Notes under the pieces: model-generated
The model's input: the letters and a program-made list of their open reading frames with translations, nothing else
The model's database searches: none
What the model was told of the DNA's origin: nothing
Assembly: GCA_036505355.1 (NCBI GenBank)
Contig: DASXTP010000105.1
Coordinates: 2,613 to 66,612 of the forward strand
Origin: Candidatus Eiseniibacteriota bacterium
GTDB taxonomy: Bacteria; Eisenbacteria; RBG-16-71-46
DNA: 64,000 bases
Reading direction: 5' to 3'
Shown: piece after piece, positions 1 to 64,000 of the stretch
How positions within the stretch are numbered: the first letter of the stretch is position 1
How the letters are laid out: each line of letters begins with the position of its first letter
Position numbers and translations under genes: made by a program

Positions 1-216
1 GAAAGCACGTGCCGAGATCGGCGTCCGGGGTCCAGCCCGGGCGTCCCAGCTCTCCCCACCACGCCGGAAGGTCCGGCAGCGCGCTGTCGATGAGCCTCGT
101 GCGGTCGGCCGGAGCGATCTCCGCCCGCGCCGAGCCGCCGCAGCCGGCGAACGCTCCGACGATCGTCGCGGCGGCTAGAGCGACAGCCGTTCGGCGTAGC
201 GCGCGAACACGGTGGT
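1..216 (-). CDS. partial lipoprotein CDS (N-terminal part; gene continues beyond the left edge of the window)
   Basis: GTG at 216..214 gives MFALRRTAVALAAATIVGAFAGCGGSA, a textbook lipoprotein signal peptide with lipobox FAGC. The frame keeps high GC3 to the window edge. It overlaps the 3' end of the neighbouring ORF by about 40 nt. Confidence 0.4.
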
Positions 217-777
217 GAGCGGCGTGCCGAGCGCGACGAACAGCACCAAGTTGTAGCCGATGTGCCATAGGGAGAACGGAACACCCGCCAGGAGCCAGGT
301 TCGCACTTGTCCGAAGACCAGACCGGTGGCCAGGTTGGTGAGAACATCGTAGAGGGCGGTGACCACCACCGCCGCCACCGCCAGCCAGGCCGCGCGGATT
401 CCGGTGGAGCGAGTCGGGCCACCACCGCCGGCGAACCACGCCCCCGCCACGCCCGCCGCGGCGCAGCCCAGAACCTGCGCGAGCATCACCAGCGGATGGG
501 CGGGCCCATACGGATTGAGCAGCGTGTACACCAGCATGGTCAGCCCGCCGACCAGCGCGCCATCGCGACCTCCGAGCAACACCCCCGAGCAAAACACAAC
601 CAGCGTCAGGACCTCGAGATTGGGAATCGACTCGGCGTAGACACCGGTGAGCCCCGCAGCGATCAGCAGGGCGGCGTAGGAGAGCCGGCGCGACGTGTAC
701 GGGTGGCGTGCGATCGCCGGGTGCCTCCGTCGGGGTGGGTGCGAGACGGTGCGGCAGCGGATCCGGCCGTGGCCCAC
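175..777 (-). CDS. polytopic membrane protein (ECF-transporter S-component/BioY-like fold suspected; true start probably internal, around 700)
   Basis: The ORF encodes several hydrophobic helices (LSYAALLIAAGLTGVY, LVVFCSGVLLGG, LAVAAVVVTALYDVL, LVLFVALGTPL). No catalytic motifs. The Arg-rich N-terminal 25 aa look like non-coding extension. Confidence 0.45.
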   Translation of the reverse strand: MGHGRIRCRTVSHPPRRRHPAIARHPYTSRRLSYAALLIAAGLTGVYAESIPNLEVLTLVVFCSGVLLGGRDGALVGGLTMLVYTLLNPYGPAHPLVMLAQVLGCAAAGVAGAWFAGGGGPTRSTGIRAAWLAVAAVVVTALYDVLTNLATGLVFGQVRTWLLAGVPFSLWHIGYNLVLFVALGTPLTTVFARYAERLSL

Positions 778-871
778 GAGCGTCCGCGACCGGCGCCCAA
801 GATAGCCGCCGGCCGCGGGAACGTCAACGCGGCTGATCGACTATTGACCTACGCGTAGGTAATGCAATGGG

Positions 872-1432
872 TCAGGCACGCAAGAACGGCAGTCCCGTGC
901 ATGTGATGCAGCCACGGAGCTGGCGCTGCGATCGGCGGCAGGCCTCCAGCGCCTCGATCAGGTCGAGCGCGAGCGCATAGCGATCGTCGGGGCTGCCGTT
1001 GGCGAGCTGCTTCTTGGTGAGGGTCCAGACCTGCTCGTCGGGGTTGAGTTCCGGTGCATAGGCCGGGAAGGACTCGAGGCGGAGTCGCGGCAGGCGCCGG
1101 CACAGGGCGTGGGCCACCGGGCGGCGATGAAGCCGCAGGCGGTCCCAGAGCACGATCACCGGGCCACGGAGATGGCGCAGCAAGTGGGAGAGGAAGCCGC
1201 AGACCTCGATCTGGCGGAGGTTGTGATGGTGCCACTGGTAGTAGAGGCCGAGTCGCTGACGGATCGGGCTGACCGAGAGGCCGGAGATGACCGAGATGCG
1301 GTCGTGGCGATCCCAGTGGCGCAGGAGCGGCGTCTGGCCGCGCGGCGCCCAGGTGCGGAGCACGGTGGGCGCCAGCATGAAGCCCGATTCGTCTACGAAG
1401 ACGAGGTGGGCCCCCAGCCGAAGGGCGTTTTT
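872..1432 (-). pseudogene. IS630-family transposase, C-terminal (DDE) fragment only
   Basis: LVFVDESGF and FPAYAPELNPDEQVW are IS630/Tc1-mariner DDE signatures. The N-terminal HTH half is missing. The frame is closed by TAA at an A7 run (1428-1434). Confidence 0.7.
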
Positions 1433-1435
1433 TTA

Positions 1436-1738
1436 CCCGCGGCCAGGTGTTGCGCTTCCAGCGCGCGATCGCCGGTTCGTCCCGCTCGCGCGCGCGCCGC
1501 TTGTGAACAGCCAGGTCTTTGCCCGTGATCGATCGCGAAGCTGGTGGCCCTTCGAACCCCAGATCAGGAACGTCTGCTGGGTCAAGTCACTTGCGTCGGC
1601 CTCCGAGCGCGTCAGACTGAGCGCGAACCGGTAGAGCGACGCGTGGTGCGCCCGGACAAGGTCCTCGAACTCGGTTTCCAGGCGAGTCTCATTGCGTGCA
1701 CTGGACGTATGAGACACCTGAGCCTCTCTTGTTCCCAC
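1436..1738 (-). pseudogene. ECF sigma-70 factor, N-terminal region-2 fragment (truncated by the IS630 remnant)
   Basis: LYRFALSLTRSEADASDLTQQTFLIWGSKGHQL is a classic ECF sigma region 2. Regions 3-4 are absent. The ORF abuts the transposase fragment. Confidence 0.6.
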
Positions 1739-1783
1739 TTGAGTCGCGAATGCCGTCTGTCCGCGTGGAACTTCCGCGGGACC

Positions 1784-2260
1784 TCAGGGCTGAGGAGGGC
1801 CCGCCACCGTGAGCGTCCGCAAATAGTCCACCACATTCAGGATCTGCCGCTCATTGAGCGTGTGCCCCCACGGGGGCATCCCGGTGGAGAGCCCGACCGC
1901 GCCACCACCGGAGCGGATCGCGGCCAGCAGATCGGCATCGGAGTGCCTCGCCTGGAAGCTCGAATCGGCCAGCGACCGGGGCCGCGGGTCAAGGTTGTAG
2001 GCATTGAAGCCGTCGCCCTTCCCGGCCTCGCCGTGGCAGTTCAGACAGTAGTGGCGATAGAGCGACCGACCTTCGCGGGCGTTGTATCCGAGTTCAGGGA
2101 TCGGCAAGATCGACGCGGAGTAGATCGCGCCAGCACTGTCGGCCGTCGTTGACTCGGCCGCCGTCGGCGCCCGCGTGGTACCGGTGCCACGACAGCCACC
2201 GCCGGCCCACGCCAACACCGCAGCCATCACCACCCCCGACGCGCACAGGCCGCGCCTCAT
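1784..2260 (-). CDS. monoheme c-type cytochrome (class I), secreted/lipoprotein-like
   Basis: Signal-like N-terminus MRRGLCASGVVMAAVLAWAGGGC. Single CLNCH heme motif and a later Met-containing region. ATGA start/stop overlap with the upstream octaheme cytochrome gene. Confidence 0.7.
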   Translation of the reverse strand: MRRGLCASGVVMAAVLAWAGGGCRGTGTTRAPTAAESTTADSAGAIYSASILPIPELGYNAREGRSLYRHYCLNCHGEAGKGDGFNAYNLDPRPRSLADSSFQARHSDADLLAAIRSGGGAVGLSTGMPPWGHTLNERQILNVVDYLRTLTVAGPPQP

Positions 2261-4314
2261 CGCCGCTTTTCTCCCCACCGTGCAGCCGGCTTGGCGGACG
2301 TAGCCGCGCCGTGCCCCACCGTTAGGGGCGGGATCGACGCCACGTACGCAGTCAGCGCACGGGCATCGGCGTCGTCGAGTCCGTAGTCGGGCTCGCGTGC
2401 GTCGGCCCGCCAGCGCTGCGGGGCCTTCAACCAGGAATAGATCCAGCCCGTCTTCAGCCGTTGGCCGGCCCCATCGAGGACAGGGCCATAGAAGCCCCCC
2501 CTGCCGCCGATCATGTGGCAGGCCTGACAGCCGTAACGCTCGTGGAAGAGTTTCCTCCCCCGCTCGACCTCCTCGGCTGCCGATGCGGCCGGGAGGATCT
2601 CTCCGGGGATGCTGTCGTTGCGCAACACGTTTTCGACGAAGCTGGCGATGAACGTCCGCTGGTCGTCGGGCATCTGAAGCTGGATCATTCGTTCTTCGAG
2701 GATCGGCCTGACCGTCGTCGGTAGCTTGAGGTAGCCGGCGAGCCAGCTCTCGCGCACCTTGCTCCCCTCGGCCGTGAGCGGCGCAGTGGAGATGTCGCCG
2801 CCTACTCCGCCGATCTGGTGACACGACATGCACCGGTACTGGCGCACCAGCTCCCCGAAGTGACCCGGAGGGGTATACGAAGTCTCGTGCACCGGCACCT
2901 GGTAGGCCACAGGGACCGGCACGCGCCCGATGGAGAGGAGCGCCGTCGTCAGCGCGTCCGTCTCGTGCTCGGTGAAGCCGAAACGAGGCATCTTCAGCCC
3001 GTCGCGGAACGAGCGTGGGTTGGTGATCTTGGCCGCGAGCCAGTCGGGCAGCCTGCGAGGTAGGTCGTCTCGCCGACCGAAATCGAGCCGGCCGACCGGT
3101 TTGTCCCCGATCCCAGTCAGCTCCGGACCAATCGCCGCTCCCTGACTGTGGCCGCCGATCTGGTGGCAGCCGTTGCAGCCCGCGCGGCGGAAGATGGCCT
3201 CACCTGCCTGCACCACGCGGTCGGCGGAGCGAATGCCCGGCGCGGGCGCCGGTGCCGACGCATCCGTGAATTCCTGAATCATGTAGTCGGCGAGGTCGGC
3301 CACGTCTGACCCACCGAAGTGATACCGCGGCATCTTCGTGTCGGGATAGAAGCGCTGCGGATCGGCGAGGAAGGCGACGAGCCAGCGGCGGGACACCTTG
3401 GACCCGACCCCTGATAACTCCGGCGCGCTCCCATTCCCCCGACCTTCGACGGTGTGGCACGAGATGCACCGCGAGGTCGAGAACAGAAGCTTGCCATGGT
3501 CCGCATTGCCCGACGCGACCACGGCGGTCGATTCGGCGTCGAGATCAACGCGCGGCGGGCGGCTCCACAGGAATGCCACCACCGAATCGATCTCGGCGGC
3601 GGTGAGCAGGAAATCAGGCATCCATGTCGAGGGTCGCAGGGACCTGGGCGACCGGATCCACGCTGCGAGCCACGCCGGATTGGTCTTCTGCGACAGCCCG
3701 GCGAGGTCGGGCGCTTCGCTCTTCCAGCCCTCGTGGCCCGCGACCTTGTGGCAGCCGAAGCAGCCCACCCGCGCCATGAGCCCGCGCCCCTCCGATAGGA
3801 GTGAGGCTTCGGGCACGGTATCGCCAGGATGACAGCGGCCACACGCTGCTTCGGTGTAGCGCACCGGGAGGATCGGCGAACTCCAGTCGGGTACGCGGCC
3901 GTGCGCCTCGGCCACGGTGGTCGCGCGCCCTTGCCCCAGATGACAGGCGACGCATCCGAACCGGTCGAGATCCCCGGGCGTGTGCGGCGTGCGCGGGTGC
4001 TGGCGGAACGGCTCGGGGGCCCCGGCCATGCGTGGCTCCTCGACGCCGAGGTGGCAGCTGACGCAGCGGTCGACATGATTGTCGAGCGCGGGCAGCCAAA
4101 TCTGGCGCACGCCCACCCCGCGCGTCTGGGCCTGCTTCAACTCCTTGAGCGAGGCCGCAGAGTGTAGCAGCCGCTGCCGATACTCATTCTGGTAGCGACG
4201 GTACTCGCGGAAGTAGTCCTTGATCGGTGAGATCGCCAGCACAAGGAGGAAGGTCACGCTGGAGACACCGAACCAGAACCACAGCCGGTCCGACGATGGC
4301 CCGGGCGAGTTCAC
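2257..4314 (-). CDS. membrane-anchored octaheme c-type cytochrome (cytochrome c subunit of the bc complex)
   Basis: GTG start preceded by GGAGGA and overlapping the subunit IV stop (GTGA). N-terminal TM helix (LWFWFGVSSVTFLLVLAI). Eight CxxCH motifs: CVSCH, CVACH, CGRCH, CFGCH, CISCH, CNGCH, CMSCH, CQACH. The last four lie in GxxLFxxxxCxxCH class-I-like modules. Confidence 0.75.
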   Translation of the reverse strand: MNSPGPSSDRLWFWFGVSSVTFLLVLAISPIKDYFREYRRYQNEYRQRLLHSAASLKELKQAQTRGVGVRQIWLPALDNHVDRCVSCHLGVEEPRMAGAPEPFRQHPRTPHTPGDLDRFGCVACHLGQGRATTVAEAHGRVPDWSSPILPVRYTEAACGRCHPGDTVPEASLLSEGRGLMARVGCFGCHKVAGHEGWKSEAPDLAGLSQKTNPAWLAAWIRSPRSLRPSTWMPDFLLTAAEIDSVVAFLWSRPPRVDLDAESTAVVASGNADHGKLLFSTSRCISCHTVEGRGNGSAPELSGVGSKVSRRWLVAFLADPQRFYPDTKMPRYHFGGSDVADLADYMIQEFTDASAPAPAPGIRSADRVVQAGEAIFRRAGCNGCHQIGGHSQGAAIGPELTGIGDKPVGRLDFGRRDDLPRRLPDWLAAKITNPRSFRDGLKMPRFGFTEHETDALTTALLSIGRVPVPVAYQVPVHETSYTPPGHFGELVRQYRCMSCHQIGGVGGDISTAPLTAEGSKVRESWLAGYLKLPTTVRPILEERMIQLQMPDDQRTFIASFVENVLRNDSIPGEILPAASAAEEVERGRKLFHERYGCQACHMIGGRGGFYGPVLDGAGQRLKTGWIYSWLKAPQRWRADAREPDYGLDDADARALTAYVASIPPLTVGHGAATSAKPAARWGEKRR

Positions 4315-5011
4315 AGGTGGACTCCTCCCTGCCACGGCCAGATCCACCTCCACCCGGGACCGCGGAAGAAGGTGCCGATCAGGGTGAGAGTGACCGCCAC
4401 GGTGACGAACCATGTCATGATCCAGTCGCTGATCGTCACGCGGACGAGCCGTCGCCTCCACCATGGGGGACAGGGCGGCAGCGAGGGCAGCAACATCGAC
4501 GAAAAGAGCAAGACCGTCGGCACGAGCACCGCCCATACGCGCCAGGCCACGAGGAAGGCCACGATCGCCGCGGCCACGGTGGTCAGCCACGCCAGCCGCC
4601 GTCGCGAGGGAGCCTCGAGGAAACCCCGGTCCTCGAGATTCGTTCGGAAGTAAGGGATCACCACCATCGCGACCACCACCATCCCCGGGATCAGCACGCC
4701 GGCGACGACCGGCGGGAAGTAGTGGAGCAACTCCTGAAGTCCGAGGAAGTACCAGGGCGCCTTGGCGGGGTTGGGCGTATTGGTCGGGTCGGCGATACCC
4801 TCGAGCGGAGAATCGAAGAAGAGCGACAGCAGCGCCATCGCGATCACGCAGACCTGGATCAGGATGACCTCGCGCAGCAGCAGATGCGGCGCCGTCATCA
4901 CGGTTTCGTCCTGGTCGAAGAGGACGCGGGCGGCGGTCTCGGGGCGGAGGATTGCCAGCCGTTTCGGCGTCGCCGTGGCGTCGCTGCTCGGCTCCAGCCG
5001 GTACTCGGTCA
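4311..5011 (-). CDS. petD: cytochrome b6-f complex subunit IV-like (cytochrome b C-terminal domain)
   Basis: PWYFLGLQELL motif and 3 TM helices. Separate gene directly downstream of the cytochrome b6 N-terminal domain gene (ATGA overlap), i.e. a split cytochrome b as in b6f-type complexes. Confidence 0.8.
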
Positions 5012-5755
5012 TGCTTCCTCCCTGCGAAGGGGAGCCGTGCGACACGACCCGGCGAGGCCGCCGTCCTTGCGCACCCGCCAGAGATGGAGCCCGACCAGGA
5101 ACACCAGCGCCAGCGGCAGGATGACGCAGTGAAGCACGTAGAAGCGGAGGAGGGCATTTTCGCCGACGATGTTGCCGCCCAGCAGCAGATAACGGAACTG
5201 CGGCCCGATGACCGGCATCGCCTTCACCATGTTCGTGCCGACCGAGACCGCCCAGAAGGCGAGCTGGTCCCACGGTAGGAGATAGCCGGTGTAGCTCAAG
5301 AGCAGCGTCAGCAGCAAGAGGGCGACGCCGATTACCCAGTTGAACTCGCGCGGTGGGCGGTAGGCCTTGTGATAGAAGACGCGCAGCATGTGCAGGAAGA
5401 CGACGATCACCATCGCGTGCGCGGGCCAGCGGTGCAGGTTGCGGAGGAACATGCCGTTGCTCACCGTGAACTGCAGCTCTTTCATATCGTGGTAGGCCTG
5501 TGGCACCGAGGGGTGGTAGTAGAGCATCAGCAGGAGGCCGGTGGCGGTGAGGATCGCGAACAGGATCAGGCCAACGGCCCCGAGGTAGTACGTGCTCGAG
5601 CCTTCGAGGCTGCGCCGCCGCACCTTGGCCGAGTGCAGGTGCAGGGTGAGACTTTCCATCACCACCATCACGCGGTTGCGGTTCGTGGCCCGGATACCGT
5701 GGCGGACCACGGAGCGCCACACACGGCTCTCGGTGATCGACTCCGGTAGCTTCAT
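5009..5755 (-). CDS. petB: cytochrome b6 (cytochrome b N-terminal domain)
   Basis: Four-helix bundle with conserved His pairs ([19 protein letters not shown]) and the WDQLAFW motif typical of cytochrome b/b6. Confidence 0.85.
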
Positions 5756-5764
5756 CTCGTCCTC

Positions 5765-6244
5765 TCAGAACCGGTCGGTGGTGCCCGCCGGAACCTCTAC
5801 CGCCGTGTCCACGATCAGCTCTCCCTTTTCGGAGAGGCTCATCTGCAACCAGCGGAGGGGGCGCGGCGCGGGTCCCGCGACGACGTCGCCGGCGAGCGTG
5901 AACTGGCTGCCGTGGCAGGGACAGGCGATGATGTTCCGGTCGGGCTGGAAGCGCGTGATGCATCCGAGGTGGGTGCACACGGCCGACAGCGCCCGGAATC
6001 CTTCCGCGATTCGGATCACGTAGGCGCGCTGCTCCACGTTGGTCACCACCGATCCAACCTCGATCGCCTCTGGCGGCCCGGCGGAGAACGCAGTGGGCGG
6101 CTCAAACAGCACGCGCGGCCGGAGGAAGTCGACCAGCACCACGCCTGCACCACCGGCCGCCACGGCACAGGCAGTCAGCCCGGCGGCAACGCAGAAATCG
6201 CGGCGTGTGATTGGCGGTACGTTGGCGACGTCGGCGTCAGACAT
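5765..6244 (-). CDS. petC: Rieske [2Fe-2S] iron-sulfur protein with Tat signal
   Basis: Twin-arginine motif ITRRDFCVAAG. Rieske boxes CTHLGC and CPCHGS. Confidence 0.85.
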   Translation of the reverse strand: MSDADVANVPPITRRDFCVAAGLTACAVAAGGAGVVLVDFLRPRVLFEPPTAFSAGPPEAIEVGSVVTNVEQRAYVIRIAEGFRALSAVCTHLGCITRFQPDRNIIACPCHGSQFTLAGDVVAGPAPRPLRWLQMSLSEKGELIVDTAVEVPAGTTDRF

Positions 6245-8111
6245 GGGCCGGCTCCAGCAGCCGGAACTGCTCCATGGTGATGGTCCCCGCTGGGCAGCGA
6301 TCGGCACAAAGTCCACATCGGATGCAGACCGTCTCGTCTTTGATCAACGCAGTGCCCGAGCCACCTTGCTTGGCGAGCAGCGCCGCAGCGGTCTCCCCGT
6401 GTTCCGTGCGCACCAGATCCCGCAGCGCCGGATCGGCCGCGAGCTCCGACAGCGGCAGGAAGCTGATGCAATCCTCCGGACACACGTCGGCGCAGCCGCC
6501 GCACAGGATGCACTCGGTGCCCTGCTCCGCATCTTCGTGAAACACGGTGTTGACCCAGCAGTGGAAGCAGCGCGAGGCCTCGCGTTGCGCGTCCGCCTCC
6601 GAGAAACATTGCTCGATTTCAGCGATGCCGACCCGCCGCTCGATCGGCAGGGCCGGTGGACGCTGGCGAGGCACACCCTCGTAATCCAGCACGCGCCGGT
6701 ATCCGGGCAACGGTTCGATGAGCACTTCCTCAGGCGGCAGCGGGAGTGCAGAACCGCGTAGATAGGTGTGGATCGAAGCGGCGGCCTTCTTGCCGTCGGC
6801 GACGGCCTCGATCGCGATGCGTGGTCCGAACGCGGCGTCGCCCCCAGCGTAGATGCCCGGAGCGCTGGTAGCGAGCGTCGTCGGATCCACCTGAAGCGTA
6901 CTGCGCGGCGTCACCGCCACGCCGTCCTCCGGCTGCAGGAACGACAGATCGCAGGCCTGACCGATGGCGAGCACGATCGTGTCCGCCGCGATCGCCAGCT
7001 CGGTGCCGGGTACGAACGTGGGATTGAAGCGGCGCTGGGCGTCGAAGACAGCAGAGCACTCGATGGTCTCGAGACCGGTCACGGAGCCCGCCTCGCCGAG
7101 AATGCGTTGCGGGCCCCGCCCCGGGTGGATCACGATGCCCTCCCGCTGCGCCTCGCGGATCTCCTCGCGGTCGGCCGGCATGGCCTCGAGCGACTCGAGG
7201 CACACGATGTGAACTTCCTTGGCGCCAAAGCGGATCGCGGAGCGCGCGACGTCGAACGCCGTCACGATGTTGAGGCCCGGATGGATGACCTCCTCCCGCG
7301 CCGGAGCCCGCAAGGCGGAACGGGCCACGTCCACCGCGACGTTCCCGCCGCCGACGACCAGCACGCGCCGGCCGAGCTCGACCCGGTAGCCCATGTTGAC
7401 GTTCAGCAGGAAATCCACGCCCTTGAGGACCCCGTCTAGATCGGCGCCGGGAATCTCGAGATCGCGGCTCCGCTGCGCGCCAGGGGCGAGAAAGACGGAC
7501 CGGAAGCCCTGGCGGCGCAGGTCCGACAGCAAGAAATCACGGCCGAGGCGGGCCCCGACCTTGAGTTCGACGCCGAGGTTGAGGATCGCGTTGATCTCGA
7601 GCTTGATCAGCTCGCGCGGCAGACGATATTCGGGGATCCCAAGCCGTAGCATCCCTCCCGGCACCGGCTGAGCTTCGAAGATGGTGACCGGGTAGCCGAG
7701 AAGCGCCAGGTCGTGCGCGGCCGCAAGCCCCGCCGGGCCTGCGCCGATGATCGCCACGCGGTCCTCCGGGTAGCGCCGCAGACGATCACCGTAGATCTCC
7801 TTCAGCAGATCCACGTCCATCATGCTCTCCACGCCGAAGCGCTCGGTGACGAAACGCTTGAGCGCCCGGATGGCAATCGGCTCGTCGAGCGCCCCCCGCC
7901 GGCACGCCGGCTCGCAGGGCGCGGCGCAGATGCGACCACAGATGGACGCGAGCGGATTCGGCCGCCGCGCCACGGCGTAGGCCTCGCGGTACTTCCCCTC
8001 CGCGATCAACGCAACGTAACGCCCGGCCTCCGTGCCGACGGGACAGGCCTTGAAGCAGGGGAAGTTGCTCTCCAGCCACCCCCGGTCGACGAGGCGATCC
8101 GAATCGGACAC
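6237..8111 (-). CDS. NAD(P)H-dependent FAD oxidoreductase of the glutamate-synthase small-subunit (GltD) family fused to 2x[4Fe-4S] ferredoxin domains
   Basis: N-terminal Cys cluster (CFKACP...CGRICAAPCEPAC). Two Rossmann GxGxxG motifs (IIGAGPAGLAAA, VVGGGNVAVD). C-terminal CILCGGCADVCP and CIRCGLCADRCP ferredoxin motifs. Confidence 0.75.
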   Translation of the reverse strand: MSDSDRLVDRGWLESNFPCFKACPVGTEAGRYVALIAEGKYREAYAVARRPNPLASICGRICAAPCEPACRRGALDEPIAIRALKRFVTERFGVESMMDVDLLKEIYGDRLRRYPEDRVAIIGAGPAGLAAAHDLALLGYPVTIFEAQPVPGGMLRLGIPEYRLPRELIKLEINAILNLGVELKVGARLGRDFLLSDLRRQGFRSVFLAPGAQRSRDLEIPGADLDGVLKGVDFLLNVNMGYRVELGRRVLVVGGGNVAVDVARSALRAPAREEVIHPGLNIVTAFDVARSAIRFGAKEVHIVCLESLEAMPADREEIREAQREGIVIHPGRGPQRILGEAGSVTGLETIECSAVFDAQRRFNPTFVPGTELAIAADTIVLAIGQACDLSFLQPEDGVAVTPRSTLQVDPTTLATSAPGIYAGGDAAFGPRIAIEAVADGKKAAASIHTYLRGSALPLPPEEVLIEPLPGYRRVLDYEGVPRQRPPALPIERRVGIAEIEQCFSEADAQREASRCFHCWVNTVFHEDAEQGTECILCGGCADVCPEDCISFLPLSELAADPALRDLVRTEHGETAAALLAKQGGSGTALIKDETVCIRCGLCADRCPAGTITMEQFRLLEPAHV

Positions 8112-8118
8112 CGGATGC

Positions 8119-8709
8119 CTACTTCTTCATCGCGAAGTCGGCCGCTGTCGCCCCCGCGATGGTGACGGTCTTGCCGACCTCGGCTTTGAACCTCGGGTGC
8201 CAGACCTTCACGGTGTAGGCGCCGTCGGGGAGGCCCTTGATGGCATAGGCGCCGGTCTTGTCGGTGACGGCGAACCAGGGGGTCGGAAGCACGACGACGA
8301 AGCCTTCCATCTCGGCGTGCACGTGGCACAGAAGTGTGGCGTTGCATCGCGTCTTGAACGTGTAGCTACGAATCTGCCCCTGCGGCCAGCTCCCCAGGTT
8401 GAACTGCTCGCAACACTTGTCGGGCGAGAAGACGTTGTGGAGGACCTGGTCGCCATTGAGGAAGTCGACCGTGGTCCCCATCAGCACGGGTAGGACGTGG
8501 GGCGTGAACACCAGGTTCTTCTGATTCATCTTGGCGTGAGTCGTCGGCGCCGGGAACTTTTTCCCGGCGATCGCGTCGATATAGACGACCGCGTCGGCGT
8601 TGTTCTTCATGCCGGCCACCGTGACGACCCCTTTGAGCTCCCCTGCCGCCGCGGCCCAAGCCACCACGAACGTCAACACGGCACATCCCATGCCGGACAA
8701 GAGTTTCAT
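8119..8709 (-). CDS. secreted blue copper protein (cupredoxin, type-1 Cu site) with carboxypeptidase-regulatory-like C-terminal segment
   Basis: Signal peptide MKLLSGMGCAVLTFVVAWAAAAG. Putative Cu ligands H (LHNVFS, as in plastocyanin PHNIVF) and C-x2-H-x2-M (LLCHVHAEM, amicyanin-like spacing). C-terminal TGAYAIKGLPDGAYTVKVWHP. Confidence 0.6.
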   Translation of the reverse strand: MKLLSGMGCAVLTFVVAWAAAAGELKGVVTVAGMKNNADAVVYIDAIAGKKFPAPTTHAKMNQKNLVFTPHVLPVLMGTTVDFLNGDQVLHNVFSPDKCCEQFNLGSWPQGQIRSYTFKTRCNATLLCHVHAEMEGFVVVLPTPWFAVTDKTGAYAIKGLPDGAYTVKVWHPRFKAEVGKTVTIAGATAADFAMKK

Positions 8710-8744
8710 GCCTCTTCCTTTCGTCGGTCGGCCGGTGACTGAGA

Positions 8745-10067
8745 TCAGAATCCGATGATGACGCCGAGCGTGCCTCCCTCATTCGTGAACTTGCCGCCCG
8801 GCTCCTTCACCCAGGTGCCGGCCAAGAACGACTTGACGTTGGCGCGGGCCAGGCCGTTGACGGTGAGCGATACCTGCTCGGTCTTCTCGTCGGCGATCTT
8901 GAGCGACTCCCACCTCCCGGCCGGAATCAGCCAGGGAAGCGCCACCCAGGACAGTTCCGCGAATTGGTTCTTGATCTTGACGTCGGTGATCGTCGGATCC
9001 GCCACGAAAAGACGGTCGTCCTTCCGGTCCGTGTATCCGGCGCGCGCCATCAGGTCGAGGTAATTCACGGCCATGTCGCCCCCGGCCATTCGAAACGGAT
9101 CGCGGGCGTTGGGGTCCAGGGGATCTCCCCCTTCGAGGATGCTCTTGCCCTTGTAGACGAACCCGGAGAGCGTGAGGGAGGTCTCGCTCCACGGCTTGGG
9201 GTTGGTCGGCAGCGCCGCTTCTGCGCCACCGCTGGGAACTCCGTCGAACGGCAGCCCGCCGAGCTTGTAGGCCAGCCGACCGTACACGTCCTTCGAATTG
9301 TCGCCGATGCTTCCCGATCCCTCCACCACACCGGCGTTGTAGAGCACGCGGTGCTCGAGCATTCCGTAGGCCTCGAGACCTTGCTGGAAGCCATCGGGAG
9401 CCCAGGGGTTGTCGCCGGCGGACTCCGTCAAGACCAGCGGTTCCTGGTCCAGGATGGAGCGGTGCGAGGACAGCAGCATGATTCCTGGCTCGAAGGAGCC
9501 GACCTTGAACTGCAGGGCGGGCGAATCGAGCGGGCGCACCAGCAGATTGACGCGCTCCATCTCGGTCGCGATCTCGCTCCCGTCGCGGGCGAACACAACC
9601 GATCCCCAGAAGGAGAAATGCTCGTCGAGGGTCCCGGCGCCCAGAATTTCGAGCTCGCCGCCCATACCACCAAATGTGGTGGTCTTGGTCGCGTGATCGT
9701 AGTCGACCGCGCTCGTGTAGAGGACAGCGACCGGCGGCATCCCGGGGATCTCTCCCGGCCAGACCGCATGCGGCCAGAGCTTCTTGTAGCCCTCAGCGCC
9801 GATCGAGACCGGAGGGATCTTCGTCATTGCCGCATCGTTGCCCCCAGGAAAGCGGTAGCCATTCTGTCGGAATGCCTCGCCGAAGGGAGTCAGCGCGGGG
9901 ATCGCGACGTGGCAAGTCTGACAGCTCGTCTGGTACTTCCGCGCAAACGCCGGAATCGTGTAGGCATTCCGGGGCGCGATCAGCGCCGCCGAATACAGCA
10001 CGATCAGCGTCAGCCCGAACACGGTACGTACGTCGAACACCATCGGCTTGGGTCCTTCTCGTAGCAT
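8745..10067 (-). CDS. cyc2: Cyc2-like fused monoheme cytochrome c / outer-membrane beta-barrel porin
   Basis: Signal peptide then a single CQTCH heme motif about 45 aa from the N-terminus (AFARKYQTSCQTCHV). The remaining ~380 aa have alternating beta-strand character and end in the OMP-type terminal ...GVIIGF. Size (440 aa) and architecture match Cyc2 of iron oxidizers. Confidence 0.6.
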   Translation of the reverse strand: MLREGPKPMVFDVRTVFGLTLIVLYSAALIAPRNAYTIPAFARKYQTSCQTCHVAIPALTPFGEAFRQNGYRFPGGNDAAMTKIPPVSIGAEGYKKLWPHAVWPGEIPGMPPVAVLYTSAVDYDHATKTTTFGGMGGELEILGAGTLDEHFSFWGSVVFARDGSEIATEMERVNLLVRPLDSPALQFKVGSFEPGIMLLSSHRSILDQEPLVLTESAGDNPWAPDGFQQGLEAYGMLEHRVLYNAGVVEGSGSIGDNSKDVYGRLAYKLGGLPFDGVPSGGAEAALPTNPKPWSETSLTLSGFVYKGKSILEGGDPLDPNARDPFRMAGGDMAVNYLDLMARAGYTDRKDDRLFVADPTITDVKIKNQFAELSWVALPWLIPAGRWESLKIADEKTEQVSLTVNGLARANVKSFLAGTWVKEPGGKFTNEGGTLGVIIGF

Positions 10068-10196
10068 GGCCCCTCCTCGCGTCAGCGGGACTTTCGAACG
10101 AGGACGAGGCTAGAAGGACAAGGCGAGCGTCACCATCCGCGGAACGAATCATTCTTCTGATGCGGATGCATCAGAAGTCTGCCAGCCGAGGAGGGC

Positions 10197-10868
10197 TCAG
10201 AGCAGGTGGGTGCGAAGCGCCAGCGAGACTGCCTCGAGCTTGCTGTGGACGTCGAGCTTGCGGAGGATGTTCTGAACGTGGTTCCGTGTCGTCGTAACGC
10301 TGATGAACAGTGAATCGGCGATGCCCTGAGTGCTCGTTCCTTCGGCCAGAAGAGCGAGGACCTGGACTTCGCGCGGGGTCAGCACCGGCGACGGGGGCAA
10401 CGACGGCTCGTTGGCCGCGGGAGCCGACACCGGTGGGGCGTGTTGCTGGGTCAGGATTCGGCGGATCAGCTGGTCGACATCGCGGCGACGATCGACCCGC
10501 TCCAGGAAGTGGATCAGCGTGTACTGCCGCGCGCGAGGGCCTGGCATCACGACGATCGAGAAGCTGGCCGGGACGGTCTCGCCCGACTCGTTGCGGACGT
10601 CGAGCTCGAAGTGGCGTACCGATTCGTGTCGTTCGACCATGAACGTCAGGGCGCACTGGCGGTCGCAGAAGCGGTTACCGAAGACATCTCGCCCACAGAG
10701 GATCTCATGGCAGGACTTGCCGAGGACCTGGGAGGCGGGATAGCCGAGCATCTCCTGGGCACCCTTGTTCCAGATGGCGATGCGCCCCTTCTCGTCGGTC
10801 GCGAAGGCGGCCGCGCCGGCGCGGCCGATCACGTCCAGTGGGTCCACGATCAACGCATCCTTTCGCCT
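10197..10868 (-). CDS. LuxR-family transcriptional regulator with N-terminal PAS sensor domain (start uncertain)
   Basis: C-terminal LuxR HTH (LTPREVQVLALLAEGTSTQGIADSLFISVTTTRNHVQNILRKL). PAS-like segment (IAIWNKGAQEMLGYPASQVLGKSCHEIL). Upstream part of the long ORF looks non-coding. Confidence 0.65.
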   Translation of the reverse strand, partial: RRKDALIVDPLDVIGRAGAAAFATDEKGRIAIWNKGAQEMLGYPASQVLGKSCHEILCGRDVFGNRFCDRQCALTFMVERHESVRHFELDVRNESGETVPASFSIVVMPGPRARQYTLIHFLERVDRRRDVDQLIRRILTQQHAPPVSAPAANEPSLPPSPVLTPREVQVLALLAEGTSTQGIADSLFISVTTTRNHVQNILRKLDVHSKLEAVSLALRTHLL

Positions 10869-11269
10869 CTGCGCGAATCCTCTCCCCCGCGCCTCGTCCA
10901 GCGCGCAACGAGAGCGGGCCAATGGTCCTACCTCATCCCACAGGAAGGCAGCGGGATCGTTGGGCCCTGGCGCGGCTGGAGAGCATAGGCACTCGGACCC
11001 TGCTTTCGACGAAAAATCAGCGAATCGAATAGCGGACCCTCGCCCTACCACTTGGCCATGCCGCATCAACAAACTGCGGGGTAGAGACTTATGGCGCACT
11101 CGGGGAGCGAAAACCGACCCGAAAGATCCGACAAGACCGCTGCGGCGACCCCGCCACGGGTCGCCACTCTTACCCCCCGTCCAGACCTAGCGCGCGGGCG
11201 GCGCATTTTGTCGCAGCTTTTCCCCCAGCCGCTTCGCCCAGTCCAGCGACAGCGCGATCTCGCGGCGCT

Positions 11270-11550
11270 CGGCCGCGCCCCGTCCACGGCCGCCCTACCG
11301 GTGCGCGAACTCCTTTGCGGCGGGCGGGTGAACAGGAAGCGATCGCTCACCGGGTCGTAGTCGTAGTCGCGGAACGAGATCTCGGTGGGCGACGGGGGGA
11401 CCTCGAACAGCGCCTCGGGCTGTCCAACGGAGAGATCGTCGCCGCGCGCGTCGATGGGTGCGCGCATCAGGGTCTCACCGGTGACCATGAACAGCTCGCG
11501 CCCGTCCCGGCCCCAGCGGACGCCGCCGGCCCCGCCGGTCGAGACTTGCC
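11270..11550 (-). pseudogene. 3' fragment of a paralogous kinase-associated TolB-like beta-propeller gene
   Basis: WQVSTGGAGGVRWGRDGRELFMVTGETLMRAPIDARGDDLSVGQPEALFEV...YDYDPVSDRFLFTRPP matches the last propeller blades of the intact paralog at 12.0-14.8 kb. No N-terminal part; high GC3 only over this segment. Confidence 0.5.
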
Positions 11551-11559
11551 AGCTCCCCG

Positions 11560-11695
11560 AACTCCTGTCCAGACGCCGCAGGCAAGCCTCCTCGCGGCGG
11601 GTCTTGTTCGTGAGATCCTCGATGCAGTGCGCCTGTTCTCGGCGGGAATCGAGCAAACCGACGACATCACCATCGTGGTGGTGCGCCGGATGTGA
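11560..11695 (+). pseudogene. possible C-terminal remnant of a PP2C/SpoIIE-type phosphatase
   Basis: Ends ...LVREILDAVRLFSAGIEQTDDITIVVVRRM, resembling the conserved RsbU/SpoIIE C-terminus (DDITLLVLRR). Coding-like GC3 only over the last ~35 codons. Confidence 0.3.
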
Positions 11696-12009
11696 CCTTC
11701 GAGCCCCCGGGCGCCTTCGCCCTGGGTCCAACCTCGATGGAGAGCGGTTCCGGTGCGGCCGGCGGCCGCACCGGCCTCAGGCGCGCGAATTCGACCTCGA
11801 CCCGGGCCTCACGCCCCCCCCTACACTCCCCCGGGTAGCAAGCAAGTTCCTGTTCCTCCTGGGCGGCGAGGCCTTCCCGGGGATCGTGCGGCTCACCTGG
11901 ACGCCGTTCCGCGGGCCCAATGCCAGCGCGGTGGACGCGGTATTCCGCGCCCACCAGATCGCCGCCGCCGCCCCATGACGGGGCACCCACAGGTCGGGGG
12001 GCGCTGTTC

Positions 12010-14790
12010 GTGAACGATCGGCCGCAGACGCTGGGACCTTATCCCGTCGAGCGCGAGCTGGGGCGTGGCGGGATGGGCGTCGTCTATCTCGCGCGCGACC
12101 CCAAGCTCGACCGCCGGCGATCAAGGTGCTCCCCGACGAGTTCGCTCGCGACCCGGAGCGGCTGGCGCGCTTCGAGCGCGAGGCCCGATTGCTCGCCTCG
12201 CTCAGCCACTCGAACGTGGCCGGCATCTACGGCATCGAGGAGGCTGCCGGGAAGCGACTCCTGATCCTCGAGTACATCCCAGGCGATACGCTGGCGGCCC
12301 GCACCACCCTCGGGCCTTTGCCCCTCGACGAGGCGTTGGACGTGTGCCGGCAGATCGCCCTGGCCGTCGAGGCCGCGCACGACGGCGGGGTCGTCCATCG
12401 CGACTTGAAGCCCGGCAACGTGAAGATCACGCCCGATGGGCAGGTAAAGGTCCTCGACTTTGGCCTCGCTAAGGGCGGGGCTGGAACGCCGTCCAGCTCG
12501 GGCCCGGACCTTTCGCAGTCGCCGACCATCACCTACGCCGCGACCGGTGCCGGCGTGATCCTCGGCACTGCCGCCTATATGAGTCCGGAGAAGGCGCGCG
12601 CGAAACCGATCGACAAGCGCACCGACATCTGGTCGTTCGGCTGCGTGCTCTACGAATGCCTGACCGGCCGGCAGGCGTTCGGCGGCGAGACCGTCTCGGA
12701 CACCATCGCCAGGATCCTCGAGCGCGAGCCCGACTCGTCGGCGCTGCCACCGCAGACGCCGGCGACCGTGCGGGAGCTGCTGCGCCGCTGCCTCGAGAAG
12801 GACGCAAAGAAGCGCCAGCGTGACATCGGCGACGCGCGCCTCGAGCTGGAGGAGGCGATCGCCGCCCGGTCCACTGCCACGCGCGCGGCGGCCGCGGCCG
12901 CCGAAGCGCGGAGCCGCGCGGTGCCCTCGCCACGCACCTGGGCGCTCGTGGCCGTGGCCCTGGTGCTCGGTGCCGCCGCCGGGATCGGCGTCTGGGTGGC
13001 CGCCGGGGCAGGAGCCTCCAGCGCTCGGAGCGGCCGGCCTGTCCACTTGTCGCTGACCACGCCGCCGTCCATTCGTGCTTCGGCTGCGAGCCTTTCACCC
13101 GACGGCCGGACCGTCGTCCTCTTCGGCCAAATGCGGAAGCCCGATGGCACCGAAGAGCCACGGTCTCGTCTCTATACGCGGACGCTGGACGACTACGACC
13201 TCAAGCCCATCCCCGGGGCAGAGGGGGCAACCTTCTTCAATTTTTCGCCCGATGGGCGCTGGGTCGCGTTCGTGCATGCCGTTTCCGAGGAATCTTCCAA
13301 GCTCCGACTCTCCAAGGCCCCCGTGGACGGAAGCTTGCCCCCCGTGGTGCTGAGCGAATGGGACGACGCATGGCGTATGGGCTTCGTTTGGCTCGAGGAC
13401 GGCGATCTGCTCATCATCACCGATGCCAGCACCAGCTTCTTCCGGCTGCCGACGGGCGGTGGCGCCGCGAAGCCGGCCAAGAAGCTGGATACCGGCGGCG
13501 TCTCCCCATCCTTCGACTTCGCGAGTGCCCTTCCCGGGGGGCGCGGCGTCCTCCTCAACGCACATGCGTGGGGTCCGCGCGGCTTTCAGGGCGACCTGTG
13601 GCTGCTCGATCCCAAGACGGGCAAGGCACGCCGGCTGCTCGAGAATGCGGGCAATGGCGTCTACTCACGGACGGGGCACCTGCTCTTCACGCGCGGCGAG
13701 GCCTTGATGGCCGCTCCCTTCGACCTGAGGCGCCGCGCGGTAACAGACAATGTGATCGCCCTAATGAGCGGCCTGCGGACGCCCAACTCGTGGGATCACG
13801 CCTACCTCGATGTGTCCCGGGATGGCAGCCTGTTCTACGCTCCGGGCGGCCGGGTCGGGGTGCGGCGCAGCCTGGCGGTCGCGGACGCAGCAGGAAACGT
13901 CACGCCGTTCATCGGCGAGCCGCGCGCCTACCCGGCCGGCGTGGCGATCTCTCGGAACGACCGGAAAGTCGCGGTGGTCATTCCCAACGCGAGAGCAACC
14001 TATGAAATCTGGGTGGCCGATCTGGATCGGCCAGGACTTCGACGCGTCATCGCCCTGCCGACGGCCGACTGCGCGGGGTCAAGCTGGTCCCCCGACGGAC
14101 GGCAGCTGGCATTCAACCGGCAAGCGAGGGACAAGGACGACGGCGCCTATGTACAGCCGGCGGACGGGAGCATGCCGCCCCAACCCGTCATGAAGAGGCG
14201 ATCGGAGCTGGAGTTCATCACTCCCGGGGCTTGGACGCCGGATGGCTCCGCGCTGTTGGTCAACGCATCATCGGGCGGCACGTCGGACAATCTGGTAGTG
14301 CCGATCACGGCGGCGGGAGACACACGGCCAAGGCCCGCCCGATTCTGGCCACGCCCGCGAGCGAATACGGCACTTGCTTCTCGCCCGATGGACGCCTGCT
14401 CGCCTTCATCTCCGACGAATCCGGGAGGTACGAGGCCTACGTCGCGAGCTACCTGCGAAACGGAGCGGCGGGCACACCCGTGATGGTCTCCGAGGGGGTG
14501 CTAGCTGGGCGCGGTGGTCCGGCCACAAGCTCTACTAGGGTCGGGGCCGTCGACCGGATTCCACCCGCGTTGGAGACGGCGACCGACTTCACCCGGTCCC
14601 CTTCTGTGTAGGCCGACATGCGGAAGCTCAGAGCCACGCCTGGCATATTCGACATGCTCGGCGACGGCCGGATGCTCTTCGTCCAGAAAGGCGAGGAGGA
14701 AGACGACGTGAGCCAGTTCCACGTCATCCTCGGATGGTCGAATGAGCTTCGCGCTCGGATGAGCCAATCCCGCGCGGCCGGGGGCGCGCG
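12010..14790 (+). pseudogene. Ser/Thr protein kinase fused to a TolB-like beta-propeller, disrupted by at least three frameshifts and an internal deletion
   Basis: N-terminal kinase start (LGPYPVERELGRGGMGVVYLARDP) is out of frame with the next segment (VAIKVLPDEF...HRDLKPGNV...DFGLAK) near 12118. The propeller part shifts frame near 14330 and again near 14600 (tail FDMLGDGRMLFVQKGEEEDDVSQFHVILGWSNELRARM is in a third frame). About one blade is missing. Confidence 0.7.
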
Positions 14791-14850
14791 GTGACGTCGC
14801 CCGGCCCCGGCGCTTCGCTCGATCTCATTCCTCTCCTTGGAGGTCGTGCC

Positions 14851-16179
14851 ATGCGTCCCCCACCGCTCCGGTTGCGGCGCAGCATCATCGGCCTGGTTCT
14901 CTGTGCTCTCATGACCTGCGGCGCTGCTCGGCCGACGGTCGACCGCCCTCCGGTCGAGTGGCTCCGAGAGTTTGCGCGGCCCTTCGCCACCTGCGAGCCC
15001 GGCGGCACGGATCGCGACCTTGCGTCGTTGCGCGCCGTGGTCGGCGATGCCCGCATCGTTGCGCTGGGCGAGGTCCAGAGCGGCACGCACGAGTTCTTCC
15101 AGATGAAGCACCGCATCGTCGAATACCTCGCCACCCACTTGGGTCTCACCCTCTTCGCCGTCGAAGAGCACATGCCCGAGGCCTACCGGGTGAACGAGTA
15201 CGTCCTCACCGGAGCGGGCGACCCCAAGGCACTGCTCGCGCGGATCGACCGGCGGAAGAGAACGAAGGAGTTCCTGGACTTTGTCGAGGGGATGCGGGCG
15301 TTCAACCAGTCGGGCGGGGGCCGCCTCCAGTTCCTCGGCTTCGACATGCTGGGCCCAACCGACTCGGCGTCGGCGGCCGTCACTCGTTTCGTCGCTCGCG
15401 CCGAGCCCGCTTACCTCGACTCGGTCACCCATGCCTACCGGCTCGTGGCGGGGGCCCCGCGGCAAGAAGGCCGGACCGCGGGAGCCCGTGGCCTGTTTCC
15501 CGCGGCGGTGGCGGCCGGCCACAAGATCCGCGTCAGCGCCTGGATCCGGACCGAGAACGTGCACGACGGCTCTGCGGCGCTCTGGCTGCGCGGCGATGCC
15601 AGCCGCAAGAATGCCGTCGGGGGAAGCACGCGGGAGGTCAGCGGCACCACGCCGTGGACACCCTACGACTTCAGCCTCGACATACCCGACAGCATCTCGA
15701 CCATCCGCTTCGGCTGCATGCTGGCGGGGAGCGGCACGGCCTGGTTCGATTCGCTGGGCGTCGAGATCGACGGAATCCCCTTTGCCGGAAACGCGGGCCT
15801 CGACCTGACCATGGAACGCACCGACCGTCCGGTGGGAACGGACATCAGCGTCTCGAAGGGAGGCGCCTACGCCATCGATCTGGACTCGACGACCGTCTTC
15901 GCCGGAAGGCGCAGCCTGGGCATCCGCAGGGTCGGCCCGGACGCGCCTCCCGCCACTGCGACCTGGCCCGAACCCAGCGCGGCGGCCACTCGCGTCCTGG
16001 AGCACCTCGAGGCCGGGCGAGCTCGCTTCGCCGCCGCCTCGCCACCTGCCGACGTGGACTGGGCGATCCTGAACGCGCGCACCATCGCCCAGATGTCCGA
16101 CGTGAACGCCGGACCTGGAGGCAGGCGTGAGGACATCATGGCGGAGAACGTCGCCCAGATGCTAAGTGCCTTCGCCTGA
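14851..16179 (+). CDS. erythromycin-esterase (Ere/ChaN) family protein with signal peptide; 3' end replaced by an IS630 terminus
   Basis: RIVALGEVQSGTHEFFQMKHRIVEYL is the Ere-family motif. The last codons (..MLSAFA*) are encoded by the IS inverted repeat, and the expected ~100 C-terminal residues are absent downstream of the IS. Confidence 0.65.
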   Translation: MRPPPLRLRRSIIGLVLCALMTCGAARPTVDRPPVEWLREFARPFATCEPGGTDRDLASLRAVVGDARIVALGEVQSGTHEFFQMKHRIVEYLATHLGLTLFAVEEHMPEAYRVNEYVLTGAGDPKALLARIDRRKRTKEFLDFVEGMRAFNQSGGGRLQFLGFDMLGPTDSASAAVTRFVARAEPAYLDSVTHAYRLVAGAPRQEGRTAGARGLFPAAVAAGHKIRVSAWIRTENVHDGSAALWLRGDASRKNAVGGSTREVSGTTPWTPYDFSLDIPDSISTIRFGCMLAGSGTAWFDSLGVEIDGIPFAGNAGLDLTMERTDRPVGTDISVSKGGAYAIDLDSTTVFAGRRSLGIRRVGPDAPPATATWPEPSAAATRVLEHLEAGRARFAAASPPADVDWAILNARTIAQMSDVNAGPGGRREDIMAENVAQMLSAFA

Positions 16180-17343
16180 TTCGGAATTACCGGACATAGG
16201 GCGTTGAAAACGTGAGACCTGCCTTGTATCCCTTGGTTGCTGTTTGCCAACGGCACCTAGGGACAAGGAGGTCTCACGATGAGGCTTCGACTCAGACGGC
16301 CGACTCGGTTGTGGTTGCGGCGATTGGACCGCAAGACTCGCGACGCCGAAGTTCGGGTGCGCTGTCGAGTGTTGTTGAAGGTGGCGGCCGGGATGACCCG
16401 CCACGCTGCCGCGCGGGCGATCGGCTGTGCGCCCGCGACCGCGTGGCGCATCGTAGCGCGTTTTGAGACCCACGGGGAAGCCGCGCTGATGGACGGTCGG
16501 AGTGAGAACGGACGACCCAAGGTCGACGACGATATACGCGCCGGGATCTGCAAGATCCTGGAGCAGAGCCCGCCGGACTTCGGCTTTCCGCGTCCGACCT
16601 GGACGCTGGAGCTGTTGACGCGTGTGATCCAGCAGGTGCTGCAGGTGGCGGTGTCGGTCGGTCACCTGTGGAAGATCCTGCGGCGGTTGCGCGTGCGCTG
16701 GGGACGTCCGCGTCCAGTCGTGCGCTGCCCGTGGAACGCCGCGCACCGCGCGGCCCGGATCGCGGTGCTGCGCCGCCTGGTGGCGCAGCGGCAGCCGGGC
16801 GAGGTGGTGCTCTACGTGGACGAAGCCGATCTGCACCTCAATCCCAAGATCGGTCCCGACTGGATGCTGCTCGGCACGCAGCGCGAGGTGGTGACCCCCG
16901 GCCAGAACGAGAAGCGCCACCTGGCGGGCGCCTACGATCCCGCCCATCAGCGGCTGGTCTACGTCACCGGCGATCGCAAGGCGAGCTGGCTGTTCCTGAA
17001 CCTGCTGCGCGCCCTGCTGGACGCCTGCCGCTGGGCACGCCGCATCCATCTGATCCTCGACAACTACATCATCCACAAGAGCCGCCTGACCCTGGCGTGG
17101 CTCGGCCGTCACGGCGCCAAGTTGCGGCTGCACTTCCTGCCGCCCTACTGCCCGAACGAAAACCGGATCGAACGCCTGTGGCTCGATCCGCATGCCAACG
17201 TGACCCGTAATCACCGGTGCCGCACCATCGATGAGCTACTGGGCGCGGTTCACCACTACCTCGCCCGACGGTTTGATCTCGCTCAAGTCATTGCCTATGC
17301 GGCCTGACCACAGCCTTCCCGAATCAGGCGAAGGCATTTAGCA
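16158..17343 (+). mobile_element. intact IS630-family insertion sequence (about 1.19 kb)
   Basis: 25-bp terminal inverted repeats TGCTAA(G/A)TGCCTTCGCCTGATTCGG at 16158-16182 and, reverse-complemented, at 17319-17343, flanking a single transposase gene. Confidence 0.8.
16279..17307 (+). CDS. IS630-family DDE transposase
   Basis: N-terminal HTH, then VLYVDEADLHL ... LPPYCPNENRIERLW (DDE with IS630-type spacing). 342 aa with good SD (GGAGG) upstream. Confidence 0.85.
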   Translation: MRLRLRRPTRLWLRRLDRKTRDAEVRVRCRVLLKVAAGMTRHAAARAIGCAPATAWRIVARFETHGEAALMDGRSENGRPKVDDDIRAGICKILEQSPPDFGFPRPTWTLELLTRVIQQVLQVAVSVGHLWKILRRLRVRWGRPRPVVRCPWNAAHRAARIAVLRRLVAQRQPGEVVLYVDEADLHLNPKIGPDWMLLGTQREVVTPGQNEKRHLAGAYDPAHQRLVYVTGDRKASWLFLNLLRALLDACRWARRIHLILDNYIIHKSRLTLAWLGRHGAKLRLHFLPPYCPNENRIERLWLDPHANVTRNHRCRTIDELLGAVHHYLARRFDLAQVIAYAA

Positions 17344-17348
17344 ACAGA

Positions 17349-17510
17349 CGTGGCGTAGGAGAGCCCAGACGCGTTCCGAGAGACCCGGTCGCTCCGGACC
17401 CGCTGCGCGGGTGCCATCCTGGCTGCGCTCCCTGACCCACTGACGCGCGCCGGCTCCTGCCGGTCGCGCTGTCGGGAGTCTCACGGAACGCGTCTGGGCT
17501 CTCCTACGCC
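17349..17510. repeat. MITE-like element / long hairpin with 34-bp terminal inverted repeats
   Basis: GGCGTAGGAGAGCCCAGACGCGTTCCGAGAGAC (17354-17386) pairs with its near-perfect reverse complement at about 17476-17508. The arms are separated by ~90 bp that contain a CCGGTCGC direct repeat. Lies between IS630 and the PHP gene stop. Confidence 0.55.
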
Positions 17511-17528
17511 AGCATGCTGGTCGCCGAA

Positions 17529-18377
17529 TTACCCCGTGACCCCCGCCGCCTGCTTCAGCGGCCCCAACACGGTGATCGGGACGTCGAGGTCTCCGAGCTC
17601 GGTTCCGCGTCGGGGCCCGTGATAGTCCGAGCCTCCGGTCTCGAGCAGCCCCAGACGGTTGGCGAGGCCGTGCAGGCGCTTCATCGTCGCGGGCGTGTGC
17701 TGCGGATGCCACACCTCGATGCCCTTGAGGCCGACTGCCGCCAGGCTCTCGACCACCGCCTGCGAGATCATCGAGCCGGGGTGCGCCAAGACGCTGACCC
17801 CCTGGGCCGAATGGATCAGCGCGATCGCTTCCCGTGGCGCGAACGCCGGTCGCGGGATGAACGCCGCACCGCGCGCGCTCAAATAGCGGCGAAAGGCGTC
17901 CTCGAGGTCGTGCGCGTGGCGGGCCTGGATGAGCGCCTCGGCGATGTGGGGCCGGCCGACGACACCCGGCCCGGCCAGTCGCAGCACCGCCTCCGGATCC
18001 ACCGGCGCTCCCAGCTCGCCCAGCCGCTTGACGATGTCGAGCGCGCGCTGACGTCGATCGGACCGGAAGCGAGCCAACCGCTCGTGCAACGGCTCGAATT
18101 CAGGATCGAGATAGTAGCCGAGGATGTGGAGGTCGGCGCCGTCGGAGGTCGAGGACAGCTCGATCCCCGGCACCAGCTCGAGAGCCGTGCCGGCCGCCGC
18201 GCGAGCGCGCGGCAGCGCCTCCAGGGAATCGTGGTCGGTGACGGCCAGCGCCGAGAGGCGTTTCTGGATCGCCACCGCGACCAGTTCCTCGGGCGACAGC
18301 GTGCCGTCGCTGAAATGGGTATGGGCGTGTAGGTCAACGTACCGGCCGCCCGCCGTGGGGGCCGGCCGCCACATCAC
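17529..18377 (-). CDS. PHP-domain metal-dependent phosphoesterase
   Basis: VDLHAHTHFSDG N-terminal PHP motif, further His/Asp motifs (TDHDS, HPG, GGSDYHG). ATGA overlap with the upstream TPR gene. Confidence 0.75.
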   Translation of the reverse strand: MMWRPAPTAGGRYVDLHAHTHFSDGTLSPEELVAVAIQKRLSALAVTDHDSLEALPRARAAAGTALELVPGIELSSTSDGADLHILGYYLDPEFEPLHERLARFRSDRRQRALDIVKRLGELGAPVDPEAVLRLAGPGVVGRPHIAEALIQARHAHDLEDAFRRYLSARGAAFIPRPAFAPREAIALIHSAQGVSVLAHPGSMISQAVVESLAAVGLKGIEVWHPQHTPATMKRLHGLANRLGLLETGGSDYHGPRRGTELGDLDVPITVLGPLKQAAGVTG

Positions 18378-20389
18378 GCGTTCTCCACGGCCTTGCGCAG
18401 CGCCCGCAGCTTGGTCGCCACGTCCCTGAAGCCGGGCTGAGCCGCAAACACCCGCTCGAACTCGGTCAGCGCCTCGCGCAGCTGGGCTCCGGCCTCGAGC
18501 GCCAGGCCGAGCTGATAGCGCAGCTCCAGGTTGCTCCCCGGATCCGTCCCTTCCAGCGCGAGCGCGGCCGCGAAATGCTGGATCGATTCGTCGAAGCGAC
18601 CCTGGTCGAGCAGGCAGCGCCCCATCATCTCGGCGGACCGTTGGGCGAACACCGGGTCCGAGGCGGCGATCCGGAACGACTCCATGGCCGGCTCCAACAA
18701 TCCCATCTCGCGGTAGGCCATGGCCAGATCGTAGTGGCTCTGCGCGTCGCCGGAAAGCTGGGCTTCGATGCCGCGCTGGAACTCCGAAAGCAAGGCTCCG
18801 AGGTCGAAGGAAACCGCCTCGCTCCGACCCAGCGCCATCTCGACCCGGCCGGCCGTCGCCTCGGGTGGATGCGGCGCGGCCGGCGCTTCGACGTCCGTGT
18901 CCGGCCTCAGCACCGGGGGTCCCGATTCGTGCGGAGCCGGGGGATTCCAGGCCGGCTCCAGCGCCGGCATCGAGAGTCTTTCGTGCGCCGGAGGTTCGGT
19001 CTCGGTCGCGGTCTCCGCCGTCGCCACGGTGGCCCCCGAGGCCAGCTCGCCGAGCCGAGACAGGCGTCGCTCGGCGATCGCGTTGTTCTGATCGTAGGCC
19101 TGGGCCCGTTCGAACCAGCTCCTCGCGCCCTCGAGGTCCCCGACTTGGAGAGCGCGATCCCCCAGCTCGCAGGCCACCTGCGCAGCCTCCCGCCGGTCGC
19201 CGCGCTGCTCGCAGTTCGCCAACCACAGGTCCATGAGGGCCGGCGGGGCGTGGGGACCCCGATAGAGACCGCGGTAGATCGATGCGGCGTTGTCGAGGCG
19301 CCCGACCGCCTCGTAGGCTTGGGCCGCCTCGACCAGCAGCTCGCCGGCCGCTTCGCGCTCCCCGGCGCGGAACCGCTCTTGGGCCTCGGCGAGCAAACGC
19401 TCGATCTCGGCCGCGCTGAGGAGGGTGGTCGCCTTCCGCTCGCTGGTGAGCGACGGCGGACGCTCCGCCAGGGAGGGCGAGGAGAAGTCGAGCCCGGTCT
19501 CTCCGCCGCGCGCCCGAGCCGCCGGAAAGCGCTCGATGGCATCGGGCTCGTCCTCGATCGATTCGAGGTCGTCGTCGATCCCCTCCGACGGGTCCGGGAA
19601 GGGCTGCCGGTCATGGGCCCGCTCGAGGTCGAGTCGATCGGGGGGGGCCGCCGGAAGGAAACCGATCAGACCCGGAGTCGCGTCCTCGGCCGAGGGAGCC
19701 AAGGTCGGAGTGCCGTTCAAGCTCGCCGGGGTGCGTTCGGCTTCGAAATCCGCCACCGAGCCCGGACGCATGCGCTCGGCCCGCTCCTCGCAATGCCGCG
19801 CCAGATCGTTCTGTCCCAGCCGGCGATAGTGAAACGCAGCCTCGGCCAGCGTGTGGGCCCCGGTCGCCGGATTCTCCGCCACGTGCTGTACCTGGGCCAA
19901 TCGCTCCAGCGTCCCGACTTCGTCGGGCGACGCCTCGAAGGCCTGCCGCAGGGCGACCATCGCTTCGCGCGCCCGATTCTCGCGCATCAGGTGCTCGGCG
20001 TACTGCAGGAGGTACATGGTGGCCTCGGTGGAGAGCCCGTCGAGGGCATGCAGGTGCGCCAGCCGCTCGAGGACCAGGCCGGGCGAAAGCGAGAGCCGCG
20101 ACATCTTCTTGCAGACCGCGATCGCGTTCTTGTAAAGCGCGACGCGCTCGTACGCCGTGGCGGCCGCCAGGTAACGCTCGACGGCGTTCTGCGTGTCGCC
20201 GCGCTTGAACAGCAGGTCGGCCAGCAAGACCAGGTTGTACGGGTCGGAGTCCGGGGCGGCCACCAGCTTCTCGTACTCGGCCAGCGCGCCGTCCAGGTCT
20301 CCGCTCTGGATGCAGCGCTGGGCCCGACGCTTGATCTCGATGGCCTTTTCCAAGTCGGAGGTTCTCCCCGGACCCGTTCGTCTCGGCAA
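18374..20389 (-). CDS. TPR-repeat protein with acidic/Pro-rich central linker
   Basis: Multiple 34-aa TPR-like repeats at both ends (e.g. YNLVLLADLLFKRGDTQNAVERYLAAA, ESFRIAASDPVFAQRSAEMMGRCLLDQGRFDESIQHFAAA). Confidence 0.65.
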   Translation of the reverse strand: MPRRTGPGRTSDLEKAIEIKRRAQRCIQSGDLDGALAEYEKLVAAPDSDPYNLVLLADLLFKRGDTQNAVERYLAAATAYERVALYKNAIAVCKKMSRLSLSPGLVLERLAHLHALDGLSTEATMYLLQYAEHLMRENRAREAMVALRQAFEASPDEVGTLERLAQVQHVAENPATGAHTLAEAAFHYRRLGQNDLARHCEERAERMRPGSVADFEAERTPASLNGTPTLAPSAEDATPGLIGFLPAAPPDRLDLERAHDRQPFPDPSEGIDDDLESIEDEPDAIERFPAARARGGETGLDFSSPSLAERPPSLTSERKATTLLSAAEIERLLAEAQERFRAGEREAAGELLVEAAQAYEAVGRLDNAASIYRGLYRGPHAPPALMDLWLANCEQRGDRREAAQVACELGDRALQVGDLEGARSWFERAQAYDQNNAIAERRLSRLGELASGATVATAETATETEPPAHERLSMPALEPAWNPPAPHESGPPVLRPDTDVEAPAAPHPPEATAGRVEMALGRSEAVSFDLGALLSEFQRGIEAQLSGDAQSHYDLAMAYREMGLLEPAMESFRIAASDPVFAQRSAEMMGRCLLDQGRFDESIQHFAAALALEGTDPGSNLELRYQLGLALEAGAQLREALTEFERVFAAQPGFRDVATKLRALRKAVENA

Positions 20390-20437
20390 GAGCGCAGGCG
20401 AATGCGCCGGGCGGGCCCTTCGGGACGGATTCGATCC

Positions 20438-21973
20438 CTAGGAAGCGCCCAGGACGGAACGCACCACGCCCCGGCAGTCCTCGCTGGCCTCGGCGAGCGC
20501 GGACTCGAGGCGGCGCAAATCCATCTCCACCCCTTGCTTATCGGCGCCGTCGGGTATGGACTTCAGGTTGATTTCGACGTTGAGGAGGGCTCCCTCGGCA
20601 GCCGCCCGGGCCAAAAGCCCCGCCACCCCCGCATCGGTGATCGCGTTGACGTTGCCCCACTTGGCAACCGCCGCCGCCACCTCCACCAACCGCAGGCAGG
20701 CCGCGGCGGTTCGCAACGGAACGCGTGCCGCCTCGAGGTTGGCCTGCGCCAATGCTCGGGCGCGGGCGTCCGCCTCGGACGCCGTGGCATGGGCGAGGCG
20801 CCCCGCCTTCAACACCGCCTCGAAGGCTTCGCCATCGGCCCGCGCCAGCCCCATCAGCTCGCCCCGCAAGGCTTCGGCGTCGCGCCTGAGATCCCGCAGC
20901 GTCGCCTCCTGCTCGGCGTACTTCTTCTTGCCGGTCGAGAGGTTCGCCACCATGGTGACCAGGCAGCTCGCCAGCGCGCCGGCGAACGCCGCCGCCGTTC
21001 CGCCACCCGGCGTGGGCGTCGGGCCGGCGAGTTGATCGAAGAAGCTGGCAATCGAAGTCGCCTCGGCGAGCGGAGGGCGCTTGAGCCTCCGCTCGAGCAC
21101 CTGGTCGCGCCGGAAGCTCTCGAGCTGCAGCGCGTGCTCCGCCGCATCGAGGAGACAGTACTCGGGCACCAGTCCCACGACCTCGCAGCCGGCGATCGCC
21201 GCCCCACGGCGCGCCGCCTCGTCGCGCACCAGGGCCAGCACGCGATGGATCGGCGTCGCCTCGGTGTTGACCAGGTTCATGCTCACCTGCGCCCGACGCC
21301 CGCCCTCGATCGAGAAGCCGAGCGCCCGCACGTGCTTGAGCCCGCCGTTCTGCTCGCGGATCGCCCGCGCGATCGCCTGCGCGATGCGCACGTCGCCGGT
21401 GTTGAGGTTGGCGTTGAACGCCACCAGAAAACGCCGCGCCCCAACCGCCGTCGCCCCGGCCTTCGGGTGAATCTTCGCCGGGCCGAAATCGGGCGCGCGC
21501 GCGGGGTCTTTGCCGATCCGCTCGCGCAGGCCTTCGAATTCGCCGCGGCGCACGTCGGCCAGGCTCACGCGGTCGGGACGCGAGGCGGCGGCCTCGTAGA
21601 GGAACACCGGGATCTCGAGCTCCTCGCCGATGCGCAGACCCAGGGCGCGGGCCAGGTCGGCGCACTCGTCCAACGTGAGCCCCTCGATCGGCACGAACGG
21701 CACCACGTCGGTCGCCCCCATGCGCGGATGCTCGCCCCGGTGATGGTTCAAGTCGATCAGCTCGGCCGCGCGGCGCACCGCGCGAAAGGCGGCCTCCATC
21801 ACCGCTTCCGGCTCGCCGGCGAAGGTCACGACCGAGCGATGGTGATCGGGGTCCATCTCGCTGTCGAGGAACGTGGCGCCGGGGACCGAGGTGATGGCGC
21901 GGATCAGGTCGTCCACCACCTCGCGGCGGCGGCCTTCCGAGAAGTTGGGCACGCACTCGACGAGTCGGGTCAT
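20438..21973 (-). CDS. ftcD: glutamate formimidoyltransferase / formimidoyltetrahydrofolate cyclodeaminase (bifunctional)
   Basis: N-terminus MTRLVECVPNFSEGRR is the formiminotransferase signature. The C-terminal ~190 aa are the helical cyclodeaminase domain. Confidence 0.85.
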   Translation of the reverse strand: MTRLVECVPNFSEGRRREVVDDLIRAITSVPGATFLDSEMDPDHHRSVVTFAGEPEAVMEAAFRAVRRAAELIDLNHHRGEHPRMGATDVVPFVPIEGLTLDECADLARALGLRIGEELEIPVFLYEAAASRPDRVSLADVRRGEFEGLRERIGKDPARAPDFGPAKIHPKAGATAVGARRFLVAFNANLNTGDVRIAQAIARAIREQNGGLKHVRALGFSIEGGRRAQVSMNLVNTEATPIHRVLALVRDEAARRGAAIAGCEVVGLVPEYCLLDAAEHALQLESFRRDQVLERRLKRPPLAEATSIASFFDQLAGPTPTPGGGTAAAFAGALASCLVTMVANLSTGKKKYAEQEATLRDLRRDAEALRGELMGLARADGEAFEAVLKAGRLAHATASEADARARALAQANLEAARVPLRTAAACLRLVEVAAAVAKWGNVNAITDAGVAGLLARAAAEGALLNVEINLKSIPDGADKQGVEMDLRRLESALAEASEDCRGVVRSVLGAS

Positions 21974-22022
21974 GACCGGGGCCTGGTTCGAGCACGACGC
22001 GCGTCGGGGATCGCGGCCCCGC

Positions 22023-23330
22023 TCACGGCCACACCCGCCGCTCCATCGCCGGCAGCGCCAGGTCGGCGCCGCGCACGAACACGCAGTCCGGGCGCACCGC
22101 CGGCATCCAGTAGGGCAGCTCCTCGAGGGTCTCGCATTCCCAGGTCACCGCATCCCCCGATGCCCCGGGGTTCAAGTGCCCCACTTGATCTTGCAGGCCG
22201 AGCGCCTTGGCGGCATTCCAGGTGATGGCGAGCAGTAGCTCTTCGGGCCGGAATCCGCACAGTCGCGCTGCCAGCGCCGCGCACTCGAGCAGCGATTGGG
22301 CGGGGGCAGTGCCGGGGTTGAAGTCGGTGGCGATCGCGACCCGCGCCCCACTCTTGCGCAGCATGCGGGCCTTGGGCAGGCGCTGGCCCAACGTGAGCGC
22401 GGCGGCCGGCAGCAGCACCCCCACCGTGCCCGACGCCGCCAGGGCCGCCCAATCTTCCTCGGTCGCCTTCTCGAGGTGGTCGGCCGAAAGGGCCCCGAGC
22501 TCGGCCGCGAGCCGCGCCCCGCCGCTGTGCTCCAGCTGATCGGCGTGCACCCGCAGCCCCATGCCGTGCTCGCGCGCCCGCGTGAGCACGCGCCGGCATT
22601 CCTCGACCGTGAACGCCACCGGATCGCAAAACACGTCCACCGCGGTGGCGAGCTCACGGCTCACGATCTCCGGCATCAGATCGCACATCGCCTCGACGTA
22701 GTCGCCGCGACGCTCGTGGTACTCCTCGGGCAGCGCGTGCAGCAGCAGCGCCGTGCGCTGCACCCGCACCGGTACCCGCTGCACCGCCCCGCGCATCAAC
22801 CCAAGCAGGCGCAGCTCGTCCCGCGGCTTGAGCCCATAGCCGCTCTTGACCTCGACGGTGGTGCAGCCACTGGCGCGCCAGCGCTCGAGACGCGCGGCCA
22901 GCGACTTCTCGAGCGCCTCGTCGCGCTCGGTGGTGGTGGCGCGCACCGTCGTCCGAATGCCGCCGCCGCCGGCCGCGATCTTGGCGTAGCTCTCGCCGCC
23001 GAGCTTGCGCCGGAACTCCTGGGCCCGATGACCGGCGAAGATCATGTGGGTGTGGCAGTCCACCAGCCCCGGCGTGACGAGCCGCCCGTTGGCGTTGATC
23101 GGGCGCGCCTCGCCGTGGCGTCGCATCAGCTCGGCGCTGATTCCGACCTCGAGCACGCGGCCGTCCCGGAACACCACCGCCCCCTTCGGGTAGCGGATGA
23201 CGCCGCGGCCTTCCGGATCGGGGGTGACCACCTCGGAGGCGTTGTAGAGCAACAGATACGCCGCGCGCCCGGCGACGGTCCGCACCGAGGGATCGCGCGC
23301 CGGCCCGACCGTGGTCGACGGCTTTGCCAT
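22023..23330 (-). CDS. hutI: imidazolonepropionase
   Basis: Amidohydrolase fold with LVTPGLVDCHTHMIFAG and later HADQ/D motifs. Position in the hut operon. Confidence 0.9.
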   Translation of the reverse strand: MAKPSTTVGPARDPSVRTVAGRAAYLLLYNASEVVTPDPEGRGVIRYPKGAVVFRDGRVLEVGISAELMRRHGEARPINANGRLVTPGLVDCHTHMIFAGHRAQEFRRKLGGESYAKIAAGGGGIRTTVRATTTERDEALEKSLAARLERWRASGCTTVEVKSGYGLKPRDELRLLGLMRGAVQRVPVRVQRTALLLHALPEEYHERRGDYVEAMCDLMPEIVSRELATAVDVFCDPVAFTVEECRRVLTRAREHGMGLRVHADQLEHSGGARLAAELGALSADHLEKATEEDWAALAASGTVGVLLPAAALTLGQRLPKARMLRKSGARVAIATDFNPGTAPAQSLLECAALAARLCGFRPEELLLAITWNAAKALGLQDQVGHLNPGASGDAVTWECETLEELPYWMPAVRPDCVFVRGADLALPAMERRVWP

Positions 23331-23331
23331 G

Positions 23332-25017
23332 TCAGTCGGTGACTCCCGGCAGCTTCATCCCGGTTCGGCGCGCGTGCTCGATGGCTTCGGGGTAGCCGGC
23401 GTCGGCGTGCCGCATCACCCCGGTTCCCGGGTCGTTCGTCAACACCCTCGTCAGCCGCTCGTCGGCCGCCGCGCTGCCGTCACAGACCACCACCATGCCG
23501 GCATGGATCGAGTTGCCGATGCCTACCCCACCGCCATGATGCACGCTCACCCACGAGGCGCCCGAGGCGGTGTTGAGCAGGGCGTTCAAGATCGGCCAGT
23601 CGGCCACCGCGTCGCTGCCGTCCCGCATCCCCTCGGTTTCACGAAACGGCGACGCCACCGAGCCGGCGTCGAGATGGTCCCGCCCGATCACGATCGGGGC
23701 GGCGAGTCGACCTTCGCGCACCATGCGGTTGAAGCGCATCCCGAGCCGCGCCCGCTCGCCGTGGCCCAACCAGCAGATCCGCGCCGGCAGTCCTTGGAAG
23801 CGCACCTGCTTCTGGGCCAGCGGGATCCAGCGGTGGAGCCGGGCATCGTGTGGAAACTCCTCGAGCGCCGCCTGGTCGGTGGCCAGGATGTCGGCGGGCT
23901 CGCCCGAAAGCGCCGCCCAACGGAACGGTCCCTTGCCGACGCAGAACAGCGGCCGCACGTATTCGGGCACGAAGCCCGGATACGAGAACGCCTGATCGTG
24001 CGGCAGCCCGCCTTGCTCGGCCTCGCCCCGCAGGTTGTTGCCGTAGTCGAACAGCACGGTGCCCCGCGCCTTCCAGGTCAACAGCGCCCGCACCTGCTGC
24101 GCCATCGAGGCGCGGGCCCGGCGCACGTGCTCCTCGGGCTGTCGCGCGCGCAGCTCGGCCGCCTGCTCGAGCGAGAGCCCGGCCGGGACGTAGCCGTTGA
24201 GCGGATCGTGAGCCGACGTCTGGTCGGTGGCCACGTCGGGCTTGAGGCCGCGCTCGAGCAGCAGGGCGTGCACTTCGGCCGCGTTACCCACCAGGCCCAC
24301 CGACAACGGCCGCCTCGACTCCGCGGCTCCCCGCGCCCACGCCAGCGCCTCGTCCAGCGAACGGGTGAGCCGGTCGCAGTAGCCGGTCTCGACGCGGCGT
24401 CGCGCCCGCGCTTCGTCCACCTCGACCGCCAGACACACGCCCCCGTTCATGGTGATCGCGAGCGGCTGCGCCCCCCCCATGCCACCCAGCCCGGCGGTGA
24501 GCACCACGCGACCAGCCAGTGAACCGCCGAAATGGCGCGCCGCGCACTCGGCGAAGGTCTCGAAGGTGCCCTGGACGATGCCCTGAGAGCCGATGTAGAT
24601 CCAGGAGCCGGCGGTCATCTGACCGAACATGATGAGGCCCTTGCCCTCCAGCTCCCAGAAGTGCTCCCAGGTCGCCCAGCGCGGCACCAGCAGCGAGTTG
24701 GCGATCAGGACGCGGGGCGCGTGGGGGTGGGTGCGGAACACTCCCACCGCCTTGCCCGACTGCACCAGCAACGTCTCGTCGTTCTCGAGTGCGCGGAGTG
24801 CTACGACCAGGCCATCGAAGGCCGCCCACGAGCGGGCCGCCTTGCCGGTGCCACCGTAGACCACGAGATCGTCGGGGCGCTCGGCGACCTCGGGATCGAG
24901 GTTGTTCATCAACATGCGGAGCGCGGCTTCCTGGGTCCACCCCTTGCACGACTGCGCCGTCCCGCGCGGCGCCCGCACGGTCCGTGCCTGGGAACGGCTC
25001 GTGATCACGGCGCTCAT
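23332..25017 (-). CDS. hutU: urocanate hydratase
   Basis: [41 protein letters not shown] matches the HutU N-terminus. ATGA overlap with hutH. Confidence 0.9.
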
Positions 25018-26543
25018 GACGCCAACACCTCCTCGGCCAGGCGCACCGGCGCCTTCGACACCACCCATCGCGCGACCACCTCGCACGGCTCGGACAACGG
25101 CCGATCGCCCTCGGGCGCCGGCGCCAACCGGCGCACCGCTCCATAGAGCCGCTCCGCGCCCTGGCCGGCCTGGAGCGGCCGCCGGAACTCGAGCGCGCGA
25201 CAGGCGCACAGCAGCTCGAGCGCCACCACCCGGGCCGCGTTGTCGACCACCTGGCGCAGGTGCCGCGCCGCGATCGGCGCCATGCTCACGTGGTCCTCGA
25301 GGCCGCCGCCGGTGGGAATGGAGTCGACGCTCGCCGGATGGCAGAGCACCTTGTTCTCCGACACCAACGCGGCCGCGGTGTACTGGGCCATCATGTACCC
25401 CGACTCGAGGCCCGGCTCGCTCGCCAGTACGGCTGGCAGCTCCGAGACCCGCCCGTCGGTGAGGCGGTCGATGCGGCGCTCGGACAGCGATGCCACCTCG
25501 GCAACCGCGATCTTGAGGTAGTCGGCGGCCAGCGCCACCGGCTGGGCGTGGAACAATCCCGCCGAGATCACGATACCCGGTTCGGCCAACACCAGCGGAT
25601 TGTCGTTCACGCTGTTGATCTCGACCTCGAGCTGGCGCTCGACGTGGATCAGGGCATCCCACGATGCGCCCATCACCTGGGGCACGCAGCGCAGGCTGTA
25701 GGCGTCCTGCACGCGGTCGCAGTTGGCGTGGGATGCCACCAGCGCGCTGCCCTCCGAGTACGCGCGCAAGCGCCGCGCGGTCTCGAGCGCGCCCGGATAG
25801 GGCCGCAATCCCTGGACGTCGGCGCGCGCCGGCTGGAAGGAGCCGAGCAGCACCTCGGTGGACAACGCCGCCGCGGCGACCGCCGCTTCCCACAACGCCC
25901 GCGCATCCACGCACGCCAGCGCCGCCAAGGCGGTCGAGAGCTGGGTGCCGTTGATGAGCGCCAGCCCTTCCTTGGCCTCGAGCGTCAGCGGCTGGAGACC
26001 CGCGCCGCGCAGCGCCAAGGCGGCCGGCATGCGCTGGGCGCCGTGATCCGACCCGAGCCACGCTTCTCCTTCCCCGACCAGCACCAACGCCAGGTGGGCG
26101 AGCGGCGCCAGATCGCCCGAGGCGCCGACCGAACCCTGCAGGGGGATGACCGGCGTCAGGTTGCGCTCGAGCAACTGGAGCAGGGCGTCCACCAGCTCGG
26201 GCCGGCAGCCCGAGCAGCCGCGCGACAGCGACGCGGCGCGCAAGAAGATCATGGCCCGGGAAACGTCGCGAGACGCCAGGGGCCCGACGCCAGCCGAGTG
26301 CGAGCGCAGCAGGTTGAGCTGGAGCTGGCGCACTTGCTCGGGCTCGATCGGGTGATCCTTGAGCTCCCCGAAGCCCGTGGTCACGCCGTACACCGCCCGC
26401 CCCTCGGCGAGCGCGGTCTCGATCACCCGCCGGCTCGCCACCAGGCGCTGGCGCGCCGACTTGCCCAGGGTCACCGGAGCGCCCTTCCGGGCCACCTGCA
26501 CCACGTCGCCCAACCCGAGCGGCCGACTCCCGAGCTCGATCAC
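25014..26543 (-). CDS. hutH: histidine ammonia-lyase
   Basis: [15 protein letters not shown] carries the Ala-Ser-Gly triad that forms the MIO cofactor. Confidence 0.9.
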
Positions 26544-28712
26544 CCCTGCTCCTCGGAAAGGGCCTCACAGACTCGCGGCCCACCCAGAAACTCGGCCGCC
26601 TCCCGGGCCAGCGCCCGGGCGTCGCCCAAGAGGCGCGGCGTGACCGGAAGCGCGTCGAGAAACGGGCCACGGTAGGAGGCTTTCGCCAGGCGCGCGTCGC
26701 ACACCACCAGCACGCCCCGGTCGTCGGCGCGACGGATCAGGCGCCCGACCCCCTGGCGGAAGCGCAGCACCGCCTCCGGCACGCTGTCGTTCCGGAACGG
26801 GTCGAGCCCGCGCTCGCGGAGTCGCTCGCCCCGCGCTTCGACCAACGGATCGTCGGGCACCGAAAACGGCAGCTTCGCCACCACCAGGATCTCCAGGGTC
26901 TCACCGGGGAAGTCGACACCTTCCCACAGGTTCTGAACTCCGAGCAAGATCGCACCGCGCCGCTCCCGGAACCGCTCGCTGACCCGGCTCGCCGGGCCGT
27001 CCCATTCCTGGGCCAGCAGCAGGCGTCCCGACGGCAGGCGGCCGAGCAAGTGCTCGCGGACGCGGCGCAGCCGCTCGTGAGCGGTGAAGAGCACCAGCTG
27101 GCTGCGGTCGGTGTGCTCGGCAAGCGAGGCGACCACCTCGGCGATGTCGCGGGCCTCGTCGTCCGAGGCGCGGGCATGGATGAAGGTCTTCATCTGGCGC
27201 TCGAGCGGGAACGGGGACGGGTAGGAGGCCACTTCCACGTCCCCCTCGTTCCGATCCTCGAGTCCCAAGCGCTCGGCGACGAACCGGAAGTCACCACCGG
27301 CCGACAGGGTGGCCGAGGTGAGCACCGTCGCACGCGCGCGGTCCACCACCAGACGCCGGGCATGTCGCCCCACCGAGACCGGTGACCCGTGCAGCTCGAC
27401 GCCCCGCCCCGATCCCCCGCCGGGCGCGGCGGTCGTTCCCGGCTGCCGTCCGGTGCGCCAGTACACCCAGTCCCGCTCCGCAGCCTCGGCCAGATGCTCG
27501 AGGTCTCCCCCCAGGGTCCGCCACACCGCGGCGCCGCGCTCGAGCTCCGCAGCCAGATCCTCCACCGAGACCGAAGCGCCCGAATCCCCGCGCACCGCCA
27601 CGTCGGCGACCCGCGACGCCAGCATACCGAGGGAACGCGCGAAGCTCTCACACCCGGAGAGCAGCGCCTCCAAGGGCTCGAGATCGGACCCCAGCAGCTC
27701 CCCCACCGATCGATAGCGTTGACGCGAGCCGTACAGCTCGTCGCGCTCGCTCCGAGGCTCGACCGCTTGGAAGAAGCGCTCGATCTCGGCCCGGGTGCCG
27801 GTCGCTCTCTCGAGCAAGCGGTCCACCTCGGCCGCCACCTCGGCTCGCGGCGCCTCCTGGAACAGCGGCAGCATCAGGCCGCGCACCCTCGCAGCGAGCC
27901 CCCGCGGCGCTCCAGCGCCGGCAGCGCGCCCGCTCCCCAGCAAGCGAAGCGCCTCCTCCATGCGGTGGCGCGAGACCGAGCGTTCGAGCTGCGCGAGCAA
28001 TACCCCTTCCAGGCGGTGGGCCTCGTCCACCACCAGCAGGTCGAACTTCGGCAGCAGCCCCTCGGTCTCACCCGAGAGCGCCAGTACCGCATGATTCACG
28101 ATCAGGAGCCGGGCCTCCCCGGCGCGCCTGCGCGCCGTCGCCCAGGGGCATTCGCGGGCGCGGCGGCAGGTCAAGGTCGAGCAGGCCACCGGGTCGGCCG
28201 CCACCCGGGGGCGCAGTCGCCGGTAGGTCTCGGCATCCGAGGCCGGGAAGCGGTCGAGATCCCCCTCGGGGTCGGACGCGCCCCATCGCTTGAGCTGCTC
28301 GAGCGTTTCGACCTCTTCGGCGCCGGCGCTCCATAGGGCTTCCAGGGCTCGCGGGCACAGGTAGTTCTGCTTGCCCTTGAGCCGGGCACAGGGAAGGCTC
28401 ACCCCCAATACTTCGAGCAACGCCGGAAGATCGCGCTCGAAGAGCTGGTCCTGGAGGGATTTGGTACAGGTGGCAATGACGGTGCGCTGGCCCGTCTCGA
28501 GTCCGGCCAGCACGGCGGGCAGCAAGTACGCCAAGGACTTGCCGACCCCGGTCGGGGCCTCGGCGAAGAGCACGCCCCCCTGCTCGAACACCCGTGCCAC
28601 GTCGGCGGCCATGACGCGCTGGGCCGCACGGTCCTCATAGCGCGGCCAGGCGGTGGCCAACCGTCCGTCGGCGCGAAACAGTGCCTCGACCCGATCCCTC
28701 AGCGACACGCGC
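26540..28712 (-). CDS. dinG: ATP-dependent DNA helicase, DinG/Rad3-like (DEAD_2 + helicase C)
   Basis: Walker A ([10 protein letters not shown]), DEAH box ([11 protein letters not shown]), C-terminal helicase motifs. GTG start after GGGGAG. The listed 1220-aa ORF is a read-through artefact. Confidence 0.8.
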
Positions 28713-28719
28713 GCTCCCC

Positions 28720-30432
28720 CTAAAACGAAGAAACCAATCGGAAGTGGAGCTTGCCTTCGGCCGGGGAACGCCCGGGCTCGAGCCCGTAGTCCAGCCCCAC
28801 CAGACCTCCCGCGGCCTCCAATCGCAGGCCGAACCCTACACCGTCCGCGGCCCGCGATACGAGCCGGTCGCCGCCGGTCGGAAGCGGAACGCGAGTGCCG
28901 CTGATGGCATGGTCCCAGAACAAGGCCGCGTAGGGCCGCTCGCCCAGGAACCAGCGCCATTCCAAGCGCGACAGCCCGTAGCGGTCGACCCGCAGCTCCT
29001 GCTCGTCGTGGCCACGCAGGGTGGCCGCACCGCCCAGCGGATAGCGCTCGAACAGTGGCAGCAGGCGCTGCGAGCTGAAGCGTCCGGCACCCGAAAGCTC
29101 CACCGTCCAGCCGGCATGCGACCAGCGCCCGCTGCGCCCGCTCGGGAGATGCCACTCGACATGGCACTCGACCGCGCCGGCGTGCGCGGTCTGGCTCCCC
29201 GACGGGCGAAGCCGCTCCGACTTGTAGGTCTGAGACACCTCCACCCGGGCTCGCCCGCCACGCCGGGCGACCCAGCGATCGTTCCGGACGTCCCACTCGA
29301 ATGCCAGCCGCGTGGTCTTGAGGCTTGCCTCCTCCACCGTCTCCCGGGGCTGCACGACGCGCTCCTGCTCGTAGCCTACCTCGAGCTTCTCCCGACCCGA
29401 CAACAGCAGCTGCACGCGGCCGGCGCCACGGGTCCTGGTGTACAAAGTGTCTTCGACATGCTGCTCGAGCGCGGCTTCGAGCCTGATCGGTGCCATGAAC
29501 ACCAGGGGCTCGGCATAGCGCACCCCGAAGGATTCCACCCCACGCGCGCGCGATTCCCAGGCGAGCCCGGCCGAGCGCCCGGTACCCGCCAGGTTGTCGA
29601 GCTCGAGCCGCAGGTTGCCGACCGCCCCTCCCTGTCCCTGCAAGCCGAGCAGGCCGTCGACCCGGTTGTAGCGCGGCTCCTCCACTCGATAGACGAGCTG
29701 CGCTTGGCGCCAGTCGCTCTCGCCCTCGAGCCCGACGTAGCTCACGGTCCGGAACAGCCCGAGCTGGAGCAGCCGATCCCGAGCCGCTTCGGCAGCCGCT
29801 CGGTCGTAGAGGTTGCCCTCCAGCGACCCGACGCAGCGTCGAAGGATCGCGTGCCGCGTCACACGCAGGCCGTCGATCCGCGCCCGGCTGATCCTGACCT
29901 CGGGGCCCAGCGCCCCACCGACGCGGACCCGCGCACCCGCGCTGTCCCACTCGAGCGAGGTCACGCCCAGCCGGGCATACGGATGCTCTCGCTCGGCCGC
30001 ATGTCGCACCGCCCGAGTCACGGCCTCCCCCAGCGCGCGGGGCGAGGCCCAGCTCCCGGGCTCGAGGCCGAGCGAGGTGGCGAAGGCCAGGGAATCCCCC
30101 GGGACCGGCGTGTCGAGCGTGAGGTTGGCGAGTCGGAACCGGGATCCTTCGTGCACCTCGATCCACAGAGTCGGCTCCGGGATCCCGGTCGACGACAACC
30201 ACGCGGCTTGGGCCTGCGCTTCGAGGTAGCCCATGTTCTGCAGCTCGGTGACCAGCCGTCCCAGCGGCTCGACCAGGGCGGTGGAATCGGGGGTCGCGCG
30301 CAACGCCGTGGCGAACAGACCCTCGACCTGCCGTCGCGTCAGGACGACGCCCCGGTAGTCGAGGTGGGCGGACGCCGCTGTGGCCGTTCCTCCCACCAGC
30401 AAGGTGGCGATCAATACCAGGCGCGCGGTCAT
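28720..30432 (-). CDS. Omp85-family outer-membrane protein (BamA/TamA-like; POTRA + surface-antigen beta-barrel)
   Basis: Signal peptide MTARLVLIATLLVGGTATAASA, POTRA-like N-terminal region, beta-barrel ending ...KLHFRLVSSF (terminal Phe). ATGA overlap with the upstream large gene. Confidence 0.75.
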   Translation of the reverse strand: MTARLVLIATLLVGGTATAASAHLDYRGVVLTRRQVEGLFATALRATPDSTALVEPLGRLVTELQNMGYLEAQAQAAWLSSTGIPEPTLWIEVHEGSRFRLANLTLDTPVPGDSLAFATSLGLEPGSWASPRALGEAVTRAVRHAAEREHPYARLGVTSLEWDSAGARVRVGGALGPEVRISRARIDGLRVTRHAILRRCVGSLEGNLYDRAAAEAARDRLLQLGLFRTVSYVGLEGESDWRQAQLVYRVEEPRYNRVDGLLGLQGQGGAVGNLRLELDNLAGTGRSAGLAWESRARGVESFGVRYAEPLVFMAPIRLEAALEQHVEDTLYTRTRGAGRVQLLLSGREKLEVGYEQERVVQPRETVEEASLKTTRLAFEWDVRNDRWVARRGGRARVEVSQTYKSERLRPSGSQTAHAGAVECHVEWHLPSGRSGRWSHAGWTVELSGAGRFSSQRLLPLFERYPLGGAATLRGHDEQELRVDRYGLSRLEWRWFLGERPYAALFWDHAISGTRVPLPTGGDRLVSRAADGVGFGLRLEAAGGLVGLDYGLEPGRSPAEGKLHFRLVSSF

Positions 30433-33400
30433 CAGAAAAACGCCCTCAGCTCGGCCCGCCCGGTGTGCTGGGTCGCGGCCCCGGAGCGGTCGATCAAGGT
30501 CCAGCTGATCCCGAGCGTGGTGCTCTCGCGCAGGCGGTAGTCGACTCGTGCCGAGCCCTGCCAGCGGGGTGCACCTGCCGGATCCGTCGACGGCAGCAGG
30601 CTCAATGCCGGCGGGCCCCACTGCAGGGCGCGCCGGGCGCTCAGCTCGACGGTGCCGCGGGCGCCCACGGCGACGCTGGCGTCGGGCCCGAGCTGTAGGG
30701 TGCGGGTCCATCCGCTGGCCGCCCCACCGCCGGCGCGAGACCACGAGGCATCGACGCTGGCAGCCGCACGTCGGCGCGCATCCGGAGCAAAGCTCAGCTG
30801 CCCCAACGCGCCTCCTTCGTCCAGCGCGCGGCGGAAAGAGCTGCTGGCTCCGAGCGCCTGGGTGGCCTCTCGGCGATCCCACCGCGCCTCGAGCTCGGTG
30901 GTCCAGCCGGTCCCGGGCCGCGCCCTCCAGCGGGCGCTCGACCGGCGTTCTTCCGAGGTCTGCGAGAAGTTCTCGTAGCCCCGGTCGGAGCTGGCGCGGC
31001 GTTCGAGGCGGAGTCTCAGCGCGCCGGCACGCGACCCGGGTGCCAGCTCGGCCTCGAGGCGCTGACTCAACGACGCTCTCGACAGCCCGCCGTCGCCCAG
31101 CGTGACCGCGGGGGACAGCAAGGCGTCCGTCACGCGCGCCGCGCCGCGCCGCCGTCCCTCGCTTTCGAACGCGAACTCGATCCGGGAGCCGCGCCACGCC
31201 TCGGAGGCTCCAAACTGCCAGGCGAGCCGGGCGCTGGTCGCGGTGCGGCTCACGGGACGGAGCGCCGGGTCGACCGTCAGGGACAGATCATAGCTCCCGG
31301 TACCCACCAGGTTTCCCAGACTATCGTAGGCTCCTTGGCCGGGCCCGACAAAGGTCAACACTCGCCGGCGCGCGTTCTCGCCTTCGCTCGTGATTTCGAG
31401 GTTCAAGATCCCGGACAGTCCGCGCCTGGCGTCGGCGGCCCGCAGCCGCGCGCTGGCGAGATCACTCCGCGTGCGTCGCGCGTCGGCGAGGGGCATCCAC
31501 TGGCGGCGTTGGTAGCTCAGCACCGCCCCCCAGGGGGCTGCGGCCGGCGTCTGCAGGCCGAGGCTCGCGGTGCGGGCTTCGGCCTGATCCTCGAACCCGA
31601 GGGCCGTCAGCCGGGCCTCGCGCCGCACCGCATATCCGGCCTGGCCCTGCCAGGCCAGGTTTCGGGGGCTGCGCAGCTCGCCGCCCAGCTCTCGAGAGCG
31701 TTCTCCGACCCGCCCGGTGTCGCTGGGGAAGCGGCGTTCGTCCCAATCCCCGCGCACCCTCGGCTCGAGCCACGGCAGCTGGAGTCCGAGCTCGCCGCTT
31801 TCCCGCTCCCGCCCGCCTCGCGGAAAGGAGATCCGATCCTGTTCCCCGTCGGCACGATCCCAGCGCAGCAGCGTGGTCACGGTCCCGCTGTTCCGCCACT
31901 CGGCCGAGCGCCGCCACGATCGAAAGCCGTCGGGGGTCTCGAGCCGGCCGAGCATCGCCTTGAGCTCGCCCCCCAGCGGACGCAAGAACCCCGAGACTTC
32001 GGTGCGCGTCTGGTGATCGAGGTCGCCGCCCGAAGGCAGTCCCCAGTCCTCCTCCGTGAAAGGCCGCTCGAGCCGGCTGAAGGGTTGGAAACGGGATTCC
32101 ACGGTACGCAGCCGGGCCGACAGCCCGCCGTGGCGGCCGAGCCAGAACGGCACCGCACCTTCCAGGGCCAGCGACGCGCTGCCCGCACGCCCCAGGTTGT
32201 CGTCGTCGTCCCGCGACGAGAAGGTGTTGAGATCATGGCGGGAGAGGGCCCCCTCAAGGTCGAGGGTCGCGGGGCCACGGCGGACTCCGCCCGCCAGGCT
32301 CCAGAGCTGGCGGGAGTCTGGCAGCGGCAGCGAGCGCCCGATTCGGTACTCGCCGTTGCCGCTGCCCACGTAACGGTAGGCGATCCGACCGGCGCTCGAG
32401 CCCGACTCCGCATAGTCCCCGCGCCCCGCTCCGACTCGCGTGAACTGCAGGGCATAGCGCCCCGAATCGCGTCCCACGAACACGAACCCCGAATCCGGGC
32501 TCAGATCATAATCGCCTCTTCCGCTCGTCACCCCACCGCCGAGCGCCGCGCCGGCCGAGTCGCCGGCGGCCGCCAGCACCAGGCGATCCCCGGCGTCGAA
32601 GGCCGTCCCGAGCGGCCGCCCGCCGTCGTCGTACTCGGTGAGCAGCGTGGTGTGCGCGTACCAGCCGCCCCGCTGCCAGCTCGCCGCGGTGGCCGCCAGG
32701 TTGCGTCGGAATCGGTTGACCGCGAACTGGTACTCGACGGTGATGCGCGACGCCGAGGTGATCGGTCGCCGGTTCGTGAAGGTGAGGCGCGCCTGATCGT
32801 AGTCCATCGCGTAGTCGGCGCTCTCGCCGCGGATCAGTCGCTCGCCGTCGACCGTCACCACCTCGCTTCCAGGCACCACCGTGATTCCGGTGCCGCCTTG
32901 GCGGTCGGTGAGCAGGTACGGTCCTTGGCGCCCTTCGACGCCGAAGAACTGCAGCCGGTGGTACTCGCCCTGTGCGCTGGCCGCGGCCACCACGCCGCGG
33001 AGATCACCGGTGCCCCACTCCCCGCGCACGCCCTGGAGGTGGCGCTCGAGGCGCGCGAATTCGCCCCGCTGCAAGTTCAAGCTGACGTCGCCGAGCGCCG
33101 CGCCTCCGTTCGGCGCTCGCAGCTCGATCAGCAGGCGATCGATCGATTGGAGATCCTGGGTGCTGCCTTCGGCCGTGAGCGGTGTATTGCGGTCCGAGAG
33201 CACGCCGGTGAGCTCCACCCCCGGCGCTAGCGTACCGGTCACCCCCAGATCGAGCGATTGGCGGAAGAAGGCGTCCTGGTTGGAGCCGAAGTCGACGGCG
33301 ACCGTCTTGTTGCCGGTCAGCAACAACGAGGTCCCGATCGGGGCTTCGGTGGGGGATCGCGCGGTCATCCGCCGGGGCGTGAACCACCCCGGCTCGACCG

Positions 33401-33775
33401 GCTGCGAATCGACGGCGGCGCCGGACCCGACGGCAGGCACCGGGTGGTACGCCTGCAGCTGCAGTTCGAGCGGCGGCGGGTCCATCAGCCAGCAAGCCCG
33501 AACGAGCAGGGTCTCGCCCGGGATCGGCTCGCGCAGCAGCCTCAGAACGCCACGCGTCCGGTCGAGCGCGTAGTCGACATCGCGCAGCAGAGAACCCCGG
33601 GCGGTCCAGATCGAATCGGTCCCGGCGCGCAAGAAGGCGTGGGGCAGGAGGTATTGAACGGTGCTCGACCGCTGGACCACCGCCACGACACCACAGGCGG
33701 GGTCCGAGACTACCGCCGCCGGCTCCCCGGCCGCCACGCACCGAGCCATCATCAACGCAGCGAGCATCCACCCCC
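30432..33775 (-). CDS. large (1114 aa) beta-rich envelope protein translationally coupled to the Omp85 gene (TamB-like partner or giant OMP; function uncertain)
   Basis: Gly/Arg/Asp-rich repetitive beta-strand-like sequence with a C-terminal ...AELRAFF beta-signal-like ending. Start chosen at MLAALMMARCVAAG after GGGGGTGG. No enzymatic motifs. Confidence 0.45.
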
Positions 33776-33847
33776 GGCCCAAGGCGATCGAGCATCGACC
33801 TCCGCGACCCGGTCGCAGCTCCCGGCCCGGCGAGCGCGGCCCGCGGC

Positions 33848-35007
33848 TCATGGTTTTCGGCCTCGCAGCTCGAGCGACGGATTCGGCTCGGCCTTGATCT
33901 CGTCCACCACGGCAATGCGCACGGCCCAACGCGCCACCCGGCCGGGAGCGGTCTCGGCCACCAGCAGAGAGCCGAGCACGCCCGGAGCGAACGCCACGGC
34001 CCTGGGCCGGAGGAAGTCGTGCCGCTCGGCCAACAGCGCACCGTTGGCGCGGAAGATCCACACGGCACCTGCGGCTTCGTCTGCCACCGCGACCCCGCCC
34101 GAATCGTCCACGGCCACCGCCAACTCTCCGGCCGTCGCCGAGCGGGCCGGGAGCGGGAGTCGCCAGGTGGCGCGGACCGAGCCATCCTGACCGAGCCGCT
34201 GCACGCGCGCGCTCGAAACCTCCACGGTGACCAGATCGCCGCGGGGCGCGACCGCGACCGCCCGCAGCCCGCGGAACGAGCCGGGAGTCGGGCCGAACCC
34301 GCCGATGGCGCGACGGAAGCGGCCCGCGAAGTCGAAGGCCAGGATGCGCTCGCGGGCGGCGTCCACCACGAAGAGCGCACCGCCGCGATCGGCCGCCAGG
34401 CCCGTGGGATCGACACGTCCCAGTTGGCGCTCGAGCTCCGGTGAGCCCAGGTCCACGGCGACCCCGAGCCGCCGGCCAAAGAAGTCGTACGTCAGCACCC
34501 TCCGGTTCTCCCGGTCGAGCACCGCCACGCCGAGACCGCCGAGGACCACCACAGAGCCCGGCCGCCGCATCTGCCCCGGATCGCTGCCGAGGGCGCCCGT
34601 CTCGCCCAACAGCCGGCCCGCTCGATCGAACCACTGGAGGCGGTGGAGCGCGGCGTCGGAGACGTACACTTGCCCCATCGAATTCACCGCCATCCCCGCC
34701 GGCTCGATCACCTGACCGGGACCGTCGCCGCTCCCGGCCAGGGTCGACATCTTCATCAGCACGACGCGCTCGTTGCCCGGTCCGCGGGCGGGGGGAACCG
34801 CCGACGGCGCCGCGGGCAGCGTGTCGGGGCGTTCGGAGGGAACCGGTGGAGCCACGGTCGCCGCAGAGTCCGAGCCCGGCGACGAGTCCGCGAACGATGC
34901 CGCGACCCTCGGATCGGGAGCCACCGAAGTGACCGCCCGCGGCGGCGAACTCGCGGCCGCCGAACTCTCCCACGGCAGGGCGATCCAAGCCGTGGCCAGC
35001 GCCCGCA
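33848..35007 (-). CDS. NHL-repeat (six-bladed beta-propeller) protein with signal peptide and Pro/Ser/Ala-rich linker
   Basis: GTG start gives MRALATAWIALPW. Linker SSPPRAVTSVAPDP...PPARGPG. Repeated blades of the type GxxxxPxGxAVdxxGxxYVxDxxnxRvxxf (e.g. GQVYVSDAALHRLQWFD, GALFVVDAARERILAFD). Confidence 0.65.
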
Positions 35008-35036
35008 CGAGGGGAATGCCCCCCCGTCGGCTCCAC

Positions 35037-35175
35037 TTGAAATGGCGCGATCGACTGCGTTGGCTCGGTCGGTTGCTTCCTCGATGCGGCTTGAAGACCA
35101 CGATCCCCGGGCACCCGCCGCAGGCGGGTCGCCATCCTTCGCACGCCTTGCGCTCGGACGTTTTCAAAACGGAGC
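35037..35175. repeat. ~135-bp repeated intergenic element, copy A (about 80% identical to copy B at 46105-46235)
   Basis: Shared blocks: GAAAACG, CTGCGTTGG(C/T)TCGGTC, GAAGACCACGATCCC, CTTCGCACGCCTTGCGCTCG, CGTTTTCA. Lies 30 nt upstream of the NHL-repeat gene start codon. Confidence 0.6.
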
Positions 35176-35192
35176 CTTCCGCAGCCTGCGGC

Positions 35193-36070
35193 TCAGAAAT
35201 GCACGCGCACCCCGAACTGAAACGCGGTCGGGTCGCCACCGACCGGGACGCACTCCAGATTCCACGACCGCGCCGCCGCCGCGGCGCCGCCCGCATAGCG
35301 GGCGGCGTGGATCGCGCTCACCAACCGGTTGGCGATCGCCAGGGCCAAGGCGGTGTTGGCCCGAAGCGCCGCGCGTTCGGCGCGCTTGCGCTCGTCGCCG
35401 TATTGGCGATAGCTCTGCTCGTCGGCCCACGCCCAGGTGTCCGAGCCCGTGAGCTGGTGCTGGGCGATGTATTGGTTGTACGCCGCCGGATCGCCGTAAT
35501 AGAGGTTGGCGGCGTCACGCCGGACCACCAGCCGATTGTATTCGTCGCTGCTCGGGTACTGCCCGACGATGCGACGGAACTCTTCGTCCCGCGACCGCAG
35601 GTCGATCCCGGCGAACAGTTGCGCCGTACGCTCGTAGGTCAGGCGCCGCAACTGCTCCTGGATCCGAAACGAGGTGAACGAGGCCCAGACGCCGACCTCG
35701 GCCACGGCAAAGACCTTGGCCGAGGTGCGCCGGCCGAGCGTGGCTTGGCCCCACCCCGGAACCGTGAGCGACTGGAGGAGAATGCGGGCGCGTTCGACCC
35801 CGAGCCCACTCACGTGCCCGCGCCTTCCGCTGATCGAGGACCGCCGCTCGCCCCGGCCCGTGGCGAACCCCTCCATCGCGGATGACGCCAGGGCGAGCCG
35901 CGAGCACTCCACCGGCGAGCCGGTCCCGTGCGCATCGAGCGGCAGGGCCCGATCCTCGGCACCCGACCACGAAGGATCGAATGGTGCCGCGGTCCGGGCG
36001 CCCAACTCGGGCCCTTCGCTCCATCGCTCGGCTCCTGATGCTTGCGTCGCGGCCGGGCCCACCGTCATCA
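35193..36070 (-). CDS. conserved hypothetical secreted/outer-membrane protein, VPGWGQ-motif family (paralog 2)
   Basis: LLQSLTVPGWGQATLG...WASF and Tyr/Trp-rich C-terminal half ending ...FQFGVRVHF (terminal Phe). About 35% similar to the adjacent paralog. Confidence 0.5.
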
Positions 36071-36109
36071 TGGCAAGCCCGACCCACGCTCGCAGGACCA
36101 CTCGAGGCC

Positions 36110-36898
36110 TCACCGGAAGCTCCTCTGGACGGCGAGCCGCATCTCCGGTCGGCCCTGCCGGAGTCGAGCGTTGGCCTTGAGCTCGAACCCGCGCCCGAGC
36201 GCCAGGTGCCGGTTTCGCGCGGCGCGCAGCCCGTCGGCAGCAGCCAAGAGATGATTGACCCACAGGCCGACCTCGACCCCGCGCGCGCGCCCGAGCTTCT
36301 GGTTGGAGCGCAGGCGCAGGTCGTCGAACTGCTCGCGGGAGGTCGCGTCCGCCCAACCGGGCAACAGCCGCGATTCCGAAGCGATGGCGTCGTAAAAGGC
36401 CTCGTGATCCGCCGCGTACAGCGTTTCGAGCGACGACGGGTCCTCGCCGGTGGCATCGGCCCAGCGCTCGAAGGACCAGGTGCTGGCCGAATCTCCGGGG
36501 GCTCCCACCATCGCCGTGGCGTCGTCGCGCAGTCGATCGGCGTCGCGGTGGAACAGCCACCAGCCCGCCCACCCGGCCGCCTCGGCGACCAGGAACCACA
36601 GGCCACGGGGCTCTCCCTCCACGAGCTGGCCCGTTCCCGGCACCGCGGCCGAAAGCACCAACGCCCGCAGCTCGGCATCGGCTCCCGGCGTCCGCACCAC
36701 GCTATCCTCGGGGACCGTCCACTCGCGCTCGATGGCTCGCTGCGCCAGCAGTAGCTCCGGCTCCCTGGAGTCCGCCAGGCATGCCAGCGCCAGCGCCGAT
36801 CGGTCCGCCGGCGGGGGCGCGGCATGGTCCCACCGCGCGCTCGCCTCGGATGGAAACGGCACCGACAGGGTGAGCGCCAAGACCATGCAGCCGATCAT
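36110..36898 (-). CDS. conserved hypothetical secreted protein, VPGTGQ-motif family (paralog 1)
   Basis: Signal peptide MIGCMVLALTLSVPFPSEASA. LVLSAAVPGTGQLVEG...WAGWWLF and ETLYAADHEAFYDAIASE segments align with paralog 2. ATGA overlap with the upstream M6 protease stop. Confidence 0.55.
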   Translation of the reverse strand: MIGCMVLALTLSVPFPSEASARWDHAAPPPADRSALALACLADSREPELLLAQRAIEREWTVPEDSVVRTPGADAELRALVLSAAVPGTGQLVEGEPRGLWFLVAEAAGWAGWWLFHRDADRLRDDATAMVGAPGDSASTWSFERWADATGEDPSSLETLYAADHEAFYDAIASESRLLPGWADATSREQFDDLRLRSNQKLGRARGVEVGLWVNHLLAAADGLRAARNRHLALGRGFELKANARLRQGRPEMRLAVQRSFR

Positions 36899-39800
36899 CG
36901 GATCAACCCCACCGTCATCACCTCGCTCTGTTCCGAGCCGGCGCTCCGGAACTTGAGGCGAGCCAGATACAGCCCGGCCGGCACTTCGCCCGGATCCCAA
37001 ACCTCCAAGTTGTCAGCACGCCGGCCCGCGCGGCGGAACGAAGCCACCTCGTGCCCCGAGGTGTCGAGGATCTTGAATTCCACGTCGGCCGGCTCGCTGA
37101 GCTGGTAGGCAAAGGCCACCGGGCGGCGCCGCGCCGGGTTGGGAAACACCTTGAGCGATCCCCGGACCAGCGGACCCGCGCTGGGCGGGCCGGCCGCCGC
37201 GGTCCGAACCAGATCGAGCGTGCTGGTTCGCCCCGGATCCCCACCCACCATGGTCCAGGCGCTCGCGATCGGATCGGCCAGCGGCGTGGGGAGCGAATAG
37301 GCATAGAGCGAGCCGAAGCGCGAGTTCTCGACATCGCGCAGGCTGTCGGTCACCGCCCGATCCGGCACCACGATCTCCACCGTGCCGTCGCGATCGAGAT
37401 CGGCCGCCACCGGCGAGCCCACCACCCCGGAGCCGCTCGCGAGCGGCCAGCCGGTGGGCTGCCCACCCGACGCGGTCAGCGCGGCGACGATGCCGCTGCC
37501 GTTCATGGCCACCACCTCACCGCGCCCGTCTCCGTCGACATCCACCAGCAGCGGTGGGCTGTCGGTGCGCAAGCTCTCGTGGGTCGCGCGCCGCGGCCAT
37601 CCCGGCGAGGGGTACCCGCTTTGGTTCCAGAATGCCACCCGCGAGGTGGTCGACTGGGTGAGCACCTCGGCATAGCCGTCCCCGTCCGGATCCCCGGCCC
37701 CCAGCGACGCCACCAGCGTGTCGCCCAGCGCACGCCCCCAGCCCGGCAGGAGATTGCCGACCGGACAGAAGGCCCACAAACGATCGGCGTAATGGGCGAT
37801 CAACGTTCGTTCCCCCGATCCGCAGGTCGCACCCTCCGTGGCAGGCCGCCCCCGCCCGTCGAAGTCGAGCCACAGGAAATCGGGCTCGAACCCCGCACCC
37901 CCTAGCCGCTGGGGCCAGTCACCGGCGACGTTGAACCCACCGCCGAACGGACCGCTGGGATCATCATCCAGCGCCGCCACGTCCCCCTCCCCCCCGCCGG
38001 CAGCGATCCTGGCCATGCCCGGGGGCGCACCCACCGGATTGGGGTCCACCGCGAGCCGGCCGCTCACTCCACCGGCGAGCGCGAGCCCGCTCACCGCTCG
38101 AATCGAGCCGTCGAGCCGCAACGCGTACACATGGCCGTCCGCACATCCTACATACACCGTGGCGTTGGGAGAGAATCCGGCGATCACCGGTGGCGTGGTC
38201 ACGATCGAGGGCAACGGCGGGGGCCAGCCGGGCAAGGCGGCCCCGGCGGAATCGACCAGCCACACGCGCCCGCCGGCGAAGCTGGTGTCGGGCCCATCGG
38301 GGAAGGTCGTGACCGCGAAGTACGATGGCCCGCGCAGCGGCTGTCCCGGCACCCCCGGTTCGCCGAGCGGGAGCGCCGCCATCACCGCTCGCGGTCGCCG
38401 GTCCAGATGGGCGAAGGCGGCGGTGCTGTCGCGGACCCCGCGGCCGCTGACCCGCACCGCGAACAGCGCCGCGCTGTCGGGGCTGTCGATGGCGCCACCC
38501 GCCCAGCACACCTCGAGCGATCGATCCCCGTCGAGGTCCGTGGCCAGCAGCACCGGGCCGCCCGGCGGAAAGTCGCCGGCGGCCGGCCACCCGGCGAGCT
38601 GCCACGTCCGCGACGCCGAGAAGCGCATCACCGGACCCGGGTCGTCGAGGAAGTCGAGACGCACGTGTGGTCGGGTCCCGATGTGCGGGCTGAGGTTGGG
38701 CGTGGTCGAATCGGAGAGCGACGGATTGTTGCTACGGAAGTAGGGATCGAACGGGCTCCCGAGCACGAACGGCGAGCTGATATCGCCGAGGTCGCCGAGC
38801 CCGTCCGCTTCGATCACCGTCTCGCCGCGCCGCGCCGGGTTCGAGTTGAAGCCGTAGTCCGGGTTGACTCGTAAGGCGGTGGTGAACGGGATCACGCTGG
38901 CGTCGATGTGCCACACCACCATGCCGCCGCCCGGCAGTAGCGCGTCGTACTCGAACCGGTCGGGCCGCTTGGGCCCGAGCACCACCCGGGTCGTCATGTC
39001 CTGGTCCAGATCGACGGTGTCCGCCGGAGCCAGGTGGCGATTCTCGAGCAGCAGGTACTCGTCGCTCGACAAGAACACCCGGCGAACGTCGGGGTGGCGT
39101 TCGATGTCGGTCACCGCCATGGTGTCGCCCCACGAAGGCTCGACGAAGTCGAGCGTATCGGTGGTGAAGAACCGCTGGAAGGGATCGACGCTCGGCGGCA
39201 GCAGGCCGGTGGCGAAGATCACACTGCCGTCCCTCAGCTCGACCAGGGAACCGGCCAGGTTCCCGGCGTCCATCAGACTCCACAAGCCTGTCACCGGATA
39301 GCCGCTGTTGACGTCGTAGACGTCGTACATGCCGAACAGATTGTGGCCGTTCTCGTGAGCGATCACGCCGTTCAGCGCGCTGTAGAAGCCATCCTGGATC
39401 TCGGTCTCGGGCACGAAGGCGCAACGATCGATCGGGCGGAGGCGGTTGGTGGAATCGGGAAAGATCACCACGTTGGTGTCGTCGAGACCGACGGTGAAAG
39501 ATGGGATGTCGAGCGGGCTGTCGAACCGGACGTCGCTCTGCGCGTCGCTGCCGGCGTGGATGATCATGAAGCGATCGTAGGCGTCCCACGGGATGCGATC
39601 CCCGAGCACGATCGACTGGGAGTCGGCAGCGAACATCATGGTGCGGAACATGTGGACCGCGGCCGCGTAGAGGTCCACGGTCGCATCCCAAGGTCCGAAG
39701 TCGGCCATGTCGCTGACCGAATAGGCTTGGGTTTCGGAGCGCGGCCAGACGTCGCCCTCGATCACGGTGCGGCCATAGGACTGGGCGTCGTAGAAGCGCC

Positions 39801-40362
39801 GCAGCGCCTCCAGGTGAGCCAAGCAGAAGGTCCGGTTGTGAGGTGGCCGATCGATCGGCGGCGCCAGCGTGTCGGGTCCCGAGAGGTCGAAACGGCCGTC
39901 CCCGGTCGAGCGGTCTCCGTCACGATCGGCCCGAAAGTCGATACGCAGGAACGCGACCCGTATCGTGTCGGGCGGGCCCAAGGTGCTCGCCACCGCCATC
40001 TCCGGGGTGCCTTGCCCGGTCCCCGCTTCCGTGGTTGTTGCCGGGCTCCTCGAGCGGGCGGCGGTGGGAAGGTGCGGATTGCGGGCCGGAGTAGCGGGCG
40101 GCGTCCATTCGCGGCGGCGGTTGGCACGCGCCGACCAGTCCACCGCGGGCGGGCTCAGGAAGTGGCGAAGGCGTCGCCAGCGCTCGAGCCGGGCTGCCGA
40201 GAGCCGCCTCGCCTCCTCGAGCACCCGGGGCTCGAGCTGGCCGCGGGCGGCGTCCGAGGATCGCAACCGGCGAACAACGAGACGGCCGGAGGAGGACGCC
40301 TCACTCTCTCCGGCCAGCGACAGGATCAGAACGATGCCAACTGCCAGATACCGTCCGCCCAA
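36895..40362 (-). CDS. secreted M6 (immune-inhibitor-A-like) zinc metalloprotease with FG-GAP/VCBS-type repeats and T9SS-type C-terminal sorting domain
   Basis: Signal peptide. HENGHNLFG HExxH zinc motif. Repeated DxDGDG calcium-binding-like turns (DLDGDRSLEV, DVDGDGRGEV, DLDRDGTVEI). C-terminal ~90 aa KVFPNPARRRPVAFAYQLSEPADVEFKILDTSGHEVASFR...AGLYLARLKF...MTVGLIR match the Por-secretion (type A) sorting domain. Confidence 0.75.
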   Translation of the reverse strand: MGGRYLAVGIVLILSLAGESEASSSGRLVVRRLRSSDAARGQLEPRVLEEARRLSAARLERWRRLRHFLSPPAVDWSARANRRREWTPPATPARNPHLPTAARSRSPATTTEAGTGQGTPEMAVASTLGPPDTIRVAFLRIDFRADRDGDRSTGDGRFDLSGPDTLAPPIDRPPHNRTFCLAHLEALRRFYDAQSYGRTVIEGDVWPRSETQAYSVSDMADFGPWDATVDLYAAAVHMFRTMMFAADSQSIVLGDRIPWDAYDRFMIIHAGSDAQSDVRFDSPLDIPSFTVGLDDTNVVIFPDSTNRLRPIDRCAFVPETEIQDGFYSALNGVIAHENGHNLFGMYDVYDVNSGYPVTGLWSLMDAGNLAGSLVELRDGSVIFATGLLPPSVDPFQRFFTTDTLDFVEPSWGDTMAVTDIERHPDVRRVFLSSDEYLLLENRHLAPADTVDLDQDMTTRVVLGPKRPDRFEYDALLPGGGMVVWHIDASVIPFTTALRVNPDYGFNSNPARRGETVIEADGLGDLGDISSPFVLGSPFDPYFRSNNPSLSDSTTPNLSPHIGTRPHVRLDFLDDPGPVMRFSASRTWQLAGWPAAGDFPPGGPVLLATDLDGDRSLEVCWAGGAIDSPDSAALFAVRVSGRGVRDSTAAFAHLDRRPRAVMAALPLGEPGVPGQPLRGPSYFAVTTFPDGPDTSFAGGRVWLVDSAGAALPGWPPPLPSIVTTPPVIAGFSPNATVYVGCADGHVYALRLDGSIRAVSGLALAGGVSGRLAVDPNPVGAPPGMARIAAGGGEGDVAALDDDPSGPFGGGFNVAGDWPQRLGGAGFEPDFLWLDFDGRGRPATEGATCGSGERTLIAHYADRLWAFCPVGNLLPGWGRALGDTLVASLGAGDPDGDGYAEVLTQSTTSRVAFWNQSGYPSPGWPRRATHESLRTDSPPLLVDVDGDGRGEVVAMNGSGIVAALTASGGQPTGWPLASGSGVVGSPVAADLDRDGTVEIVVPDRAVTDSLRDVENSRFGSLYAYSLPTPLADPIASAWTMVGGDPGRTSTLDLVRTAAAGPPSAGPLVRGSLKVFPNPARRRPVAFAYQLSEPADVEFKILDTSGHEVASFRRAGRRADNLEVWDPGEVPAGLYLARLKFRSAGSEQSEVMTVGLIR

Positions 40363-40389
40363 GAGGGGTACCGGTTGCGAGGGCGTCCG

Positions 40390-41337
40390 CTAGAAGCGGT
40401 AACCGAGCGTGAGCTTCTTCACGTACCCGAGACCCGAGTCCTTGGCCTCCGGGATGCTGCCCAAGTCCAGGTTCAGGCCCTTGAAGGTCACCCCGATCCC
40501 ATACGTGAAGTCGCTGATATCCCCCAGCGGATCCTCGTACCATCCGATGCGGCCGGCCAACTGATCCGCATACCGTAGCTCGAGCCCACCGTTGTAGGTG
40601 CGGAAGTCGTTGGTGACCAGCGATTGGTTGAAATCGCCGACCATCAGGGCTCCATAGTTCTTGTTCGAATAGGCCTCCCACGCGAACCCGGCCTTGATGT
40701 TCCGGCCCAGCGGATCCGCCTTGTCCGCGTCGACGAACGCCACGCTGGGGCCCAGGTTCTGCACGTTCATTCCGAGGCTGAGCCGTGCCGCCGGGATCCG
40801 GTAGAGGCTCGCCAGATCGAGCCCGAACGTCGCGCCCACGCCCCCCGGATTGTCCGGATCGAGCTGGATGCGGATGTACTTGAGCGAGGCGCCGAGCGCG
40901 AACTCGGGAAGGATCTGCGTCCCGTAGTAGAGGGCGGGCGAGAACTCGTTGGAGCCGAACGTGCCCTGGGGGTCTCCGGTCTGGCCGGTCCGGTCGCTCT
41001 GCCCATAGGAAAGGAACACCACGCCGAGCCCGAGCGCCCCCCACCCCTGCACCGGGTGGACGTAGGTGAGGTAGTTGTAGCTCACGTCGCTCGCCAGGCT
41101 GGGGACGAGCTGCGCGTAGGTCAGCTCGACCGCTTTGCGATTCACGAAGCCGAGGGCGGCCGGGTTCCACCACGTCGCACCGGTCGGATCGTCGGCCACG
41201 GCCACCCCGGCGGCCCCCATCCCGTTCTGTCGGCCCCCGGGCTGGATATCGAGAGATCGGCCGGTGCCCTGGGCCCCAGCCGAAGAGGCCAGGATCAAGC
41301 CCAGGAGCACGACCAAGAGATTGCGCAAGAACCGCAT
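40390..41337 (-). CDS. porV: PorV/PorQ-family outer-membrane beta-barrel protein (FadL-like; T9SS cargo shuttle homolog)
   Basis: Signal peptide MRFLRNLLVVLLGLILASSAGAQG. N-terminal GGRQNGMGAAGVAVADDPTGATWWNPAALGF matches the PorV signature (GMGGAGVA...NPA). Ends ...LTLGYRF. Located directly downstream of the porU-like gene, as in Bacteroidota. Confidence 0.7.
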   Translation of the reverse strand: MRFLRNLLVVLLGLILASSAGAQGTGRSLDIQPGGRQNGMGAAGVAVADDPTGATWWNPAALGFVNRKAVELTYAQLVPSLASDVSYNYLTYVHPVQGWGALGLGVVFLSYGQSDRTGQTGDPQGTFGSNEFSPALYYGTQILPEFALGASLKYIRIQLDPDNPGGVGATFGLDLASLYRIPAARLSLGMNVQNLGPSVAFVDADKADPLGRNIKAGFAWEAYSNKNYGALMVGDFNQSLVTNDFRTYNGGLELRYADQLAGRIGWYEDPLGDISDFTYGIGVTFKGLNLDLGSIPEAKDSGLGYVKKLTLGYRF

Positions 41338-41441
41338 ACGAGCTCCTCCGGACACGCTACCAGCCCCTGTCCCAGTTGGATGAAACATACTACACCGGGC
41401 CGGGCCCCGAGGCTCCAAGGTTTTTTCCCGAGCCGAGTTGG

Positions 41442-44400
41442 CTAGCGATTGACGATCACGAACCGCCCTTCCGCGTGGGCCTTCTGGCGGTCACTGCTGG
41501 TCCCATTCGGGGCCCGCGGATTGACGTGCACGCGGAACAGGTAGACGCCGTTGGCGAGCACTCCACCCTCGTCGTCCCGCCCATCCCATGGGATCTGCAC
41601 CTGCCCCAGACCACCCAGCGCCTCCAAGGTCCGGACCAGTCGTCCCGACACCGTGTAGATCCGGAGCAGCACGTTGACCGAATCGCCCGGCGCATCCACC
41701 ACGAAGCTCCCTCCGGCACCCGGGCCTCTCGAAGCGGTGGGGTTGGGGAACAGCAGGGCCCGCTCGACCTTGAGCCCGGGATTGTCGGACACCTCGAAGT
41801 CGATGACGGCGGTGGAGCGGTGTTCCGCGGCGGCGATCCCGAACGCGAGATTGTCGGCGGCGCTCACGACGATGCGGTGGGGCCCGGAGCTCAGTCCGGG
41901 CAACTGGTAGGTGGCGGTGCCGGACTGGTACGAATCGGCTGCGTAGCGGAAGCTCGAGGTGATCTCCTGGCGCTGTCTCGAGCTCCCGTCGGTGGTGACG
42001 ACGATTCCGTTCTGCGGTTTGTGGCCGGTGATCAAAATCCCGTTCGGATCGAACAGGTCAACACGCAACACCGCGGTCGGTCGCACCGAGCGGGCGTTCC
42101 CCGGGAACGAGAGCGTGATGTGTGGGCCTTCACGGTCGTCGGCAGGCGGCGTGCCGACTGCGACCTCGAAGGGCAGACTGCCGGCGCCGTCCGAATCCGC
42201 CGGCGCGCCTTGGACGTAGGCGCGAGCCCGTGCGCGCGGACCGGCCACTCCATCCATGGGCACCACGAATCGGCCCTCGAACCGGCCGCCCGATAGGCGA
42301 ACGTCGCCACGGAACATCGGCGCCGCGCGAAACGGATACGTCTTGCAGACACCGAAGGCGCAGTCCGGGAGCGTGTCGACGGGCGCGGAATCCTCGATCA
42401 ACAGCGAGGCGCTGCCATCGAGCGGTATCGGCGCCCCCCCGGGCCGTTCGACCACCTGGCCACGGATCGTCAGGCGCCGCCCCCGGATCGCCTGACCCAC
42501 GGCGTTGCCAAACGAGTCCTCGAGCGCCACCTCGACGAACAGGCGCGGCAGGAGCAGGCGGGTCGCCGCGTCACCCATGAGCTGATACTTCTGGTTGTTG
42601 GTGCCGCCGGTCTTGGCAGCGAGCAGGGCCGTGCTGAGCGTGTTGAAATACTGACCACTGGCCGGCTCGCGCTCGAACACCTGGTGGAATAGCGCCTGGT
42701 TGAGCGAGGCGTTGATGTTGGTGAGCGCCAGCTCGGTGGCCGAAATCACGCCGATACAGCCACCGTTCGGATTGAGGATGAGCCGCTCCCCCAGGCTCTG
42801 CACCGTGGGGTCGTTGTACCGGCCGACGTCGCAGGAGGCGGCCACGAACACGCTCGGGCGCGTGGCGTTCACCATCCCTTCGGCATCGGTGTCGAGCAGC
42901 ACGCTCTCGTCGGCGATCTTGAACGGGCTGCCGTGGCCGATGAAATTGAACAACACCACCCCTTGGTTCACCTCGTTCAGGATGTCGTTCCGCGCGGCGG
43001 GCTTGGTGTCGTTTGGCCCGTCCGGGTAGCGGTGCAAGTACACATAACCGCGGTCGATATGGGCGGGCAGGGCGTCGCGGTCGAGGGCCGCGGTCTGCTC
43101 GACATGGAGCCAGGCGAGCGGGTCGGGGTCGGCGCCCGCCTTGTCGTCGTCGGCGATCAGCATCACGCGGTTGCGCCAGTCGCCGAGCGGCGCACCGCGT
43201 TCGTAGGCCACCAGCTTGCGCACGTAAGCCAGCGCCCCCGCCGCGTCGCGGGCCGGAATCCGACCACCCTGGAAGTCCGGGATCACCTGCGTCGGGTTGT
43301 CCACGTTGAGCAGCCAGTCATCGGTCGCGAACTGGCGCAGCACCAGGAAGTTGAGATCGAAGCCCCCCTCGTAGCTCGGCAGCAGCCCGGGCGAGAACCC
43401 GACCGGAGCACCTCCCTTGAAATTCTTGAAGTCGGAGGTGGCATCCCCGAGCAGGGTCACGAAGGTCGGCACCTTCCCCCAATGGAACGCCGCGTGCAGA
43501 AAGTTCCGGACCGCCCCGGGATCGGTACGGCCGCCGGAGAACTGGTCGTACACCGCCGACAGCGGCACCGAGACGGCCTCGTAGGGCGGATCCGATGCCA
43601 GCGGCAGGTGATCGCGGCGCCAGGCCAGCAGTTCTTGGGCGGCGAATTGCAGGCCGTCCAGGTAAATGATCAGGTAGTCGGCGCGGTGCGTGAGGTCGCG
43701 AAGGTTTTCGAGGCTCGAGCTGGGCGCGTCGAACACCTCGCTGTTCGGCAGCTTCACGATCCGCGACGCATCCGGCCAGTCAGTGACGATCCGGTATCGA
43801 CGAACCTCGCCTGCCCCGGCCTCAACCGGCCGAAAGCGTAGTCGCCACGCGCCCGGGCCGAGCTGATCGTAGCCGGGCGGAAGGACGGTGATTTCGATCG
43901 GTTCCAGAGGATTGGTGACATCGAACACCCGCGGCATCGAGTCGGGGCCCACGGTGAAGGGTCCGATCCGGTAGATGTCGTCGCCGGTCGTCGGCGGTGC
44001 CTCGAATTCGAGCTGGTTGCCTACCGGCTCGAAGCGCCGCTGATAGAAGAGGTCGAACCACGCCACCCCGACCCGGTCCACCCGCAGCGGGGCGAGCCGC
44101 GGATCGCGGTCGATGTAGTCCACCACCGTCATTTCCAGACGGGCGCCGCTCTCGGCCAGCCCGGTGAATGTGGTGTCGAACGTCTGGGCGCTCTGGAGCC
44201 CGGCACTGACATCGGCGCCGTTCCCGTTCCAGCCCCGGCGCGGGAAGCTCAACGACCCCAGGCGGACGTCCACATAGTGATCGAAGACTCCAGGACTCTT
44301 CGGGGTAGGCACGGCGGGCAGCTCCGGGAACGGCGGCAGGCCCCACAGCCGCAGCCTCAGCCGCGCCGGCTGGCTCGGATCGATCCCGGGGGCTGCAGCC

Positions 44401-45818
44401 TCCGGAGCGAAGGTTTGGCCGCGATTGAGGCTGGTCCAGAACCATTTCTCCCAGAACAGAGTGCTGCGCTGATAGCTGCCGTCGTCCTCAAGGCCCGTGA
44501 TCGGCGAGGCGGAGGGCCAATACTCGTTGTCCGCCTCGTGATGGAGGCGCTCCGGAAAGCTCAGGGGCGTCACGGCGACGGTCGTGTCCAGCAACGCCCG
44601 GGACCTGGACGCGATGCGCAGCGACGAGTCGGGCATCGGGTCTTCGGTCGTGGCGATCGTCAGGTAGTAGTAGTTGCGGGTCTCGTAGGGATGGTCGATG
44701 GAGGTCGTCTCGGGCTGGGAAGGGTCGTAGAAGTTCGCCCAGTCGCTGGGACCGAGGGCGAAGAAGTAGAAATACTCTTGGTTTTTGTTGAACTTCCCGT
44801 CGCCGTCTTCGACGAACTGGATGGCCACCTCCCGCAGGCCGCACGAGTCGCAGTAGCTGTCCTCGGGGAGGACCGGAAGTCCGGGCCAGGTGAAGAGCCT
44901 CAGACTGTCGAGGGGAGTGTTCAGGCTGTCGGCGAAGAGCTCGCTGTTCCGCACCTGGCCGAACTCGACCCGATAGAAGCCGGTCGTCGGGATGGCGATC
45001 TTCACCCACCGACGGCCGGCATAGAGGCTGGTATCGGGCACCACGCTCGCCATGCGCGGCGCGGCAGCCCGACTCGCCACCGGCGCGACCCGGGCCGGGC
45101 GCTCCGCCCCGCGCCAGGCCTTGCCCTGCTCGTAGTTGACCAGCACCGCACGGTACACGGACTCGAACGGGTCCGGAGGCGCAACCGGGCGACTTTCCTC
45201 GGTCCCGCCTTCCCATCGAACCTCGACCTCGACCCGGTGGTGGATGGTGAGGCGGCGATCGGCCGCGTCGTACTCCGCCGGGCGGACCGCGATGCGCGCG
45301 ACGCGCTGGTCCCTCATCCACGAGAGTCCGATCAAACGGGCGACCGAGGGTGGAGGACCGGTTGCGCGTCCGCCGGCGCCCCGCTCGCCGGTCGCAAGAG
45401 CCCAACCCGGCGTCGCTCCTCCGATCATCCCCTCCCCTCGCCCGGCCACGGAGGGGTTCGCGAGCAGGATGCCCTCGCGCACGTCGGTGGCGGCCACGCT
45501 GGCGGTGACTCGAACCGTCCCCTGAGGCGGCACGGCCACGCACAGCACCCGCTCCGGCAACCGCGATTCGCCCGGACCACCGCCTCGATCGTAACCTGGC
45601 AGCTCGAGCTGGAGCCCTTGGCCGGGAGACGGAACGGGCTCGAGTTGGGCCTCCGGGACGTCCACCAGCAGACGCACGCCCGTGGGAGAAGCGGCCAGCA
45701 GCCGCACGGCGCGGGGTTGGGCCTTGACCGTCGCAGGCGCCAGGCACAGCAGCACCAGGTGCGACCGCAGCGCGTGGCGCAGCCCCCGCCGGATCGACCA
45801 CGCCGGCCGAGGGCGCAC
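41442..45818 (-). CDS. porU: PorU-like C25 (gingipain-family) cysteine peptidase / T9SS sortase homolog with C-terminal sorting domain
   Basis: Signal peptide. C25 His/Cys dyad context (FNFIGHGSPF ... VFVAASCDVGRYND). Very large multi-Ig-like body. C-terminal LLFPNPTASRG...VLLRIYTVSGRLVRTL...GVYLFRVHV...GRFVIVNR sorting domain. Start (GTG 45818) uncertain. Confidence 0.65.
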   Translation of the reverse strand: MRPRPAWSIRRGLRHALRSHLVLLCLAPATVKAQPRAVRLLAASPTGVRLLVDVPEAQLEPVPSPGQGLQLELPGYDRGGGPGESRLPERVLCVAVPPQGTVRVTASVAATDVREGILLANPSVAGRGEGMIGGATPGWALATGERGAGGRATGPPPSVARLIGLSWMRDQRVARIAVRPAEYDAADRRLTIHHRVEVEVRWEGGTEESRPVAPPDPFESVYRAVLVNYEQGKAWRGAERPARVAPVASRAAAPRMASVVPDTSLYAGRRWVKIAIPTTGFYRVEFGQVRNSELFADSLNTPLDSLRLFTWPGLPVLPEDSYCDSCGLREVAIQFVEDGDGKFNKNQEYFYFFALGPSDWANFYDPSQPETTSIDHPYETRNYYYLTIATTEDPMPDSSLRIASRSRALLDTTVAVTPLSFPERLHHEADNEYWPSASPITGLEDDGSYQRSTLFWEKWFWTSLNRGQTFAPEAAAPGIDPSQPARLRLRLWGLPPFPELPAVPTPKSPGVFDHYVDVRLGSLSFPRRGWNGNGADVSAGLQSAQTFDTTFTGLAESGARLEMTVVDYIDRDPRLAPLRVDRVGVAWFDLFYQRRFEPVGNQLEFEAPPTTGDDIYRIGPFTVGPDSMPRVFDVTNPLEPIEITVLPPGYDQLGPGAWRLRFRPVEAGAGEVRRYRIVTDWPDASRIVKLPNSEVFDAPSSSLENLRDLTHRADYLIIYLDGLQFAAQELLAWRRDHLPLASDPPYEAVSVPLSAVYDQFSGGRTDPGAVRNFLHAAFHWGKVPTFVTLLGDATSDFKNFKGGAPVGFSPGLLPSYEGGFDLNFLVLRQFATDDWLLNVDNPTQVIPDFQGGRIPARDAAGALAYVRKLVAYERGAPLGDWRNRVMLIADDDKAGADPDPLAWLHVEQTAALDRDALPAHIDRGYVYLHRYPDGPNDTKPAARNDILNEVNQGVVLFNFIGHGSPFKIADESVLLDTDAEGMVNATRPSVFVAASCDVGRYNDPTVQSLGERLILNPNGGCIGVISATELALTNINASLNQALFHQVFEREPASGQYFNTLSTALLAAKTGGTNNQKYQLMGDAATRLLLPRLFVEVALEDSFGNAVGQAIRGRRLTIRGQVVERPGGAPIPLDGSASLLIEDSAPVDTLPDCAFGVCKTYPFRAAPMFRGDVRLSGGRFEGRFVVPMDGVAGPRARARAYVQGAPADSDGAGSLPFEVAVGTPPADDREGPHITLSFPGNARSVRPTAVLRVDLFDPNGILITGHKPQNGIVVTTDGSSRQRQEITSSFRYAADSYQSGTATYQLPGLSSGPHRIVVSAADNLAFGIAAAEHRSTAVIDFEVSDNPGLKVERALLFPNPTASRGPGAGGSFVVDAPGDSVNVLLRIYTVSGRLVRTLEALGGLGQVQIPWDGRDDEGGVLANGVYLFRVHVNPRAPNGTSSDRQKAHAEGRFVIVNR

Positions 45819-45835
45819 CGGTGAGGAGGGGCTCA

Positions 45836-46003
45836 GAACTTCTCGGCCTCCTCGATCAGGAAGTTCGGGATGTCGTCGACGACCTTGTACCGCAGCCGGC
45901 ACCGATGGCAGGTGAAGGTGTTGGCTTCGGCGCTGTACTCCAGGTCGCCCTTGCAGGCCGGACACACCAGCAACGCGAGCAGGTCAGGACTCAGGGCCAT
46001 GGG
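45836..46003 (-). CDS. UPF0434/Trm112-like zinc-ribbon protein (YcaR family)
   Basis: MALSPDLLALLVCPACKGDLEY...FTCHRCRLRYKVVDDIPNFLIEEAEKF: CPxC...CxxC ribbon with the conserved DGIP-like motif. 55 aa. Confidence 0.7.
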
Positions 46004-46104
46004 ACTCCTCGACGGCGAAGATTCGAGTGACCGCCGCGCGGCCGGTCACGGTGAACAAGGGGGTCACAAGGCGCTTGAAATCCTCTCCTCCGGCGGGCGC
46101 GGCA

Positions 46105-46235
46105 AAGTCAGGCCGTGTCTGAAAACGCCCGATCCCTGCGTTGGTTCGGTCATTCCTCGCTCGATGTGGCCCAAAGACCACGATCCCGCTCGTCTCTCCC
46201 TCGCACGCCTTGCGCTCGCGCGTTTTCAGACACAG
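46105..46235. repeat. ~130-bp repeated intergenic element, copy B, with 14-bp terminal inverted repeats
   Basis: GTGTCTGAAAACGC at the left end and GCGTTTTCAGACAC at the right end (perfect inverted repeat). Internal sequence about 80% identical to copy A (35037-35175). Lies ~100 nt upstream of the ycaR-like/porU operon. Confidence 0.6.
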
Positions 46236-46259
46236 CCTAGCCAGCCCCTCGGCCGAGGG

Positions 46260-47243
46260 TCAAGCCGACCCGGCGCCAGCCTCTCCTGATGACTCGCGAA
46301 ACACTCCGATACCCCGATATTTTCGCAGTCGCCCTTCGACCAGCTCATCACCGGATACACCGATCATGGCGTCCAGGTGCCGCACAACCGCCGCCCCGAG
46401 CGTAGCGGCCGCCGCCTCGGCATCCCGGTGGGCACCGCCCAGCGGCTCGGGCAGCACGCCGTCGACGACGCCCAACCGCGCCAGGTCGGACGCGGTGAGC
46501 TTGAGAGCCTCCGCCGCCAACGCGCCCTTCTTGCCATCCCGCCACAGGATCGAGGCACACCCTTCGGGCGAGATCACCGAATAGATCGAGTTCTCGAACA
46601 TCAGCACCCGATCCGCCACCGCAATCGCCAGCGCCCCGCCGGACCCTCCTTCGCCGACGATCACGGTCACGATCGGCACCGGCAGGCGAGCCATCTCCCG
46701 CAAGTTGACCGCGATCGCCTCGGCCTGGCCGCGCTCCTCGGCTCCCAGTCCCGGGTAGGCTCCCGGGGTGTCGACCAGGGTGACCACCGGCATGCGGAAT
46801 CGCGCCGCGGTCTGCATCAGTCGGAGCGCCTTGCGATAGCCCTCGGGGTTCGCCATGCCGAAGCGCCGCTGCAGGTTTTCCTTCGTGTCGCGGCCCTTCT
46901 GGTGTCCGATCACCATCACCGGTCGGCCGTCCAGGAACGCCGGGCCGCCCACCACCGCCGGATCGTCGGCGAAGTGCCGGTCGCCGTGCAGCTCCATCCA
47001 TCCCTGGAAACAGCGATCGATGTAGTCGAGCGCGTAGGGCCGCCGCGGGTGGCGGGCGAGCTGGACTCGTTGGTACGCAGTCAGGTTCGCGTAGATCTCG
47101 CGACGTAGGGCCTCGGCCTTGCGCTCGAGATCGTTGACCTCCGCGCGTGAGTCCAGGCCTCCTTCGGCGGCCTGGGTCTTGAGCTCCTCGATCTTCTGCT
47201 CGAGCTCGAGGACCGGCTTCTCGAAGTCCAGCCAGACCGTCAT
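46260..47243 (-). CDS. accA: acetyl-CoA carboxylase carboxyltransferase alpha subunit
   Basis: MTVWLDFEKPVLELEQKIEELK N-terminus, oxyanion-hole region ...GGSGGALAI..., typical 327-aa length. ATGA overlap with dnaE, the conserved dnaE-accA arrangement. Confidence 0.9.
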   Translation of the reverse strand: MTVWLDFEKPVLELEQKIEELKTQAAEGGLDSRAEVNDLERKAEALRREIYANLTAYQRVQLARHPRRPYALDYIDRCFQGWMELHGDRHFADDPAVVGGPAFLDGRPVMVIGHQKGRDTKENLQRRFGMANPEGYRKALRLMQTAARFRMPVVTLVDTPGAYPGLGAEERGQAEAIAVNLREMARLPVPIVTVIVGEGGSGGALAIAVADRVLMFENSIYSVISPEGCASILWRDGKKGALAAEALKLTASDLARLGVVDGVLPEPLGGAHRDAEAAAATLGAAVVRHLDAMIGVSGDELVEGRLRKYRGIGVFRESSGEAGAGSA

Positions 47244-50200
47244 GTCGCCGCCTTTCCCCAGCGCACCCGAAGCTCCGGGAAGCGCTCCTGAAGCCGCGCG
47301 ATCAGCGCGTCGTCTTCGGCCACGCGGAAGCGCCGGGATCGCAGCGCCCGCCGCAGGTGGTTCGGCCCCACGATGTGTAGATACACCTCCGATTCCCCGG
47401 GGCACGACGACAGGACCTCGTCCACCCCGACCATCCAGTCCTCGCTGAGCTGCTCGGCTCGCATCTCGATGTGGAGGTGCCGGCGATAGGCGCGCTGCGC
47501 GTCTTCGTACGGACCCACTTCGGTGAGCAGCAACCGCACCGGCCGCTCCTCCCGCACCTCGACTCGACCGGTGGCCACCACGACGCGATCCGCCACCAGG
47601 TGCGAGCGCGCCGCCTCGAACGCATCCGGGAACACCGTGCATTCGATTCGCCCGCTCAAATCCTCGAGGGTGATCACGGCCATGCGTTTGCCGCCTCGCG
47701 TGGTGATCGGCTTGACGTCTCCGATCAAGCCACCCACCCGGACCTCGGAGCCGTCTTCGAGCTGGGCCGACTCCGCCACCGAGTGAGTCGTGATCCGCGA
47801 CAGCGACTCGCGCAGCGGCTCGAGCGGGTGCTCCGAGAAATAGAAACCCAACACCTCCTTCTCGCGCGTGCTGCGATCCCGCTGGGTCCACGCCGGAACG
47901 TCCGGCAGCGGAGGCGCGACCACCGCCACGCCCCCCTGATCGGTCCGCTCCCCGAACAGCAGCGATTGCCCGCTTTGCCGCTCGCGGCTCATCGCCGCGG
48001 CCAGCTCGAGCATCGGCCCGGCCGCGGCGAACAGGGCGCCGCGCTCGGGCCCCAGTCCGTCGCACGCCCCCGCCGCCACCAGGCTCTCCAGCACCCGGCG
48101 GTTCACCGCTCGACCCTCCAGCCGCCGTGCCAGGTCGAACAGGTCACGGAAGGGCCCGCCCGCCTCGCGCGCCGCCACCAGCACCTCCACCGCCGATTGC
48201 CCGACGTTGCGCACCGCGCCGAGACCAAACCGGATCTGCCCTTCCTCGAGCCCGAACGTCCACTCCGATCGGTTCACGTCGGGGGGCAGGAGTTCCAGGC
48301 CCAGCCGGCGGACCTCCTGGATCAGGGTCACGATCCGCGCGCTGTCGCCCATCTCGCTGGTCAGGGTGGCGGCCATGAACTCGGCCGGGAAGTTCGCCTT
48401 GAGGTAGGCGCACTGGTAGGCGAGGAGGGCGTAGGCGGCGGAATGGGAGTTGTGGACGACCAGGCCGTTGGCCACGAAATTGTGGTCTACCTCGACGGTG
48501 AGATCGTAAGTGTCTTCAAATCCGCGCGGCTCGATCGAGGTGACGCGGTCCCAGAAGACGTCGGAACAGGCTATGTCCATGAGACGACGAGAGTCGAAAA
48601 AGCGGGCGAGCCTCGCCAACGTGGAGCGTCGGAAGCCACGCTTGAGCCGTGAGCCGTTCCCCGTGGACTCGCGCATCGACACGCCCGATGCTTCCTCGAG
48701 TTCTCGCCACTTGAGCCCCAGCCTGACCCTCTCTTGCGCGACCCATCTCCTGATCTCGGGGGGGATCGTGTCCCGGCTCGTGCGATCAGGTGCCGCATCG
48801 GACACGCGGGCTCTGAGCTGTCCCACTTGTTTCTCTCGGCCGACGATGTGGGGCACAATCGTCTCGAGGAACGTCCGTACCGTATTCTCTCCTAGAAGGT
48901 TCACCGTGAAGCCCCGTTTGAGCCCGCCGCGGTATTTGAACTGTTTCCTGTGGATCCCGCTCACCATCCCGAGCCGCAGCAACAGGGTCTGAACGCCGCG
49001 GGCGAGGCCTTCCGACGAGGTTGCATGGAAGGGGACGGCATTCGTTCGGTTTGCAATGAAGCCGTCGCCGGCCCACAGCCGCCCGAGGAATATCTCGAGG
49101 TCACAATTACGGAGGAGAAAGACCTCACCCGGAATGCGTTTTTCCGTGGCCCTGCAACCGAGCACTCCCAACCGCTGCGCCCACTGGAACGCCCCCGAGC
49201 GTCGCACGGGAGCATCCAGCACCAGTGCGAGATTGCCTTCCGTTGTCGCGAGGTACTCGTCCGCGACCTCTCGAACTCGGCCTGCCGATGGACCCAGATT
49301 GGCGCAGACCTCCATCCTGCCGCCCGGTCGGGTATCGATCCTCGCAACCGTATCGGGAAAACAAGCGATCGCCCGAGCAAAGTCGTCCACCAGCGCCCGG
49401 TCATTGCCGTAGAAGTAGAGACTCGTGGGATGACAGGTGTTGCCCTCGGCGATCAAGCCTGCCAGCGTGATCAACTCGTGCCTGGGCCATGTCCGCCTCC
49501 CCGCTACTTGCAGTCGGCGGGCAACCGCGACCCGATCACCGAGCTTCAACTCGGCCAGATGCTTCCAGCCATCGAGTGTCCGGAACGGATGATTGGCCGT
49601 CGCCGTGATGCGCTTCCCCAGCGCGGTCTGGAGCTCATAGACGAGCTTGCGCCCGTTCCAGACCACGTCGGTAACCTCGCGTGGTCGTAATCGTAGATTC
49701 GCGTCCAGAGCGTGCACCTGGAACGGCCTGCGCTTTTCGAAAAGCGACCGCACGGTCGTCGTCTCACCGGTTGCCGCATGAATGACCTCGGTATCCCCCG
49801 TGAGACAGCGGTTGAACCCGTAGCCGGCGAACTTCTCCATGGTGGCGAAGATCTTCTCGGCCTTCGCCGCCGAGATCTTGCGGTGCCGGCAGCCTTCGAT
49901 GAACGCCAGGCGCTTGGCTTCCATTTCCTCGGGTCGCTTCTTCCCCATCGCCCTTCGCAGCTCGTCGGCTTGGGCCATGGAGAACCCTGCCAGCACGTTC
50001 GCGGCCTGCATGACCTGCTCTTGGTAGACGAACACGCCGTACGTGGCCTTGAGGATCGGCTCCAGGTCGGGGTGGTCGTAGGTCACCACCTTGCGGCCGT
50101 GCTTGCAGTCGATGAAGTAGGGGATGTTCTCCATCGGCCCGGGACGATAGAGCGCGTTCATCGCCACCAGGTCTTCGAACACGGTGGGCTTGAGCGGCCG

Positions 50201-52033
50201 CAGGTAGTCGCGCATGCCGCTCGACTCGAACTGGAACACGCCGACCGTGTCGGCACGCTGGAACACCTCGTAGGCCGGGGCGTCGTCCTTGGGCAAGTCC
50301 TGAAGATCGATCGACACGTTGTGATGGCGCTTCACCAGCTCGACCGCCCCGGCCAGCACCGACAGGGTGCGTAGCCCGAGGAAGTCCATTTTGAGCAGAC
50401 CCGCCTTCTCGACCGACTTCATGTCCCACTGCGTCGTGATCGACTCGTCCTTCTGACGGCACAGCGGCACGTAGTCGAGCAGCGGCCCGGGGGTGATCAG
50501 CACCCCCGCGGCGTGGGTCGAAGCGTGGCGCGCCAGGCCCTCCAGCACCCTGGCGCTGTGCAGCAGCTTGGCGTAGGCCGGTCCCCGCTCCGGAAGGTTC
50601 TTGAGCTCGGGCGACAGCTCGAGCGCCCGCTCGAGCGTCATGCCGAGCCCGTCCGGCACCAGCTTGGCGACCCGGTCCACGTCGGCGAACGCCAGGCCCA
50701 GGGCCCGGCCGACATCGCGCACCACTCCCTTGGCACCCATGGTGCCGAAGGTGATGATCTGCGTGACGTTGCCCTCGCCGTACTTCTGGCGCACGTACTC
50801 GATCACCTCGCCGCGCCGCAGGTCGTCGAAGTCGATGTCGATGTCGGGCATGCTCACGCGCTCGGGGTTCAGGAAGCGCTCGAAGATCAGGCCGTGGCGA
50901 AGCGGGTCGATGTCGGTGATGTGCAGGACGTACGCCACCAGCGAGCCCGCCACCGAGCCGCGTCCCGGGCCGACACCGATCCCGCGGCTGCGCGCGAAGG
51001 CGATGAAGTCGCGCACGATCAGGAAGTACGACGCGAAGCCCATGCGACAGATCACGTCGAGCTCGTAGTCGAGACGCTTGCGCACCTCGTCGCCGATCTC
51101 GGCCAAGCGCGTCTTCAGCTCCGCCGCGGCCAGCTCGCGCAGGTAATCCTCGGCGCTCGCGACGCCGGCCGGCAGCGGGAACTCTGGCAGCAAAGGCTTG
51201 CCGAAGTGGAGCTGCAGGTTGCAGCGCTCGGCGATCGCCACGGTGTTGCGGATGGCCTCGGGGAACTCGGCGAAGGCCGTCTTCATCTCGTCGGCCGACT
51301 TGAAGTACACCTGGTCGGTCTCGTAGCGGAGCCGGTTCGGATCGCTGACCGCCTTGCCGGTCTGGATGCACAGCAGCACGTCGTGGGCGTCGGCGTCCTC
51401 GTGACGGAGATAATGACAGTCGTTGGTGGCGACCAGCGGGATGCCGGTGCGCTTCGAGAGCGCGGCCGCGCGCTGGCGGATCTTCTCCTCGATCGCGAGC
51501 CCATGGTTCTGGATCTCGAGGAAGAAGTTCTCCGCCCCAAACAGCTCGCGGTAGAAGACCGCAGTCTGGAAAGCGCGCTCCTCGTTGTCCTCGGCGAGGT
51601 CGGCGCCGATCTCTCCCTTGGGACAAGCCGACAGCGCCAGCAGTCCCCCTGCATATCGCGCAAGGACCTCGTGGTCGACCCGCGGCTTGTAGTAGAAGCC
51701 CTCGAGAAAGGCGAGTGACGACAGGCGCATCAGGTTGCGGAACCCGGGCTCGTCGCGCGCCAGCAGCACCAAGTGGTGGGAGGTCTCCCGGGTTCGGTCC
51801 TGGCGCCGGCCGCGGGTGACGTAGGCCTCCATGCCCACGATCGGCTTGACCCCCGCGCGGCGCGCCTCCTGGTAGAACTCGACCGCGCCGAACAGCGCGC
51901 CGTGGTCGGTGAGCGCCAGGGCCGGCATCTTGAGCTCGGCGGCGCGCTCCACCATGCGCGGCAGCGGGCTCGCGCCGTCGAGCAGGGAATAGTCGCTGTG
52001 GTTGTGGAGGTGGACGAAGTCGGAATGTTGCAT
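47240..52033 (-). CDS. dnaE: DNA polymerase III alpha subunit (DnaE), interrupted in frame by a 453-aa intein
   Basis: N-terminal PHP domain (HLHNHSDYSLLDG), polymerase core, OB-fold tail. Host motif KFAGYGFNR / SHSAAYALLAYQ is split by the intein. Confidence 0.9.
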   Translation of the reverse strand: MQHSDFVHLHNHSDYSLLDGASPLPRMVERAAELKMPALALTDHGALFGAVEFYQEARRAGVKPIVGMEAYVTRGRRQDRTRETSHHLVLLARDEPGFRNLMRLSSLAFLEGFYYKPRVDHEVLARYAGGLLALSACPKGEIGADLAEDNEERAFQTAVFYRELFGAENFFLEIQNHGLAIEEKIRQRAAALSKRTGIPLVATNDCHYLRHEDADAHDVLLCIQTGKAVSDPNRLRYETDQVYFKSADEMKTAFAEFPEAIRNTVAIAERCNLQLHFGKPLLPEFPLPAGVASAEDYLRELAAAELKTRLAEIGDEVRKRLDYELDVICRMGFASYFLIVRDFIAFARSRGIGVGPGRGSVAGSLVAYVLHITDIDPLRHGLIFERFLNPERVSMPDIDIDFDDLRRGEVIEYVRQKYGEGNVTQIITFGTMGAKGVVRDVGRALGLAFADVDRVAKLVPDGLGMTLERALELSPELKNLPERGPAYAKLLHSARVLEGLARHASTHAAGVLITPGPLLDYVPLCRQKDESITTQWDMKSVEKAGLLKMDFLGLRTLSVLAGAVELVKRHHNVSIDLQDLPKDDAPAYEVFQRADTVGVFQFESSGMRDYLRPLKPTVFEDLVAMNALYRPGPMENIPYFIDCKHGRKVVTYDHPDLEPILKATYGVFVYQEQVMQAANVLAGFSMAQADELRRAMGKKRPEEMEAKRLAFIEGCRHRKISAAKAEKIFATMEKFAGYGFNRCLTGDTEVIHAATGETTTVRSLFEKRRPFQVHALDANLRLRPREVTDVVWNGRKLVYELQTALGKRITATANHPFRTLDGWKHLAELKLGDRVAVARRLQVAGRRTWPRHELITLAGLIAEGNTCHPTSLYFYGNDRALVDDFARAIACFPDTVARIDTRPGGRMEVCANLGPSAGRVREVADEYLATTEGNLALVLDAPVRRSGAFQWAQRLGVLGCRATEKRIPGEVFLLRNCDLEIFLGRLWAGDGFIANRTNAVPFHATSSEGLARGVQTLLLRLGMVSGIHRKQFKYRGGLKRGFTVNLLGENTVRTFLETIVPHIVGREKQVGQLRARVSDAAPDRTSRDTIPPEIRRWVAQERVRLGLKWRELEEASGVSMRESTGNGSRLKRGFRRSTLARLARFFDSRRLMDIACSDVFWDRVTSIEPRGFEDTYDLTVEVDHNFVANGLVVHNSHSAAYALLAYQCAYLKANFPAEFMAATLTSEMGDSARIVTLIQEVRRLGLELLPPDVNRSEWTFGLEEGQIRFGLGAVRNVGQSAVEVLVAAREAGGPFRDLFDLARRLEGRAVNRRVLESLVAAGACDGLGPERGALFAAAGPMLELAAAMSRERQSGQSLLFGERTDQGGVAVVAPPLPDVPAWTQRDRSTREKEVLGFYFSEHPLEPLRESLSRITTHSVAESAQLEDGSEVRVGGLIGDVKPITTRGGKRMAVITLEDLSGRIECTVFPDAFEAARSHLVADRVVVATGRVEVREERPVRLLLTEVGPYEDAQRAYRRHLHIEMRAEQLSEDWMVGVDEVLSSCPGESEVYLHIVGPNHLRRALRSRRFRVAEDDALIARLQERFPELRVRWGKAAT
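48449..49807 (-). mobile_element. DnaE intein with LAGLIDADG homing-endonuclease domain (coordinates +/-1 nt)
   Basis: Intein starts CLTGDTEV (block A Cys), ends ...DHNFVANGLVVHN followed by extein Ser (blocks F/G). Internal LAGLIAEGN and LWAGDGFI dodecapeptide motifs. 453 aa. Confidence 0.85.
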
Positions 52034-52084
52034 GGCGCGTCCTGCGCGGCGGCTGTCGGGCGCGGCCTCGCGCCGCGGGTGCGC

Positions 52085-54076
52085 CTAATCTAGCACAAAG
52101 CTTCCGGCTGAGCGGCCGAGGTTTCCGGCCCGATCGCCGGCGACGACCTCGAAGCGGTGCGTTCCGCGCTTCGGTCGCCGCAGGGGTCGCCAGCGGAGCA
52201 TGCCGTTCTCCGGGTCCCACTCGGTGGGCACGCGGCGTCCATCGACGAAGAAATAGGAAGCGCGCGCGTCGACGCCGCTGCCTTGCTCGGTCACCCGGGT
52301 CTCGAGCGCCCAGCGGCTGTACGGGCCATGCGCGACACGGCGCGCCGGCTTGAGGGGCAGAAGCCGCGGCCCCAGGGTGTCGGCGAAGAGCGCGAAGGTG
52401 CCCAGCCGACGCGACTCGGCGATCCATTCGCCGGACGCCGAATCACGGCTCGTCCTAATCCACTCCCAGTCGGCGCCGTCCTGGCGGTAAAAACCCGCCC
52501 GGCCGGCGAATCTACCCGTCGGAGGGTAGAGGATGAATCGCCCGGGTGAGCGCAAGGGAAGGCTCGCCGGGACTGCCACGATGGCTGTGCTGACCGGCAG
52601 GAGCTCGTCGGTAGGCGCGGGCTCCGTTCCGGGCCACGCTTCAGCCACGAGCCGAGGCTCGAACGCGGCGTCGGGTGCGACGCTGTGTAGCATGCCACCG
52701 TGATGGTCACGGATCACGGCATGGGCACCGCGTGGGGGGATGGGCCACCCCTTCTGCCATGGTCGACCGTTCCCGTCCTTGCCGGTTACTCCAGGAGGAA
52801 CGCTGCGCCATGGGGCGTAATCGAGAACGACCGACCATTCCCCAGCGTGCTCGGTGGCGCGCTGGTGCAAGATCCTCACGTCTCGACTTCCACGCGGGGC
52901 CCCGCGGAACGTCACGCGCAGCCGCCAGTCCGGCAACGCGGCAAAGTCGAACCACCGAGCAGGGTCCGATTCGTCTGCACCTCCCGCCCTCGTGGTATCG
53001 GGGCCACGCTCGTCGGGCTCAGGCGCCCGCAGCACGACGGCCCGCGTCGCCCAGTTCCCCGCCACGTCGGAAGCGCTCAAGCGCAGCGCGCGCGGCGGAT
53101 CTCCCGGGCGCACGCGAATCGTTCCCGCCTCTTCGGCGAGCGGCGCGGCGCTGTGAATCACCCGCGGCCTGAACCCCGGCGGGGCCCACAGCACGATGCC
53201 CTTCTCCCCCACCACGCGCCCGGCGTCGTAGACGTAGTCGCCCTCGGGCATGTCAGTGGCCCACGAGACGCTGTCGAAGCGGCACTCGATCCACTGGTCG
53301 CCCCACTCCATGCGCGTGATCCACGGCACCATGCGGTCGACACCACGCCACAGCCCGTCGCGGGCCCCGACCACCGCCCGCACCCGGCCCTCGACCACAA
53401 CCGTCTCCGGGGCAGCGCCGAGAGCGATCGTGAACGGAGCCGCGCCGCGCTCGACGTAGGAGGTCTCGTCCAGCGGCTCGAGGGTCAGGCTCGCTACCGT
53501 GGGCGGCCGCTTATCGGCCACCCACAGCCCCGCGCGCAGCGGGTGGTAGGCCATGTCGCCGCGCCGGATCTCGAAGTGGAGATGCGGCCCACCGGCGCCG
53601 CTCTCGCCGGTCCAGGCAATTCGCTGCCCGACCCGAATCCGGAAACGGCCGGGCTCGGGCCACAAGTCCTGCTCATATTGTCCGGTGGACTCCTGGATCG
53701 CGGCCACGTAATGGGCCATGGGCTCGGCGAAGGCGTCCAGGTGTCCGAACTGCAGCAGCCTGCCGTCGTCGGTCTTGAGATAGATCGAGCGGCCGTAGCC
53801 TACGCCCGAGGCCCGCACGCGCTCGATGTGCCCCGACCGCGGCGCGTACACCGACTTGCCCACGCGCTCCCCGGTGCCGAGATCGAGCCCGGCGTGGAAG
53901 TGCCCGATCCGGTACTCGCCGAAGCCCCCAGTCACCACCAGGGGCGGATCGAGCGGCGGCCGCGTGAGCGGAGCATCGAAGCGTCCGGGCGCCCCGTCTC
54001 CCACCACCAAGCTCGGGCCCAGGAGGCCGACTCCGATCAGCAGGCCGCGGAGCCGACTCCTCTGCCGCGTGCGCAT
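52085..54076 (-). CDS. secreted M23-family (LytM-like) peptidoglycan endopeptidase with long C-terminal extension
   Basis: Signal peptide. GHFHAGLDLG ... GGPHLHFE M23 zinc-ligand motifs in the first 180 aa. ~480-aa beta-rich extension of unknown function. Confidence 0.75.
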   Translation of the reverse strand: MRTRQRSRLRGLLIGVGLLGPSLVVGDGAPGRFDAPLTRPPLDPPLVVTGGFGEYRIGHFHAGLDLGTGERVGKSVYAPRSGHIERVRASGVGYGRSIYLKTDDGRLLQFGHLDAFAEPMAHYVAAIQESTGQYEQDLWPEPGRFRIRVGQRIAWTGESGAGGPHLHFEIRRGDMAYHPLRAGLWVADKRPPTVASLTLEPLDETSYVERGAAPFTIALGAAPETVVVEGRVRAVVGARDGLWRGVDRMVPWITRMEWGDQWIECRFDSVSWATDMPEGDYVYDAGRVVGEKGIVLWAPPGFRPRVIHSAAPLAEEAGTIRVRPGDPPRALRLSASDVAGNWATRAVVLRAPEPDERGPDTTRAGGADESDPARWFDFAALPDWRLRVTFRGAPRGSRDVRILHQRATEHAGEWSVVLDYAPWRSVPPGVTGKDGNGRPWQKGWPIPPRGAHAVIRDHHGGMLHSVAPDAAFEPRLVAEAWPGTEPAPTDELLPVSTAIVAVPASLPLRSPGRFILYPPTGRFAGRAGFYRQDGADWEWIRTSRDSASGEWIAESRRLGTFALFADTLGPRLLPLKPARRVAHGPYSRWALETRVTEQGSGVDARASYFFVDGRRVPTEWDPENGMLRWRPLRRPKRGTHRFEVVAGDRAGNLGRSAGSFVLD

Positions 54077-54158
54077 GGCAACCCTCCTTGGCTGGTGCCG
54101 CGATCTCCTTGGGTCTGGTCCCGCCGGACAGTACGGAAAGCCTTAGACTCGTTCCATG

Positions 54159-57100
54159 TCACGGAATCACGACTAGGCGCTGGTCGAGGTGCGTCGAGCC
54201 GCTCGAGAAGCGCACGAAGTAGAGGCCCGCGCGCGCCCGATTTCCGTTTTCGTCCCGCCCGTTCCACTGCGCCAGTCCCTCTGTTCCAGTTCCGAGGCTC
54301 AACTCCGCGCGTCGCCGACCCGACACGTCGTAGATCCGGATCACCTGCGGTGATCCGGCCTGACCCAACGCCGCGCTCCAGCGGAACGTCACCGGAAGCC
54401 GCGACGGGTGGCCGAGGATCGTGCATTGGAGCCCGCCCGGCGGTGTCGCAGTCTGTGGGCTCCCGTCGTACAGGTGGCTCCCGGTGCGCGCGAAGTTGCC
54501 TCGGGCGGTGGGCCACGGTTGTGCCGTGGCGGCGAACGAGCCGGGACCGGCGTCGTAGACATAGAAGATCGGGTCCGGGCCGCCCGTGATCACCTCGGTG
54601 GTGCCGTCACCGTCCAGGTCGACGAGGGTCGGGAACTTTCCCGCTCCCCCCGGCTTGGGGAAGGTGGCGAGCGACTCGGCCAGGCTCGTGAGGCCGGTGA
54701 GTCCCGCCCCGCGCAACACCAGCACTTCCGGAGCGGCGCCGCCCTTCAAGTGCCCCAGCACCGGCGAGCCCACAATGGGTGCAACCGCGAGCGGCCTGGG
54801 CCACGGTGGCTCCAGGCTCGCGCCGCTCAGCTTGCGCGCCTCGACGCCGTTGTTCGTGGCCACCACCGCCTCGTCTTCGCCGTCCAGGTCGAGATCGCCG
54901 AGCGCCACGTCGAGGCCTAGCGACACCGATCCGTTCAACGGGACCGAGAAGTCGGCGAACTCTTGGCCGGCCCATGAAAGCCCATGGAGTCGGTCGTTGG
55001 CCGCGATCAGAATCACGGGCTCGCGGTTGGCGCCGCGTCCCGTCAATGCCGGCGCCGTCGGCGAGCCACCAAGGGCGACCGGCCAGCCCGGGAGCAGCCT
55101 TCCATCCTTCCGCACCGCCGCCACGATTCCGTTCGCGGTCGCCGCCACGATCTCGACACCCGCCAGGCCGTCGAGGTCGGACAGGGCCACCGGCAGCACC
55201 CCTGATCCGGTCGCGATCGTGATCGGGAATCCGCCGACCGGCGTTCCATCCGCGTGCCAGGCCCAAAGCGTCCCGTCGCCGGCTCCGCAGACCACCTCGG
55301 GCAAGCCGTCCCCGTCGAGATCGCCCAGCGCGGGGCCACCCACCATCCCCAGTCCTCCACCCGGCTGCGGCCAACCGGGTAGGGGCTCGCCCGAAGACCG
55401 CAAGCCAGCCACCCAGCCCTGCGGGGAGCCAAAGGAGCCAACGAAGAGTCCCACGCCTCGACCACCACCGAGGTCGCCTGCCGCCAAGCTACCAGCAGGG
55501 ATGCCGGGCAGATTCGACTCCACCAGGGTGTCGAGCGTGGCCCCGTCCAGGATCAGCAGGCGCTGGTTGGTGGTGACGACGGCCATGCGAGGAGACCCCC
55601 CGGTCGGGCTCGGCAGCACCACCATCGCTCCCACGACCTGACCCCCGAGGCCAATGGCCGTCGAGCCCCCGGTCTCGCTGAGCGCACGTGCCAGATCGAG
55701 CCGGCCGCTCCCATATTGTCCGACCAGGGTCGGATTCAGGGCGCTGATGTCGTCCGCGGTCTCGGTCAGCCTAAGAAGCGCCGCCATCGGATGGAGCAGC
55801 CGCAAGCCCAGGGCGCGCTGCCTAGCCTGGAGCAGCGCGACCGCCCCCGAGACCAGCGGCGCCGAGAACGAAGTGCCGTTCACGCCCCGTGCGTAGTCTG
55901 GCTGGCGCAGCCCGACGCTGTCCGAGAAGACCGCCGTGACCCCCGTCGTGCTGATGCCCACTCCGGGTGCGGCGAGATCGACGTCGGGGCCGGTGCTGGA
56001 GAATCCCGCAATCTTGTCCTGGGCATTGGTGGCAGCCACCGAGATGACGTCACGCCGAGTCACGAGGTAGTTGTTCGCAGAGTTGTAGTTCCCCGCCGCC
56101 ACCACCACCGTGACCCCGTTACGAACCGCATCGGTGACCGCGGCTTCGAGCCCCAGCTCGTGGACACTCTCCCAGGAGCAATTGATGACGTGCGCCCCCA
56201 TGCGCGTGGCGTAGCGAATCGCGCAGGCCGCGAAGTCCATGCGTACCACCCCCCCACCACGGGCATAGGCCCATCCCATCCGCAGCGGCATGATGCGCAG
56301 GTTCCAGGCCGTGCCGGCAACGCCGATCCCGTTGTTGGTGAGCGCACCGACCAGTCCCGCCACTTCCGTGCCGTGACCTTCAAAGTCGCTGGGGTCGTTG
56401 TCGCAGTCGCGCCAGTCCTCGCCCGGGCGCACCTCGTCTGCCAATGAGTCTACGTTCACGAAATCCCAGCCGTGGACATCGTCCACGAACGCCGGGCAGT
56501 CCAGGCACTCCGGGATGGTGATGCCGTCGTCATCGATCCCGGACAACCCCGCTTTTTCGGACCAGTTGGTCCAGATCTGCCCAGGCAGCCCGGCCACCGT
56601 GCCTCCGAGATCCGGATGGTACGGAAGCACCCCGGTGTCGAGCACCGCGACCACGATGGCGCTGTCTCCGGTGGTCACTTCCCAGGCCTCTGGGGCGTGG
56701 ATGTCGAGCCGCGAGTCCTGGTAGTACCAGTACGACTCCGACCACAGCGAGTCGTCGGGGCACGCCGGCGGGCACACCGCGGCCACCGGCAGAACGGCGA
56801 TGGGGCCGGCGGCCGCCAACTCGGCCGAGCCGCCAAAGGCGGCCAGGGCATCTTCGAGCTGCAGTCCCCGGGGCAGATGGGCGATATAAAAGGAGGTGAA
56901 GTCGGGGTGCCCGGAGCCGGGCGGGGGCGGAAGCTCGCCCCGGAACTCGGGTTCGAACCAGACCCCACCGAGGTCGCGGGCGATCCGGTCGAGGCCTGGA
57001 ACCCCGAGGGAGAGCCGCCGAATCCTGGGTCGCGCCCCGAGCCGAGCGGCCGCTGCGGCTCGAGGCGCGAGCTGGATCTCGAGCACGTCACCCTGGTAGG

Positions 57101-57239
57101 CCGGTGCGGCGGGCGCCAGCCCCGACGAGCGATCCGGGTAGCGGACCGGGAGATCGAGCGGGAGCCGGTCGGCCGCCCGGACAGGCGCCGCCAGGACGGT
57201 GAAGGACAACAGAATCGGGAATAGCCGCAGCGCGCACAT
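54159..57239 (-). CDS. secreted subtilisin-like (S8) serine protease with FG-GAP-like repeats and T9SS-type C-terminal sorting domain
   Basis: Catalytic triad contexts VAVLDTGV (Asp), HGTEVAG (His), GTSFSAPLVSG (Ser). Repeated DLDGDG turns. C-terminal QVIRIYDVSGRRRAELSL...AGLYFVRFSSGSTHLDQRLVVIP sorting domain. Confidence 0.8.
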   Translation of the reverse strand: MCALRLFPILLSFTVLAAPVRAADRLPLDLPVRYPDRSSGLAPAAPAYQGDVLEIQLAPRAAAAARLGARPRIRRLSLGVPGLDRIARDLGGVWFEPEFRGELPPPPGSGHPDFTSFYIAHLPRGLQLEDALAAFGGSAELAAAGPIAVLPVAAVCPPACPDDSLWSESYWYYQDSRLDIHAPEAWEVTTGDSAIVVAVLDTGVLPYHPDLGGTVAGLPGQIWTNWSEKAGLSGIDDDGITIPECLDCPAFVDDVHGWDFVNVDSLADEVRPGEDWRDCDNDPSDFEGHGTEVAGLVGALTNNGIGVAGTAWNLRIMPLRMGWAYARGGGVVRMDFAACAIRYATRMGAHVINCSWESVHELGLEAAVTDAVRNGVTVVVAAGNYNSANNYLVTRRDVISVAATNAQDKIAGFSSTGPDVDLAAPGVGISTTGVTAVFSDSVGLRQPDYARGVNGTSFSAPLVSGAVALLQARQRALGLRLLHPMAALLRLTETADDISALNPTLVGQYGSGRLDLARALSETGGSTAIGLGGQVVGAMVVLPSPTGGSPRMAVVTTNQRLLILDGATLDTLVESNLPGIPAGSLAAGDLGGGRGVGLFVGSFGSPQGWVAGLRSSGEPLPGWPQPGGGLGMVGGPALGDLDGDGLPEVVCGAGDGTLWAWHADGTPVGGFPITIATGSGVLPVALSDLDGLAGVEIVAATANGIVAAVRKDGRLLPGWPVALGGSPTAPALTGRGANREPVILIAANDRLHGLSWAGQEFADFSVPLNGSVSLGLDVALGDLDLDGEDEAVVATNNGVEARKLSGASLEPPWPRPLAVAPIVGSPVLGHLKGGAAPEVLVLRGAGLTGLTSLAESLATFPKPGGAGKFPTLVDLDGDGTTEVITGGPDPIFYVYDAGPGSFAATAQPWPTARGNFARTGSHLYDGSPQTATPPGGLQCTILGHPSRLPVTFRWSAALGQAGSPQVIRIYDVSGRRRAELSLGTGTEGLAQWNGRDENGNRARAGLYFVRFSSGSTHLDQRLVVIP

Positions 57240-57427
57240 GGGATTCCAGACGCGCGGCCGGATTCTCGCCCGGCGAGAACCCGGCCCGCGTCAGGCATTG
57301 AGTCTATGGAGGCAGGAGAGTGAGGGTCAAGTCGGGCCGGATCCCTTGACGGCTCGCGTGTGGCATGCGAAATTTTTGTCGAGCCTGCCGCGAGTCTTCC
57401 TTGGGCCCACCCCTTACGAAGGAAACG

Positions 57428-57985
57428 ATGGAAAACGCACGCCGCGATCAGCTCCGCCAGATGCTGCTCAGCCGCTCGATGCGGTTTGGGGAGTTCGTCC
57501 TCAGCTCTGGAGCCACGTCGAACTACTACATCGACGTGCGCAAGACCAGCCTCCACGCCGAAGGGTTGCGGCTCATCTCGAACCTGTTCTTCGATCTGCT
57601 CGTCTCCGAGAACGTCACCGCGGTGGGCGGCCTGACCTTGGGCGCCGACCCGCTGGTCGCAGGCCTCATGTGGTACAGCCTCGAAGCCAAGAAGCCACTG
57701 GAAGGCTTCCTGGTGCGGCGCACCACGAAGGATCACGGTCTTCGCGGACAGGTGGAAGGTAATCTGGCCGGCCACAAACGGGTGGCGATCCTGGACGACG
57801 TCATCACCAGCGGCGAGAGCGCCTTGATCGCCGCCGAGGCCGCAGAGTCGTACAAGGCCGAGGTGGTCCGGGTGCTGGCAGTGGTCGATCGCGAACAAGG
57901 AGCCTCGCAGATTTTCCAGCAGCGGGGCTACCCGTTCTCGGCCCTGTTCTCGATCGGCGAGCTGCTCCCGGCCGAGAGGGGCTAG
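57428..57985 (+). CDS. pyrE: orotate phosphoribosyltransferase
   Basis: MENARRDQLRQMLLSRSMRFGEFVLSSGATSNYYIDVRK and PRPP-binding loop VAILDDVITSGES. Confidence 0.85.
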   Translation: MENARRDQLRQMLLSRSMRFGEFVLSSGATSNYYIDVRKTSLHAEGLRLISNLFFDLLVSENVTAVGGLTLGADPLVAGLMWYSLEAKKPLEGFLVRRTTKDHGLRGQVEGNLAGHKRVAILDDVITSGESALIAAEAAESYKAEVVRVLAVVDREQGASQIFQQRGYPFSALFSIGELLPAERG

Positions 57986-58030
57986 CACCGAGGTCATCCC
58001 CCGGAGGGTCGGGGATCGCGTACACGGAGG

Positions 58031-59167
58031 TTGCTGCACCAGCTTATGGACGAGCGTGAGATCCGCGCATCCGGCGCGGGAGACGATTCGACACCCGTTG
58101 AAGGCGGCGACGACGAGGGGGCGGCCTTCACGTTGCCCTCATGGCTCGACGAGGCGATCGCCCGCTCGCAGCGTTCGGAGCCACCTACCAGCGGCCCCGG
58201 GTCCGAGCCGGCACCGGATCACGCCGCGTTTTCGGATCCGTCCGTCCCGGACTTCTTGGCGGACAATCATACGCTCGAACCGGCGGATCAGCGGGCATTC
58301 GAGCCTCGCCCGTCCTCTCCCGAGCCCGAAGGGACATTTTCGGGGCGATCAGACGCGATGTCGCCCGAGGCGAGCCCGTCTTCGTGGCTCGTCATGGACG
58401 AGTCAGGAACGCGTGCGTGGCTCGCCGACGAGGCAAGCCGCGAGTTGACGCCGCCGCCTCCTGACGACGCCTCGAGCAGCCTCGAGCGCTCCCGCCCCGT
58501 CGACGCCGACCGACCCTTGTTGGGAGACGGCACCTCGCTGCCCAGCTTCCTCCCCCATCATCGGGGAGAGCTGCCGCGCAGCTTGCGGGCCTCCGAAGAG
58601 ATTCCCGCAAAGTCCGGCGCGCCGCAGTTGTTGCTCGTCGCGGCCCTCATCTTGGCGGCCTCCGCGGCCGTCCTCTTCGTCAAGACGCAGCTCGACAAGA
58701 ACAGCAACCCGGATGTGACTTCAGCCGCGGCTCCCATGAGCGCGGAGCCACCTCCTGCCGCCACGACTCCGGTGCCCACGCCGCCGGCTGCCGAGCCGGC
58801 TGCCGAACCGGCTTCCGGTCCCACGGCCGCCGATCAGCCGGCCAACGTCGACCAACCGCCTTCGCCCGAGGCTCCTCCTCAGGTCGAGCGGTCAACTTCG
58901 GGACACGGCCGCTTTGGCATCAGCGTCGGCACCTTCCGCAGCGAGGAACGAGCCACCATCGAGCGGACGCGCTTGGCGGCGAACAGCGGCCTGGTGCCGA
59001 AGACGGTGGTGATGAGCGAAGGAGGAGAGTCGCTCTACCGGTTGATCCTCGGGGCATTCGACAGCCGCGAGAGCGCCGATTCGGCCGCTTCGTCCCTTGT
59101 GCAGCGCGGGATCGTCAAGGAAGCGTTTGCCGTGCCGCTCGGCGCGGCGCCCTCGAAGCCGCGGTAG
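58031..59167 (+). CDS. SPOR-domain (peptidoglycan-binding) protein with disordered acidic N-terminal region and one TM helix
   Basis: TM LLLVAALILAASAAVLFV, Pro/Ala-rich linker, C-terminal SPOR fold (FGISVGTFRSEERATIERTRLA...YRLILGAFDSRESADSAASSL). Confidence 0.65.
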   Translation: MLHQLMDEREIRASGAGDDSTPVEGGDDEGAAFTLPSWLDEAIARSQRSEPPTSGPGSEPAPDHAAFSDPSVPDFLADNHTLEPADQRAFEPRPSSPEPEGTFSGRSDAMSPEASPSSWLVMDESGTRAWLADEASRELTPPPPDDASSSLERSRPVDADRPLLGDGTSLPSFLPHHRGELPRSLRASEEIPAKSGAPQLLLVAALILAASAAVLFVKTQLDKNSNPDVTSAAAPMSAEPPPAATTPVPTPPAAEPAAEPASGPTAADQPANVDQPPSPEAPPQVERSTSGHGRFGISVGTFRSEERATIERTRLAANSGLVPKTVVMSEGGESLYRLILGAFDSRESADSAASSLVQRGIVKEAFAVPLGAAPSKPR

Positions 59168-59347
59168 GCTCTTTAGAGTCCTCTTTTTCCCGGCCATCCT
59201 TTGGCAGTTCCTGCCCTGACGCCACTTCGGGGAGTTTCCTTCCCGATTAGTCTTCGCTCGCGCCACGCCGTTCAAGTCGCCGATCTGGTTTTCCCTTGCT
59301 CCTCCCCCGCACCGCCGACTAGGTTGTGCGACCGCTTGCCCTCGTGC

Positions 59348-59423
59348 GTCCCTATCGTCTAGAGGCCTAGGACACCGCCCTTTCACGGCGGCAACACGGG
59401 TTCGAATCCCGTTGGGGACGCCA
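59348..59423 (+). tRNA. tRNA-Glu (anticodon UUC)
   Basis: Cloverleaf: acceptor GTCCCTA/TGGGGAC with encoded CCA, D-loop TCTAGAGGCCTAGGA, anticodon loop CTTTCAC, T-arm ACGGGTTCGAATCCCGT. 76 nt. Confidence 0.85.
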
Positions 59424-59857
59424 CGTTCCTCGATTCACCTGATACCCCAAGACGCTTAATCAGCCACTTACGCGCTCTCCCCGGGCGACGGATGCGTCAC
59501 GGGACACCCCAAGATTCAGGAGAACGGGCACCGTTCGGGCACGGCGGCGCCGAACCAAGGAGGAGGGAAACGTGAGCTGGACCCGACCGTACGCTGAAGA
59601 GGAACGACGGTGGCGTTCTCTGGACGCGACCGAACCGCTGCTCGCGTCGCGGCAGGCGAAGCACGAGGGCGTTGAGGGCATCGGGAAGTCACCGCTGCCG
59701 ATACTGACGACCGAGCAGCCCGGCGGGTTGTTGGGCGATCGCCTCCGCGCCGAGGCCCGAGCAGCGCGAGCAGCAGCGGGAACTCGCCAAGGCGCCAAGA
59801 CTCCGAGTCCGCTGCCTGCGACGATTCAATCTGGGTGGCACTCGCGGTATTGCGGAG

Positions 59858-60232
59858 GTGGGCACCGAGCACACGCTCGACGAGGGCTTGGCACGTTCGC
59901 TCGCCACTAGGTCCTCGCCGAGCGTCGAAATCATCGATGATCCGCGCATCGCCGAGCGCGAGGCGAAGCTGCGTGCCGAACGCGCCGCGGCCATCGAGAC
60001 CGTCAGGCAGTCGCGGCGGCCGGCTGAGCCGTCCCCACCTCCTCCGGCACCGACGTTGCCCGTCGAACCGCTGAAGCGCTGTCGTATCCGAGTGCTCAAG
60101 TCCATCGTCGGCTTCGCTGGCCAGGTCTGGGAAGTGGGCAGCGAGCACGAGGTCGGCTTGGAATGGGCGAGGGAACGAATCCTAGCCAAGCCTCGTGACC
60201 CGCGGGTCGAGATCATCGAGGAAGTCCAATGA
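59858..60232 (+). CDS. hypothetical protein (124 aa), native-like codon usage
   Basis: Very high GC3 throughout. GTG start directly after GGAGG. No recognizable motifs. The upstream ORF 59572-59910 (strong SD AAGGAGGAG) overlaps in the +1 frame. Confidence 0.5.
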   Translation: MGTEHTLDEGLARSLATRSSPSVEIIDDPRIAEREAKLRAERAAAIETVRQSRRPAEPSPPPPAPTLPVEPLKRCRIRVLKSIVGFAGQVWEVGSEHEVGLEWARERILAKPRDPRVEIIEEVQ

Positions 60233-60443
60233 GCACAGCGCGTGCCGGCCGGTCCTCCTGTTCCGGTGGTGCACTGGGTCAGCCGCTCAGTGACGGCACG
60301 CGTACCCCGAGGCCGGCTGCCGTGAAACCCGCGGGTGCCCCGGGGGATTCTTGCACCGGCAGAGGATGTCGGCGAGGGACTAGAATGACGCAGCGAGTGG
60401 GTCGCGGCTCGCAGCCCAGCAAACACTACCAGGGAGGCCGACC

Positions 60444-60860
60444 ATGTTCGCCAAGCGACTCTTCCATGTCTCAGCCGCAGTCCTTCTTCTGGCCCTTGCG
60501 TACCACCTCGGGGTACGCACCACCAGCGCCGCACCGCCGAGCCAGGAAGTCGCGGTACTCGCGGGTGAGGTTCCCGATGGAGGAACGATCCCACTTCCCC
60601 ACTATCAGGACGGCAGCGAGGCACTTGAGAGTGAGTGTCGCTGGCTTGTGAGCTTGAAGGTGCGGAGCAACAACACCAATTTCCTTCCGAACTTTGAACG
60701 CTGCGACACCGACGGACGCACGGTGCACGTCTACTGGTGTCAAAACAACTGCAGCGGGGGACGTGACTGCACTCTTCCCGGAGAAGGGTGTGGCACGCCG
60801 GCGCACCCGTGCACGGCGAACTACATAATCATAGCTACGCGTAACACGAAGGCTCACTAG
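60444..60860 (+). CDS. small secreted cysteine-rich protein (138 aa, 10 Cys)
   Basis: Signal peptide MFAKRLFHVSAAVLLLALAYHLGVRTTSAAP. Cys pattern CRW...CDTDGRTVHVYWCQNNCSGGRDCTLPGEGCGTPAHPC. GC content below genome average. Confidence 0.45.
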   Translation: MFAKRLFHVSAAVLLLALAYHLGVRTTSAAPPSQEVAVLAGEVPDGGTIPLPHYQDGSEALESECRWLVSLKVRSNNTNFLPNFERCDTDGRTVHVYWCQNNCSGGRDCTLPGEGCGTPAHPCTANYIIIATRNTKAH

Positions 60861-60987
60861 TGGTGCGTGAGACGGAGATCTCGTGTTCGTGCGGCGCCCG
60901 GTCGCGGGTCCTCCCCCGGCGTACTGATTGCGGGTCCCGGCGACTGCGATATGTGGCCAGTGACAGACCCAAAATCGAGGCGGTCGC

Positions 60988-61473
60988 ATGGCGCATAGGC
61001 GCCGGCTGCTGACCCTCCGGGCCTACGCCCGGCACCGGCGCTGCACCCTGTCCACGGTGCAGAAGGCGGTCGCCACCGGGAGGATCGCGCTCGGGCCCGG
61101 CGGCCGGGTCGATCCACTAGAGGCCGACATCGCCTGGCAGGCGAACACCGGACCGCGGCGCGACTCGGCCAACGGCAATGGCCACGCGGCGCCGGGCACC
61201 GTGGCAGCGGCGGCGCGCGAGGTGCAGCTGGCGCGGGCCCGGCTGCTGCGACAGGAGTATCGCAAGCGCAGCCGCGAACTGGTCTCGCGACGCCGGGTCG
61301 AGCGGACGCTCTTCAACTTTGCCCGCCGGCTCCGTGATCGGATCTTGGCAGTGCCGGACCGGGTCAGCGCGATAGCCGCAGGCATGACGGATGCGTCGGA
61401 GATACACCGGTTGCTGACCCGCGAACTGGAAATAGCCTTGGTCGCGCTCGCAGACGGGGACCCGACAACGTAG
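60988..61473 (+). CDS. phage terminase small-subunit-like HTH DNA-binding protein
   Basis: N-terminus RRLLTLRAYARHRRCTLSTVQKAVATGRIALGPGGRVDPLEADIAWQANTGP follows the common small-terminase HTH pattern (LT..EYA...GVS..AV.KA...GRI.....G.ID...AD..W). High GC3. Confidence 0.5.
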   Translation: MAHRRRLLTLRAYARHRRCTLSTVQKAVATGRIALGPGGRVDPLEADIAWQANTGPRRDSANGNGHAAPGTVAAAAREVQLARARLLRQEYRKRSRELVSRRRVERTLFNFARRLRDRILAVPDRVSAIAAGMTDASEIHRLLTRELEIALVALADGDPTT

Positions 61474-61523
61474 GGGGTGGCAGGAGCTGGCTCCGCTCCT
61501 GCCGCCTTCTCACGGAGGGGATC

Positions 61524-61660
61524 ATGCCGCGACGGGGGCGACCGAAGTTGAACGCAGGCTGGAGCACGCCGCTGGGCGCGTGGATTGCGTCGTACGGGCG
61601 GGAGCGCCTGGCCGCCGACCTGGGCCCGCGAGTGACGGCCGCGTCTACGAAGGGCGATAG
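61524..61660 (+). pseudogene. 5' fragment of an ORF (MPRRGRPKLNAGWSTPLGAWIASYGRERLAADLG...) truncated where the lower-GC cassette begins
   Basis: Coding-like GC3 for ~45 codons, then abrupt loss of codon bias at ~61650, coincident with the 3' end of the minus-strand gene 61645-62349. Confidence 0.25.
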
Positions 61661-62349
61661 TAGATCATCTGCCGCTGCCAGCCCTCCAACACCGCATCAG
61701 CGGCGCGAAACTCAAACAACTCGTACAGTTCGTTGGCGAGGTTGCGTGCCTCCCTGGCGAGCTCGGCATCGCTTGTGCCGGGCCGCACAAGAAGGTCTGC
61801 GGTAAAGGGGGCCTCGGTATGAGCGACGTAACGACTGCTCGTGCCTCCGCGGTTGGGATCGTCTACCACGAGGCGGCGGTCCTTCAGACCACCGACTTCC
61901 AAGAGGGCTCGGAGATCCTCCCCTGGGCAAACCGCCTGGGCGTACCGGGAAGCGAAATGCGCAAACTCTGTCATTCGATAGACGGTGTCTCCGATACCCA
62001 GGAGCTTCTCCCCGGGCTCAACGTGGTCTTCCAACAGCCCAAGCTGGAGCGCTGCACCGTAGTCCGCGCGCATCCCGGCAACGTGGAGGAACTGCCCGCT
62101 CAGAAAAGCGCACCAGATCTCGCGGAAGTAGTTCCATTCTGTGGTCTGCCAGACGCGATCCGACTCGATCACCACGTTGTGCTGAAGGCTCACGTGAGGA
62201 TAGTCCCAGCCCCGGAAATTGACCGCGATCCCGTTGAGCGCCACCTTGATTGCCAGCTTGTCTCCCCAGCGCTTCGGTTGCTCGATTGAAGGCAGCAATC
62301 GCGCTTGCCAGTAGCCCTTGGACTTCAGGGCTGCGATGAACTCCTTCAC
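61645..62349 (-). CDS. hypothetical protein (234 aa), last gene of the lower-GC cassette
   Basis: No recognizable catalytic motif. Start overlaps the upstream AlbA_2-like gene stop by 4 nt (ATGA-type coupling). GC ~60%. Confidence 0.5.
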   Translation of the reverse strand: MKEFIAALKSKGYWQARLLPSIEQPKRWGDKLAIKVALNGIAVNFRGWDYPHVSLQHNVVIESDRVWQTTEWNYFREIWCAFLSGQFLHVAGMRADYGAALQLGLLEDHVEPGEKLLGIGDTVYRMTEFAHFASRYAQAVCPGEDLRALLEVGGLKDRRLVVDDPNRGGTSSRYVAHTEAPFTADLLVRPGTSDAELAREARNLANELYELFEFRAADAVLEGWQRQMIYYRPS

Positions 62350-63041
62350 GGCAGGCCCTCGACCTCTTCGTCATAGCGGGATAGCGCAGGCCTCGGCTGC
62401 GCCGGCAGAGCCCCAACAAGCCCCACGTGACGGGCGAGTCCAACCCATCGGGCGACGGCCTTATCCGTTGCGAGGCCAATCACTGCGCGCATGTCCTCCT
62501 GAAACGCCACTTCCCGAGACTCTGGTTTCCGGAGGGAGCGCACATAACAGCCCCCTTGTCTCAGCACGTTCCCATGGTCCTTCTTGCACAGGACCGGGAC
62601 CTCAGCGAATTCGCTAACCACGATCACTCGGAACGTACGCCCTTTGTACCGGCGCACCTCCAATGAGAGTTCCACGCTAGGGTCTGCGAAGCCGGAGACG
62701 ATTCCAGAGAGCCGATCGAAGTCCCACGACTTGGCGTGCGCGCTGGTCACTCCGGTCGGATTTAGGGTCTTGTCCCGATTCTCGGAGACACCAACGACTA
62801 CAACCCCGCTGTCGCGGCGGTTAGCAAATGCTAGGATCGCGCGCACCAGCTTCGCCCGAAAATGAGCATCGCCAAGAGAACCGGACGACTTGAATTCAAC
62901 GCCGTTGGTTTCGTGCCCCTGTTCGATTAGTTGTGCTATATCGTCGTCAGTCATTGTGGTCTCGCCATTTCGAATCGAGTTCCTCTCGCCCGACGCGACT
63001 TGGCCGGGGGCTGGGAAGCTACCACCGGCGCCGGCGGACAC
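62346..63041 (-). CDS. AlbA_2 / Schlafen-like putative DNA-binding domain protein (start at 63041 or the internal ATG at 62955)
   Basis: DIAQLIEQGHETNGVEFKSSGSLGD matches the AlbA_2 (divergent-AAA/Schlafen) N-terminal motif (L...GES..vEFK). No intact Walker A is visible. Confidence 0.5.
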   Translation of the reverse strand: MSAGAGGSFPAPGQVASGERNSIRNGETTMTDDDIAQLIEQGHETNGVEFKSSGSLGDAHFRAKLVRAILAFANRRDSGVVVVGVSENRDKTLNPTGVTSAHAKSWDFDRLSGIVSGFADPSVELSLEVRRYKGRTFRVIVVSEFAEVPVLCKKDHGNVLRQGGCYVRSLRKPESREVAFQEDMRAVIGLATDKAVARWVGLARHVGLVGALPAQPRPALSRYDEEVEGLP

Positions 63042-63702
63042 GCCGTCGCAGTCGCCTGAGCCACGGTCGGTTCCACCAGCGATTCGCGACCCAGAGCAAG
63101 GCGTGAATTCGCTCTCCGGAGCGTTCGAGACGTTGGAATTGGTCTGCCACGCTGGCCAAGCCCATAGTCATACTCTCCGGAATCGACACGCCCCGGTCCG
63201 CAAGCCTTGATATTCCATCATCAACAACGACGGCGCTCTGCACCGCGATTGCCAGGTACATGTACCACTTCCGGACTCGGCCGGCGACCGCCTGGTCGGA
63301 AAGAGACGCGAGATCGTCCGAAAGCGGCGCGGGAATCCTGGGCTCGAAGGGGGCCATCAGGATGCGCGTCACGCGTTCGACCTCGCGGAGGATCACCGCC
63401 GCCGCGCTGCAGTTACGAATCTGCTCGGCCAGGTGCCCCATGAGCCTCGCGCGCGCCTGCTGTTTCTGCCTCCGGCTTGTCCACGACCAACCAATAAGGC
63501 TGAGCATCGCCGTAAGGAGAGCGCCGGCTAACACCCCCGCGAGCTGGCTCTCCAGGAACGGAGTCGGGGGAAGCTGGATCGCCTTCGGCGGCATTAAAAC
63601 GTGGACTTCCGCCCACACGGTGTCCGGGTACGGCACCATGATTGTGTCGCGAACCACCACGGTCAGCGTGTCATGGATGATGGTGGGAACCAGTGCGGTC
63701 AT
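63019..63702 (-). CDS. hypothetical membrane protein (one TM helix, cytoplasmic C-terminal domain)
   Basis: TM LAGVLAGALLTAMLSLIGWSW followed by a basic stop-transfer (RRQKQQARAR). Overlaps the downstream gene start by 22 nt. Confidence 0.45.
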   Translation of the reverse strand: MTALVPTIIHDTLTVVVRDTIMVPYPDTVWAEVHVLMPPKAIQLPPTPFLESQLAGVLAGALLTAMLSLIGWSWTSRRQKQQARARLMGHLAEQIRNCSAAAVILREVERVTRILMAPFEPRIPAPLSDDLASLSDQAVAGRVRKWYMYLAIAVQSAVVVDDGISRLADRGVSIPESMTMGLASVADQFQRLERSGERIHALLWVANRWWNRPWLRRLRRRVRRRRW

Positions 63703-63712
63703 CGAGGCAAGG

Positions 63713-64000
63713 TCAACGGTACCGCGCCTTCACGCTGCCGAAGGTGGATTGCTGCGTGGGCGTGGTGCCGTCCCAGAAGTTGCCGACGTAGCGAAGGCTG
63801 CCGCCGCCTCCCCCGCTATCCATGTACCGGGCGAAGATGTCACCATTCGGCGTCATTACCGAGAACATGCCGTTGGCCCGATTCGGGTCTATCCCCGTTC
63901 CTTCTGCCGCGAATCCGCTCACCATGCTGCCCGACTGCGCTCCCGCATTCCGGGCTCCCAGGTGGTAGGCAATCGCGAGGCACAGCAGCCCCGCGCAGAC
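63713..64000 (-). CDS. partial CDS (C-terminal part; gene starts beyond the right edge of the window)
   Basis: The frame is open to the window end, and the C-terminus ends ...GNFWDGTTPTQQSTFGSVKARYR. First gene of the four-gene cassette. Confidence 0.4.
   Translation of the reverse strand, partial: VCAGLLCLAIAYHLGARNAGAQSGSMVSGFAAEGTGIDPNRANGMFSVMTPNGDIFARYMDSGGGGGSLRYVGNFWDGTTPTQQSTFGSVKARYR

Follow-up and report, generated by a model that had tools for sequence, protein, structure and literature searches.

The window, which is the whole 64,000-nucleotide stretch of DNA analysed here, contained an eight-gene operon on the minus strand, and its first gene very probably encodes a member of the Cyc2 family, in which a monohaem cytochrome c is fused to an outer-membrane porin. 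It is rather likely that the eight genes specify one electron path across the envelope, headed by the Cyc2 protein, by which electrons from Fe(II) would reach quinone and/or NAD(P)+. The operon context was more informative than the cyc2 gene itself. Cyc2 is the main metagenomic marker for inferring iron oxidation, and the route of electrons from Cyc2 to NAD(P)H in neutrophiles has so far been a model and not a result. In the clade described here, one operon combines Cyc2 with a specific copper carrier and with a complex at the quinone level, which provides concrete and testable partners. The features of the locus, with the evidence for each, were as follows.

10197 to 10853, minus strand: PAS-LuxR (GerE) transcriptional regulator directly upstream of the operon (Pfam PAS_9 and GerE)
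8745 to 10067, minus strand: probable Cyc2-family fused monohaem cytochrome c/16-strand outer-membrane porin, 440 aa (ORF and ribosome-binding site, Cyc2 motifs, AlphaFold2 model, porin fold matches, hhalign)
9957 to 10067, minus strand: predicted signal peptide, residues 1–37, with probable cleavage before I38 (sequence features, model, homologue junction)
9933 to 9953, minus strand: PAFARKY, the Cyc2-defining PxFAR[Q/K][T/Y] motif, residues 39–45 (motif definition of PMC8406198)
9909 to 9923, minus strand: CQTCH motif for putative haem c attachment, C49–H53 (read from the sequence)
8748 to 9731, minus strand: predicted 16-strand beta-barrel, residues 113–440, with the C-terminal signal ...GVIIGF
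8119 to 8709, minus strand: putative periplasmic type-1-copper cupredoxin, 196 aa, with signal peptide (Pfam CarboxypepD_reg and weak Copper-bind)
6237 to 8111, minus strand: putative cytoplasmic NAD(P)-binding FAD/multi-[4Fe-4S] flavoprotein, GltD-like, 624 aa, without signal peptide (Pfam Pyr_redox_2, Fer4_20 and Fer4; NCBIfam PRK12771/PRK12814)
5765 to 6244, minus strand: Rieske [2Fe-2S] subunit with a TAT-type N-terminus and CTHLGC...CPCHGS (Pfam Rieske and UCR_Fe-S_N)
5009 to 5755, minus strand: cytochrome b6-like four-helix cytochrome b, 248 aa (Pfam Cytochrome_B, E 9e-44)
4311 to 5012, minus strand: subunit IV-like protein, the C-terminal half of a split cytochrome b, with the Qo-site motif KAPWYFLG (translation; JGI call, weak Pfam Cytochrom_B_C)
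2257 to 4314, minus strand: predicted membrane-anchored octahaem cytochrome c, 685 aa, eight CxxCH (translation, motif count, Pfam Cytochrom_C and related families)
1784 to 2260, minus strand: small monohaem cytochrome c, 158 aa, CLNCH, the last gene of the operon (Pfam Cytochrome_CBB3 and Cytochrom_C)

The cyc2 ORF ran from 10067 to 8745 with an ATG start and 440 codons, and a ribosome-binding site (GAGGAGGGG) was located 2 nt 5' of the start codon; the JGI gene call of the same ORF began at the second Met and gave 432 aa. The N-terminus was Sec-like, with basic residues followed by the hydrophobic stretch VFGLTLIVLYSAALIA, then PRNAYT and IPAFARKY. The signal peptide was judged by inspection of the sequence, the model and the homologue alignment. 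The AlphaFold2 model placed a helix at residues 13–30 and a linker of low pLDDT at residues 31–37. Homologues had AxA immediately 5' of IPAFARKY, and the aligned junction in the window protein was AYT/IPAF. As the signal peptide probably ends directly ahead of IPAFARKY, the haem motif would lie about 11–12 residues past the cleavage site, and not about 20 as the sequence-only reading had placed it.

The cytochrome part carried the full Cyc2 signature. The window string PAFARKY-QTS-CQTCH-VAI-PAL fitted the published consensus. Its PAFARKY segment, part of the stretch T-I-P-A-F-A-R-K-Y at residues 37–45, ended three residues ahead of C49, and P39, F41, R43 and Y45 were at least 90% conserved among 118 homologues. 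In the longer consensus, [A]xPxFAR[Q/K][T/Y], the leading A was T in the window protein and A in most homologues. The single CxxCH noticed in the sequence-only reading held up well: exactly two cysteines, C49 and C52, were present in the ORF, both within CQTCH, and C49, C52 and H53 were invariant in the alignment of the 118 homologues, 116 of which had exactly one CxxCH. The PAL motif (P57–L59) followed three residues 3' of CQTCH (H53-V-A-I-P57-A-L59), with P57 and L59 at least 90% conserved. Among these homologues, which came from many phyla, CxxCH and its flanking motif were the most conserved portion of the protein, and neither a Met nor a second His was conserved in the alignment as a distal haem ligand.

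In the AlphaFold2 model (pLDDT 91.9, pTM 0.86), residues 113–439 contained 16 long strands that formed a transmembrane barrel, in agreement with the amphipathic beta pattern previously read from the translation. The nearest solved folds were OprP and other 16-strand porins, both general and anion-selective, and OprO/OprP-like porins are the templates reported for Cyc2 (PMC8406198). The C-terminus was GVIIGF, which confirmed the aromatic end ...IIGF pointed out earlier; the terminal residue was F in 96 of the 118 homologues and F or Y in 105. The conservation of the haem motif and of the aromatic terminus was far above chance.

Keffer et al. (2021) recognized Cyc2 by a signal peptide, a single CXXCH with PxFAR[Q/K][T/Y] upstream and PxL downstream, and a length of at least 365 aa (PMC8406198). 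Each of their sequence and structure features that could be tested was found in the ORF, and their screening form PXFAR[Q/K][T/Y] was matched exactly. For the comparison with the family, a 118-sequence profile was aligned to a Cyc2-type cluster of 30 Burkholderia, Ralstonia and Rhodanobacter sequences with AVPAFARQTG-x2-CxxCH, genera that have been named as Cyc2 carriers (PMC8406198, PMC10654088); the Cyc2 proteins of Acidithiobacillus ferrooxidans and PV-1 and Cyt572 were compared through their published descriptions. The hhalign match (99.5%, E 3e-23) extended over 352 columns and covered both the haem domain and the barrel (columns 18–421 of the window clade against 13–434 of the cluster) at 17% identity. 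By tblastn, plasmids gave N-terminal matches only, and hhalign against one Caballeronia sequence aligned the haem domain alone. A family alignment was needed to detect the homology of the barrel. No family in Pfam or NCBIfam matched the ORF. The homologues were full-length fusions and not soluble periplasmic cytochromes. Because the Cyc2 signature, the 16-strand model and the full-length profile alignment agreed, the ORF was assigned with high confidence to the known Cyc2 family as a new member, and the Cyc2-like cytochrome/barrel fusion first suggested from the sequence was thereby supported.

The window protein and the characterised Cyc2 proteins (A. ferrooxidans Cyc2, Leptospirillum Cyt572 and Mariprofundus Cyc2PV-1) have in common the signal peptide, the single N-terminal CXXCH, the PxFAR[Q/K][T/Y] and PxL motifs, a length of about 440 aa, a 16-strand OprP/OprO-like barrel and the C-terminal aromatic residue, and in both the cytochrome part is much better conserved than the porin part. 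However, the window motif read FARKY-xTS-C instead of FARQT, and the host, probably represented by an Eisenbacteria MAG, is no known iron oxidiser. In comparison with the Burkholderiales-type cluster, the window clade had a conserved insert of about 30 residues after the haem domain (residues ~76–109), in which P99 was invariant and W103 and P104 were near-invariant. FeGenie surveys have found Cyc2 in Krumholzibacteria and Ignavibacteriales and listed Eisenbacteria among iron-cycling taxa.

The operon was tightly packed, with stops and starts overlapping between gene calls. The gene order was Cyc2, type-1-copper cupredoxin, NAD(P)-binding FeS flavoprotein, Rieske, cytochrome b6, subunit IV, octahaem c and monohaem c. 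The stop of the flavoprotein gene overlapped the start of the Rieske gene, and the subunit IV gene overlapped its neighbours at both its start and its stop. The best PDB match of the Rieske protein was Kuste4569 (9rk4; E 6e-30, 107 bits over 103 residues); the runner-up scored 64 bits, and 9rk3 (Kustd1480) scored 60 bits. Octahaem orthologues with eight CxxCH were present in Ignavibacteriota, Bacteroidota and Myxococcota operons and in a variant with alternative complex III (ACIII). The PAS-LuxR protein is a candidate regulator of the operon: its upstream position was kept in Eisenbacteria, Krumholzibacteriia and Acidobacteriota loci, and other regulators were found in other phyla. A promoter and terminator scan gave nothing above chance. 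The two DDE_3 transposases in the window were unrelated and there were no long repeats, and thus a composite transposon was rejected.

The cupredoxin domain was apparently nested within a CarboxypepD_reg beta-sandwich. Alone, it scored 19.9 bits against Pfam Copper-bind, just below the cut-off of 21.2 bits, and 30 of 33 orthologues matched this family (best E 9e-8) and 12 of 33 matched Cupredoxin_1. The predicted copper ligands H91, C128, H131 and M134 were invariant across phyla in the 33 orthologues, and the domain aligned to the type-1-copper domains of 9cck and 5fc9, with a C-x2-H-x2-M loop.

A scan for related loci, with 20 closer sequences as the query, retrieved 80 loci, all from uncultured MAGs. 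With a query of such closer sequences, all loci found belonged to the clade of the window, and no cultured iron oxidiser was among them. The MAGs were labelled as Eisenbacteria, Krumholzibacteriia, Acidobacteriota/Vicinamibacteria, Bacteroidota, Ignavibacteriota, Calditrichaceae, Myxococcota and, once, Betaproteobacteria. Many source labels were groundwater, fen, peat or lake sediment, which suggests iron-cycling habitats. Carriers number roughly 565 in all. The cupredoxin gene lay directly downstream of cyc2 in 66 of the 75 informative loci. The Rieske and cytochrome b genes came next in 44 of 57 loci (cytochrome b orthologues 53–92% identical), and the NAD(P) subunit was present as well in 32 of the 57.

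The Rieske/b slot could be occupied by other modules. A relative with 77% identity had an ACIII-like module there (molybdopterin, FeS and NrfD) and retained the octahaem and monohaem cytochromes, while some Myxococcota had a NapH-like CX3CP membrane protein together with a COX2-cytochrome c. The Myxococcota operons had no NAD(P) subunit. Gene adjacency is no proof of physical or electron-transfer contact. The exchange of the inner-membrane partner for non-homologous modules argues that the Cyc2–cupredoxin pair is wired at the quinone or oxidase level, and we consider it probable that Cyc2 works together with the cupredoxin and with a complex at the quinone level. The inner partner would then be exchangeable among three kinds: the Rieske/b complex, which may or may not carry the NAD(P) reductase, the ACIII-like module and the NapH/COX2-like module.

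The following path was proposed for the window operon. The Cyc2 protein would be exported by the Sec route, bind one haem c at C49/C52/H53 and form, with its remaining ~330 residues, a 16-strand porin in the outer membrane. There it may exchange electrons one at a time with a dissolved redox species outside the cell; from family membership we infer that Fe(II) oxidation is the most likely reaction. Cyc2 would pass the electrons to the co-encoded periplasmic cupredoxin, which would be linked through the octahaem and monohaem cytochromes c to the b6f-like Rieske/cytochrome b complex. This complex would bear the cytoplasmic FeS flavoprotein that binds NAD(P), of a kind known from anammox bacteria, and electrons from Fe(II) could end in the quinone pool and/or on NAD(P)+. 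For a net inward flow from Fe(II) we see an even chance or slightly less.

Such a path resembles the uphill branch of A. ferrooxidans, Cyc2 to rusticyanin to bc1. The genes of that chain lie in the rus operon (cyc2-cyc1-cup-coxBACD-rus) and the petI bc1 operon. The logic in common is that an outer-membrane Cyc2 passes electrons to a periplasmic blue-copper carrier and from there to an oxidase in the downhill direction or, uphill, to a Rieske/b complex, by which quinone and NAD(P)H are reached. Among the relatives of the window operon, too, one form had Rieske/b and another had COX2. In contrast to A. ferrooxidans, Cyc2, the cupredoxin and the Rieske/b complex are united in one operon here. The inner complex is of a b6f-like type, has an octahaem c and brings an NAD(P) reductase of its own, and it is not a bc1 complex feeding NDH-1. 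The window cupredoxin, unlike rusticyanin, has a short-loop (C-x2-H-x2-M) domain apparently nested in the CarboxypepD_reg sandwich, and its Pfam and NCBIfam hits included no family specific for rusticyanin. The sources also differed, being labelled groundwater, fen, peat and lake for the window type.

The inner complex resembled that of anammox bacteria. In Kuenenia, Kuste4569-4574 and Kustd1480-1485 encode Rieske/cytochrome b complexes that include an NAD(P) oxidoreductase subunit (Kartal 2013; Hauser 2025, PMC12954380). Five elements of this type were contiguous at 2257–8111 in the window: Rieske, b6, subunit IV, multihaem c and FAD/FeS NAD(P) reductase. The window Rieske protein was about 50% identical to Kuste4569 (by eye, over 103 aligned residues). 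Both complexes have a split cytochrome b6 and subunit IV and a multihaem cytochrome c in place of cytochrome f/c1, and a cytoplasmic FAD/multi-FeS NAD(P) reductase is encoded in both clusters. They differ in that the window cluster has no HAO-like octahaem enzyme, its gene order is different, with the reductase ahead of the Rieske gene, and the hosts are not anammox bacteria. In addition, the window cluster is preceded by a cytochrome-porin and a cupredoxin, and none is reported for the anammox clusters as described in PMC12954380. Operons of Rieske, split cytochrome b and octahaem c were also described in Nitrospina, Kuenenia and Methylomirabilis (Lücker 2013, PMC3578206). These and the window operon have in common a b6f-like Rieske/b complex with an atypical octahaem c as the sole c subunit, but no Cyc2, cupredoxin or NAD(P) reductase is described there (PMC3578206). 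Our literature search found no description of an operon with Cyc2, cupredoxin, Rieske/b6 and a GltD-like protein, and its coverage was incomplete, so that novelty is not proven by it.

Quinol oxidation is the normal reaction of a Rieske/b complex, and running it in reverse requires proton-motive force. Electrons might accordingly leave the cell by the same carriers, which we regard as rather unlikely. Quinol would be oxidised at the Rieske/b complex; the high-potential electron would pass through the octahaem c, the cupredoxin and Cyc2 to an acceptor outside the cell, for example humics, Mn(III/IV) or Fe(III) in soluble or chelated form, and the low-potential electron through the b haems, FeS and FAD to NAD(P)+. 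This amounts to the bifurcation proposed for anammox, with an extracellular sink replacing nitrite. The type of complex agrees with it, as the anammox Rieske/b complexes have been proposed to make NAD(P)H by forward bifurcation and not to work by uptake; assembly of the reductase on the complex and production of NAD(P)H are unproven even there (PMC12954380). ACIII, the other complex found in this slot, likewise normally oxidises quinol, and the carriers include known or suspected iron reducers and MAGs with both 'oxidation' and 'reduction' markers. However, all characterised Cyc2-family proteins are Fe(II) oxidases, with Cyc2PV-1 at about +208 mV (PMC8406198). Fe(III) minerals at neutral pH are also poor high-potential sinks and unable to enter a small pore. 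Outward flow is further opposed by the absence of the NAD(P) subunit from the Myxococcota operons and by the COX2-type variant, which resembles an oxygen-directed downhill branch fed from outside.

Several carrier lineages are regarded as heterotrophs or iron reducers (Ignavibacteriales), which speaks against the proposed path from Fe(II). The window itself had genes for proteases, for histidine catabolism and for a component of type IX secretion, and not markers of lithoautotrophy. Caution is needed when Cyc2 is found in MAGs of Ignavibacteriota, Bacteroidota, Acidobacteriota, Myxococcota and Eisenbacteria, as it may mean bidirectional or non-lithotrophic exchange and not classical iron lithotrophy.

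A more ambitious proposal, which we hold to be unlikely, is that the operon encodes a single trans-envelope machine common to at least eight phylum-level lineages. Here Cyc2 and the blue-copper carrier would be the high-potential arm of an anammox-type Rieske/b complex, and bifurcation at the Qo site, or the reverse of it, would tie one-electron reactions of extracellular iron directly to NAD(P)+/NAD(P)H through the FeS flavoprotein. If true, this would be the first anammox-type NAD(P)-linked Rieske/b complex outside anammox bacteria and an unrecognised route to reducing power for neutral-pH iron oxidisers. The clade offers many non-anammox examples of Rieske/b complexes bearing an NAD(P) reductase, with identifiable periplasmic partners, and these could help to settle the role of such complexes.

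The substrate might be other than iron, either Mn(II) or another small dissolved redox species, or the cupredoxin might serve more generally to connect quinol oxidation with terminal oxidases or with enzymes of denitrification, with Cyc2 as no more than an auxiliary input; both versions together appear very unlikely. Cupredoxins are common electron donors to NirK, NosZ and oxidases. Cyc2 homologues have been proposed for Mn(II) oxidation, a substrate suggested for Manganitrophaceae, and the distance of the clade from the Burkholderiales cluster, together with its own insert, would allow a different function. On the other hand, the operon had no gene specific for manganese or nitrogen oxides, the haem-side motif is common to proven iron oxidases, and the habitats suggested by many source labels favour iron. 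The reading as a diffusion porin of the usual kind, or as a soluble cytochrome of the periplasm, with a coincidental CxxCH or beta pattern, to which the porin-like fold matches and the lack of a Pfam or NCBIfam family might point, is extremely improbable and was ruled out by the (near-)invariance of CxxCH and its flanks and by the very confident barrel prediction, and the conserved redox-protein neighbourhood also opposes it.

A residue of cytochrome b was considered as a marker of the NAD(P) subunit. His19 (RHG), taken as a proxy for the extra haem b of the anammox models, did not track the subunit: Vicinamibacteria-type operons had the NAD(P) subunit without His19, and two operons without the subunit had His19. 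The LHxH pair of cytochrome b was universal among the compared operons.

The cyc2 gene occupies 10067–8745 of the minus strand and encodes 440 aa from an ATG start, with GAGGAGGGG located 2 bases 5′ of this codon. Its GC3 was 0.83, which was usual for genes of this ~68% GC sequence. The N-terminus of the protein is basic, then hydrophobic, and is followed by ...PRNAYT-IPAFARKYQTSCQTCHVAIPALTPFGEAF...; the C-terminus is GVIIGF, and the only two cysteines are both within CQTCH (residues 49–53, nt 9909–9923). The sequence-only reading had described this lone CQTCH, the signal-like N-terminus and the ...IIGF end correctly. It overestimated the spacing between the cleavage site and the haem motif, given as ~20 residues; positioned from the junction of AxA and IPAFARKY in homologues, the predicted signal-peptide cleavage site is ~11–12 residues away.

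Searches of Pfam and NCBIfam with the protein returned no matching family model. It is not an orphan: 1,067 relatives turned up in a protein collection clustered at 90%, and a 50% library gave 1,970 representatives (E ≤ 1e-3); almost all were named 'hypothetical' or carried no name. In an alignment of 118 homologues, the haem residues C49, C52, and H53 were invariant, and P39, F41, R43, Y45, T47, S48, T51, P57, and L59 around the motif were each at least 90% conserved. Exactly one CxxCH was present in 116 of the 118 sequences and a C-terminal F in 96, a pattern beyond chance. No Met or second His was conserved across this alignment besides H53, and the distal haem ligand is thus not obvious; the best-conserved candidates near the haem were Y45 (99%) and K44 (83%), both in the FARKY motif.

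Cyc2 has been defined by a signal peptide and one CXXCH, the motif AxPxFAR[Q/K][T/Y], unique to Cyc2, just 5′ of the haem site, a PxL close after it, a minimum length of 365 residues, and a porin part of 16 strands that models on OprO/OprP (Keffer et al., 2021; PMC8406198). The protein studied here has the layout PAFARKY, three residues, CQTCH, three residues, PAL. The link to accepted Cyc2 sequences started with plasmid-borne homologues detected by tblastn. A Caballeronia plasmid 'cytochrome C' contains ALPAFARQTGLACVACH, and its family takes in Burkholderia, Ralstonia, Pandoraea, Cupriavidus, Rhodanobacteraceae, and Dyella, genera listed as Cyc2 carriers (PMC8406198; PMC10654088). Profile-profile alignment of the two families gave a probability of 99.5% and an E value of 3e-23 over 352 columns (18–421 vs. 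13–434), which extended across haem domain and barrel alike; compared with the Burkholderia-type cluster, the clade studied here carries an extra conserved segment of ~30 residues that follows the haem domain. Motifs, length, porin, and two-domain alignment thus all agreed with the proposed Cyc2 identity, and the protein very probably belongs to this family, with the Burkholderia-type cluster as the basis for comparison.

At locus L081 (2924–5941; Caballeronia plasmid pSBC1_3), the CDS that RefSeq names 'cytochrome C' begins only after the signal peptide and FARQT motif, and its annotated start looks too late because both are omitted. This homologue lies between genes for a HiPIP and a c-type cytochrome, which suggests a compact plasmid Cyc2-HiPIP-cytochrome c module.

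The cyc2 gene is located in an operon whose genes share one strand; neighbours are separated by short gaps, or the stop codon of one overlaps the start of the next. A scan for promoters and terminators gave nothing above chance.

Genes of the cyc2 operon and its borders
10197–10853, minus: PAS-LuxR regulator, 5′ of the operon
8745–10067, minus: cyc2, the cytochrome-porin gene under study
8119–8709, minus: cupredoxin, 196 aa, secreted
6237–8111, minus: NAD(P)-binding FAD/FeS flavoprotein, GltD-like, without signal peptide
5765–6244, minus: Rieske protein
5009–5755, minus: cytochrome b6-like protein, four helices
4311–5012, minus: subunit IV-like protein with a KAPWYFLG motif
2257–4314, minus: octahaem cytochrome c, membrane-anchored, 8 CxxCH
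1784–2260, minus: monohaem cytochrome c, final operon gene
872–1378, minus: truncated transposase (DDE_3, 168 aa), 3′ of the operon

At least 565 stretches in GTDB species representatives encode a Cyc2 relative, and the arrangement was tested by tblastn of the neighbouring genes against the best 80 of them, which were MAGs without exception. Of the 75 loci of sufficient extent, 66 had a cupredoxin gene within 1.5 kb downstream of cyc2 and in the same orientation. For 57 loci, 4.5 kb or more of downstream sequence was available; 51 of these contained the cupredoxin, 44 the Rieske protein and cytochrome b, and 32 the NAD(P) flavoprotein in addition to these two. The eight-gene order was identical in loci of Ignavibacteriota and Bacteroidota, including the 8-CxxCH octahaem and the small cytochrome c, and Myxococcota loci retained the cupredoxin, Rieske protein, fused cytochrome b, and octahaem without the flavoprotein.

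Loci without the Rieske/b module had a different membrane module in its slot. In one locus (L003/L087, 11361–20916), whose Cyc2 was 77% identical, it was replaced by an Alternative Complex III-like set (c7-like cytochrome, molybdopterin subunit, FeS subunit, and NrfD), after which homologous octahaem and monohaem cytochromes were kept. In several Myxococcota, the slot was occupied by a NapH-like polytopic protein bearing CX3CP motifs, together with a fusion of COX2 and cytochrome c. The invariant core of the loci examined is therefore Cyc2 plus the cupredoxin, and the variable partner would in each case act at the quinone or oxidase level. The Myxococcota variant (L015/L084, 11295–16714; also L032, L037, and L086) had the order cyc2, 299-aa hypothetical, cupredoxin, 188-aa hypothetical, 489-aa polytopic CX3CP protein (NapH/NosR-like), COX2-cytochrome c, and 303-aa hypothetical; a Pfam search of its hypothetical proteins gave no matches.

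The type-1 copper ligands H91, C128, H131, and M134 (loop C-x2-H-x2-M) were invariant in 33 cupredoxin orthologues from many phyla, 30 of which matched Pfam Copper-bind. The copper domain (residues ~59–140) appears to be inserted into a CarboxypepD_reg (transthyretin-like) β-sandwich, one end of whose profile fits the N-terminal strand GELKGVVTV...DAVVY and the other residues 143–194 at the C-terminus. This layout is unusual for an electron carrier.

The top solved relative of the Rieske protein was Kuste4569 of Kuenenia stuttgartiensis (9rk4; E 6e-30, 107 bits; runner-up 64 bits), part of one of two anammox Rieske/cytochrome b complexes. Both comprise a b6-like cytochrome b, subunit IV, multihaem c cytochromes, and a putative NAD(P) oxidoreductase, and they were proposed to yield NAD(P)H through electron bifurcation (PMC12954380). 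The operon has an identical parts list. His19 (RHG) of cytochrome b, taken as a stand-in for the additional haem b of anammox models, did not track the NAD(P) subunit: Vicinamibacteria-type operons contain the subunit without this His, two operons that lack the subunit contain the His, and the LHxH pair was universal.

What the data show directly is the motifs, the fold, the homology, and an order of genes that is conserved; the electron path is a proposal. Cyc2 would reside in the outer membrane, where small dissolved species could reach its haem, and would exchange electrons with the periplasmic copper protein, which, with the c cytochromes, would link to the Rieske/b complex. That Cyc2 is functionally coupled in this way both to the cupredoxin and to a complex at the quinone level is probable. 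Homology with three characterized family members makes oxidation of dissolved Fe(II) the most likely reaction of Cyc2, and for net Fe(II) oxidation we would give at best an even chance. Because the operon includes a built-in NAD(P) reductase, low-potential electrons on the b haems may be exchanged with NAD(P). Two directions were considered: either electrons from quinol are bifurcated with Cyc2 as an outlet, or Fe(II) uptake is driven by proton-motive force or NAD(P)H confurcation. A simple lithotrophic reading is argued against by the many carriers that are presumed heterotrophs, and by the proteases, type IX secretion PorV, and histidine catabolism in the remaining window.

The proposed pathway is similar to the Acidithiobacillus ferrooxidans chain, in which Cyc2 passes electrons to rusticyanin and then to bc1 (uphill) or an oxidase (downhill); in these terms the present operon would represent the uphill route and the COX2 variant the downhill route. 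It differs in that the copper carrier is of another kind, the complex is anammox-type and b6-like instead of bc1, the NAD(P) module is integral, and all components are within one operon. A full-text literature search for a Cyc2 operon with a cupredoxin, Rieske/b6 complex, and GltD-like subunit found no description, and its incomplete coverage makes the novelty provisional. The protein by itself is moderately interesting; the conserved modular operon raises this interest because it supplies testable Cyc2 partners and non-anammox cases of NAD(P)-reductase Rieske/b complexes.

Taken alone, the protein adds one more member to a family already known. The exact sequence, from the second Met, was also present on a JGI metagenome contig (3300036864/Ga0376053_0000089, 100,686 bp). 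Among the matches listed in GTDB, the closest were Candidatus Eisenbacteria MAGs (89, 80, and 73% identity), followed by a Krumholzibacteriia MAG (67%), Acidobacteriota (~50–55%), and Bacteroidota, Ignavibacteriota, Calditrichaceae, Myxococcota, Vicinamibacteria, and Omnitrophota (33–42%). Earlier surveys based on FeGenie had recorded Cyc2 in Krumholzibacteria and in Ignavibacteriales, and they counted Eisenbacteria, Zixibacteria, and Omnitrophica as taxa that cycle iron (PMC7914226; PMC8478452). The MAG labels at loci L005 and L034 look doubtful against the Cyc2 phylogeny: a 'Bacteroidota' MAG had a 70%-identical Cyc2 with neighbours 78–87% identical, grouping with Eisenbacteria loci, and an 'uncultured Enterobacteriaceae' MAG had a 37%-identical copy. 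Mis-binning, mislabelling or recent transfer may account for them.

The operon region is bracketed by DDE_3 transposase genes at 872–1378 (minus) and 16279–17307 (plus). Evidence for a composite transposon was not found, since the two transposases were unrelated and a search for long repeats flanking the region between them found none. The GC content falls to 0.64 at 8–10 kb, with surroundings of 0.68–0.72. At 40390–45965 (minus), a PorV homologue adjoins a C25 (gingipain-like) peptidase of 1507 aa that carries an FlgD_ig-like domain at its C-terminus, and a 1026-aa subtilase with FG-GAP repeats is encoded at 54159–57239; together these suggest a proteolytic lifestyle. Genes resembling histidine utilization were located at 20438–26543 (minus).

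Genes resembling histidine utilization
20438–21973, minus: formiminotransferase-cyclodeaminase
22023–23330, minus: amidohydrolase
25014–26543, minus: aromatic amino acid lyase/HutH

DnaE, the DNA polymerase III alpha subunit (47240–52033, minus, 1597 aa), is split by an intein that includes a homing-endonuclease domain of the LAGLIDADG type (Pfam Intein_splicing 755–1195, LAGLIDADG_3 982–1059).

Follow-up and report, generated by a model that had tools for sequence, protein, structure and literature searches.

Insertion of a hairpin-forming, non-coding sequence at two sites within the type IX secretion genes of an Eisenbacteria lineage

Two gene gaps in the type IX secretion cluster of an Eisenbacteria contig each contain a hairpin-forming, non-coding sequence of ~130–150 bp, raising the question of what this sequence is and how it came to occupy both positions. 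An initial annotation had proposed a shared promoter or 5′-untranslated-region regulatory RNA for secretion genes. The two copies, here termed A and B, lie in a window of 64 kb, meaning the whole stretch of DNA that was analyzed, which belongs to a contig of 100,686 bp in JGI metagenome 3300036864.

We delimited the copies at the points where their terminal arms pair and read them on the minus strand, which is mRNA-sense and the strand of the neighboring genes (Table 1). They share one orientation and lie 11 kb apart. A repeat family with two copies in the same orientation had been noted at the outset, and homology was confirmed: in a blastn search of the window with copy A as the query, copy B was retrieved at an E value of 5e-11 (0.025 for the runner-up match), and 95 of 127 aligned columns are identical (75%). 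The mean column identity in a MAFFT alignment was 82%; ~80% had been estimated earlier. Differences comprise one 18-nt and three 1-nt insertions or deletions, the longest of which holds a GC-rich hairpin, CCCGCCGCAGGCGGG, that had already been recognized as an extra feature of A. The earlier positions of both copies were likewise right, although the true ends lie slightly further out. Searches of the window using nhmmer (--max) and a covariance model returned exactly two copies, with covariance model scores of 171 bits for A and 145 bits for B. When the contig was extended 9 kb leftward, giving 73 kb of source sequence together with the window, no further copy appeared, and the covariance model found no match beyond A and B in 183 kb comprising the window and related loci. 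The GC content of the element is 62–65%, versus 69% for its surroundings. Copy A ends 20 nt upstream of the GTG start of the NHL-repeat gene at 35008 (the gene call of the source record) and copy B 109 nt upstream of the ATG of the Trm112/YcaR-like gene at 46000; GAC is seen after both copies.

Table 1 Features of the two copies and of the genes around them, in window coordinates.
Feature	Position	Strand	Description
Copy A	35029–35176	−	148 nt; between the stop of the 292-aa gene (35193) and the start of the NHL-repeat gene (35008)
A, 5′ arm of closing stem	35154–35176	−	Sense GGCUCCGUUUUGAAAACGUCCGA; pairs with 35029–35050
A, 3′ arm of closing stem	35029–35050	−	
A-only GC-rich hairpin	35114–35128	−	CCCGCC-UGC-GGCGGG; within the 18-nt indel relative to B
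A, apical hairpin	35083–35105	−	GAUCGUGGU...GCCGCAUC; common to B
Copy B	46110–46238	−	129 nt; between accA and trm112
B, 5′ arm of closing stem	46216–46238	−	Sense AGGCUGUGUCUGAAAACGCGCGA
B, 3′ arm of closing stem	46110–46132	−	
B, apical hairpin	46163–46185	−	GAUCGUGGUC-UUUG-GGCCACAUC
Inserted block at site B	46109–46236, or equivalently 46110–46237	−	128 nt relative to relatives
Ancestral −35 hexamer TTGACC	46258–46263	−	trm112–porU–porV promoter; conserved in five relatives; overlaps accA stop
Hybrid −10 hexamer TAGGCT	46234–46239	−	TAG ancestral, GCT = element end
Element end sequence			GGCYGTGTCTGAAAACGC
accA	46260–47243	−	Gene upstream of B
Trm112/YcaR-like gene	45833–46000	−	55 aa; first gene downstream of B
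porU	41442–45755	−	After the Trm112/YcaR-like gene
porV	40390–41337	−	After porU
292-aa gene	35193–36071	−	No Pfam match; upstream of A; stop followed by small GC hairpin, then element
NHL-repeat gene	33848–35008	−	386 aa; directly downstream of A
Outer-membrane-type gene	30432–33767	−	1111 aa; after the NHL-repeat gene

Both copies are embedded in one conserved gene cluster. On the minus strand, dnaE is followed by accA, the 55-aa Trm112/YcaR-like gene (trm112), porU, porV and a gene for an FG-GAP/M6 protein; the cluster continues with two genes lacking a Pfam match, the NHL-repeat gene and the outer-membrane-type (OMP) gene, all on the same strand. This order (dnaE-accA-trm112-porU-porV-...-NHL-OMP) is common to five Eisenbacteria relatives (loci L113, L114, L235, L241 and L242). 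The copies had been described as preceding two separate operons, a view that does not hold for this arrangement: copy B is part of the 5′ leader of trm112-porU-porV, and copy A falls at a junction internal to the cluster, immediately ahead of the NHL gene. The organism was placed in Candidatus Eisenbacteria by its PorU-like C25 peptidase, whose best-named relatives bear that name; with the nearest relative of this protein at most 59% identical, the lineage is poorly sampled. Contigs from other samples sought through accA or the 292-aa protein were not returned. The sole contig from another sample (L112) is identical in sequence to the window upstream of trm112; it begins inside copy B, most likely because of low coverage. 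A small GC-rich hairpin directly follows the stop codon of the ~290-aa gene in the window (35177–35192, minus strand), in L113 (20425–20440) and in L114 (20410–20432), with a different sequence in each; L242 contains a similar GC-rich stretch at this point, read as sequence and not as pairing.

We compared both sites with the five syntenic loci, none of which contained a match to the element by nhmmer or the covariance model. The gap at site A measures 18, 19, 28 or 54 nt in relatives versus 184 nt in the window, and that at site B 113–221 nt versus 259 nt. As judged from this alignment of loci, both copies are lineage-specific insertions and the element was gained; at site A, the comparison shows that it entered a very short junction inside the operon. 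The empty sites prove gain and not recent mobility and, with relatives this distant (porU identity of at most 59%), say little about timing.

At site B, the insertion point could be read to the base. Upstream of trm112, all five relatives carry CTTGACCCT-N12-TTGCTAGACT, and a promoter scan of these relatives identified TTGACC and TAGACT hexamers separated by an 18-nt spacer and accompanied by an extended −10 TG; shuffled versions of this region gave about zero such promoter sites. The window reads CTTGACCC...GGCTAG, followed by 128 nt and then by ACTTTGCC. In silico deletion of the 128 nt restores GCTAGACTT and renders the leader colinear with those of the five relatives, including a conserved GCGCC-TTGTGAC block. 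Because this removal recreates the TTGACC-18-TAGACT arrangement of the relatives, B must have landed inside the −10 hexamer, and the reconstructed empty site shows the insertion point to lie between the TAG and ACT of a conserved sigma-70-type promoter. The ancestral TAGACT was split, with its ACT half now at 46106–46108, while in the hybrid TAGGCT at the junction T, A and the last T are kept and the extended −10 TG is lost. A promoter scan of the window no longer flagged the hybrid −10 site as a promoter. Comparison with the empty site TAG^ACT, as reconstructed from the five relatives, revealed at most one duplicated nucleotide at B and, therefore, no target-site duplication, a feature that the initial annotation had named among the signs that would refute its proposal.

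Two further features of this leader were observed. The TGA stop codon of accA lies inside the −35 hexamer TTGACC in the window and, read directly, in L113; the hexamer occurs at the called accA end in L241 and L242, and the promoter is located further downstream in L114 and L235. The GCGCC-TTGTGAC block (TTGCGAC in some loci; ~46040–46065 in the window, minus strand) lies between the promoter and the trm112 start and occurs in the window as well as in L114, L235, L241 and L242, four of the five relatives; L113 diverges here. Independently of the element, the block may serve the type IX secretion operon as a conserved site of regulation.

In each copy, the ends pair to form a long closing stem. 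The 23-nt arms of B are 91% complementary and 83 nt apart, and the 64-kb window has just two strong inverted repeats of short range, of which B is one; the stem of A includes two unpaired cells and one bulged U. A small 5′ hairpin and the apical hairpin are common to both copies. The sense strand of B folds at −65.9 kcal/mol (z = −6.3) and its antisense strand at −48.6 kcal/mol (z = −4.0); the fold of A as a whole element is no more stable than those of shuffled sequences (z = −0.94). Across the 21 pairs of the closing stem, 12 are invariant between A and B, three changed on both sides and still pair, four changed on one side through G-U wobble and two are broken, both in A. All changed pairs among the outer ten stay paired, and all four wobble cells pair on the sense strand only. 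Covariation had been suggested initially as a check on RNA structure. Pairing is preserved by compensatory and wobble changes, but the score, obtained from two sequences only, was reached by 76 of 500 column shuffles. Between copies, the outer arms are identical at 11 of 20 positions (55%) and the interior at 65 of 83 (78%). Judged from this pair of copies, the outer arms are less conserved than the interior, which is the reverse of the usual pattern for transposase-bound terminal repeats. Since the arms vary in sequence while their pairing is kept, and the interior is better conserved, the comparison suggests that the hairpin itself is the recognized feature, read as RNA or as single-stranded DNA.

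We also searched for coding capacity, known families and additional copies. No called gene overlaps A or B, and no frame of the element has a gene-like GC3 (at most 0.73, versus 0.85 for porU). No protein in a 5.8-billion-sequence collection shared words with the sense-frame peptide. A single representative-library match to the translated element (P0241) proved to be a false positive, being a genuine repeat protein for which eight weak partial matches had been summed. Rfam 15 yielded nothing at the gathering threshold or at E values up to 10, with chance-level E values of 4.5–5.6 on other segments, and blastn against plasmids and phages gave no match. An exact scan of genome_contigs with an 18-mer retrieved 110 loci, all of them chance matches to the 18-mer alone; the same 18-mer retrieved at least 120 loci in metagenome_contigs, those listed all being chance matches and none of them on the source contig, and two scans of viral_contigs produced nothing real. 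An intrinsic terminator was rejected, as neither stem is followed by a T-run. The core boxes of integron attC sites are RYYYAAC and GTTRRRY; the element ends TGAAAAC and GTTTTCA violate the YYY and RRR positions and there is no integron context, so this class was also discarded.

The reading that we favor, with moderate confidence, is that of a small non-coding palindromic insertion element, similar to MITEs (miniature transposable elements with inverted repeats), ERIC elements or REPINs, that is co-transcribed with host genes. Within one Eisenbacteria lineage, such an element would have been copied to two intergenic positions of the type IX secretion cluster, with the copying mechanism or selection presumably reading the terminal hairpin and not a fixed end sequence. 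Together, the missing duplication at B and the arms that vary in sequence while keeping their structure would point away from a classical DDE transposase and towards a hairpin-recognizing mechanism. Transcribed with its host genes on the minus strand, the element would fold there into a long stem-loop, and effects on expression would be a side effect. At B, the promoter would be weakened to TTGACC-18-TAGGCT and the leader would gain a stem-loop near its 5′ end; at A, a hairpin would be added between two cistrons. By analogy with Correia and ERIC elements, for which comparable effects are documented (PMC10969869), the insertions at A and B could change how the mRNA is processed or how stable it is.

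What characterizes MITEs of prokaryotes in general, and how they influence expression, has been described (PMC10969869). Set against these, both copies are short (129 and 148 nt, below 500 bp) and non-coding, the 23-nt arms of B fall within the ~4–30 bp of typical terminal inverted repeats and the element is present or absent at orthologous sites, in a comparison with distant relatives (at most 59% porU identity). Flanking direct repeats are absent at B; target-site duplications can decay with age (PMC10969869). Further observations count against a mobile element. Only two copies exist in 73 kb, in one cluster and one orientation, an arrangement compatible with either a low-copy mobile repeat or a cluster-specific regulatory RNA. 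Besides the lack of a target-site duplication at B, we saw no insertion sequence whose ends match and that could be the parent, conservation is lower in the outer arms (11/20) than in the interior (65/83) and the GC content of the element is only a little below that of the adjoining sequence.

The contig carries further mobile DNA in the form of an IS630 element, another palindrome and a DnaE intein. The IS630-family insertion sequence (16160–17343), the only complete insertion sequence in the window, has ends unrelated to those of A and B. With an 8-nt match (TGAAAACG) as the sole similarity, derivation of the copies from it was rejected. Pfam annotation of the genes on the contig (~73 kb) revealed neither a Y1 transposase nor a RAYT gene. 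The IS630 element features 25-bp terminal inverted repeats and a 327-aa transposase gene (16279–17307, plus strand; source call). It is on record on the source contig only, and its transposase offered no route to other contigs of the same genome; short contigs from other samples carry copies with 83–92% identity. At 872–1378 (minus strand), an open reading frame of 168 aa with a DDE_3 transposase domain only is probably what is left of another IS630-like element, or its second half. Directly to the right of the IS630 element lies a near-perfect palindrome of 161 nt (17351–17511) with 34-nt arms that are 97% complementary and a 93-nt spacer; a 28-nt stretch at 659–686 is complementary to one of its arm ends plus flank. 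This palindrome is unrelated in sequence to A and B and may represent a second hairpin-repeat family. DnaE (47240–52033, minus strand) measures 1597 aa and contains an intein carrying a LAGLIDADG endonuclease domain, whereas the four relatives with a complete gene (L113, L114, L242 and the P0004 contig) encode proteins of 1142–1144 aa without intein domains.

Several of the same data could be read differently, as a lineage-specific structured cis-regulatory RNA, located in a leader or between cistrons, that was duplicated within the secretion cluster and kept by selection to co-regulate trm112-porU-porV and NHL-OMP. It might act, for example, as a stem-loop bound by a protein or RNase and might have originated as a mobile repeat, to be recruited only afterwards. 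Both copies are sense-oriented and occupy transcribed gaps of a single functional cluster, no other copy being present in 73 kb, and the 17 kcal/mol advantage of the sense over the antisense fold of B, the better conserved interior, the retention of every changed pair among the outer ten and the four wobble cells that pair on the sense strand only all agree with an RNA. However, two sequences give covariation almost no power, as seen from the 76 of 500 shuffles that reach the score, the folding of copy A in its entirety does not surpass that of shuffled sequences (z = −0.94), Rfam provides no match and five relatives run the same cluster without the element. In addition, the hybrid promoter at B would be expected to start transcription inside the 5′ arm, so that the outer stem could form only in read-through RNA. 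We consider this explanation unlikely. A related proposal, of a dedicated RNA, as opposed to selfish DNA, that was copied to two transcription units, is maintained through selection for pairing of the sense strand, couples trm112-porU-porV with NHL-OMP and may replace the promoter after loss of the −10, appears to us slightly less likely still. The regulatory RNA of the initial annotation is, thus, retained in part: with sense-oriented copies in transcribed gaps and a stem that remains paired through compensatory changes and through wobbles confined to the sense strand, the element may act as RNA, but the attached ECF promoter is not upheld.

A one-off local duplication, lacking both mobility and function, in which one copy templated the other through ectopic repair or recombination, would account for there being only two copies, for their 11-kb distance and shared orientation and for the absence of a target-site duplication. 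It leaves unexplained where the first copy came from, both sites being empty in relatives, why the ends are clean and hairpin-bounded at both sites and why changes in the arms are compensatory, and we regard it as quite unlikely.

An ECF-sigma promoter within the element, TGAAAAC-N14-CGTG, had been proposed to drive both downstream gene sets. The motif is indeed present on the sense strand of both copies, but as A and B share it by homology alone, this amounts to one observation and not two. In characterized ECF promoters, AAC and CGT are separated by about 16–17 nt, a spacing that tolerates little change; here it is 14 nt in both copies. Relatives transcribe the trm112 operon from a sigma-70-type TTGACC-18-TAGACT promoter with an extended −10 TG, and their site A is a tight internal operon junction without a promoter. 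Furthermore, the Pfam annotations of the contig's genes revealed no ECF sigma, and a transcript begun at the proposed motif would be devoid of the 5′ arm, the sole part showing covariation. The idea keeps some force because the ancestral promoter of the window is damaged, having neither a consensus −10 nor the extended −10 TG, and yet something must transcribe porU and porV, so that a replacement could be needed; in Porphyromonas, type IX secretion genes are under an ECF sigma. Overall, a shared ECF promoter is not supported and appears very unlikely. A second motif, GAAC-N16-CGTT, with canonical ECF spacing occurs on the sense strand of copy B only (46146–46125, minus strand); it was rejected as a shared promoter, as it is not conserved in A.

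Repeats that form small hairpins are familiar from cultured bacteria but are not known to have been described from Eisenbacteria, a phylum known from metagenomes only. Site B provides a base-exact empty site for an insertion inside the −10 hexamer of a phylum-conserved promoter that serves the core secretion genes porU and porV and, thus, a natural experiment on how an insertion rewires promoter and leader. If the element were restricted to secretion genes, it would constitute a new cis-regulator of type IX secretion outside Bacteroidota.

Under the favored reading of a palindromic insertion element, three groups of known small repeats invite comparison. REPINs are paired inverted REP sequences that are moved by RAYT transposases and typically reach high copy numbers of tens to hundreds. 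Like these, the element consists of two inverted arms of ~23 nt and a spacer that form one long hairpin, is extragenic and lacks a target duplication. In REPINs, the hairpin on one strand is said to be the recognized form, reportedly according to Bertels and Rainey in 2011. Unlike in REPINs, the arms are not conserved in sequence between copies, and no RAYT was seen among the annotated genes of the contig. ERIC (or IRU) elements of enterobacteria are 127-bp imperfect palindromes, close in size to the element described here, which resembles them in being an imperfect palindrome that forms a long RNA stem-loop, occupies transcribed intergenic gaps of operons and encodes no protein. ERIC elements have been reported to affect mRNA decay (PMC10969869). 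They differ in belonging to another phylum, with no sequence relation claimed, and in numbering tens to hundreds of copies, as compared to two known here. The Correia repeat-enclosed elements of Neisseria, at ~100–155 bp and bounded by inverted repeats, are again similar in layout. Their 26-bp ends are conserved in sequence and their TA target is duplicated, whereas in our element the outer arms vary between copies and site B, which could be reconstructed, exhibits no duplication. Correia elements insert next to or inside promoters, where they can create hybrid promoters, and the paired ends of their RNA are cut by RNase III (PMC10969869).

Follow-up and report, generated by a model that had tools for sequence, protein, structure and literature searches.

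[quoted passage not shown] The whole stretch of DNA analysed, 64 kb in length and referred to here as the window, has a GC content of 62–73 %, and the host is a soil or groundwater bacterium. [quoted passage not shown] In the window we observed genes of PorU and PorV-family identity lying adjacent to one another, the catalytic dyad of PorU, a C-terminal domain common to three unrelated secreted proteins, and conservation of the arrangement across the phylum.

A first-pass annotation had seen in the locus a type IX secretion-like porU–porV module, with cargo bearing sorting domains, in a lineage of high GC content. This description is supported by the PorU model, the PorV/PorQ model and the family of C-terminal domains. 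The annotation had also correctly placed the porU, PorV/PorQ-family, M6-like and S8 protease genes (which all lie on the minus strand), together with the C-terminal domains of PorU and the two proteases, but not a Trm112/YcaR-like gene.

The PorU homologue and its PorV-family neighbour

The porU gene (41442..45818, minus strand) has a GTG start and encodes a 1458 aa homologue of the T9SS sortase, a C25-type cysteine peptidase with an N-terminal signal peptide (signal peptides were identified by eye) and its own C-terminal domain. The protein scored 448.6 bits against the NCBIfam PorU model NF033707, above the cutoff of 420, and more distant homologues at loci L029 and L036 reached 554 and 649 bits. 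Pfam Peptidase_C25 (PF01364) was matched over the full length of the domain (E 1.2e-66), placing the catalytic domain at 42555..43676 on the minus strand, residues 764–1137 of the long ORF. The predicted catalytic dyad consists of His962 (codon 42933–42935, in the motif IGHGS) and Cys996 (codon 42831–42833, in AASCD). Residues 751–1442 align colinearly with the Porphyromonas gingivalis PorU structure 6za2 (E 1.9e-51), with IGHGS and AASCD opposite AGHGG and ATCDF, and the C-terminal motifs PNP, Y..G..V and GxY also pair. Judged from its sequence, the protein is a PorU, in line with the earlier reading of it as a C25-peptidase-like PorU homologue, and its catalytic dyad is intact.

The likeness to the attachment complex of P. 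gingivalis, whose porU and porV/lptO genes are PG0026 and PG0027, includes the adjacency of porU and porV, the C25 His/Cys dyad and the type-A C-terminal domain carried by PorU itself. The two PorU proteins are colinear over about 700 residues, but the Eisenbacteria protein is longer (1458 aa compared with 1156–1158 aa) and its N-terminal ~600 aa are divergent, with only residues 255–390 matching, weakly. Unlike in the P. gingivalis complex, no porQ or porZ was recognized nearby.

Downstream of porU, on the same strand and across a gap of 104 nt (41338–41441) that contains no free-standing ORF, lies the gene for a 315 aa outer-membrane barrel of the PorV/PorQ family (40390..41337, minus strand), with the signal peptide MRFLRNLLVVLLGLILASSAGAQG and a GGAGGAG ribosome-binding site. 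The protein exceeded the cutoffs of the PorV/PorQ family model NF033709 (166.9 bits, cutoff 90) and of Pfam PF19572 PorV (48.7 bits, cutoff 27), but fell below the equivalog cutoffs for PorV (NF033710, 105.5 bits against 250) and PorQ (85 bits against 220). It also weakly matches Toluene_X/FadL. The PorV chain of the Flavobacterium johnsoniae SprA–PorV translocon (6h3i, 8gl6) matches it with an E value of 3.1e-17 (6h3i_F), F. johnsoniae PorV being 402 aa in length. The adjacency of porU and porV was kept in every related locus with sequence past the 3′ end of porU, and the proposed PorV-family barrel after porU, in the order known from Bacteroidota, is confirmed. Models for a putative type IX sorting system named PorU2/PorV2 (NF052324/NF052325) gave weak matches, PorU scoring 93 bits (cutoff 450) and the PorV-family protein 27 bits (cutoff 325); in the literature searched, PorU2 and PorV2 receive incidental mentions only.

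C-terminal domains and the proteins that carry them

The PorU, M6-like and S8 proteins all end in a related domain of ~90–115 aa (hereafter CTD), which a local HMM found in these three proteins only within the window. In PorU the CTD lies at 41445..41789 (minus strand), and its last 115 aa can be aligned with the CTD of 6za2, in agreement with the earlier claim that PorU retains such a domain; it scored 40.6 bits on the FlgD_ig family (PF13860) and 21.5 bits on the type-A sorting profile TIGR04183, just under the cutoff of 23. The CTD of the S8 protein scored 17.6 bits on the same profile, and the window copies, each taken alone, ranged from 16 to 21.5 bits, 1.5–7 bits under the cutoff. When CTDs from the window and 40 related loci were considered together, however, TIGR04183 was matched by 60 of 66 at E≤0.01 (best 3e-8), and all 66 lay at the extreme C-terminus, ≤25 aa from the stop codon. 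The term sorting domain, which the first-pass annotation had applied to the individual proteins, therefore holds at the level of the family and not for each sequence.

In Pfam, the same 66 domains matched FlgD_ig more often (51/66) than Por_Secre_tail (PF18962; 22/66). They share with T9SS type-A CTDs (TIGR04183/PF18962) a length of ~80–90 aa, the extreme C-terminal position, a predicted seven-strand Ig-like sandwich, the motifs PNP, (I/Y)D.SG..V and G.Y..R, and carriers that are proteases with Sec signals; they differ in scoring as well or better on FlgD_ig. The AlphaFold2 (AF2) model of the cargo CTD, predicted from database fragments rather than from sequences derived from the locus, is an Ig-like sandwich of seven beta strands (pLDDT 81). 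A fold search with it was non-discriminating, returning generic Ig-like sandwiches, all at E values above 1e-3, with the CTD of Tannerella forsythia mirolase (8qb1) at rank 15 and of the highest identity, 23 %. A homologue search with the M6 CTD alone recovered only 25 short fragments of orthologues. From their sequences, the domains are probably a divergent, FlgD-Ig-like subtype of the type-A sorting domain.

The gene following porV (36895..40362, minus strand) encodes an M6-like metalloprotease of 1155 aa with a HENGH motif (39343–39357), a beta-propeller/FG-GAP region and a CTD (36898..37182, minus strand) that was defined by the local HMM, the AF2 model and the fold search. The propeller region is indicated by an FG-GAP_3 match and by matches to propeller repeats in the PDB. 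The protein, called an M6 metalloprotease with a sorting domain in the first-pass annotation, has the HENGH motif, a C-terminal CTD and a marginal match to PF05547 (23.8 bits, cutoff 22), but remained below the cutoffs of TIGR03296 (58.1 bits, cutoff 110.8) and, for its tail, TIGR04183. It shares the architecture of a C-terminal propeller and CTD with the family NF052323, ‘T9SS-dependent M6-like inactivated metalloprotease’, but scored far below the cutoff of that model (139.7 bits, cutoff 600). The Eisenbacteria proteins are not this inactivated form, since the HExxH motif (HExxH..G..D.Y) is retained in 24 of 24 orthologues. The M6-like protein is tightly syntenic with porU–porV across distant lineages, and may for this reason be a component of the system instead of ordinary cargo.

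The S8 subtilase (54159..57239, minus strand; 1026 aa) matches PF00082 (E 1.6e-40) and FG-GAP_3, the latter marking an FG-GAP region, and ends in a CTD (54162–54446) recognized by the local HMM, so that the same C-terminal domain is indeed carried by a second protease, as had been noted.

How these proteins would be bound, cleaved and anchored, and which protein would act as translocon, we infer as follows. The M6-like and S8 proteases and PorU itself, each with a Sec signal at the N-terminus and an Ig-like sorting domain at the C-terminus, would enter the periplasm and then be exported by a large-barrel translocon in the outer membrane. The FadL-like PorV-family barrel would then grip them by the CTD and pass them to PorU, whose C25 His/Cys site would remove the domain. 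By analogy with P. gingivalis, PorU would probably move the new C-terminus onto a surface glycolipid. A recognizable PorU–PorV pair together with a divergent FlgD-Ig-like CTD suggests that this sorting chemistry extends to Eisenbacteria, and a C-terminal FlgD_ig/TIGR04183-like tail offers a practical rule for predicting the surface and secreted proteome of the phylum.

Downstream genes and the candidate translocon

Five further genes follow on the minus strand. The first (36110..36898), whose start overlaps the stop codon of the M6-like gene (ATGA), encodes a hypothetical membrane protein of 262 aa with a VPGxGQ motif, and the second (35193..35912) its 239 aa paralogue. The window copy of the 262 aa protein had no family match in a profile search, but its orthologues, in conserved synteny, match PF18935 DUF5683, and by paralogy and synteny we regard the 239 aa protein as a second DUF5683-like protein; a literature search on DUF5683 found nothing useful. 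The third gene (33848..34762; start uncertain, the ORF being open up to 35317) encodes an NHL-repeat beta-propeller protein (PF01436, E 7.7e-19), and lies directly upstream of the fourth in an arrangement conserved even in distant lineages.

The fourth gene (30432..33755; VGK93_07605, hypothetical in the NCBI record) encodes a candidate giant outer-membrane beta-barrel of ~1100 aa, which we call BIG. The protein has no match in Pfam and ends in an OMP-type C-terminus (...ELRAFF). The fifth gene (28720..30432), whose start overlaps the BIG stop codon, encodes a 570 aa Omp85/POTRA protein (PF01103 and PF07244, with a sub-cutoff match to TIGR03303), and was found next to BIG in six of the seven distinct contexts examined. 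The resulting cluster of eight genes, porU–porV–M6(CTD)–two DUF5683-like genes–NHL–BIG–Omp85, is conserved in genomes of 53 to 75 % GC.

It is possible, though we consider it unlikely, that these eight genes form a compact and self-contained outer-membrane machine, in which BIG would be a minimal SprA-like translocon that Omp85 assembles or partners, and which may dispense with the 2400 aa SprA and possibly with the GldKLMN motor. The AF2 model of BIG (pLDDT 76.8) is a barrel of about 36–40 strands, and the best Foldseek matches in the PDB were chains of SprA (8gl6, 8gl8 and 6h3i; E 5e-9 to 2e-6). The TM-scores, however, were only 0.26 and 0.15, and the largest barrel in the PDB would be the first match for any giant barrel. 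The only family that the BIG family (3072 cluster representatives) matched consistently was TIGR04189 SprA: 36 of the 40 close members and 30 of the 41 diverse ones had a local match, the best at E 4e-10, and two SprA-type small-domain motifs are shared with F. johnsoniae SprA. This match is limited to a small domain of ~50 aa that also resembles phage tail proteins, and BIG from the window reached 18.2 bits where the SprA cutoff is 200. SprA headed the PDB list for the profile of the diverse BIG family, at a non-significant E of 0.13, while neither the BIG sequence nor the profile of its close family had a significant match among PDB sequences. Taking the bit score, this E value and TM-scores ≤0.26 together, we conclude that BIG, encoded five genes downstream of porV and about 1100 aa in length compared with the 2403 aa of F. 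johnsoniae SprA, is not a member of the SprA/Sov family and is at most a distant analogue. A TamB-like reading of BIG was also rejected: there was no DUF490/TamB match, the fold matches were all closed barrels, the strands are long, and the C-terminus is of the OMP type.

The distribution of the genes bears on the compact machine in both directions. Three further genomes, with GC contents of 53, 61 and 62 %, carry the full cluster at 23–40 % protein identity, and none of gldK/L/M/N, canonical sprA, porW/sprE, porT, porQ and porZ was found in the window and the 10 kb beyond its left end (~74 kb), a result that also counts against the type IX-type sorting module itself; canonical sprA may, however, sit elsewhere in the genome. 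The tightest partners of BIG are NHL and Omp85 and not PorU/PorV; the triad occurs without a nearby porU at loci L046 and L047, and BIG alone at L044/L045. Synteny alone is weak evidence, because the order of the surrounding housekeeping genes is conserved as well. We are similarly doubtful that the cluster is a type IX-like machine for both export and attachment in which BIG replaces SprA and the M6/propeller/CTD protein is a constant part (PorZ-like, or a protease for processing) and not free cargo. If correct, this could be an ancestral or minimal form of the T9SS outside Bacteroidota. The BIG family, with about 3000 representatives, and Omp85 are in any case candidates for the passage of CTD proteins across the outer membrane where a canonical translocon may be absent.

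That the locus is no secretion module at all, and encodes a C25 protease at the cell surface, a FadL-like channel for substrates and proteins with a FlgD-type Ig adhesion domain in common, without CTD-directed export or sortase chemistry, would accord with the Pfam labels and sub-cutoff scores of the tails, the Toluene_X/FadL match of PorV, the public records of PorU orthologues as hypothetical proteins or C25 peptidases, and the PorU-like C25 proteins of Anaerolineae that have neither CTD nor PorV neighbour, but is very improbable given that PorU exceeds a PorU-specific cutoff and matches the solved PorU to the end of its CTD, that porV adjacency is conserved, and that unrelated enzymes carry the tail strictly at the C-terminus, in most cases with a match to the type-A profile.

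Genomic setting and the Trm112-like gene

The probable sorting module extends a known secretion system into a neighbouring phylum, as might be expected. Database records list the proteins of the module as hypothetical or as C25 peptidases, and our literature search found no paper connecting Eisenbacteria with the T9SS. Eisenbacteria and Latescibacterota share a common root (PMC11323493), Latescibacterota are assigned to the FCB group by NCBI, and other phyla of this group are reported to possess components of the T9SS (PMC11285876). The gene order trm112–porU–porV–M6 was kept in ~30 Eisenbacteria MAGs, with PorU identities of 44–61 %, and in lineages at only 26–34 %. The cluster is embedded in a long housekeeping run including dnaE, accA, dinG and hut, and the 10 kb beyond the left end of the window contains type IV pilus genes. 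A scan of positions 35000–47400 for promoters and terminators yielded nothing exceeding shuffled expectation.

The first-pass annotation had placed a YcaR/Trm112-like zinc-ribbon gene between porU and porV. The gene instead lies upstream of porU, between it and accA (45833..46000, minus strand), and is preceded by a GAGGAG ribosome-binding site before its ATG. Its 55 aa product, with the motif CPAC...CHRC, matches PF03966 Trm112p (44.8 bits, cutoff 22) and scored below the cutoffs of NF038101 and NF008806. The protein is cytoplasmic, and we take the gene as a conserved neighbour that is probably co-transcribed with porU. A functional complex of Trm112 and PorU was set aside, since PorU is a surface protein and Trm112 lacks a signal peptide. 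The function of bacterial Trm112-like/YcaR zinc-knuckle proteins is unknown (PMC5372719), and a search of the literature found no report of a link between Trm112 and porU. The product resembles Escherichia coli YcaR and other bacterial Trm112-like proteins in its 55 aa length, CPxC...CxxC motifs and Trm112p match. It differs in genomic context: the end of the gene is 14 nt from the start of porU, and this adjacency was found at every Eisenbacteria locus extending upstream of porU and persists in distant lineages (L029, L034 and L036).

PorU and its PorV-family neighbour

[quoted passage not shown] Genes were called from codon-position GC and with a codon-usage gene caller, which yielded a long run of minus-strand genes in a window of 62-73% GC. 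The interval 36895-46003, which the first-pass annotation had marked as the module, covers trm112, porU, porV and the M6-like gene.

The C25-like protein encoded by porU (41442-45818, minus strand), originally proposed to be a PorU homologue, passed the NCBI PorU model NF033707 with 448.6 bits against a cutoff of 420. Pfam Peptidase_C25 was matched over its full length (E 1.2e-66), together with Propeptide_C25 and FlgD_ig. Among PDB sequences, the sole match was Porphyromonas gingivalis PorU (6za2; E 1.9e-51), to which the protein aligns colinearly over residues 751 to 1442. In this alignment IGHGS pairs with AGHGG and AASCD with ATCDF, and His962/Cys996 is the predicted catalytic dyad. The suggestion that PorU retains a sorting domain of its own was borne out, as its FPNP, IY..SGRLV, WDG and NGVYLFR motifs pair with the CTD motifs of 6za2.

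A protein encoded on a JGI contig matches the window PorU at 100% identity; among genomes, its nearest representatives are Eisenbacteria MAGs, at 44-61% identity. Orthologues are named in public records as 'hypothetical', 'C25 family cysteine peptidase' or 'peptidase C25-like/FlgD'. PorU-like C25 proteins were also seen in Anaerolineae/Ca. Amarolinea (L031, L033, L035, L040), with 25% identity over residues ~25-1050 and an NF033707 score of 264 bits, below cutoff. These proteins carry DUF11 repeats and have neither a CTD nor a PorV neighbour; the gene that follows in L040 encodes an SdrC/D-like adhesin.

The barrel gene that follows porU (40390-41337, minus strand) had been assigned to the PorV family, and its product scored above cutoff on both the PorV/PorQ family model (166.9 bits, cutoff 90) and Pfam PorV (48.7 bits, cutoff 27). 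Neither the PorV nor the PorQ equivalog model was passed in the NCBIfam profile search. Its sole PDB match was Flavobacterium johnsoniae PorV (6h3i_F; E 3e-17). In a distant lineage (L043, 984-3560), the PorV protein is 858 aa long and has a Reg_prop-like N-terminal region fused to the PorV barrel.

Eisenbacteria and Latescibacterota share a well-supported common root (PMC11323493), and the latter are placed in the FCB group by NCBI taxonomy. Given this kinship to the FCB phyla, a T9SS-like module would be expected here and does not amount to a new system. Our literature search found no paper tying Eisenbacteria to T9SS. Among the remaining gene calls of ~160 aa or longer in the window, NCBIfam and Pfam searches turned up no gldK/L/M/N, no canonical sprA and no sprE/porW, porT, porQ or porZ. 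The 10 kb to its left, on the JGI contig, held no T9SS core genes and only type IV pilus genes; to the right, the contig ends after about 0.6 kb. The pilus set, pilB-pilT-pilC-pilS-pilR, lies at 13866-20507 of the left-hand locus (L051), some 3-10 kb past the window's first position.

The putative sorting domain and the proteases that carry it

The M6-like gene (36895-40362, minus strand) encodes a protein with a marginal PF05547 match (23.8 against 22) and a TIGR03296 score under cutoff. It carries the motif HENGH..G..D.Y, and HExxH is kept in all 24 orthologues examined. The C-terminal half is a propeller, matching FG-GAP_3 and designer propellers in the PDB. The S8 protein (54159-57239, minus strand) has a clear subtilase domain and an FG-GAP region. 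Plausible signal peptides, read by eye, begin all four of the PorU, PorV-family, M6-like and S8 proteins.

A sorting domain shared by PorU, M6 and S8 had been proposed. An HMM seeded on these three tails, and searched against the window and related loci, found exactly three window copies. Scored singly, each tail fell just under the cutoff of the type-A profile TIGR04183 (16-21.5 bits against 23). A further 63 copies were found in the related loci, and all 66 end no more than 25 aa from the stop codon. Within this set, TIGR04183 was matched at E<=0.01 by 60 of the 66 (best 3e-8), FlgD_ig by 51, Pfam Por_Secre_tail by 22 and CHU_C by 14. The predicted structure of the M6 tail is a seven-strand sandwich (pLDDT 81), and a fold search brought up Ig-like domains of a generic kind, every one of them with an E above 1e-3. 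The T9SS CTD of Tannerella forsythia mirolase (8qb1) was one of these and had the highest sequence identity of the set. These fold matches are consistent with a T9SS CTD, without being discriminating. We conclude that the window tails represent a divergent type-A-like sorting domain, a CTD subtype that the window adds.

Gene order and the position of trm112

The core of the first-pass annotation was real, namely PorU, a PorV-family protein and CTD-bearing proteases, but the Trm112 position was not. The Trm112/YcaR-like gene was said to lie between porU and porV, where the gap is 104 nt and contains no free-standing ORF. The gene (45833-46000, minus strand; 55 aa) instead sits upstream of porU, between it and accA (46260-47243, minus strand), with a GAGGAG ribosome-binding site and 14 nt from its stop codon to the porU GTG. 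Because the protein lacks a signal peptide, we assign it no direct surface role and infer only that trm112 and porU are co-transcribed. No function is known for Trm112/YcaR in bacteria (PMC5372719).

Besides Eisenbacteria, three lineages at greater distance have trm112 directly upstream of porU (L029, 9333-9497; L034, 1144-1308; L036, 9342-9521). L034 keeps accA-trm112-porU; L036, labelled Gemmatimonadetes, has different genes (TolC, NAAT) beyond trm112. Conservation at such distances means that the adjacency predates the phylum.

When window proteins were compared with 40 loci by tblastn, the Eisenbacteria order S8-M23-dnaE-accA-trm112-porU-porV-M6-hyp-hyp-NHL-BIG was fixed wherever the contig reaches, BIG being a candidate giant outer-membrane barrel. 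A 3.6-Mb contig has the same order from porU through BIG, with Omp85 directly behind. The block from porU through porV, M6(CTD), two DUF5683-like paralogues, NHL and BIG to Omp85 (window 28720-45818) is kept in L029, L043 and L048; in L029 the order is unchanged at only 26% PorU identity. Genomes with this block span 53-75% GC, at only 23-40% identity to the window proteins. The window also adds the M6/propeller/CTD gene as a fixed partner. The two tandem membrane protein paralogues (36110-36898 and 35193-35912, minus strand) share 31% identity and a VPGxGQ motif; orthologues in other lineages match PF18935 DUF5683, one above the gathering cutoff.

The predicted giant barrel and the window flanks

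BIG (30432-33755, minus strand; ~1100 aa, ending ...ELRAFF) lies between an NHL-repeat protein gene (33848 to about 34762) and an Omp85 gene (28720-30432), both also on the minus strand. At 100% identity it matches the NCBI entry 'hypothetical protein VGK93_07605 [Candidatus Eisenbacteria bacterium]', and its family, taken at 50% identity, comprises 3072 representatives, of which almost all are 1100-1200 aa long. An AlphaFold2 model built with 40 homologues (pLDDT 76.8) has about 36-40 long strands; if this prediction is true, BIG would contend with SprA for the largest barrel formed by a single chain.

The profile search gave no Pfam domain, and the sole NCBIfam match was SprA, weak and local. 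The same match was obtained for 36 of 40 close family members and for 30 of 41 diverse ones, with a best E of 4e-10; it corresponds to a small domain of ~50 aa that is repeated in both BIG and SprA. Foldseek placed SprA chains on top (E 5e-9 to 2e-6) with TM-scores of only 0.26 or less, followed by LptD, TonB-dependent receptors and ushers. BIG was rejected as a SprA family member in the membership test, and to the idea that it may work like SprA we give a low probability.

Among distant contexts, where BIG members are only 23-31% identical, L043 (GC 53%) and L048 (GC 61%) carry PorU-PorV-M6(CTD), the two DUF5683-like genes, NHL, BIG and Omp85; L046 and L047 have NHL-BIG-Omp85 only, and one member (L044/L045) stands alone. 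We read BIG as a giant barrel that has the NHL propeller and Omp85 as its closest partners and is linked to porU-porV often, not always. The conserved downstream BIG/Omp85 pair is a translocon candidate that deserves a proper test.

Elsewhere on the minus strand, an M23-like gene (52085-54076) precedes dnaE (47240-52033), whose product is interrupted by an intein of the LAGLIDADG type (about aa 743-1197); the intein is patchy in Eisenbacteria, present for example in L004, L012, L014-L016 and L023 and absent in L002, L006, L018 and L020. Downstream of 28708, dinG is followed in the same co-directional run by a complete histidine-utilization set, hutH-hutU-hutI-ftcD (20438-26543). An intact IS630-family transposase gene (16369-17307, plus strand) and a DDE_3 transposase fragment (872-1378, minus strand) were also seen. 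The stretch 59200-64000, within about 0.6 kb of the source contig's end, has lower GC (62-67%), short ORFs with no family matches and an SLFN/AlbA_2-domain gene, and may be a mobile island.

Follow-up and report, generated by a model that had tools for sequence, protein, structure and literature searches.

A contiguous intein with a nested LAGLIDADG endonuclease domain at a known insertion site in dnaE of an Eisenbacteria-like bacterium

DnaE inteins and the insertion site in the window

Intein catalogues have, from the InBase era on, included examples in the DNA polymerase III alpha subunit, some of them at the exact insertion point considered here. The inteins Gob DnaE from Gemmata obscuriglobus and DnaE-2 from Thermus thermophilus (Tth-HB8 and Tth-HB27) are tabulated with the sites FNK|SHTA and FNK|SHAA, respectively (PMC3359363 Table S1, InBase-derived). 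The cyanobacterial split DnaE inteins (Ssp, Npu) occupy the same host protein and the same short stretch of the polymerase, and share class-1 chemistry and Cys1 with the intein described below, but they are encoded by two genes, have no endonuclease and have Cys at +1. Their site lies four residues upstream, at AEY|CFNK, which are the native exteins of Npu DnaE (PMC3759424).

The 64,000 nucleotide stretch of DNA analysed here (the window), from an uncultured relative of Candidatus Eisenbacteria, includes a dnaE gene that is interrupted at FNR|SHS, in the conserved fingers-region motif GYGFN(K/R)|SHS. The junction is not AEY|CFNK, and in the split DnaE-C profile (NF005616) the S of SHS is at position 41, equivalent to the 36-residue C-intein plus CFNK, which agrees with the offset of four residues given in an earlier note on this sequence. 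The same note regarded the insertion site as distinct. This holds only relative to the split intein, because the site is the one catalogued for Gob DnaE and Tth DnaE-2 and is very widely occupied, and the site is therefore not new. The window intein joins the known DnaE FN(K/R)|SH-site allele family, which is encountered very often, both in genomes and in metagenome-assembled genomes, and is a real but ordinary intein, a fresh member of that family.

Gob DnaE resembles the window intein in host protein, insertion point, architecture and +1 Ser, though the flanking residues are FNK|SHTA versus FNR|SHSA and the length is 446 aa versus 453 aa (PMC3359363 Table S1). An allele in Gemmata sp. IIL30 (L070; 446 aa, FNK|C...HN|SHTAAYAQIG) agrees with Gob DnaE in size and junctions. 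Its intein is 58.7% identical to that in the window, against an identity of only 40.6% for the exteins. About 41% of the intein residues differ, and the Gemmata host belongs to the Planctomycetota whereas the window host is Eisenbacteria-like. The Tth DnaE-2 intein is likened to the window intein by its tabulated features (site FNK|SHAA, +1 Ser, full length at 423 aa, residues 1239-1661; PMC3359363 Table S1).

Thermus DnaE also has a second intein, DnaE-1, at LRR|SMGK, which has no counterpart in the window gene. The DnaE-1 sequence may resemble the window intein family, a likeness that was not used as evidence. The DnaE-1 site is a different one (PMC3359363 Table S1).

Outside the allele family, the closest solved relative of the splicing domain is the Ssp DnaB intein (1mi8; ~39% identity, rmsd ~1 Å, in the N-terminal Hint half). 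DnaB inteins also have +1 Ser and an endonuclease of the same family, and form the next database tier at 30-35% identity over the full length. However, they are found in another host protein at another insertion site and are thus not allelic with the window intein. The split DnaE inteins 2keq and 4kl5 show marginal similarity (E ~1e-3 versus 1e-27 for the DnaB intein). The endonuclease-containing inteins of known structure, TliVMA (7qss), PI-PfuI (1dq3), PI-TkoII (2cw7) and PI-SceI (1vde), share the two-domain fold in which a double LAGLIDADG domain is nested in Hint (Foldseek E 2e-21 to 2e-11 and TM 0.5-0.7 against the window model), but at only 12-18% identity. They come from archaeal or yeast hosts and carry extra DNA-binding modules unlike the candidate module of the window intein.

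Precursor, splicing domain and nested endonuclease

The precursor is encoded on the minus strand (coordinates 47240..52033) as a single uninterrupted open reading frame of 1597 aa plus stop in the ORF list and its translation, and an identical gene was called by JGI (contig Ga0376053_0000089). Its identity as dnaE, already proposed in the earlier note, follows from the NCBIfam equivalog NF004226 (1403 bits versus a cut-off of 1002), and the Pfam domains PHP, DNA_pol3_alpha, finger, HHH_6 and OB were all found. The N-extein (49808..52033, minus strand; residues 1-742) aligns to positions 2-751 of the NF004226 profile, and the C-extein (47240..48448, minus strand; residues 1196-1597 plus stop) carries the HHH_6 and OB-fold domains. 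Between them, separating ...FAGYGFNR from SHSAAYAL..., is the intein (48449..49807; precursor residues 743-1195). It is on the minus strand, which had not been stated previously. Translation of this strand gave exactly 453 codons with zero stops, in frame with the remainder of dnaE, and running from CLTGDTEV to NGLVVHN with the extein Ser immediately following, in line with the ends reported earlier (CLTGDTEV and VVHN). The two halves of the intein are thus not on separate genes, and tblastn found no second copy in the window. The gene should be annotated as one dnaE with an intein, rather than as a fused or fragmented polymerase and a 'LAGLIDADG endonuclease'.

All four splicing blocks could be aligned, each on the minus strand. 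Block A (49769..49807) begins with Cys1, the predicted first nucleophile, and matches TIGR01445 (intein_Nterm) at 43.5 bits. Block B, GKRITATANHPF (49583..49618), includes T70-A-N-H73 (TxxH) and aligns to the Ssp DnaB mini-intein 1mi8, and block F, SDVFWDRVTSIEPRGFEDTYDLTVEV (48488..48565), includes D435 and aligns to residues 114-155 of 1mi8. Block G, DHNFVANGLVVHN (48446..48487, including the +1 Ser codon of the C-extein), matches TIGR01443 (intein_Cterm) at 30.5 bits versus a cut-off of 15.6, and the C-terminal junction, ...TYDLTVEVDHNFVANGLVVHN|S, has the penultimate His, terminal Asn and +1 Ser. As the Pfam Intein_splicing score (E 3.4e-22; 79.4 bits versus a cut-off of 35.8) and both NCBIfam scores exceed their cut-offs, the resemblance to an intein is not due to chance. 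The best sequence match in the PDB was 1mi8 (E 1.4e-27), with both Hint halves aligned. An AlphaFold model of the intein (pLDDT 87.7, pTM 0.87) had TliVMA as its top Foldseek match (E 2e-21, TM 0.68), followed by other full-length endonuclease inteins, PI-PfuI, PI-TkoII and PI-SceI. The Hint fold in this model lies ~1 Å rmsd from the Ssp DnaB and Mtu RecA mini-inteins, and also superposes on full-length inteins. Judged by its sequence, the element is a contiguous class-1 intein, with a Hint domain that includes blocks A, B, F and G.

The two motifs pointed out earlier, LAGLIAEGN and LWAGDGFI, are also present. LAGLIDADG motif 1 (block C), ITLAGLIAEGN (49439..49471, minus strand; residues 113-123), includes the predicted catalytic acid E121 and coincides with a model helix at 109-120. 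Motif 2 (block E), IFLGRLWAGDGFI (49055..49093, minus strand; residues 239-251), includes D248, the second predicted catalytic acid, with a model helix at 234-248, and both motifs end in an acid-Gly pair (LAGLIAE121-G and LWAGD248-G). Between them is ATEKRIP (49130..49150, minus strand) with the conserved Lys223, which would correspond to block D of intein endonucleases. Pfam PF14528 (LAGLIDADG_3) matched residues 240-317 (E 9.6e-11; 42.2 bits versus a cut-off of 22.5). The Foldseek matches of the model to 7qss, 1dq3, 2cw7 and 1vde extended over its full length, placing the endonuclease fold within Hint, and those to the free-standing enzymes I-Tsp061I and I-DmoI covered the nuclease part. By motif and predicted fold, a two-motif LAGLIDADG homing endonuclease sits inside the Hint domain, and the earlier description of a full-length intein with such an endonuclease is borne out.

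A helical module (48569..48787, minus strand; intein residues 341-413) separates the endonuclease from the C-terminal splicing region, with helices in the predicted model at 350-363, 367-374, 378-381, 394-404 and 407-413. Its conservation is close to that of the endonuclease (mean identity to the window copy 52%), and some alleles, for example P0011, have no such module. A weak match to HTH_3 (E 0.048, below the cut-off) suggests a possible helix-turn-helix DNA-binding add-on.

In an alignment of 77 family inteins that includes the window copy, C1, T70, H73, E121, D435, H452 and N453 are invariant (77/77), G122 is found in 76, K223, D248 and G249 are each found in 75, and P226 and W419 are conserved. 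Of the 99 columns with conservation of 90% or more, the window copy matches 98. Conservation is similar in the endonuclease and in the N-terminal part of Hint (52% versus 55%), and Tyr261 in the endonuclease domain, 97% conserved, is His in the window copy.

Distribution, empty sites and horizontal spread

A genome scan, using one genome per species, recovered 562 related stretches, and the best 80 were examined for the site. An uninterrupted intein was present at the identical site in 76 of these 80, covering more than 10 phyla. Isolate genomes with the same architecture include those of Halorhodospira neutriphila DSM 15116, Stieleria magnilauensis TBK1r and Gemmata sp. IIL30, and five related Eisenbacteria-like genomes also carry the intein. 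Mini-inteins with no endonuclease occupy the same site in P0080, P0041, P0083 and P0135, and that in P0080 is 169 aa long with an N-extein nearly identical to that of the window gene. The allele family is found in both DnaE1 and DnaE2. With its full-length, mini and empty alleles and its presence in both polymerases, it makes up a large natural series for study of the homing cycle, and the family could also supply Ser+1 inteins for protein engineering.

The predicted joined site in the window dnaE is GAGAAGTTCGCCGGCTACGGGTTCAACCGC|TCCCATTCCGCCGCCTACGCC, and the joined flanks are GAGAAGTTCGCCGGCTACGGGTTCAACCGC-TCCCATTCCGCCGCCTACGCCCTCCTCGCC. The earlier note had proposed a search of relatives for empty sites, and had argued that the intein call would fail if the region were a normal part of all DnaE homologues. 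As the protein homologue listing comprised proteins of up to about 800 aa, full-length precursors were examined via genome loci and a representative library, in which the nearest DnaE representatives are mostly 1140-1230 aa long. A contiguous GFNxSH was found in 107 of 119 close homologues of the spliced junction. The closest of these (74-82% identity), two of them named as Eisenbacteria/Eiseniibacteriota, are intein-free, and three homologues (P0278, P0284 and P0285) have exactly the sequence predicted for the spliced product. At the DNA level, the empty site in L082 is identical to the joined flanks of the window gene at 51 of 60 nt. Empty alleles thus persist in the Eisenbacteria-like lineage that hosts the window copy.

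In the Eisenbacteria-like clade, identity is 68-78% for the exteins but only 51-66% for the inteins, whereas for other phyla the values are 39-49% for exteins and up to 62% for inteins. Intein and extein identities are not correlated (Spearman rho -0.06). Similarity between the inteins does not follow similarity between their hosts, which indicates that the intein has spread horizontally.

GC3 falls from 0.925 in the N-extein and 0.881 in the C-extein to 0.744 in the intein, and the step coincides exactly with both junctions. However, 74 of 76 related loci likewise have a lower GC3 in the intein than in the exteins (median -0.10). As a trait of the whole family, the step does not specifically prove that the intein arrived recently in the window genome, and it serves only as supporting evidence that the intein has a separate history. 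A phage or plasmid vector for the transfer was not found. The inteins that tblastn returned from 50,697 phage records were all distant ones, located in terminase and DnaB genes (full-length identity no higher than 26%), and a scan of IMG/VR for a viral carrier returned 3 distant loci (at most 34%).

Proposed homing cycle and alternative explanations

The reading that we favour, with a probability of roughly 0.88, is that of a full-length class-1 intein with a nested LAGLIDADG endonuclease in dnaE, which splices itself out of the polymerase and spreads by homing. The 1597 aa precursor would be made as one chain, from which the Hint domain would excise the 453 aa intein by an N-S acyl shift at Cys1, transesterification to Ser+1, cyclisation of Asn453 and a final O-N shift, to yield a 1144 aa DnaE of native sequence and the free intein. 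The free intein would then act as a site-specific endonuclease that cuts the joined site of intein-free dnaE alleles, and the cut alleles would gain the intein by recombinational repair. Homing of this kind would account for the patchy distribution of the family across phyla, and cleavage of intein-free alleles has indirect support from that distribution and from the horizontal spread. Splicing and endonuclease activity of the window copy are what we infer from its sequence. The anatomy, the conservation of the catalytic residues, the close relatives with empty sites and the uncoupled histories of intein and host are all directly observed.

Loss of the endonuclease function with splicing retained is the alternative to be taken most seriously, though it seems to us somewhat doubtful. 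The intein would then be a vertically inherited passenger late in the homing cycle, kept because its imprecise loss would kill an essential polymerase. The His at the position of Tyr261 could weaken the nuclease, the four mini-inteins at the same site demonstrate that decay occurs in the family, and the five Eisenbacteria-like genomes with the intein are compatible with some vertical persistence. However, E121, D248, the block D Lys and nearly all of the strongly conserved positions are intact, the reading frame has no stop or frameshift, and the nuclease is conserved to the same degree as the splicing domain. Intein-free alleles also occur in the same clade, and it is when such alleles coexist that an active nuclease is maintained. 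It is far less probable that the host has turned the intein into a conditional switch, with splicing and the supply of active replicase responding to redox state, metals or temperature. Its location in a conserved motif of an essential enzyme, the Cys1 nucleophile and an invariant Cys125 would suit such a role, and the intein is most similar to DnaB inteins, some of which are reported to splice conditionally (PMC7360933, PMC6195587). Conditional splicing is also reported for some RadA inteins. Yet no sequence feature points specifically to regulation, and the patchy distribution, the intein-free closest relatives and the horizontal spread fit a selfish element and not a conserved host regulator.

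Explanations in which there is no functional intein at all carry almost no weight. That the 453 aa are a normal lineage-specific DnaE domain, or a non-splicing Hint-like (BIL) domain kept in the mature polymerase, is suggested only by the bare fact that some polymerases have large insertions, whereas the full set of intein-defining residues is in place, with the terminal His-Asn and the +1 Ser among them, and the insert is missing from most DnaE homologues, the closest included, with the motif contiguous everywhere else. A chimera created in assembly might be considered because the window comes from a metagenome contig, but it is scarcely credible given that both junctions are perfectly in frame and that the same architecture occurs at the same codon in 76 independent assemblies, isolate genomes among them.

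An extension of the homing interpretation, which concerns the family more than the window copy and is rather unlikely, is that one intein lineage with the helix-turn-helix-like module has moved repeatedly among more than 10 phyla and between DnaE1 and the error-prone DnaE2 paralogues, the window copy being a fairly recent, homing-competent arrival. Relaxed target recognition, if the extra module brings this about, could account for the unusually wide range of hosts and paralogues. The site of the proposed moves between DnaE1 and DnaE2 is the homologous codon in the two paralogues.

The intein and its gene

The dnaE gene of the window (coordinates 47240–52033, reverse strand) was found in the ORF list and by translation to be a 1597-codon precursor, and was identified by NCBIfam model NF004226 (DNA polymerase III subunit alpha), for which it scored 1403 bits where 1002 is the cut-off. 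The product includes PHP, DNA_pol3_alpha, DNA_pol3_finger, HHH_6 and OB fold domains (Pfam) in the usual order. Reverse-strand translation bore out the coordinates (48449–49807), the length of 453 aa and the junction residues that the earlier note, in which the strand was unstated, had assigned to an insert in dnaE, and gave 453 stop-free codons from CLTGDTEV to NGLVVHN. When the 10 residues quoted on each side are joined, the native motif GYGFNRSHS is formed. The window lies within contig Ga0376053_0000089 (100,686 bp) of JGI metagenome 3300036864, in which this 1597-aa gene was likewise called, with accA after it. The accA gene of the window (46260–47243, reverse strand; called by JGI as 327 aa) has its start at 47243 and a 4-nt overlap with the stop codon of dnaE (ATGA; 47240–47243, reverse strand), which suggests translational coupling of the two genes. 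A very large ORF downstream of accA (41442–45965, reverse strand; 1507 aa from the ORF list and 1437 aa as called by JGI) encodes Peptidase_C25 and FlgD_ig domains and has no relation to the intein.

The insert had been interpreted as a full-length LAGLIDADG intein, and rightly so: the intein is real. The insert alone exceeded the curated cut-offs for Intein_splicing (E 3.4e-22) and LAGLIDADG_3 (E 9.6e-11) in Pfam, and for intein_Nterm and intein_Cterm in NCBIfam. Splicing blocks A (13 residues, with Cys1), B (GKRITATANHPF; T70 and H73), F (SDVFWDRVTSIEPRGFEDTYDLTVEV; D435) and G (DHNFVANGLVVHN, then Ser at +1) are all present on the reverse strand, as are the two motifs quoted previously, LAGLIAEGN and LWAGDGFI. 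The endonuclease motifs (ITLAGLIAEGN and IFLGRLWAGDGFI, same strand) include Glu121 and Asp248, predicted to serve as the catalytic acids of LAGLIDADG enzymes.

The nearest solved structure by sequence was the Synechocystis DnaB mini-intein 1mi8 (E 1.4e-27), aligned in two pieces (query residues 2–111 and 411–452) with the endonuclease in between. An AlphaFold model of the intein, produced from an 8-sequence alignment (mean pLDDT 87.7, pTM 0.87), was compared with the PDB using Foldseek, and the top matches were TliVMA (7qss; E 2e-21, TM 0.68), PI-PfuI, PI-TkoII and PI-SceI, which are full-length, endonuclease-bearing inteins. Mini-inteins superposed on the predicted Hint part at ~1 Å. A helical module between the endonuclease and block F (residues 341–413; 48569–48787, reverse strand) gave a sub-threshold match to HTH_3 (E 0.048) and may be an accessory DNA-binding domain. 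This module is missing from some alleles, such as those in the related proteins P0011 and P0036.

Insertion site and intein-free alleles

The Npu split DnaE intein has the native exteins AEY-CFNK (PMC3759424), and its C-intein ends at Asn36 with Cys37 at +1 (PMC2677866). In NCBIfam model NF005616 (split DnaE C-half), the C-extein starting SHAAS aligns from profile position 41 and, as this corresponds to 36 intein residues plus CFNK, the window junction is 4 residues downstream of the split site, where it had been placed before. Alignment of FAEY-CFNK-SHS with the window flanks gave the same offset. The description of a 'distinct insertion site' in the earlier note therefore holds relative to split DnaE, but the site is not new. 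The insertion point is identical to those of Gob DnaE from Gemmata obscuriglobus (intein 762–1207, S1208, cassette FNKSHTA; PMC3359363 Table S1, from InBase) and of DnaE-2 from Tth-HB8 and Tth-HB27 (intein 1239–1661, S1662, cassette FNKSHAA; same table), and is thus already catalogued. The Tth DnaE-1 (LRR-SMGK), Ter DnaE-2 (LRR-CMGK) and Ter DnaE-1 (GVL-CYQE) sites in that table, unlike the window's, lie elsewhere in DnaE. Further intein sites were seen in representative DnaE homologues (P0155, P0198, P0202, P0224 and P0245), namely LRR-C...HN-SMGKK (the Tth DnaE-1 site), YG(V/I)x-C...HN-C(V)YQEQ (near the Ter DnaE-1 site), GPGRG-C...HN-SAAGS and FQFES-C...HN-SGM.

When 1.84 billion cluster representatives were searched with the N-extein, the nearest DnaE proteins were mostly of 1140–1230 aa with GFNKSH contiguous (for example P0121, 58% identity), and roughly one in ten were of 1450–1711 aa with inteins at the window's or other sites. 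With a 400-residue query spanning the spliced junction, GFNxSH was contiguous in 107 of 119 matches, so the insert is not present in all DnaE homologues. The closest matches (74–82% identity) were gap-free across the junction, and are the empty sites that the earlier note had proposed seeking in relatives. Two close intein-free matches bear the names Candidatus Eiseniibacteriota or Eisenbacteria, and in three proteins (P0278, P0284 and P0285) a 29-residue junction stretch is exactly the predicted spliced product of the window. At the DNA level, the empty allele at genome locus L082 shared 51 of 60 nucleotides with the joined flanks of the window. As these close homologues are intein-free, the possibility that the insert is a normal DnaE domain was ruled out, and the clade of the host itself contains targets that lack the intein.

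Junction variants were observed in intein-free Eisenbacteria-like alleles (FNR-AHS in P0273, FNK-GHS in P0277, and FNA-SH in P0274, P0279 and P0282). Those with Ala or Gly at +1 instead of Ser could not support splicing, and the variants may represent alleles intolerant of the intein.

Predicted splicing and homing

The splicing chemistry of class-1 inteins is established and is the basis of the steps proposed here. An N–S acyl shift at Cys1, in which T70 and H73 assist, would be followed by transesterification onto the Ser+1 hydroxyl and by cyclisation of Asn453 with the assistance of H452, and an O–N shift would then yield a 1144-aa DnaE with native GYGFNRSHS and the free 453-aa intein. In homing, the free intein would cut dnaE alleles that lack it across the joined site, and repair of the cut would copy the intein into them.

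In an alignment of the window intein with 76 genome-derived alleles, C1, T70, H73, E121, D435, H452 and N453 were invariant (77 of 77), K223 and D248 were kept in 75, and the window intein matched 98 of the 99 columns of at least 90% conservation. As the host gene is essential and no catalytic residue is missing, it is very likely that the window intein splices. The sole mismatch is in the endonuclease domain at residue 261 (49025–49027, reverse strand), which is His here and Tyr in 97% of alleles (PFHATSS against P(Y/F)YATSS in the family). Because of this Y261H change, nuclease activity of the window copy today is plausible but uncertain, and there is about one chance in three that the intein still splices but has lost homing. 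Averaged over the alleles, identity to the window was 52% in both the endonuclease and the helical module, 55% in the N-terminal part of Hint and 72% in its C-terminal part. The endonuclease is therefore under no less constraint than the N-terminal Hint part. A regulatory role via conditional splicing is conceivable but unlikely, and nothing specifically supports it.

Spread and history of the family

A protein search with the intein recovered ~50 DnaE fragments sharing the junctions YGFNK-C...HN-SHS. A scan of GTDB r232 (one genome per species) using an intein-only alignment identified at least 562 related stretches and, among the best 80 of these loci, 76 carried an uninterrupted intein at exactly YGFN(K/R)-C...HN-SH(S/T/A). 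These are 386–464 aa long, all but L066 (386 aa) being within 428–464 aa. Host names in the records include Eisenbacteria, Acidobacteriota, Planctomycetota, Myxococcota, Gamma- and Betaproteobacteria, Bacteroidota, Desulfobulbaceae, Chloroflexota, Omnitrophota, Methylomirabilota and Actinomycetota, with isolate genomes represented by Halorhodospira neutriphila DSM 15116, Stieleria magnilauensis TBK1r and Gemmata sp. IIL30. By its insertion site, the window intein belongs to the catalogued and very widespread allele family of the Gob DnaE/Tth DnaE-2 site, and the mildly notable features (breadth across phyla, presence in DnaE2 and the conserved helical module) are those of the family rather than of this copy.

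Mini-inteins of 169–230 aa or endonuclease-degraded inteins were found at FNK-SHS in relatives (P0080, 169 aa; P0083, 213 aa; P0041, 230 aa; and P0135), which fits a homing cycle. The N-extein of P0080 is near-identical to that of the window over the 17 residues quoted, indicating that an endonuclease-less version occurs in a close relative. Inteins of the same family (392–423 aa, ~40% identity) were also located at the homologous codon of error-prone DnaE2 (P0026, P0027, P0028, P0036 and P0033), with junctions YGFPE-C...HN-SHAASFAL. The C-exteins of P0027 and P0028 matched NF004225 ('error-prone DNA polymerase') from profile position 739 with E values of 1e-97 and 5e-101, the corresponding values for DnaE1 being 3e-23 and 1e-32, suggesting that the family has spread between these paralogues.

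Extein identity places the window, by sequence comparison, with Candidatus Eisenbacteria genomes (loci L003 77.5%, L038 74.1%, L002 73.3%, L055 70.9% and L047 68.4%), and intein identity within this group is lower, at 51–66%. Outside it, exteins share 39–49% and inteins 42–62% identity with the window, as in Planctomycetota L009 (intein 62.5%, extein 46.6%) and Competibacter L011 (61.8% and 45.3%), and the rank correlation between intein and extein identity is -0.06. As the inteins evolve faster than their host within the clade, yet outdo host similarity across phyla, the intein must, judging from these comparisons, have moved horizontally. A step in GC3 at the junctions (N-extein 0.925, intein 0.744, C-extein 0.881) agrees with this. 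However, in 74 of the 76 related loci (L002–L081) GC3 is likewise lower in the intein than in the exteins (median -0.10) while following host GC, so the deficit marks the separate history of the family and does not point specifically to recent acquisition by this genome. Continuing transfer and relaxed selection on codons are possible causes of this family-wide lag. A search for a close copy of the intein in phage genomes or viral contigs found none.

In Thiothrix (the P0038 cluster: T. subterranea, T. litoralis and Ca. T. putei), the intein-bearing dnaE is split in the annotation into pieces of 573, 647, 560 and 424 aa, which carry the name 'helix-hairpin-helix domain-containing protein' or 'LAGLIDADG family homing endonuclease'. 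Within the endonuclease P0038 loses frame, and an intact 1625-aa member of the cluster is P0402; the fragmentation reflects either frameshift errors or genuine gene breakage.
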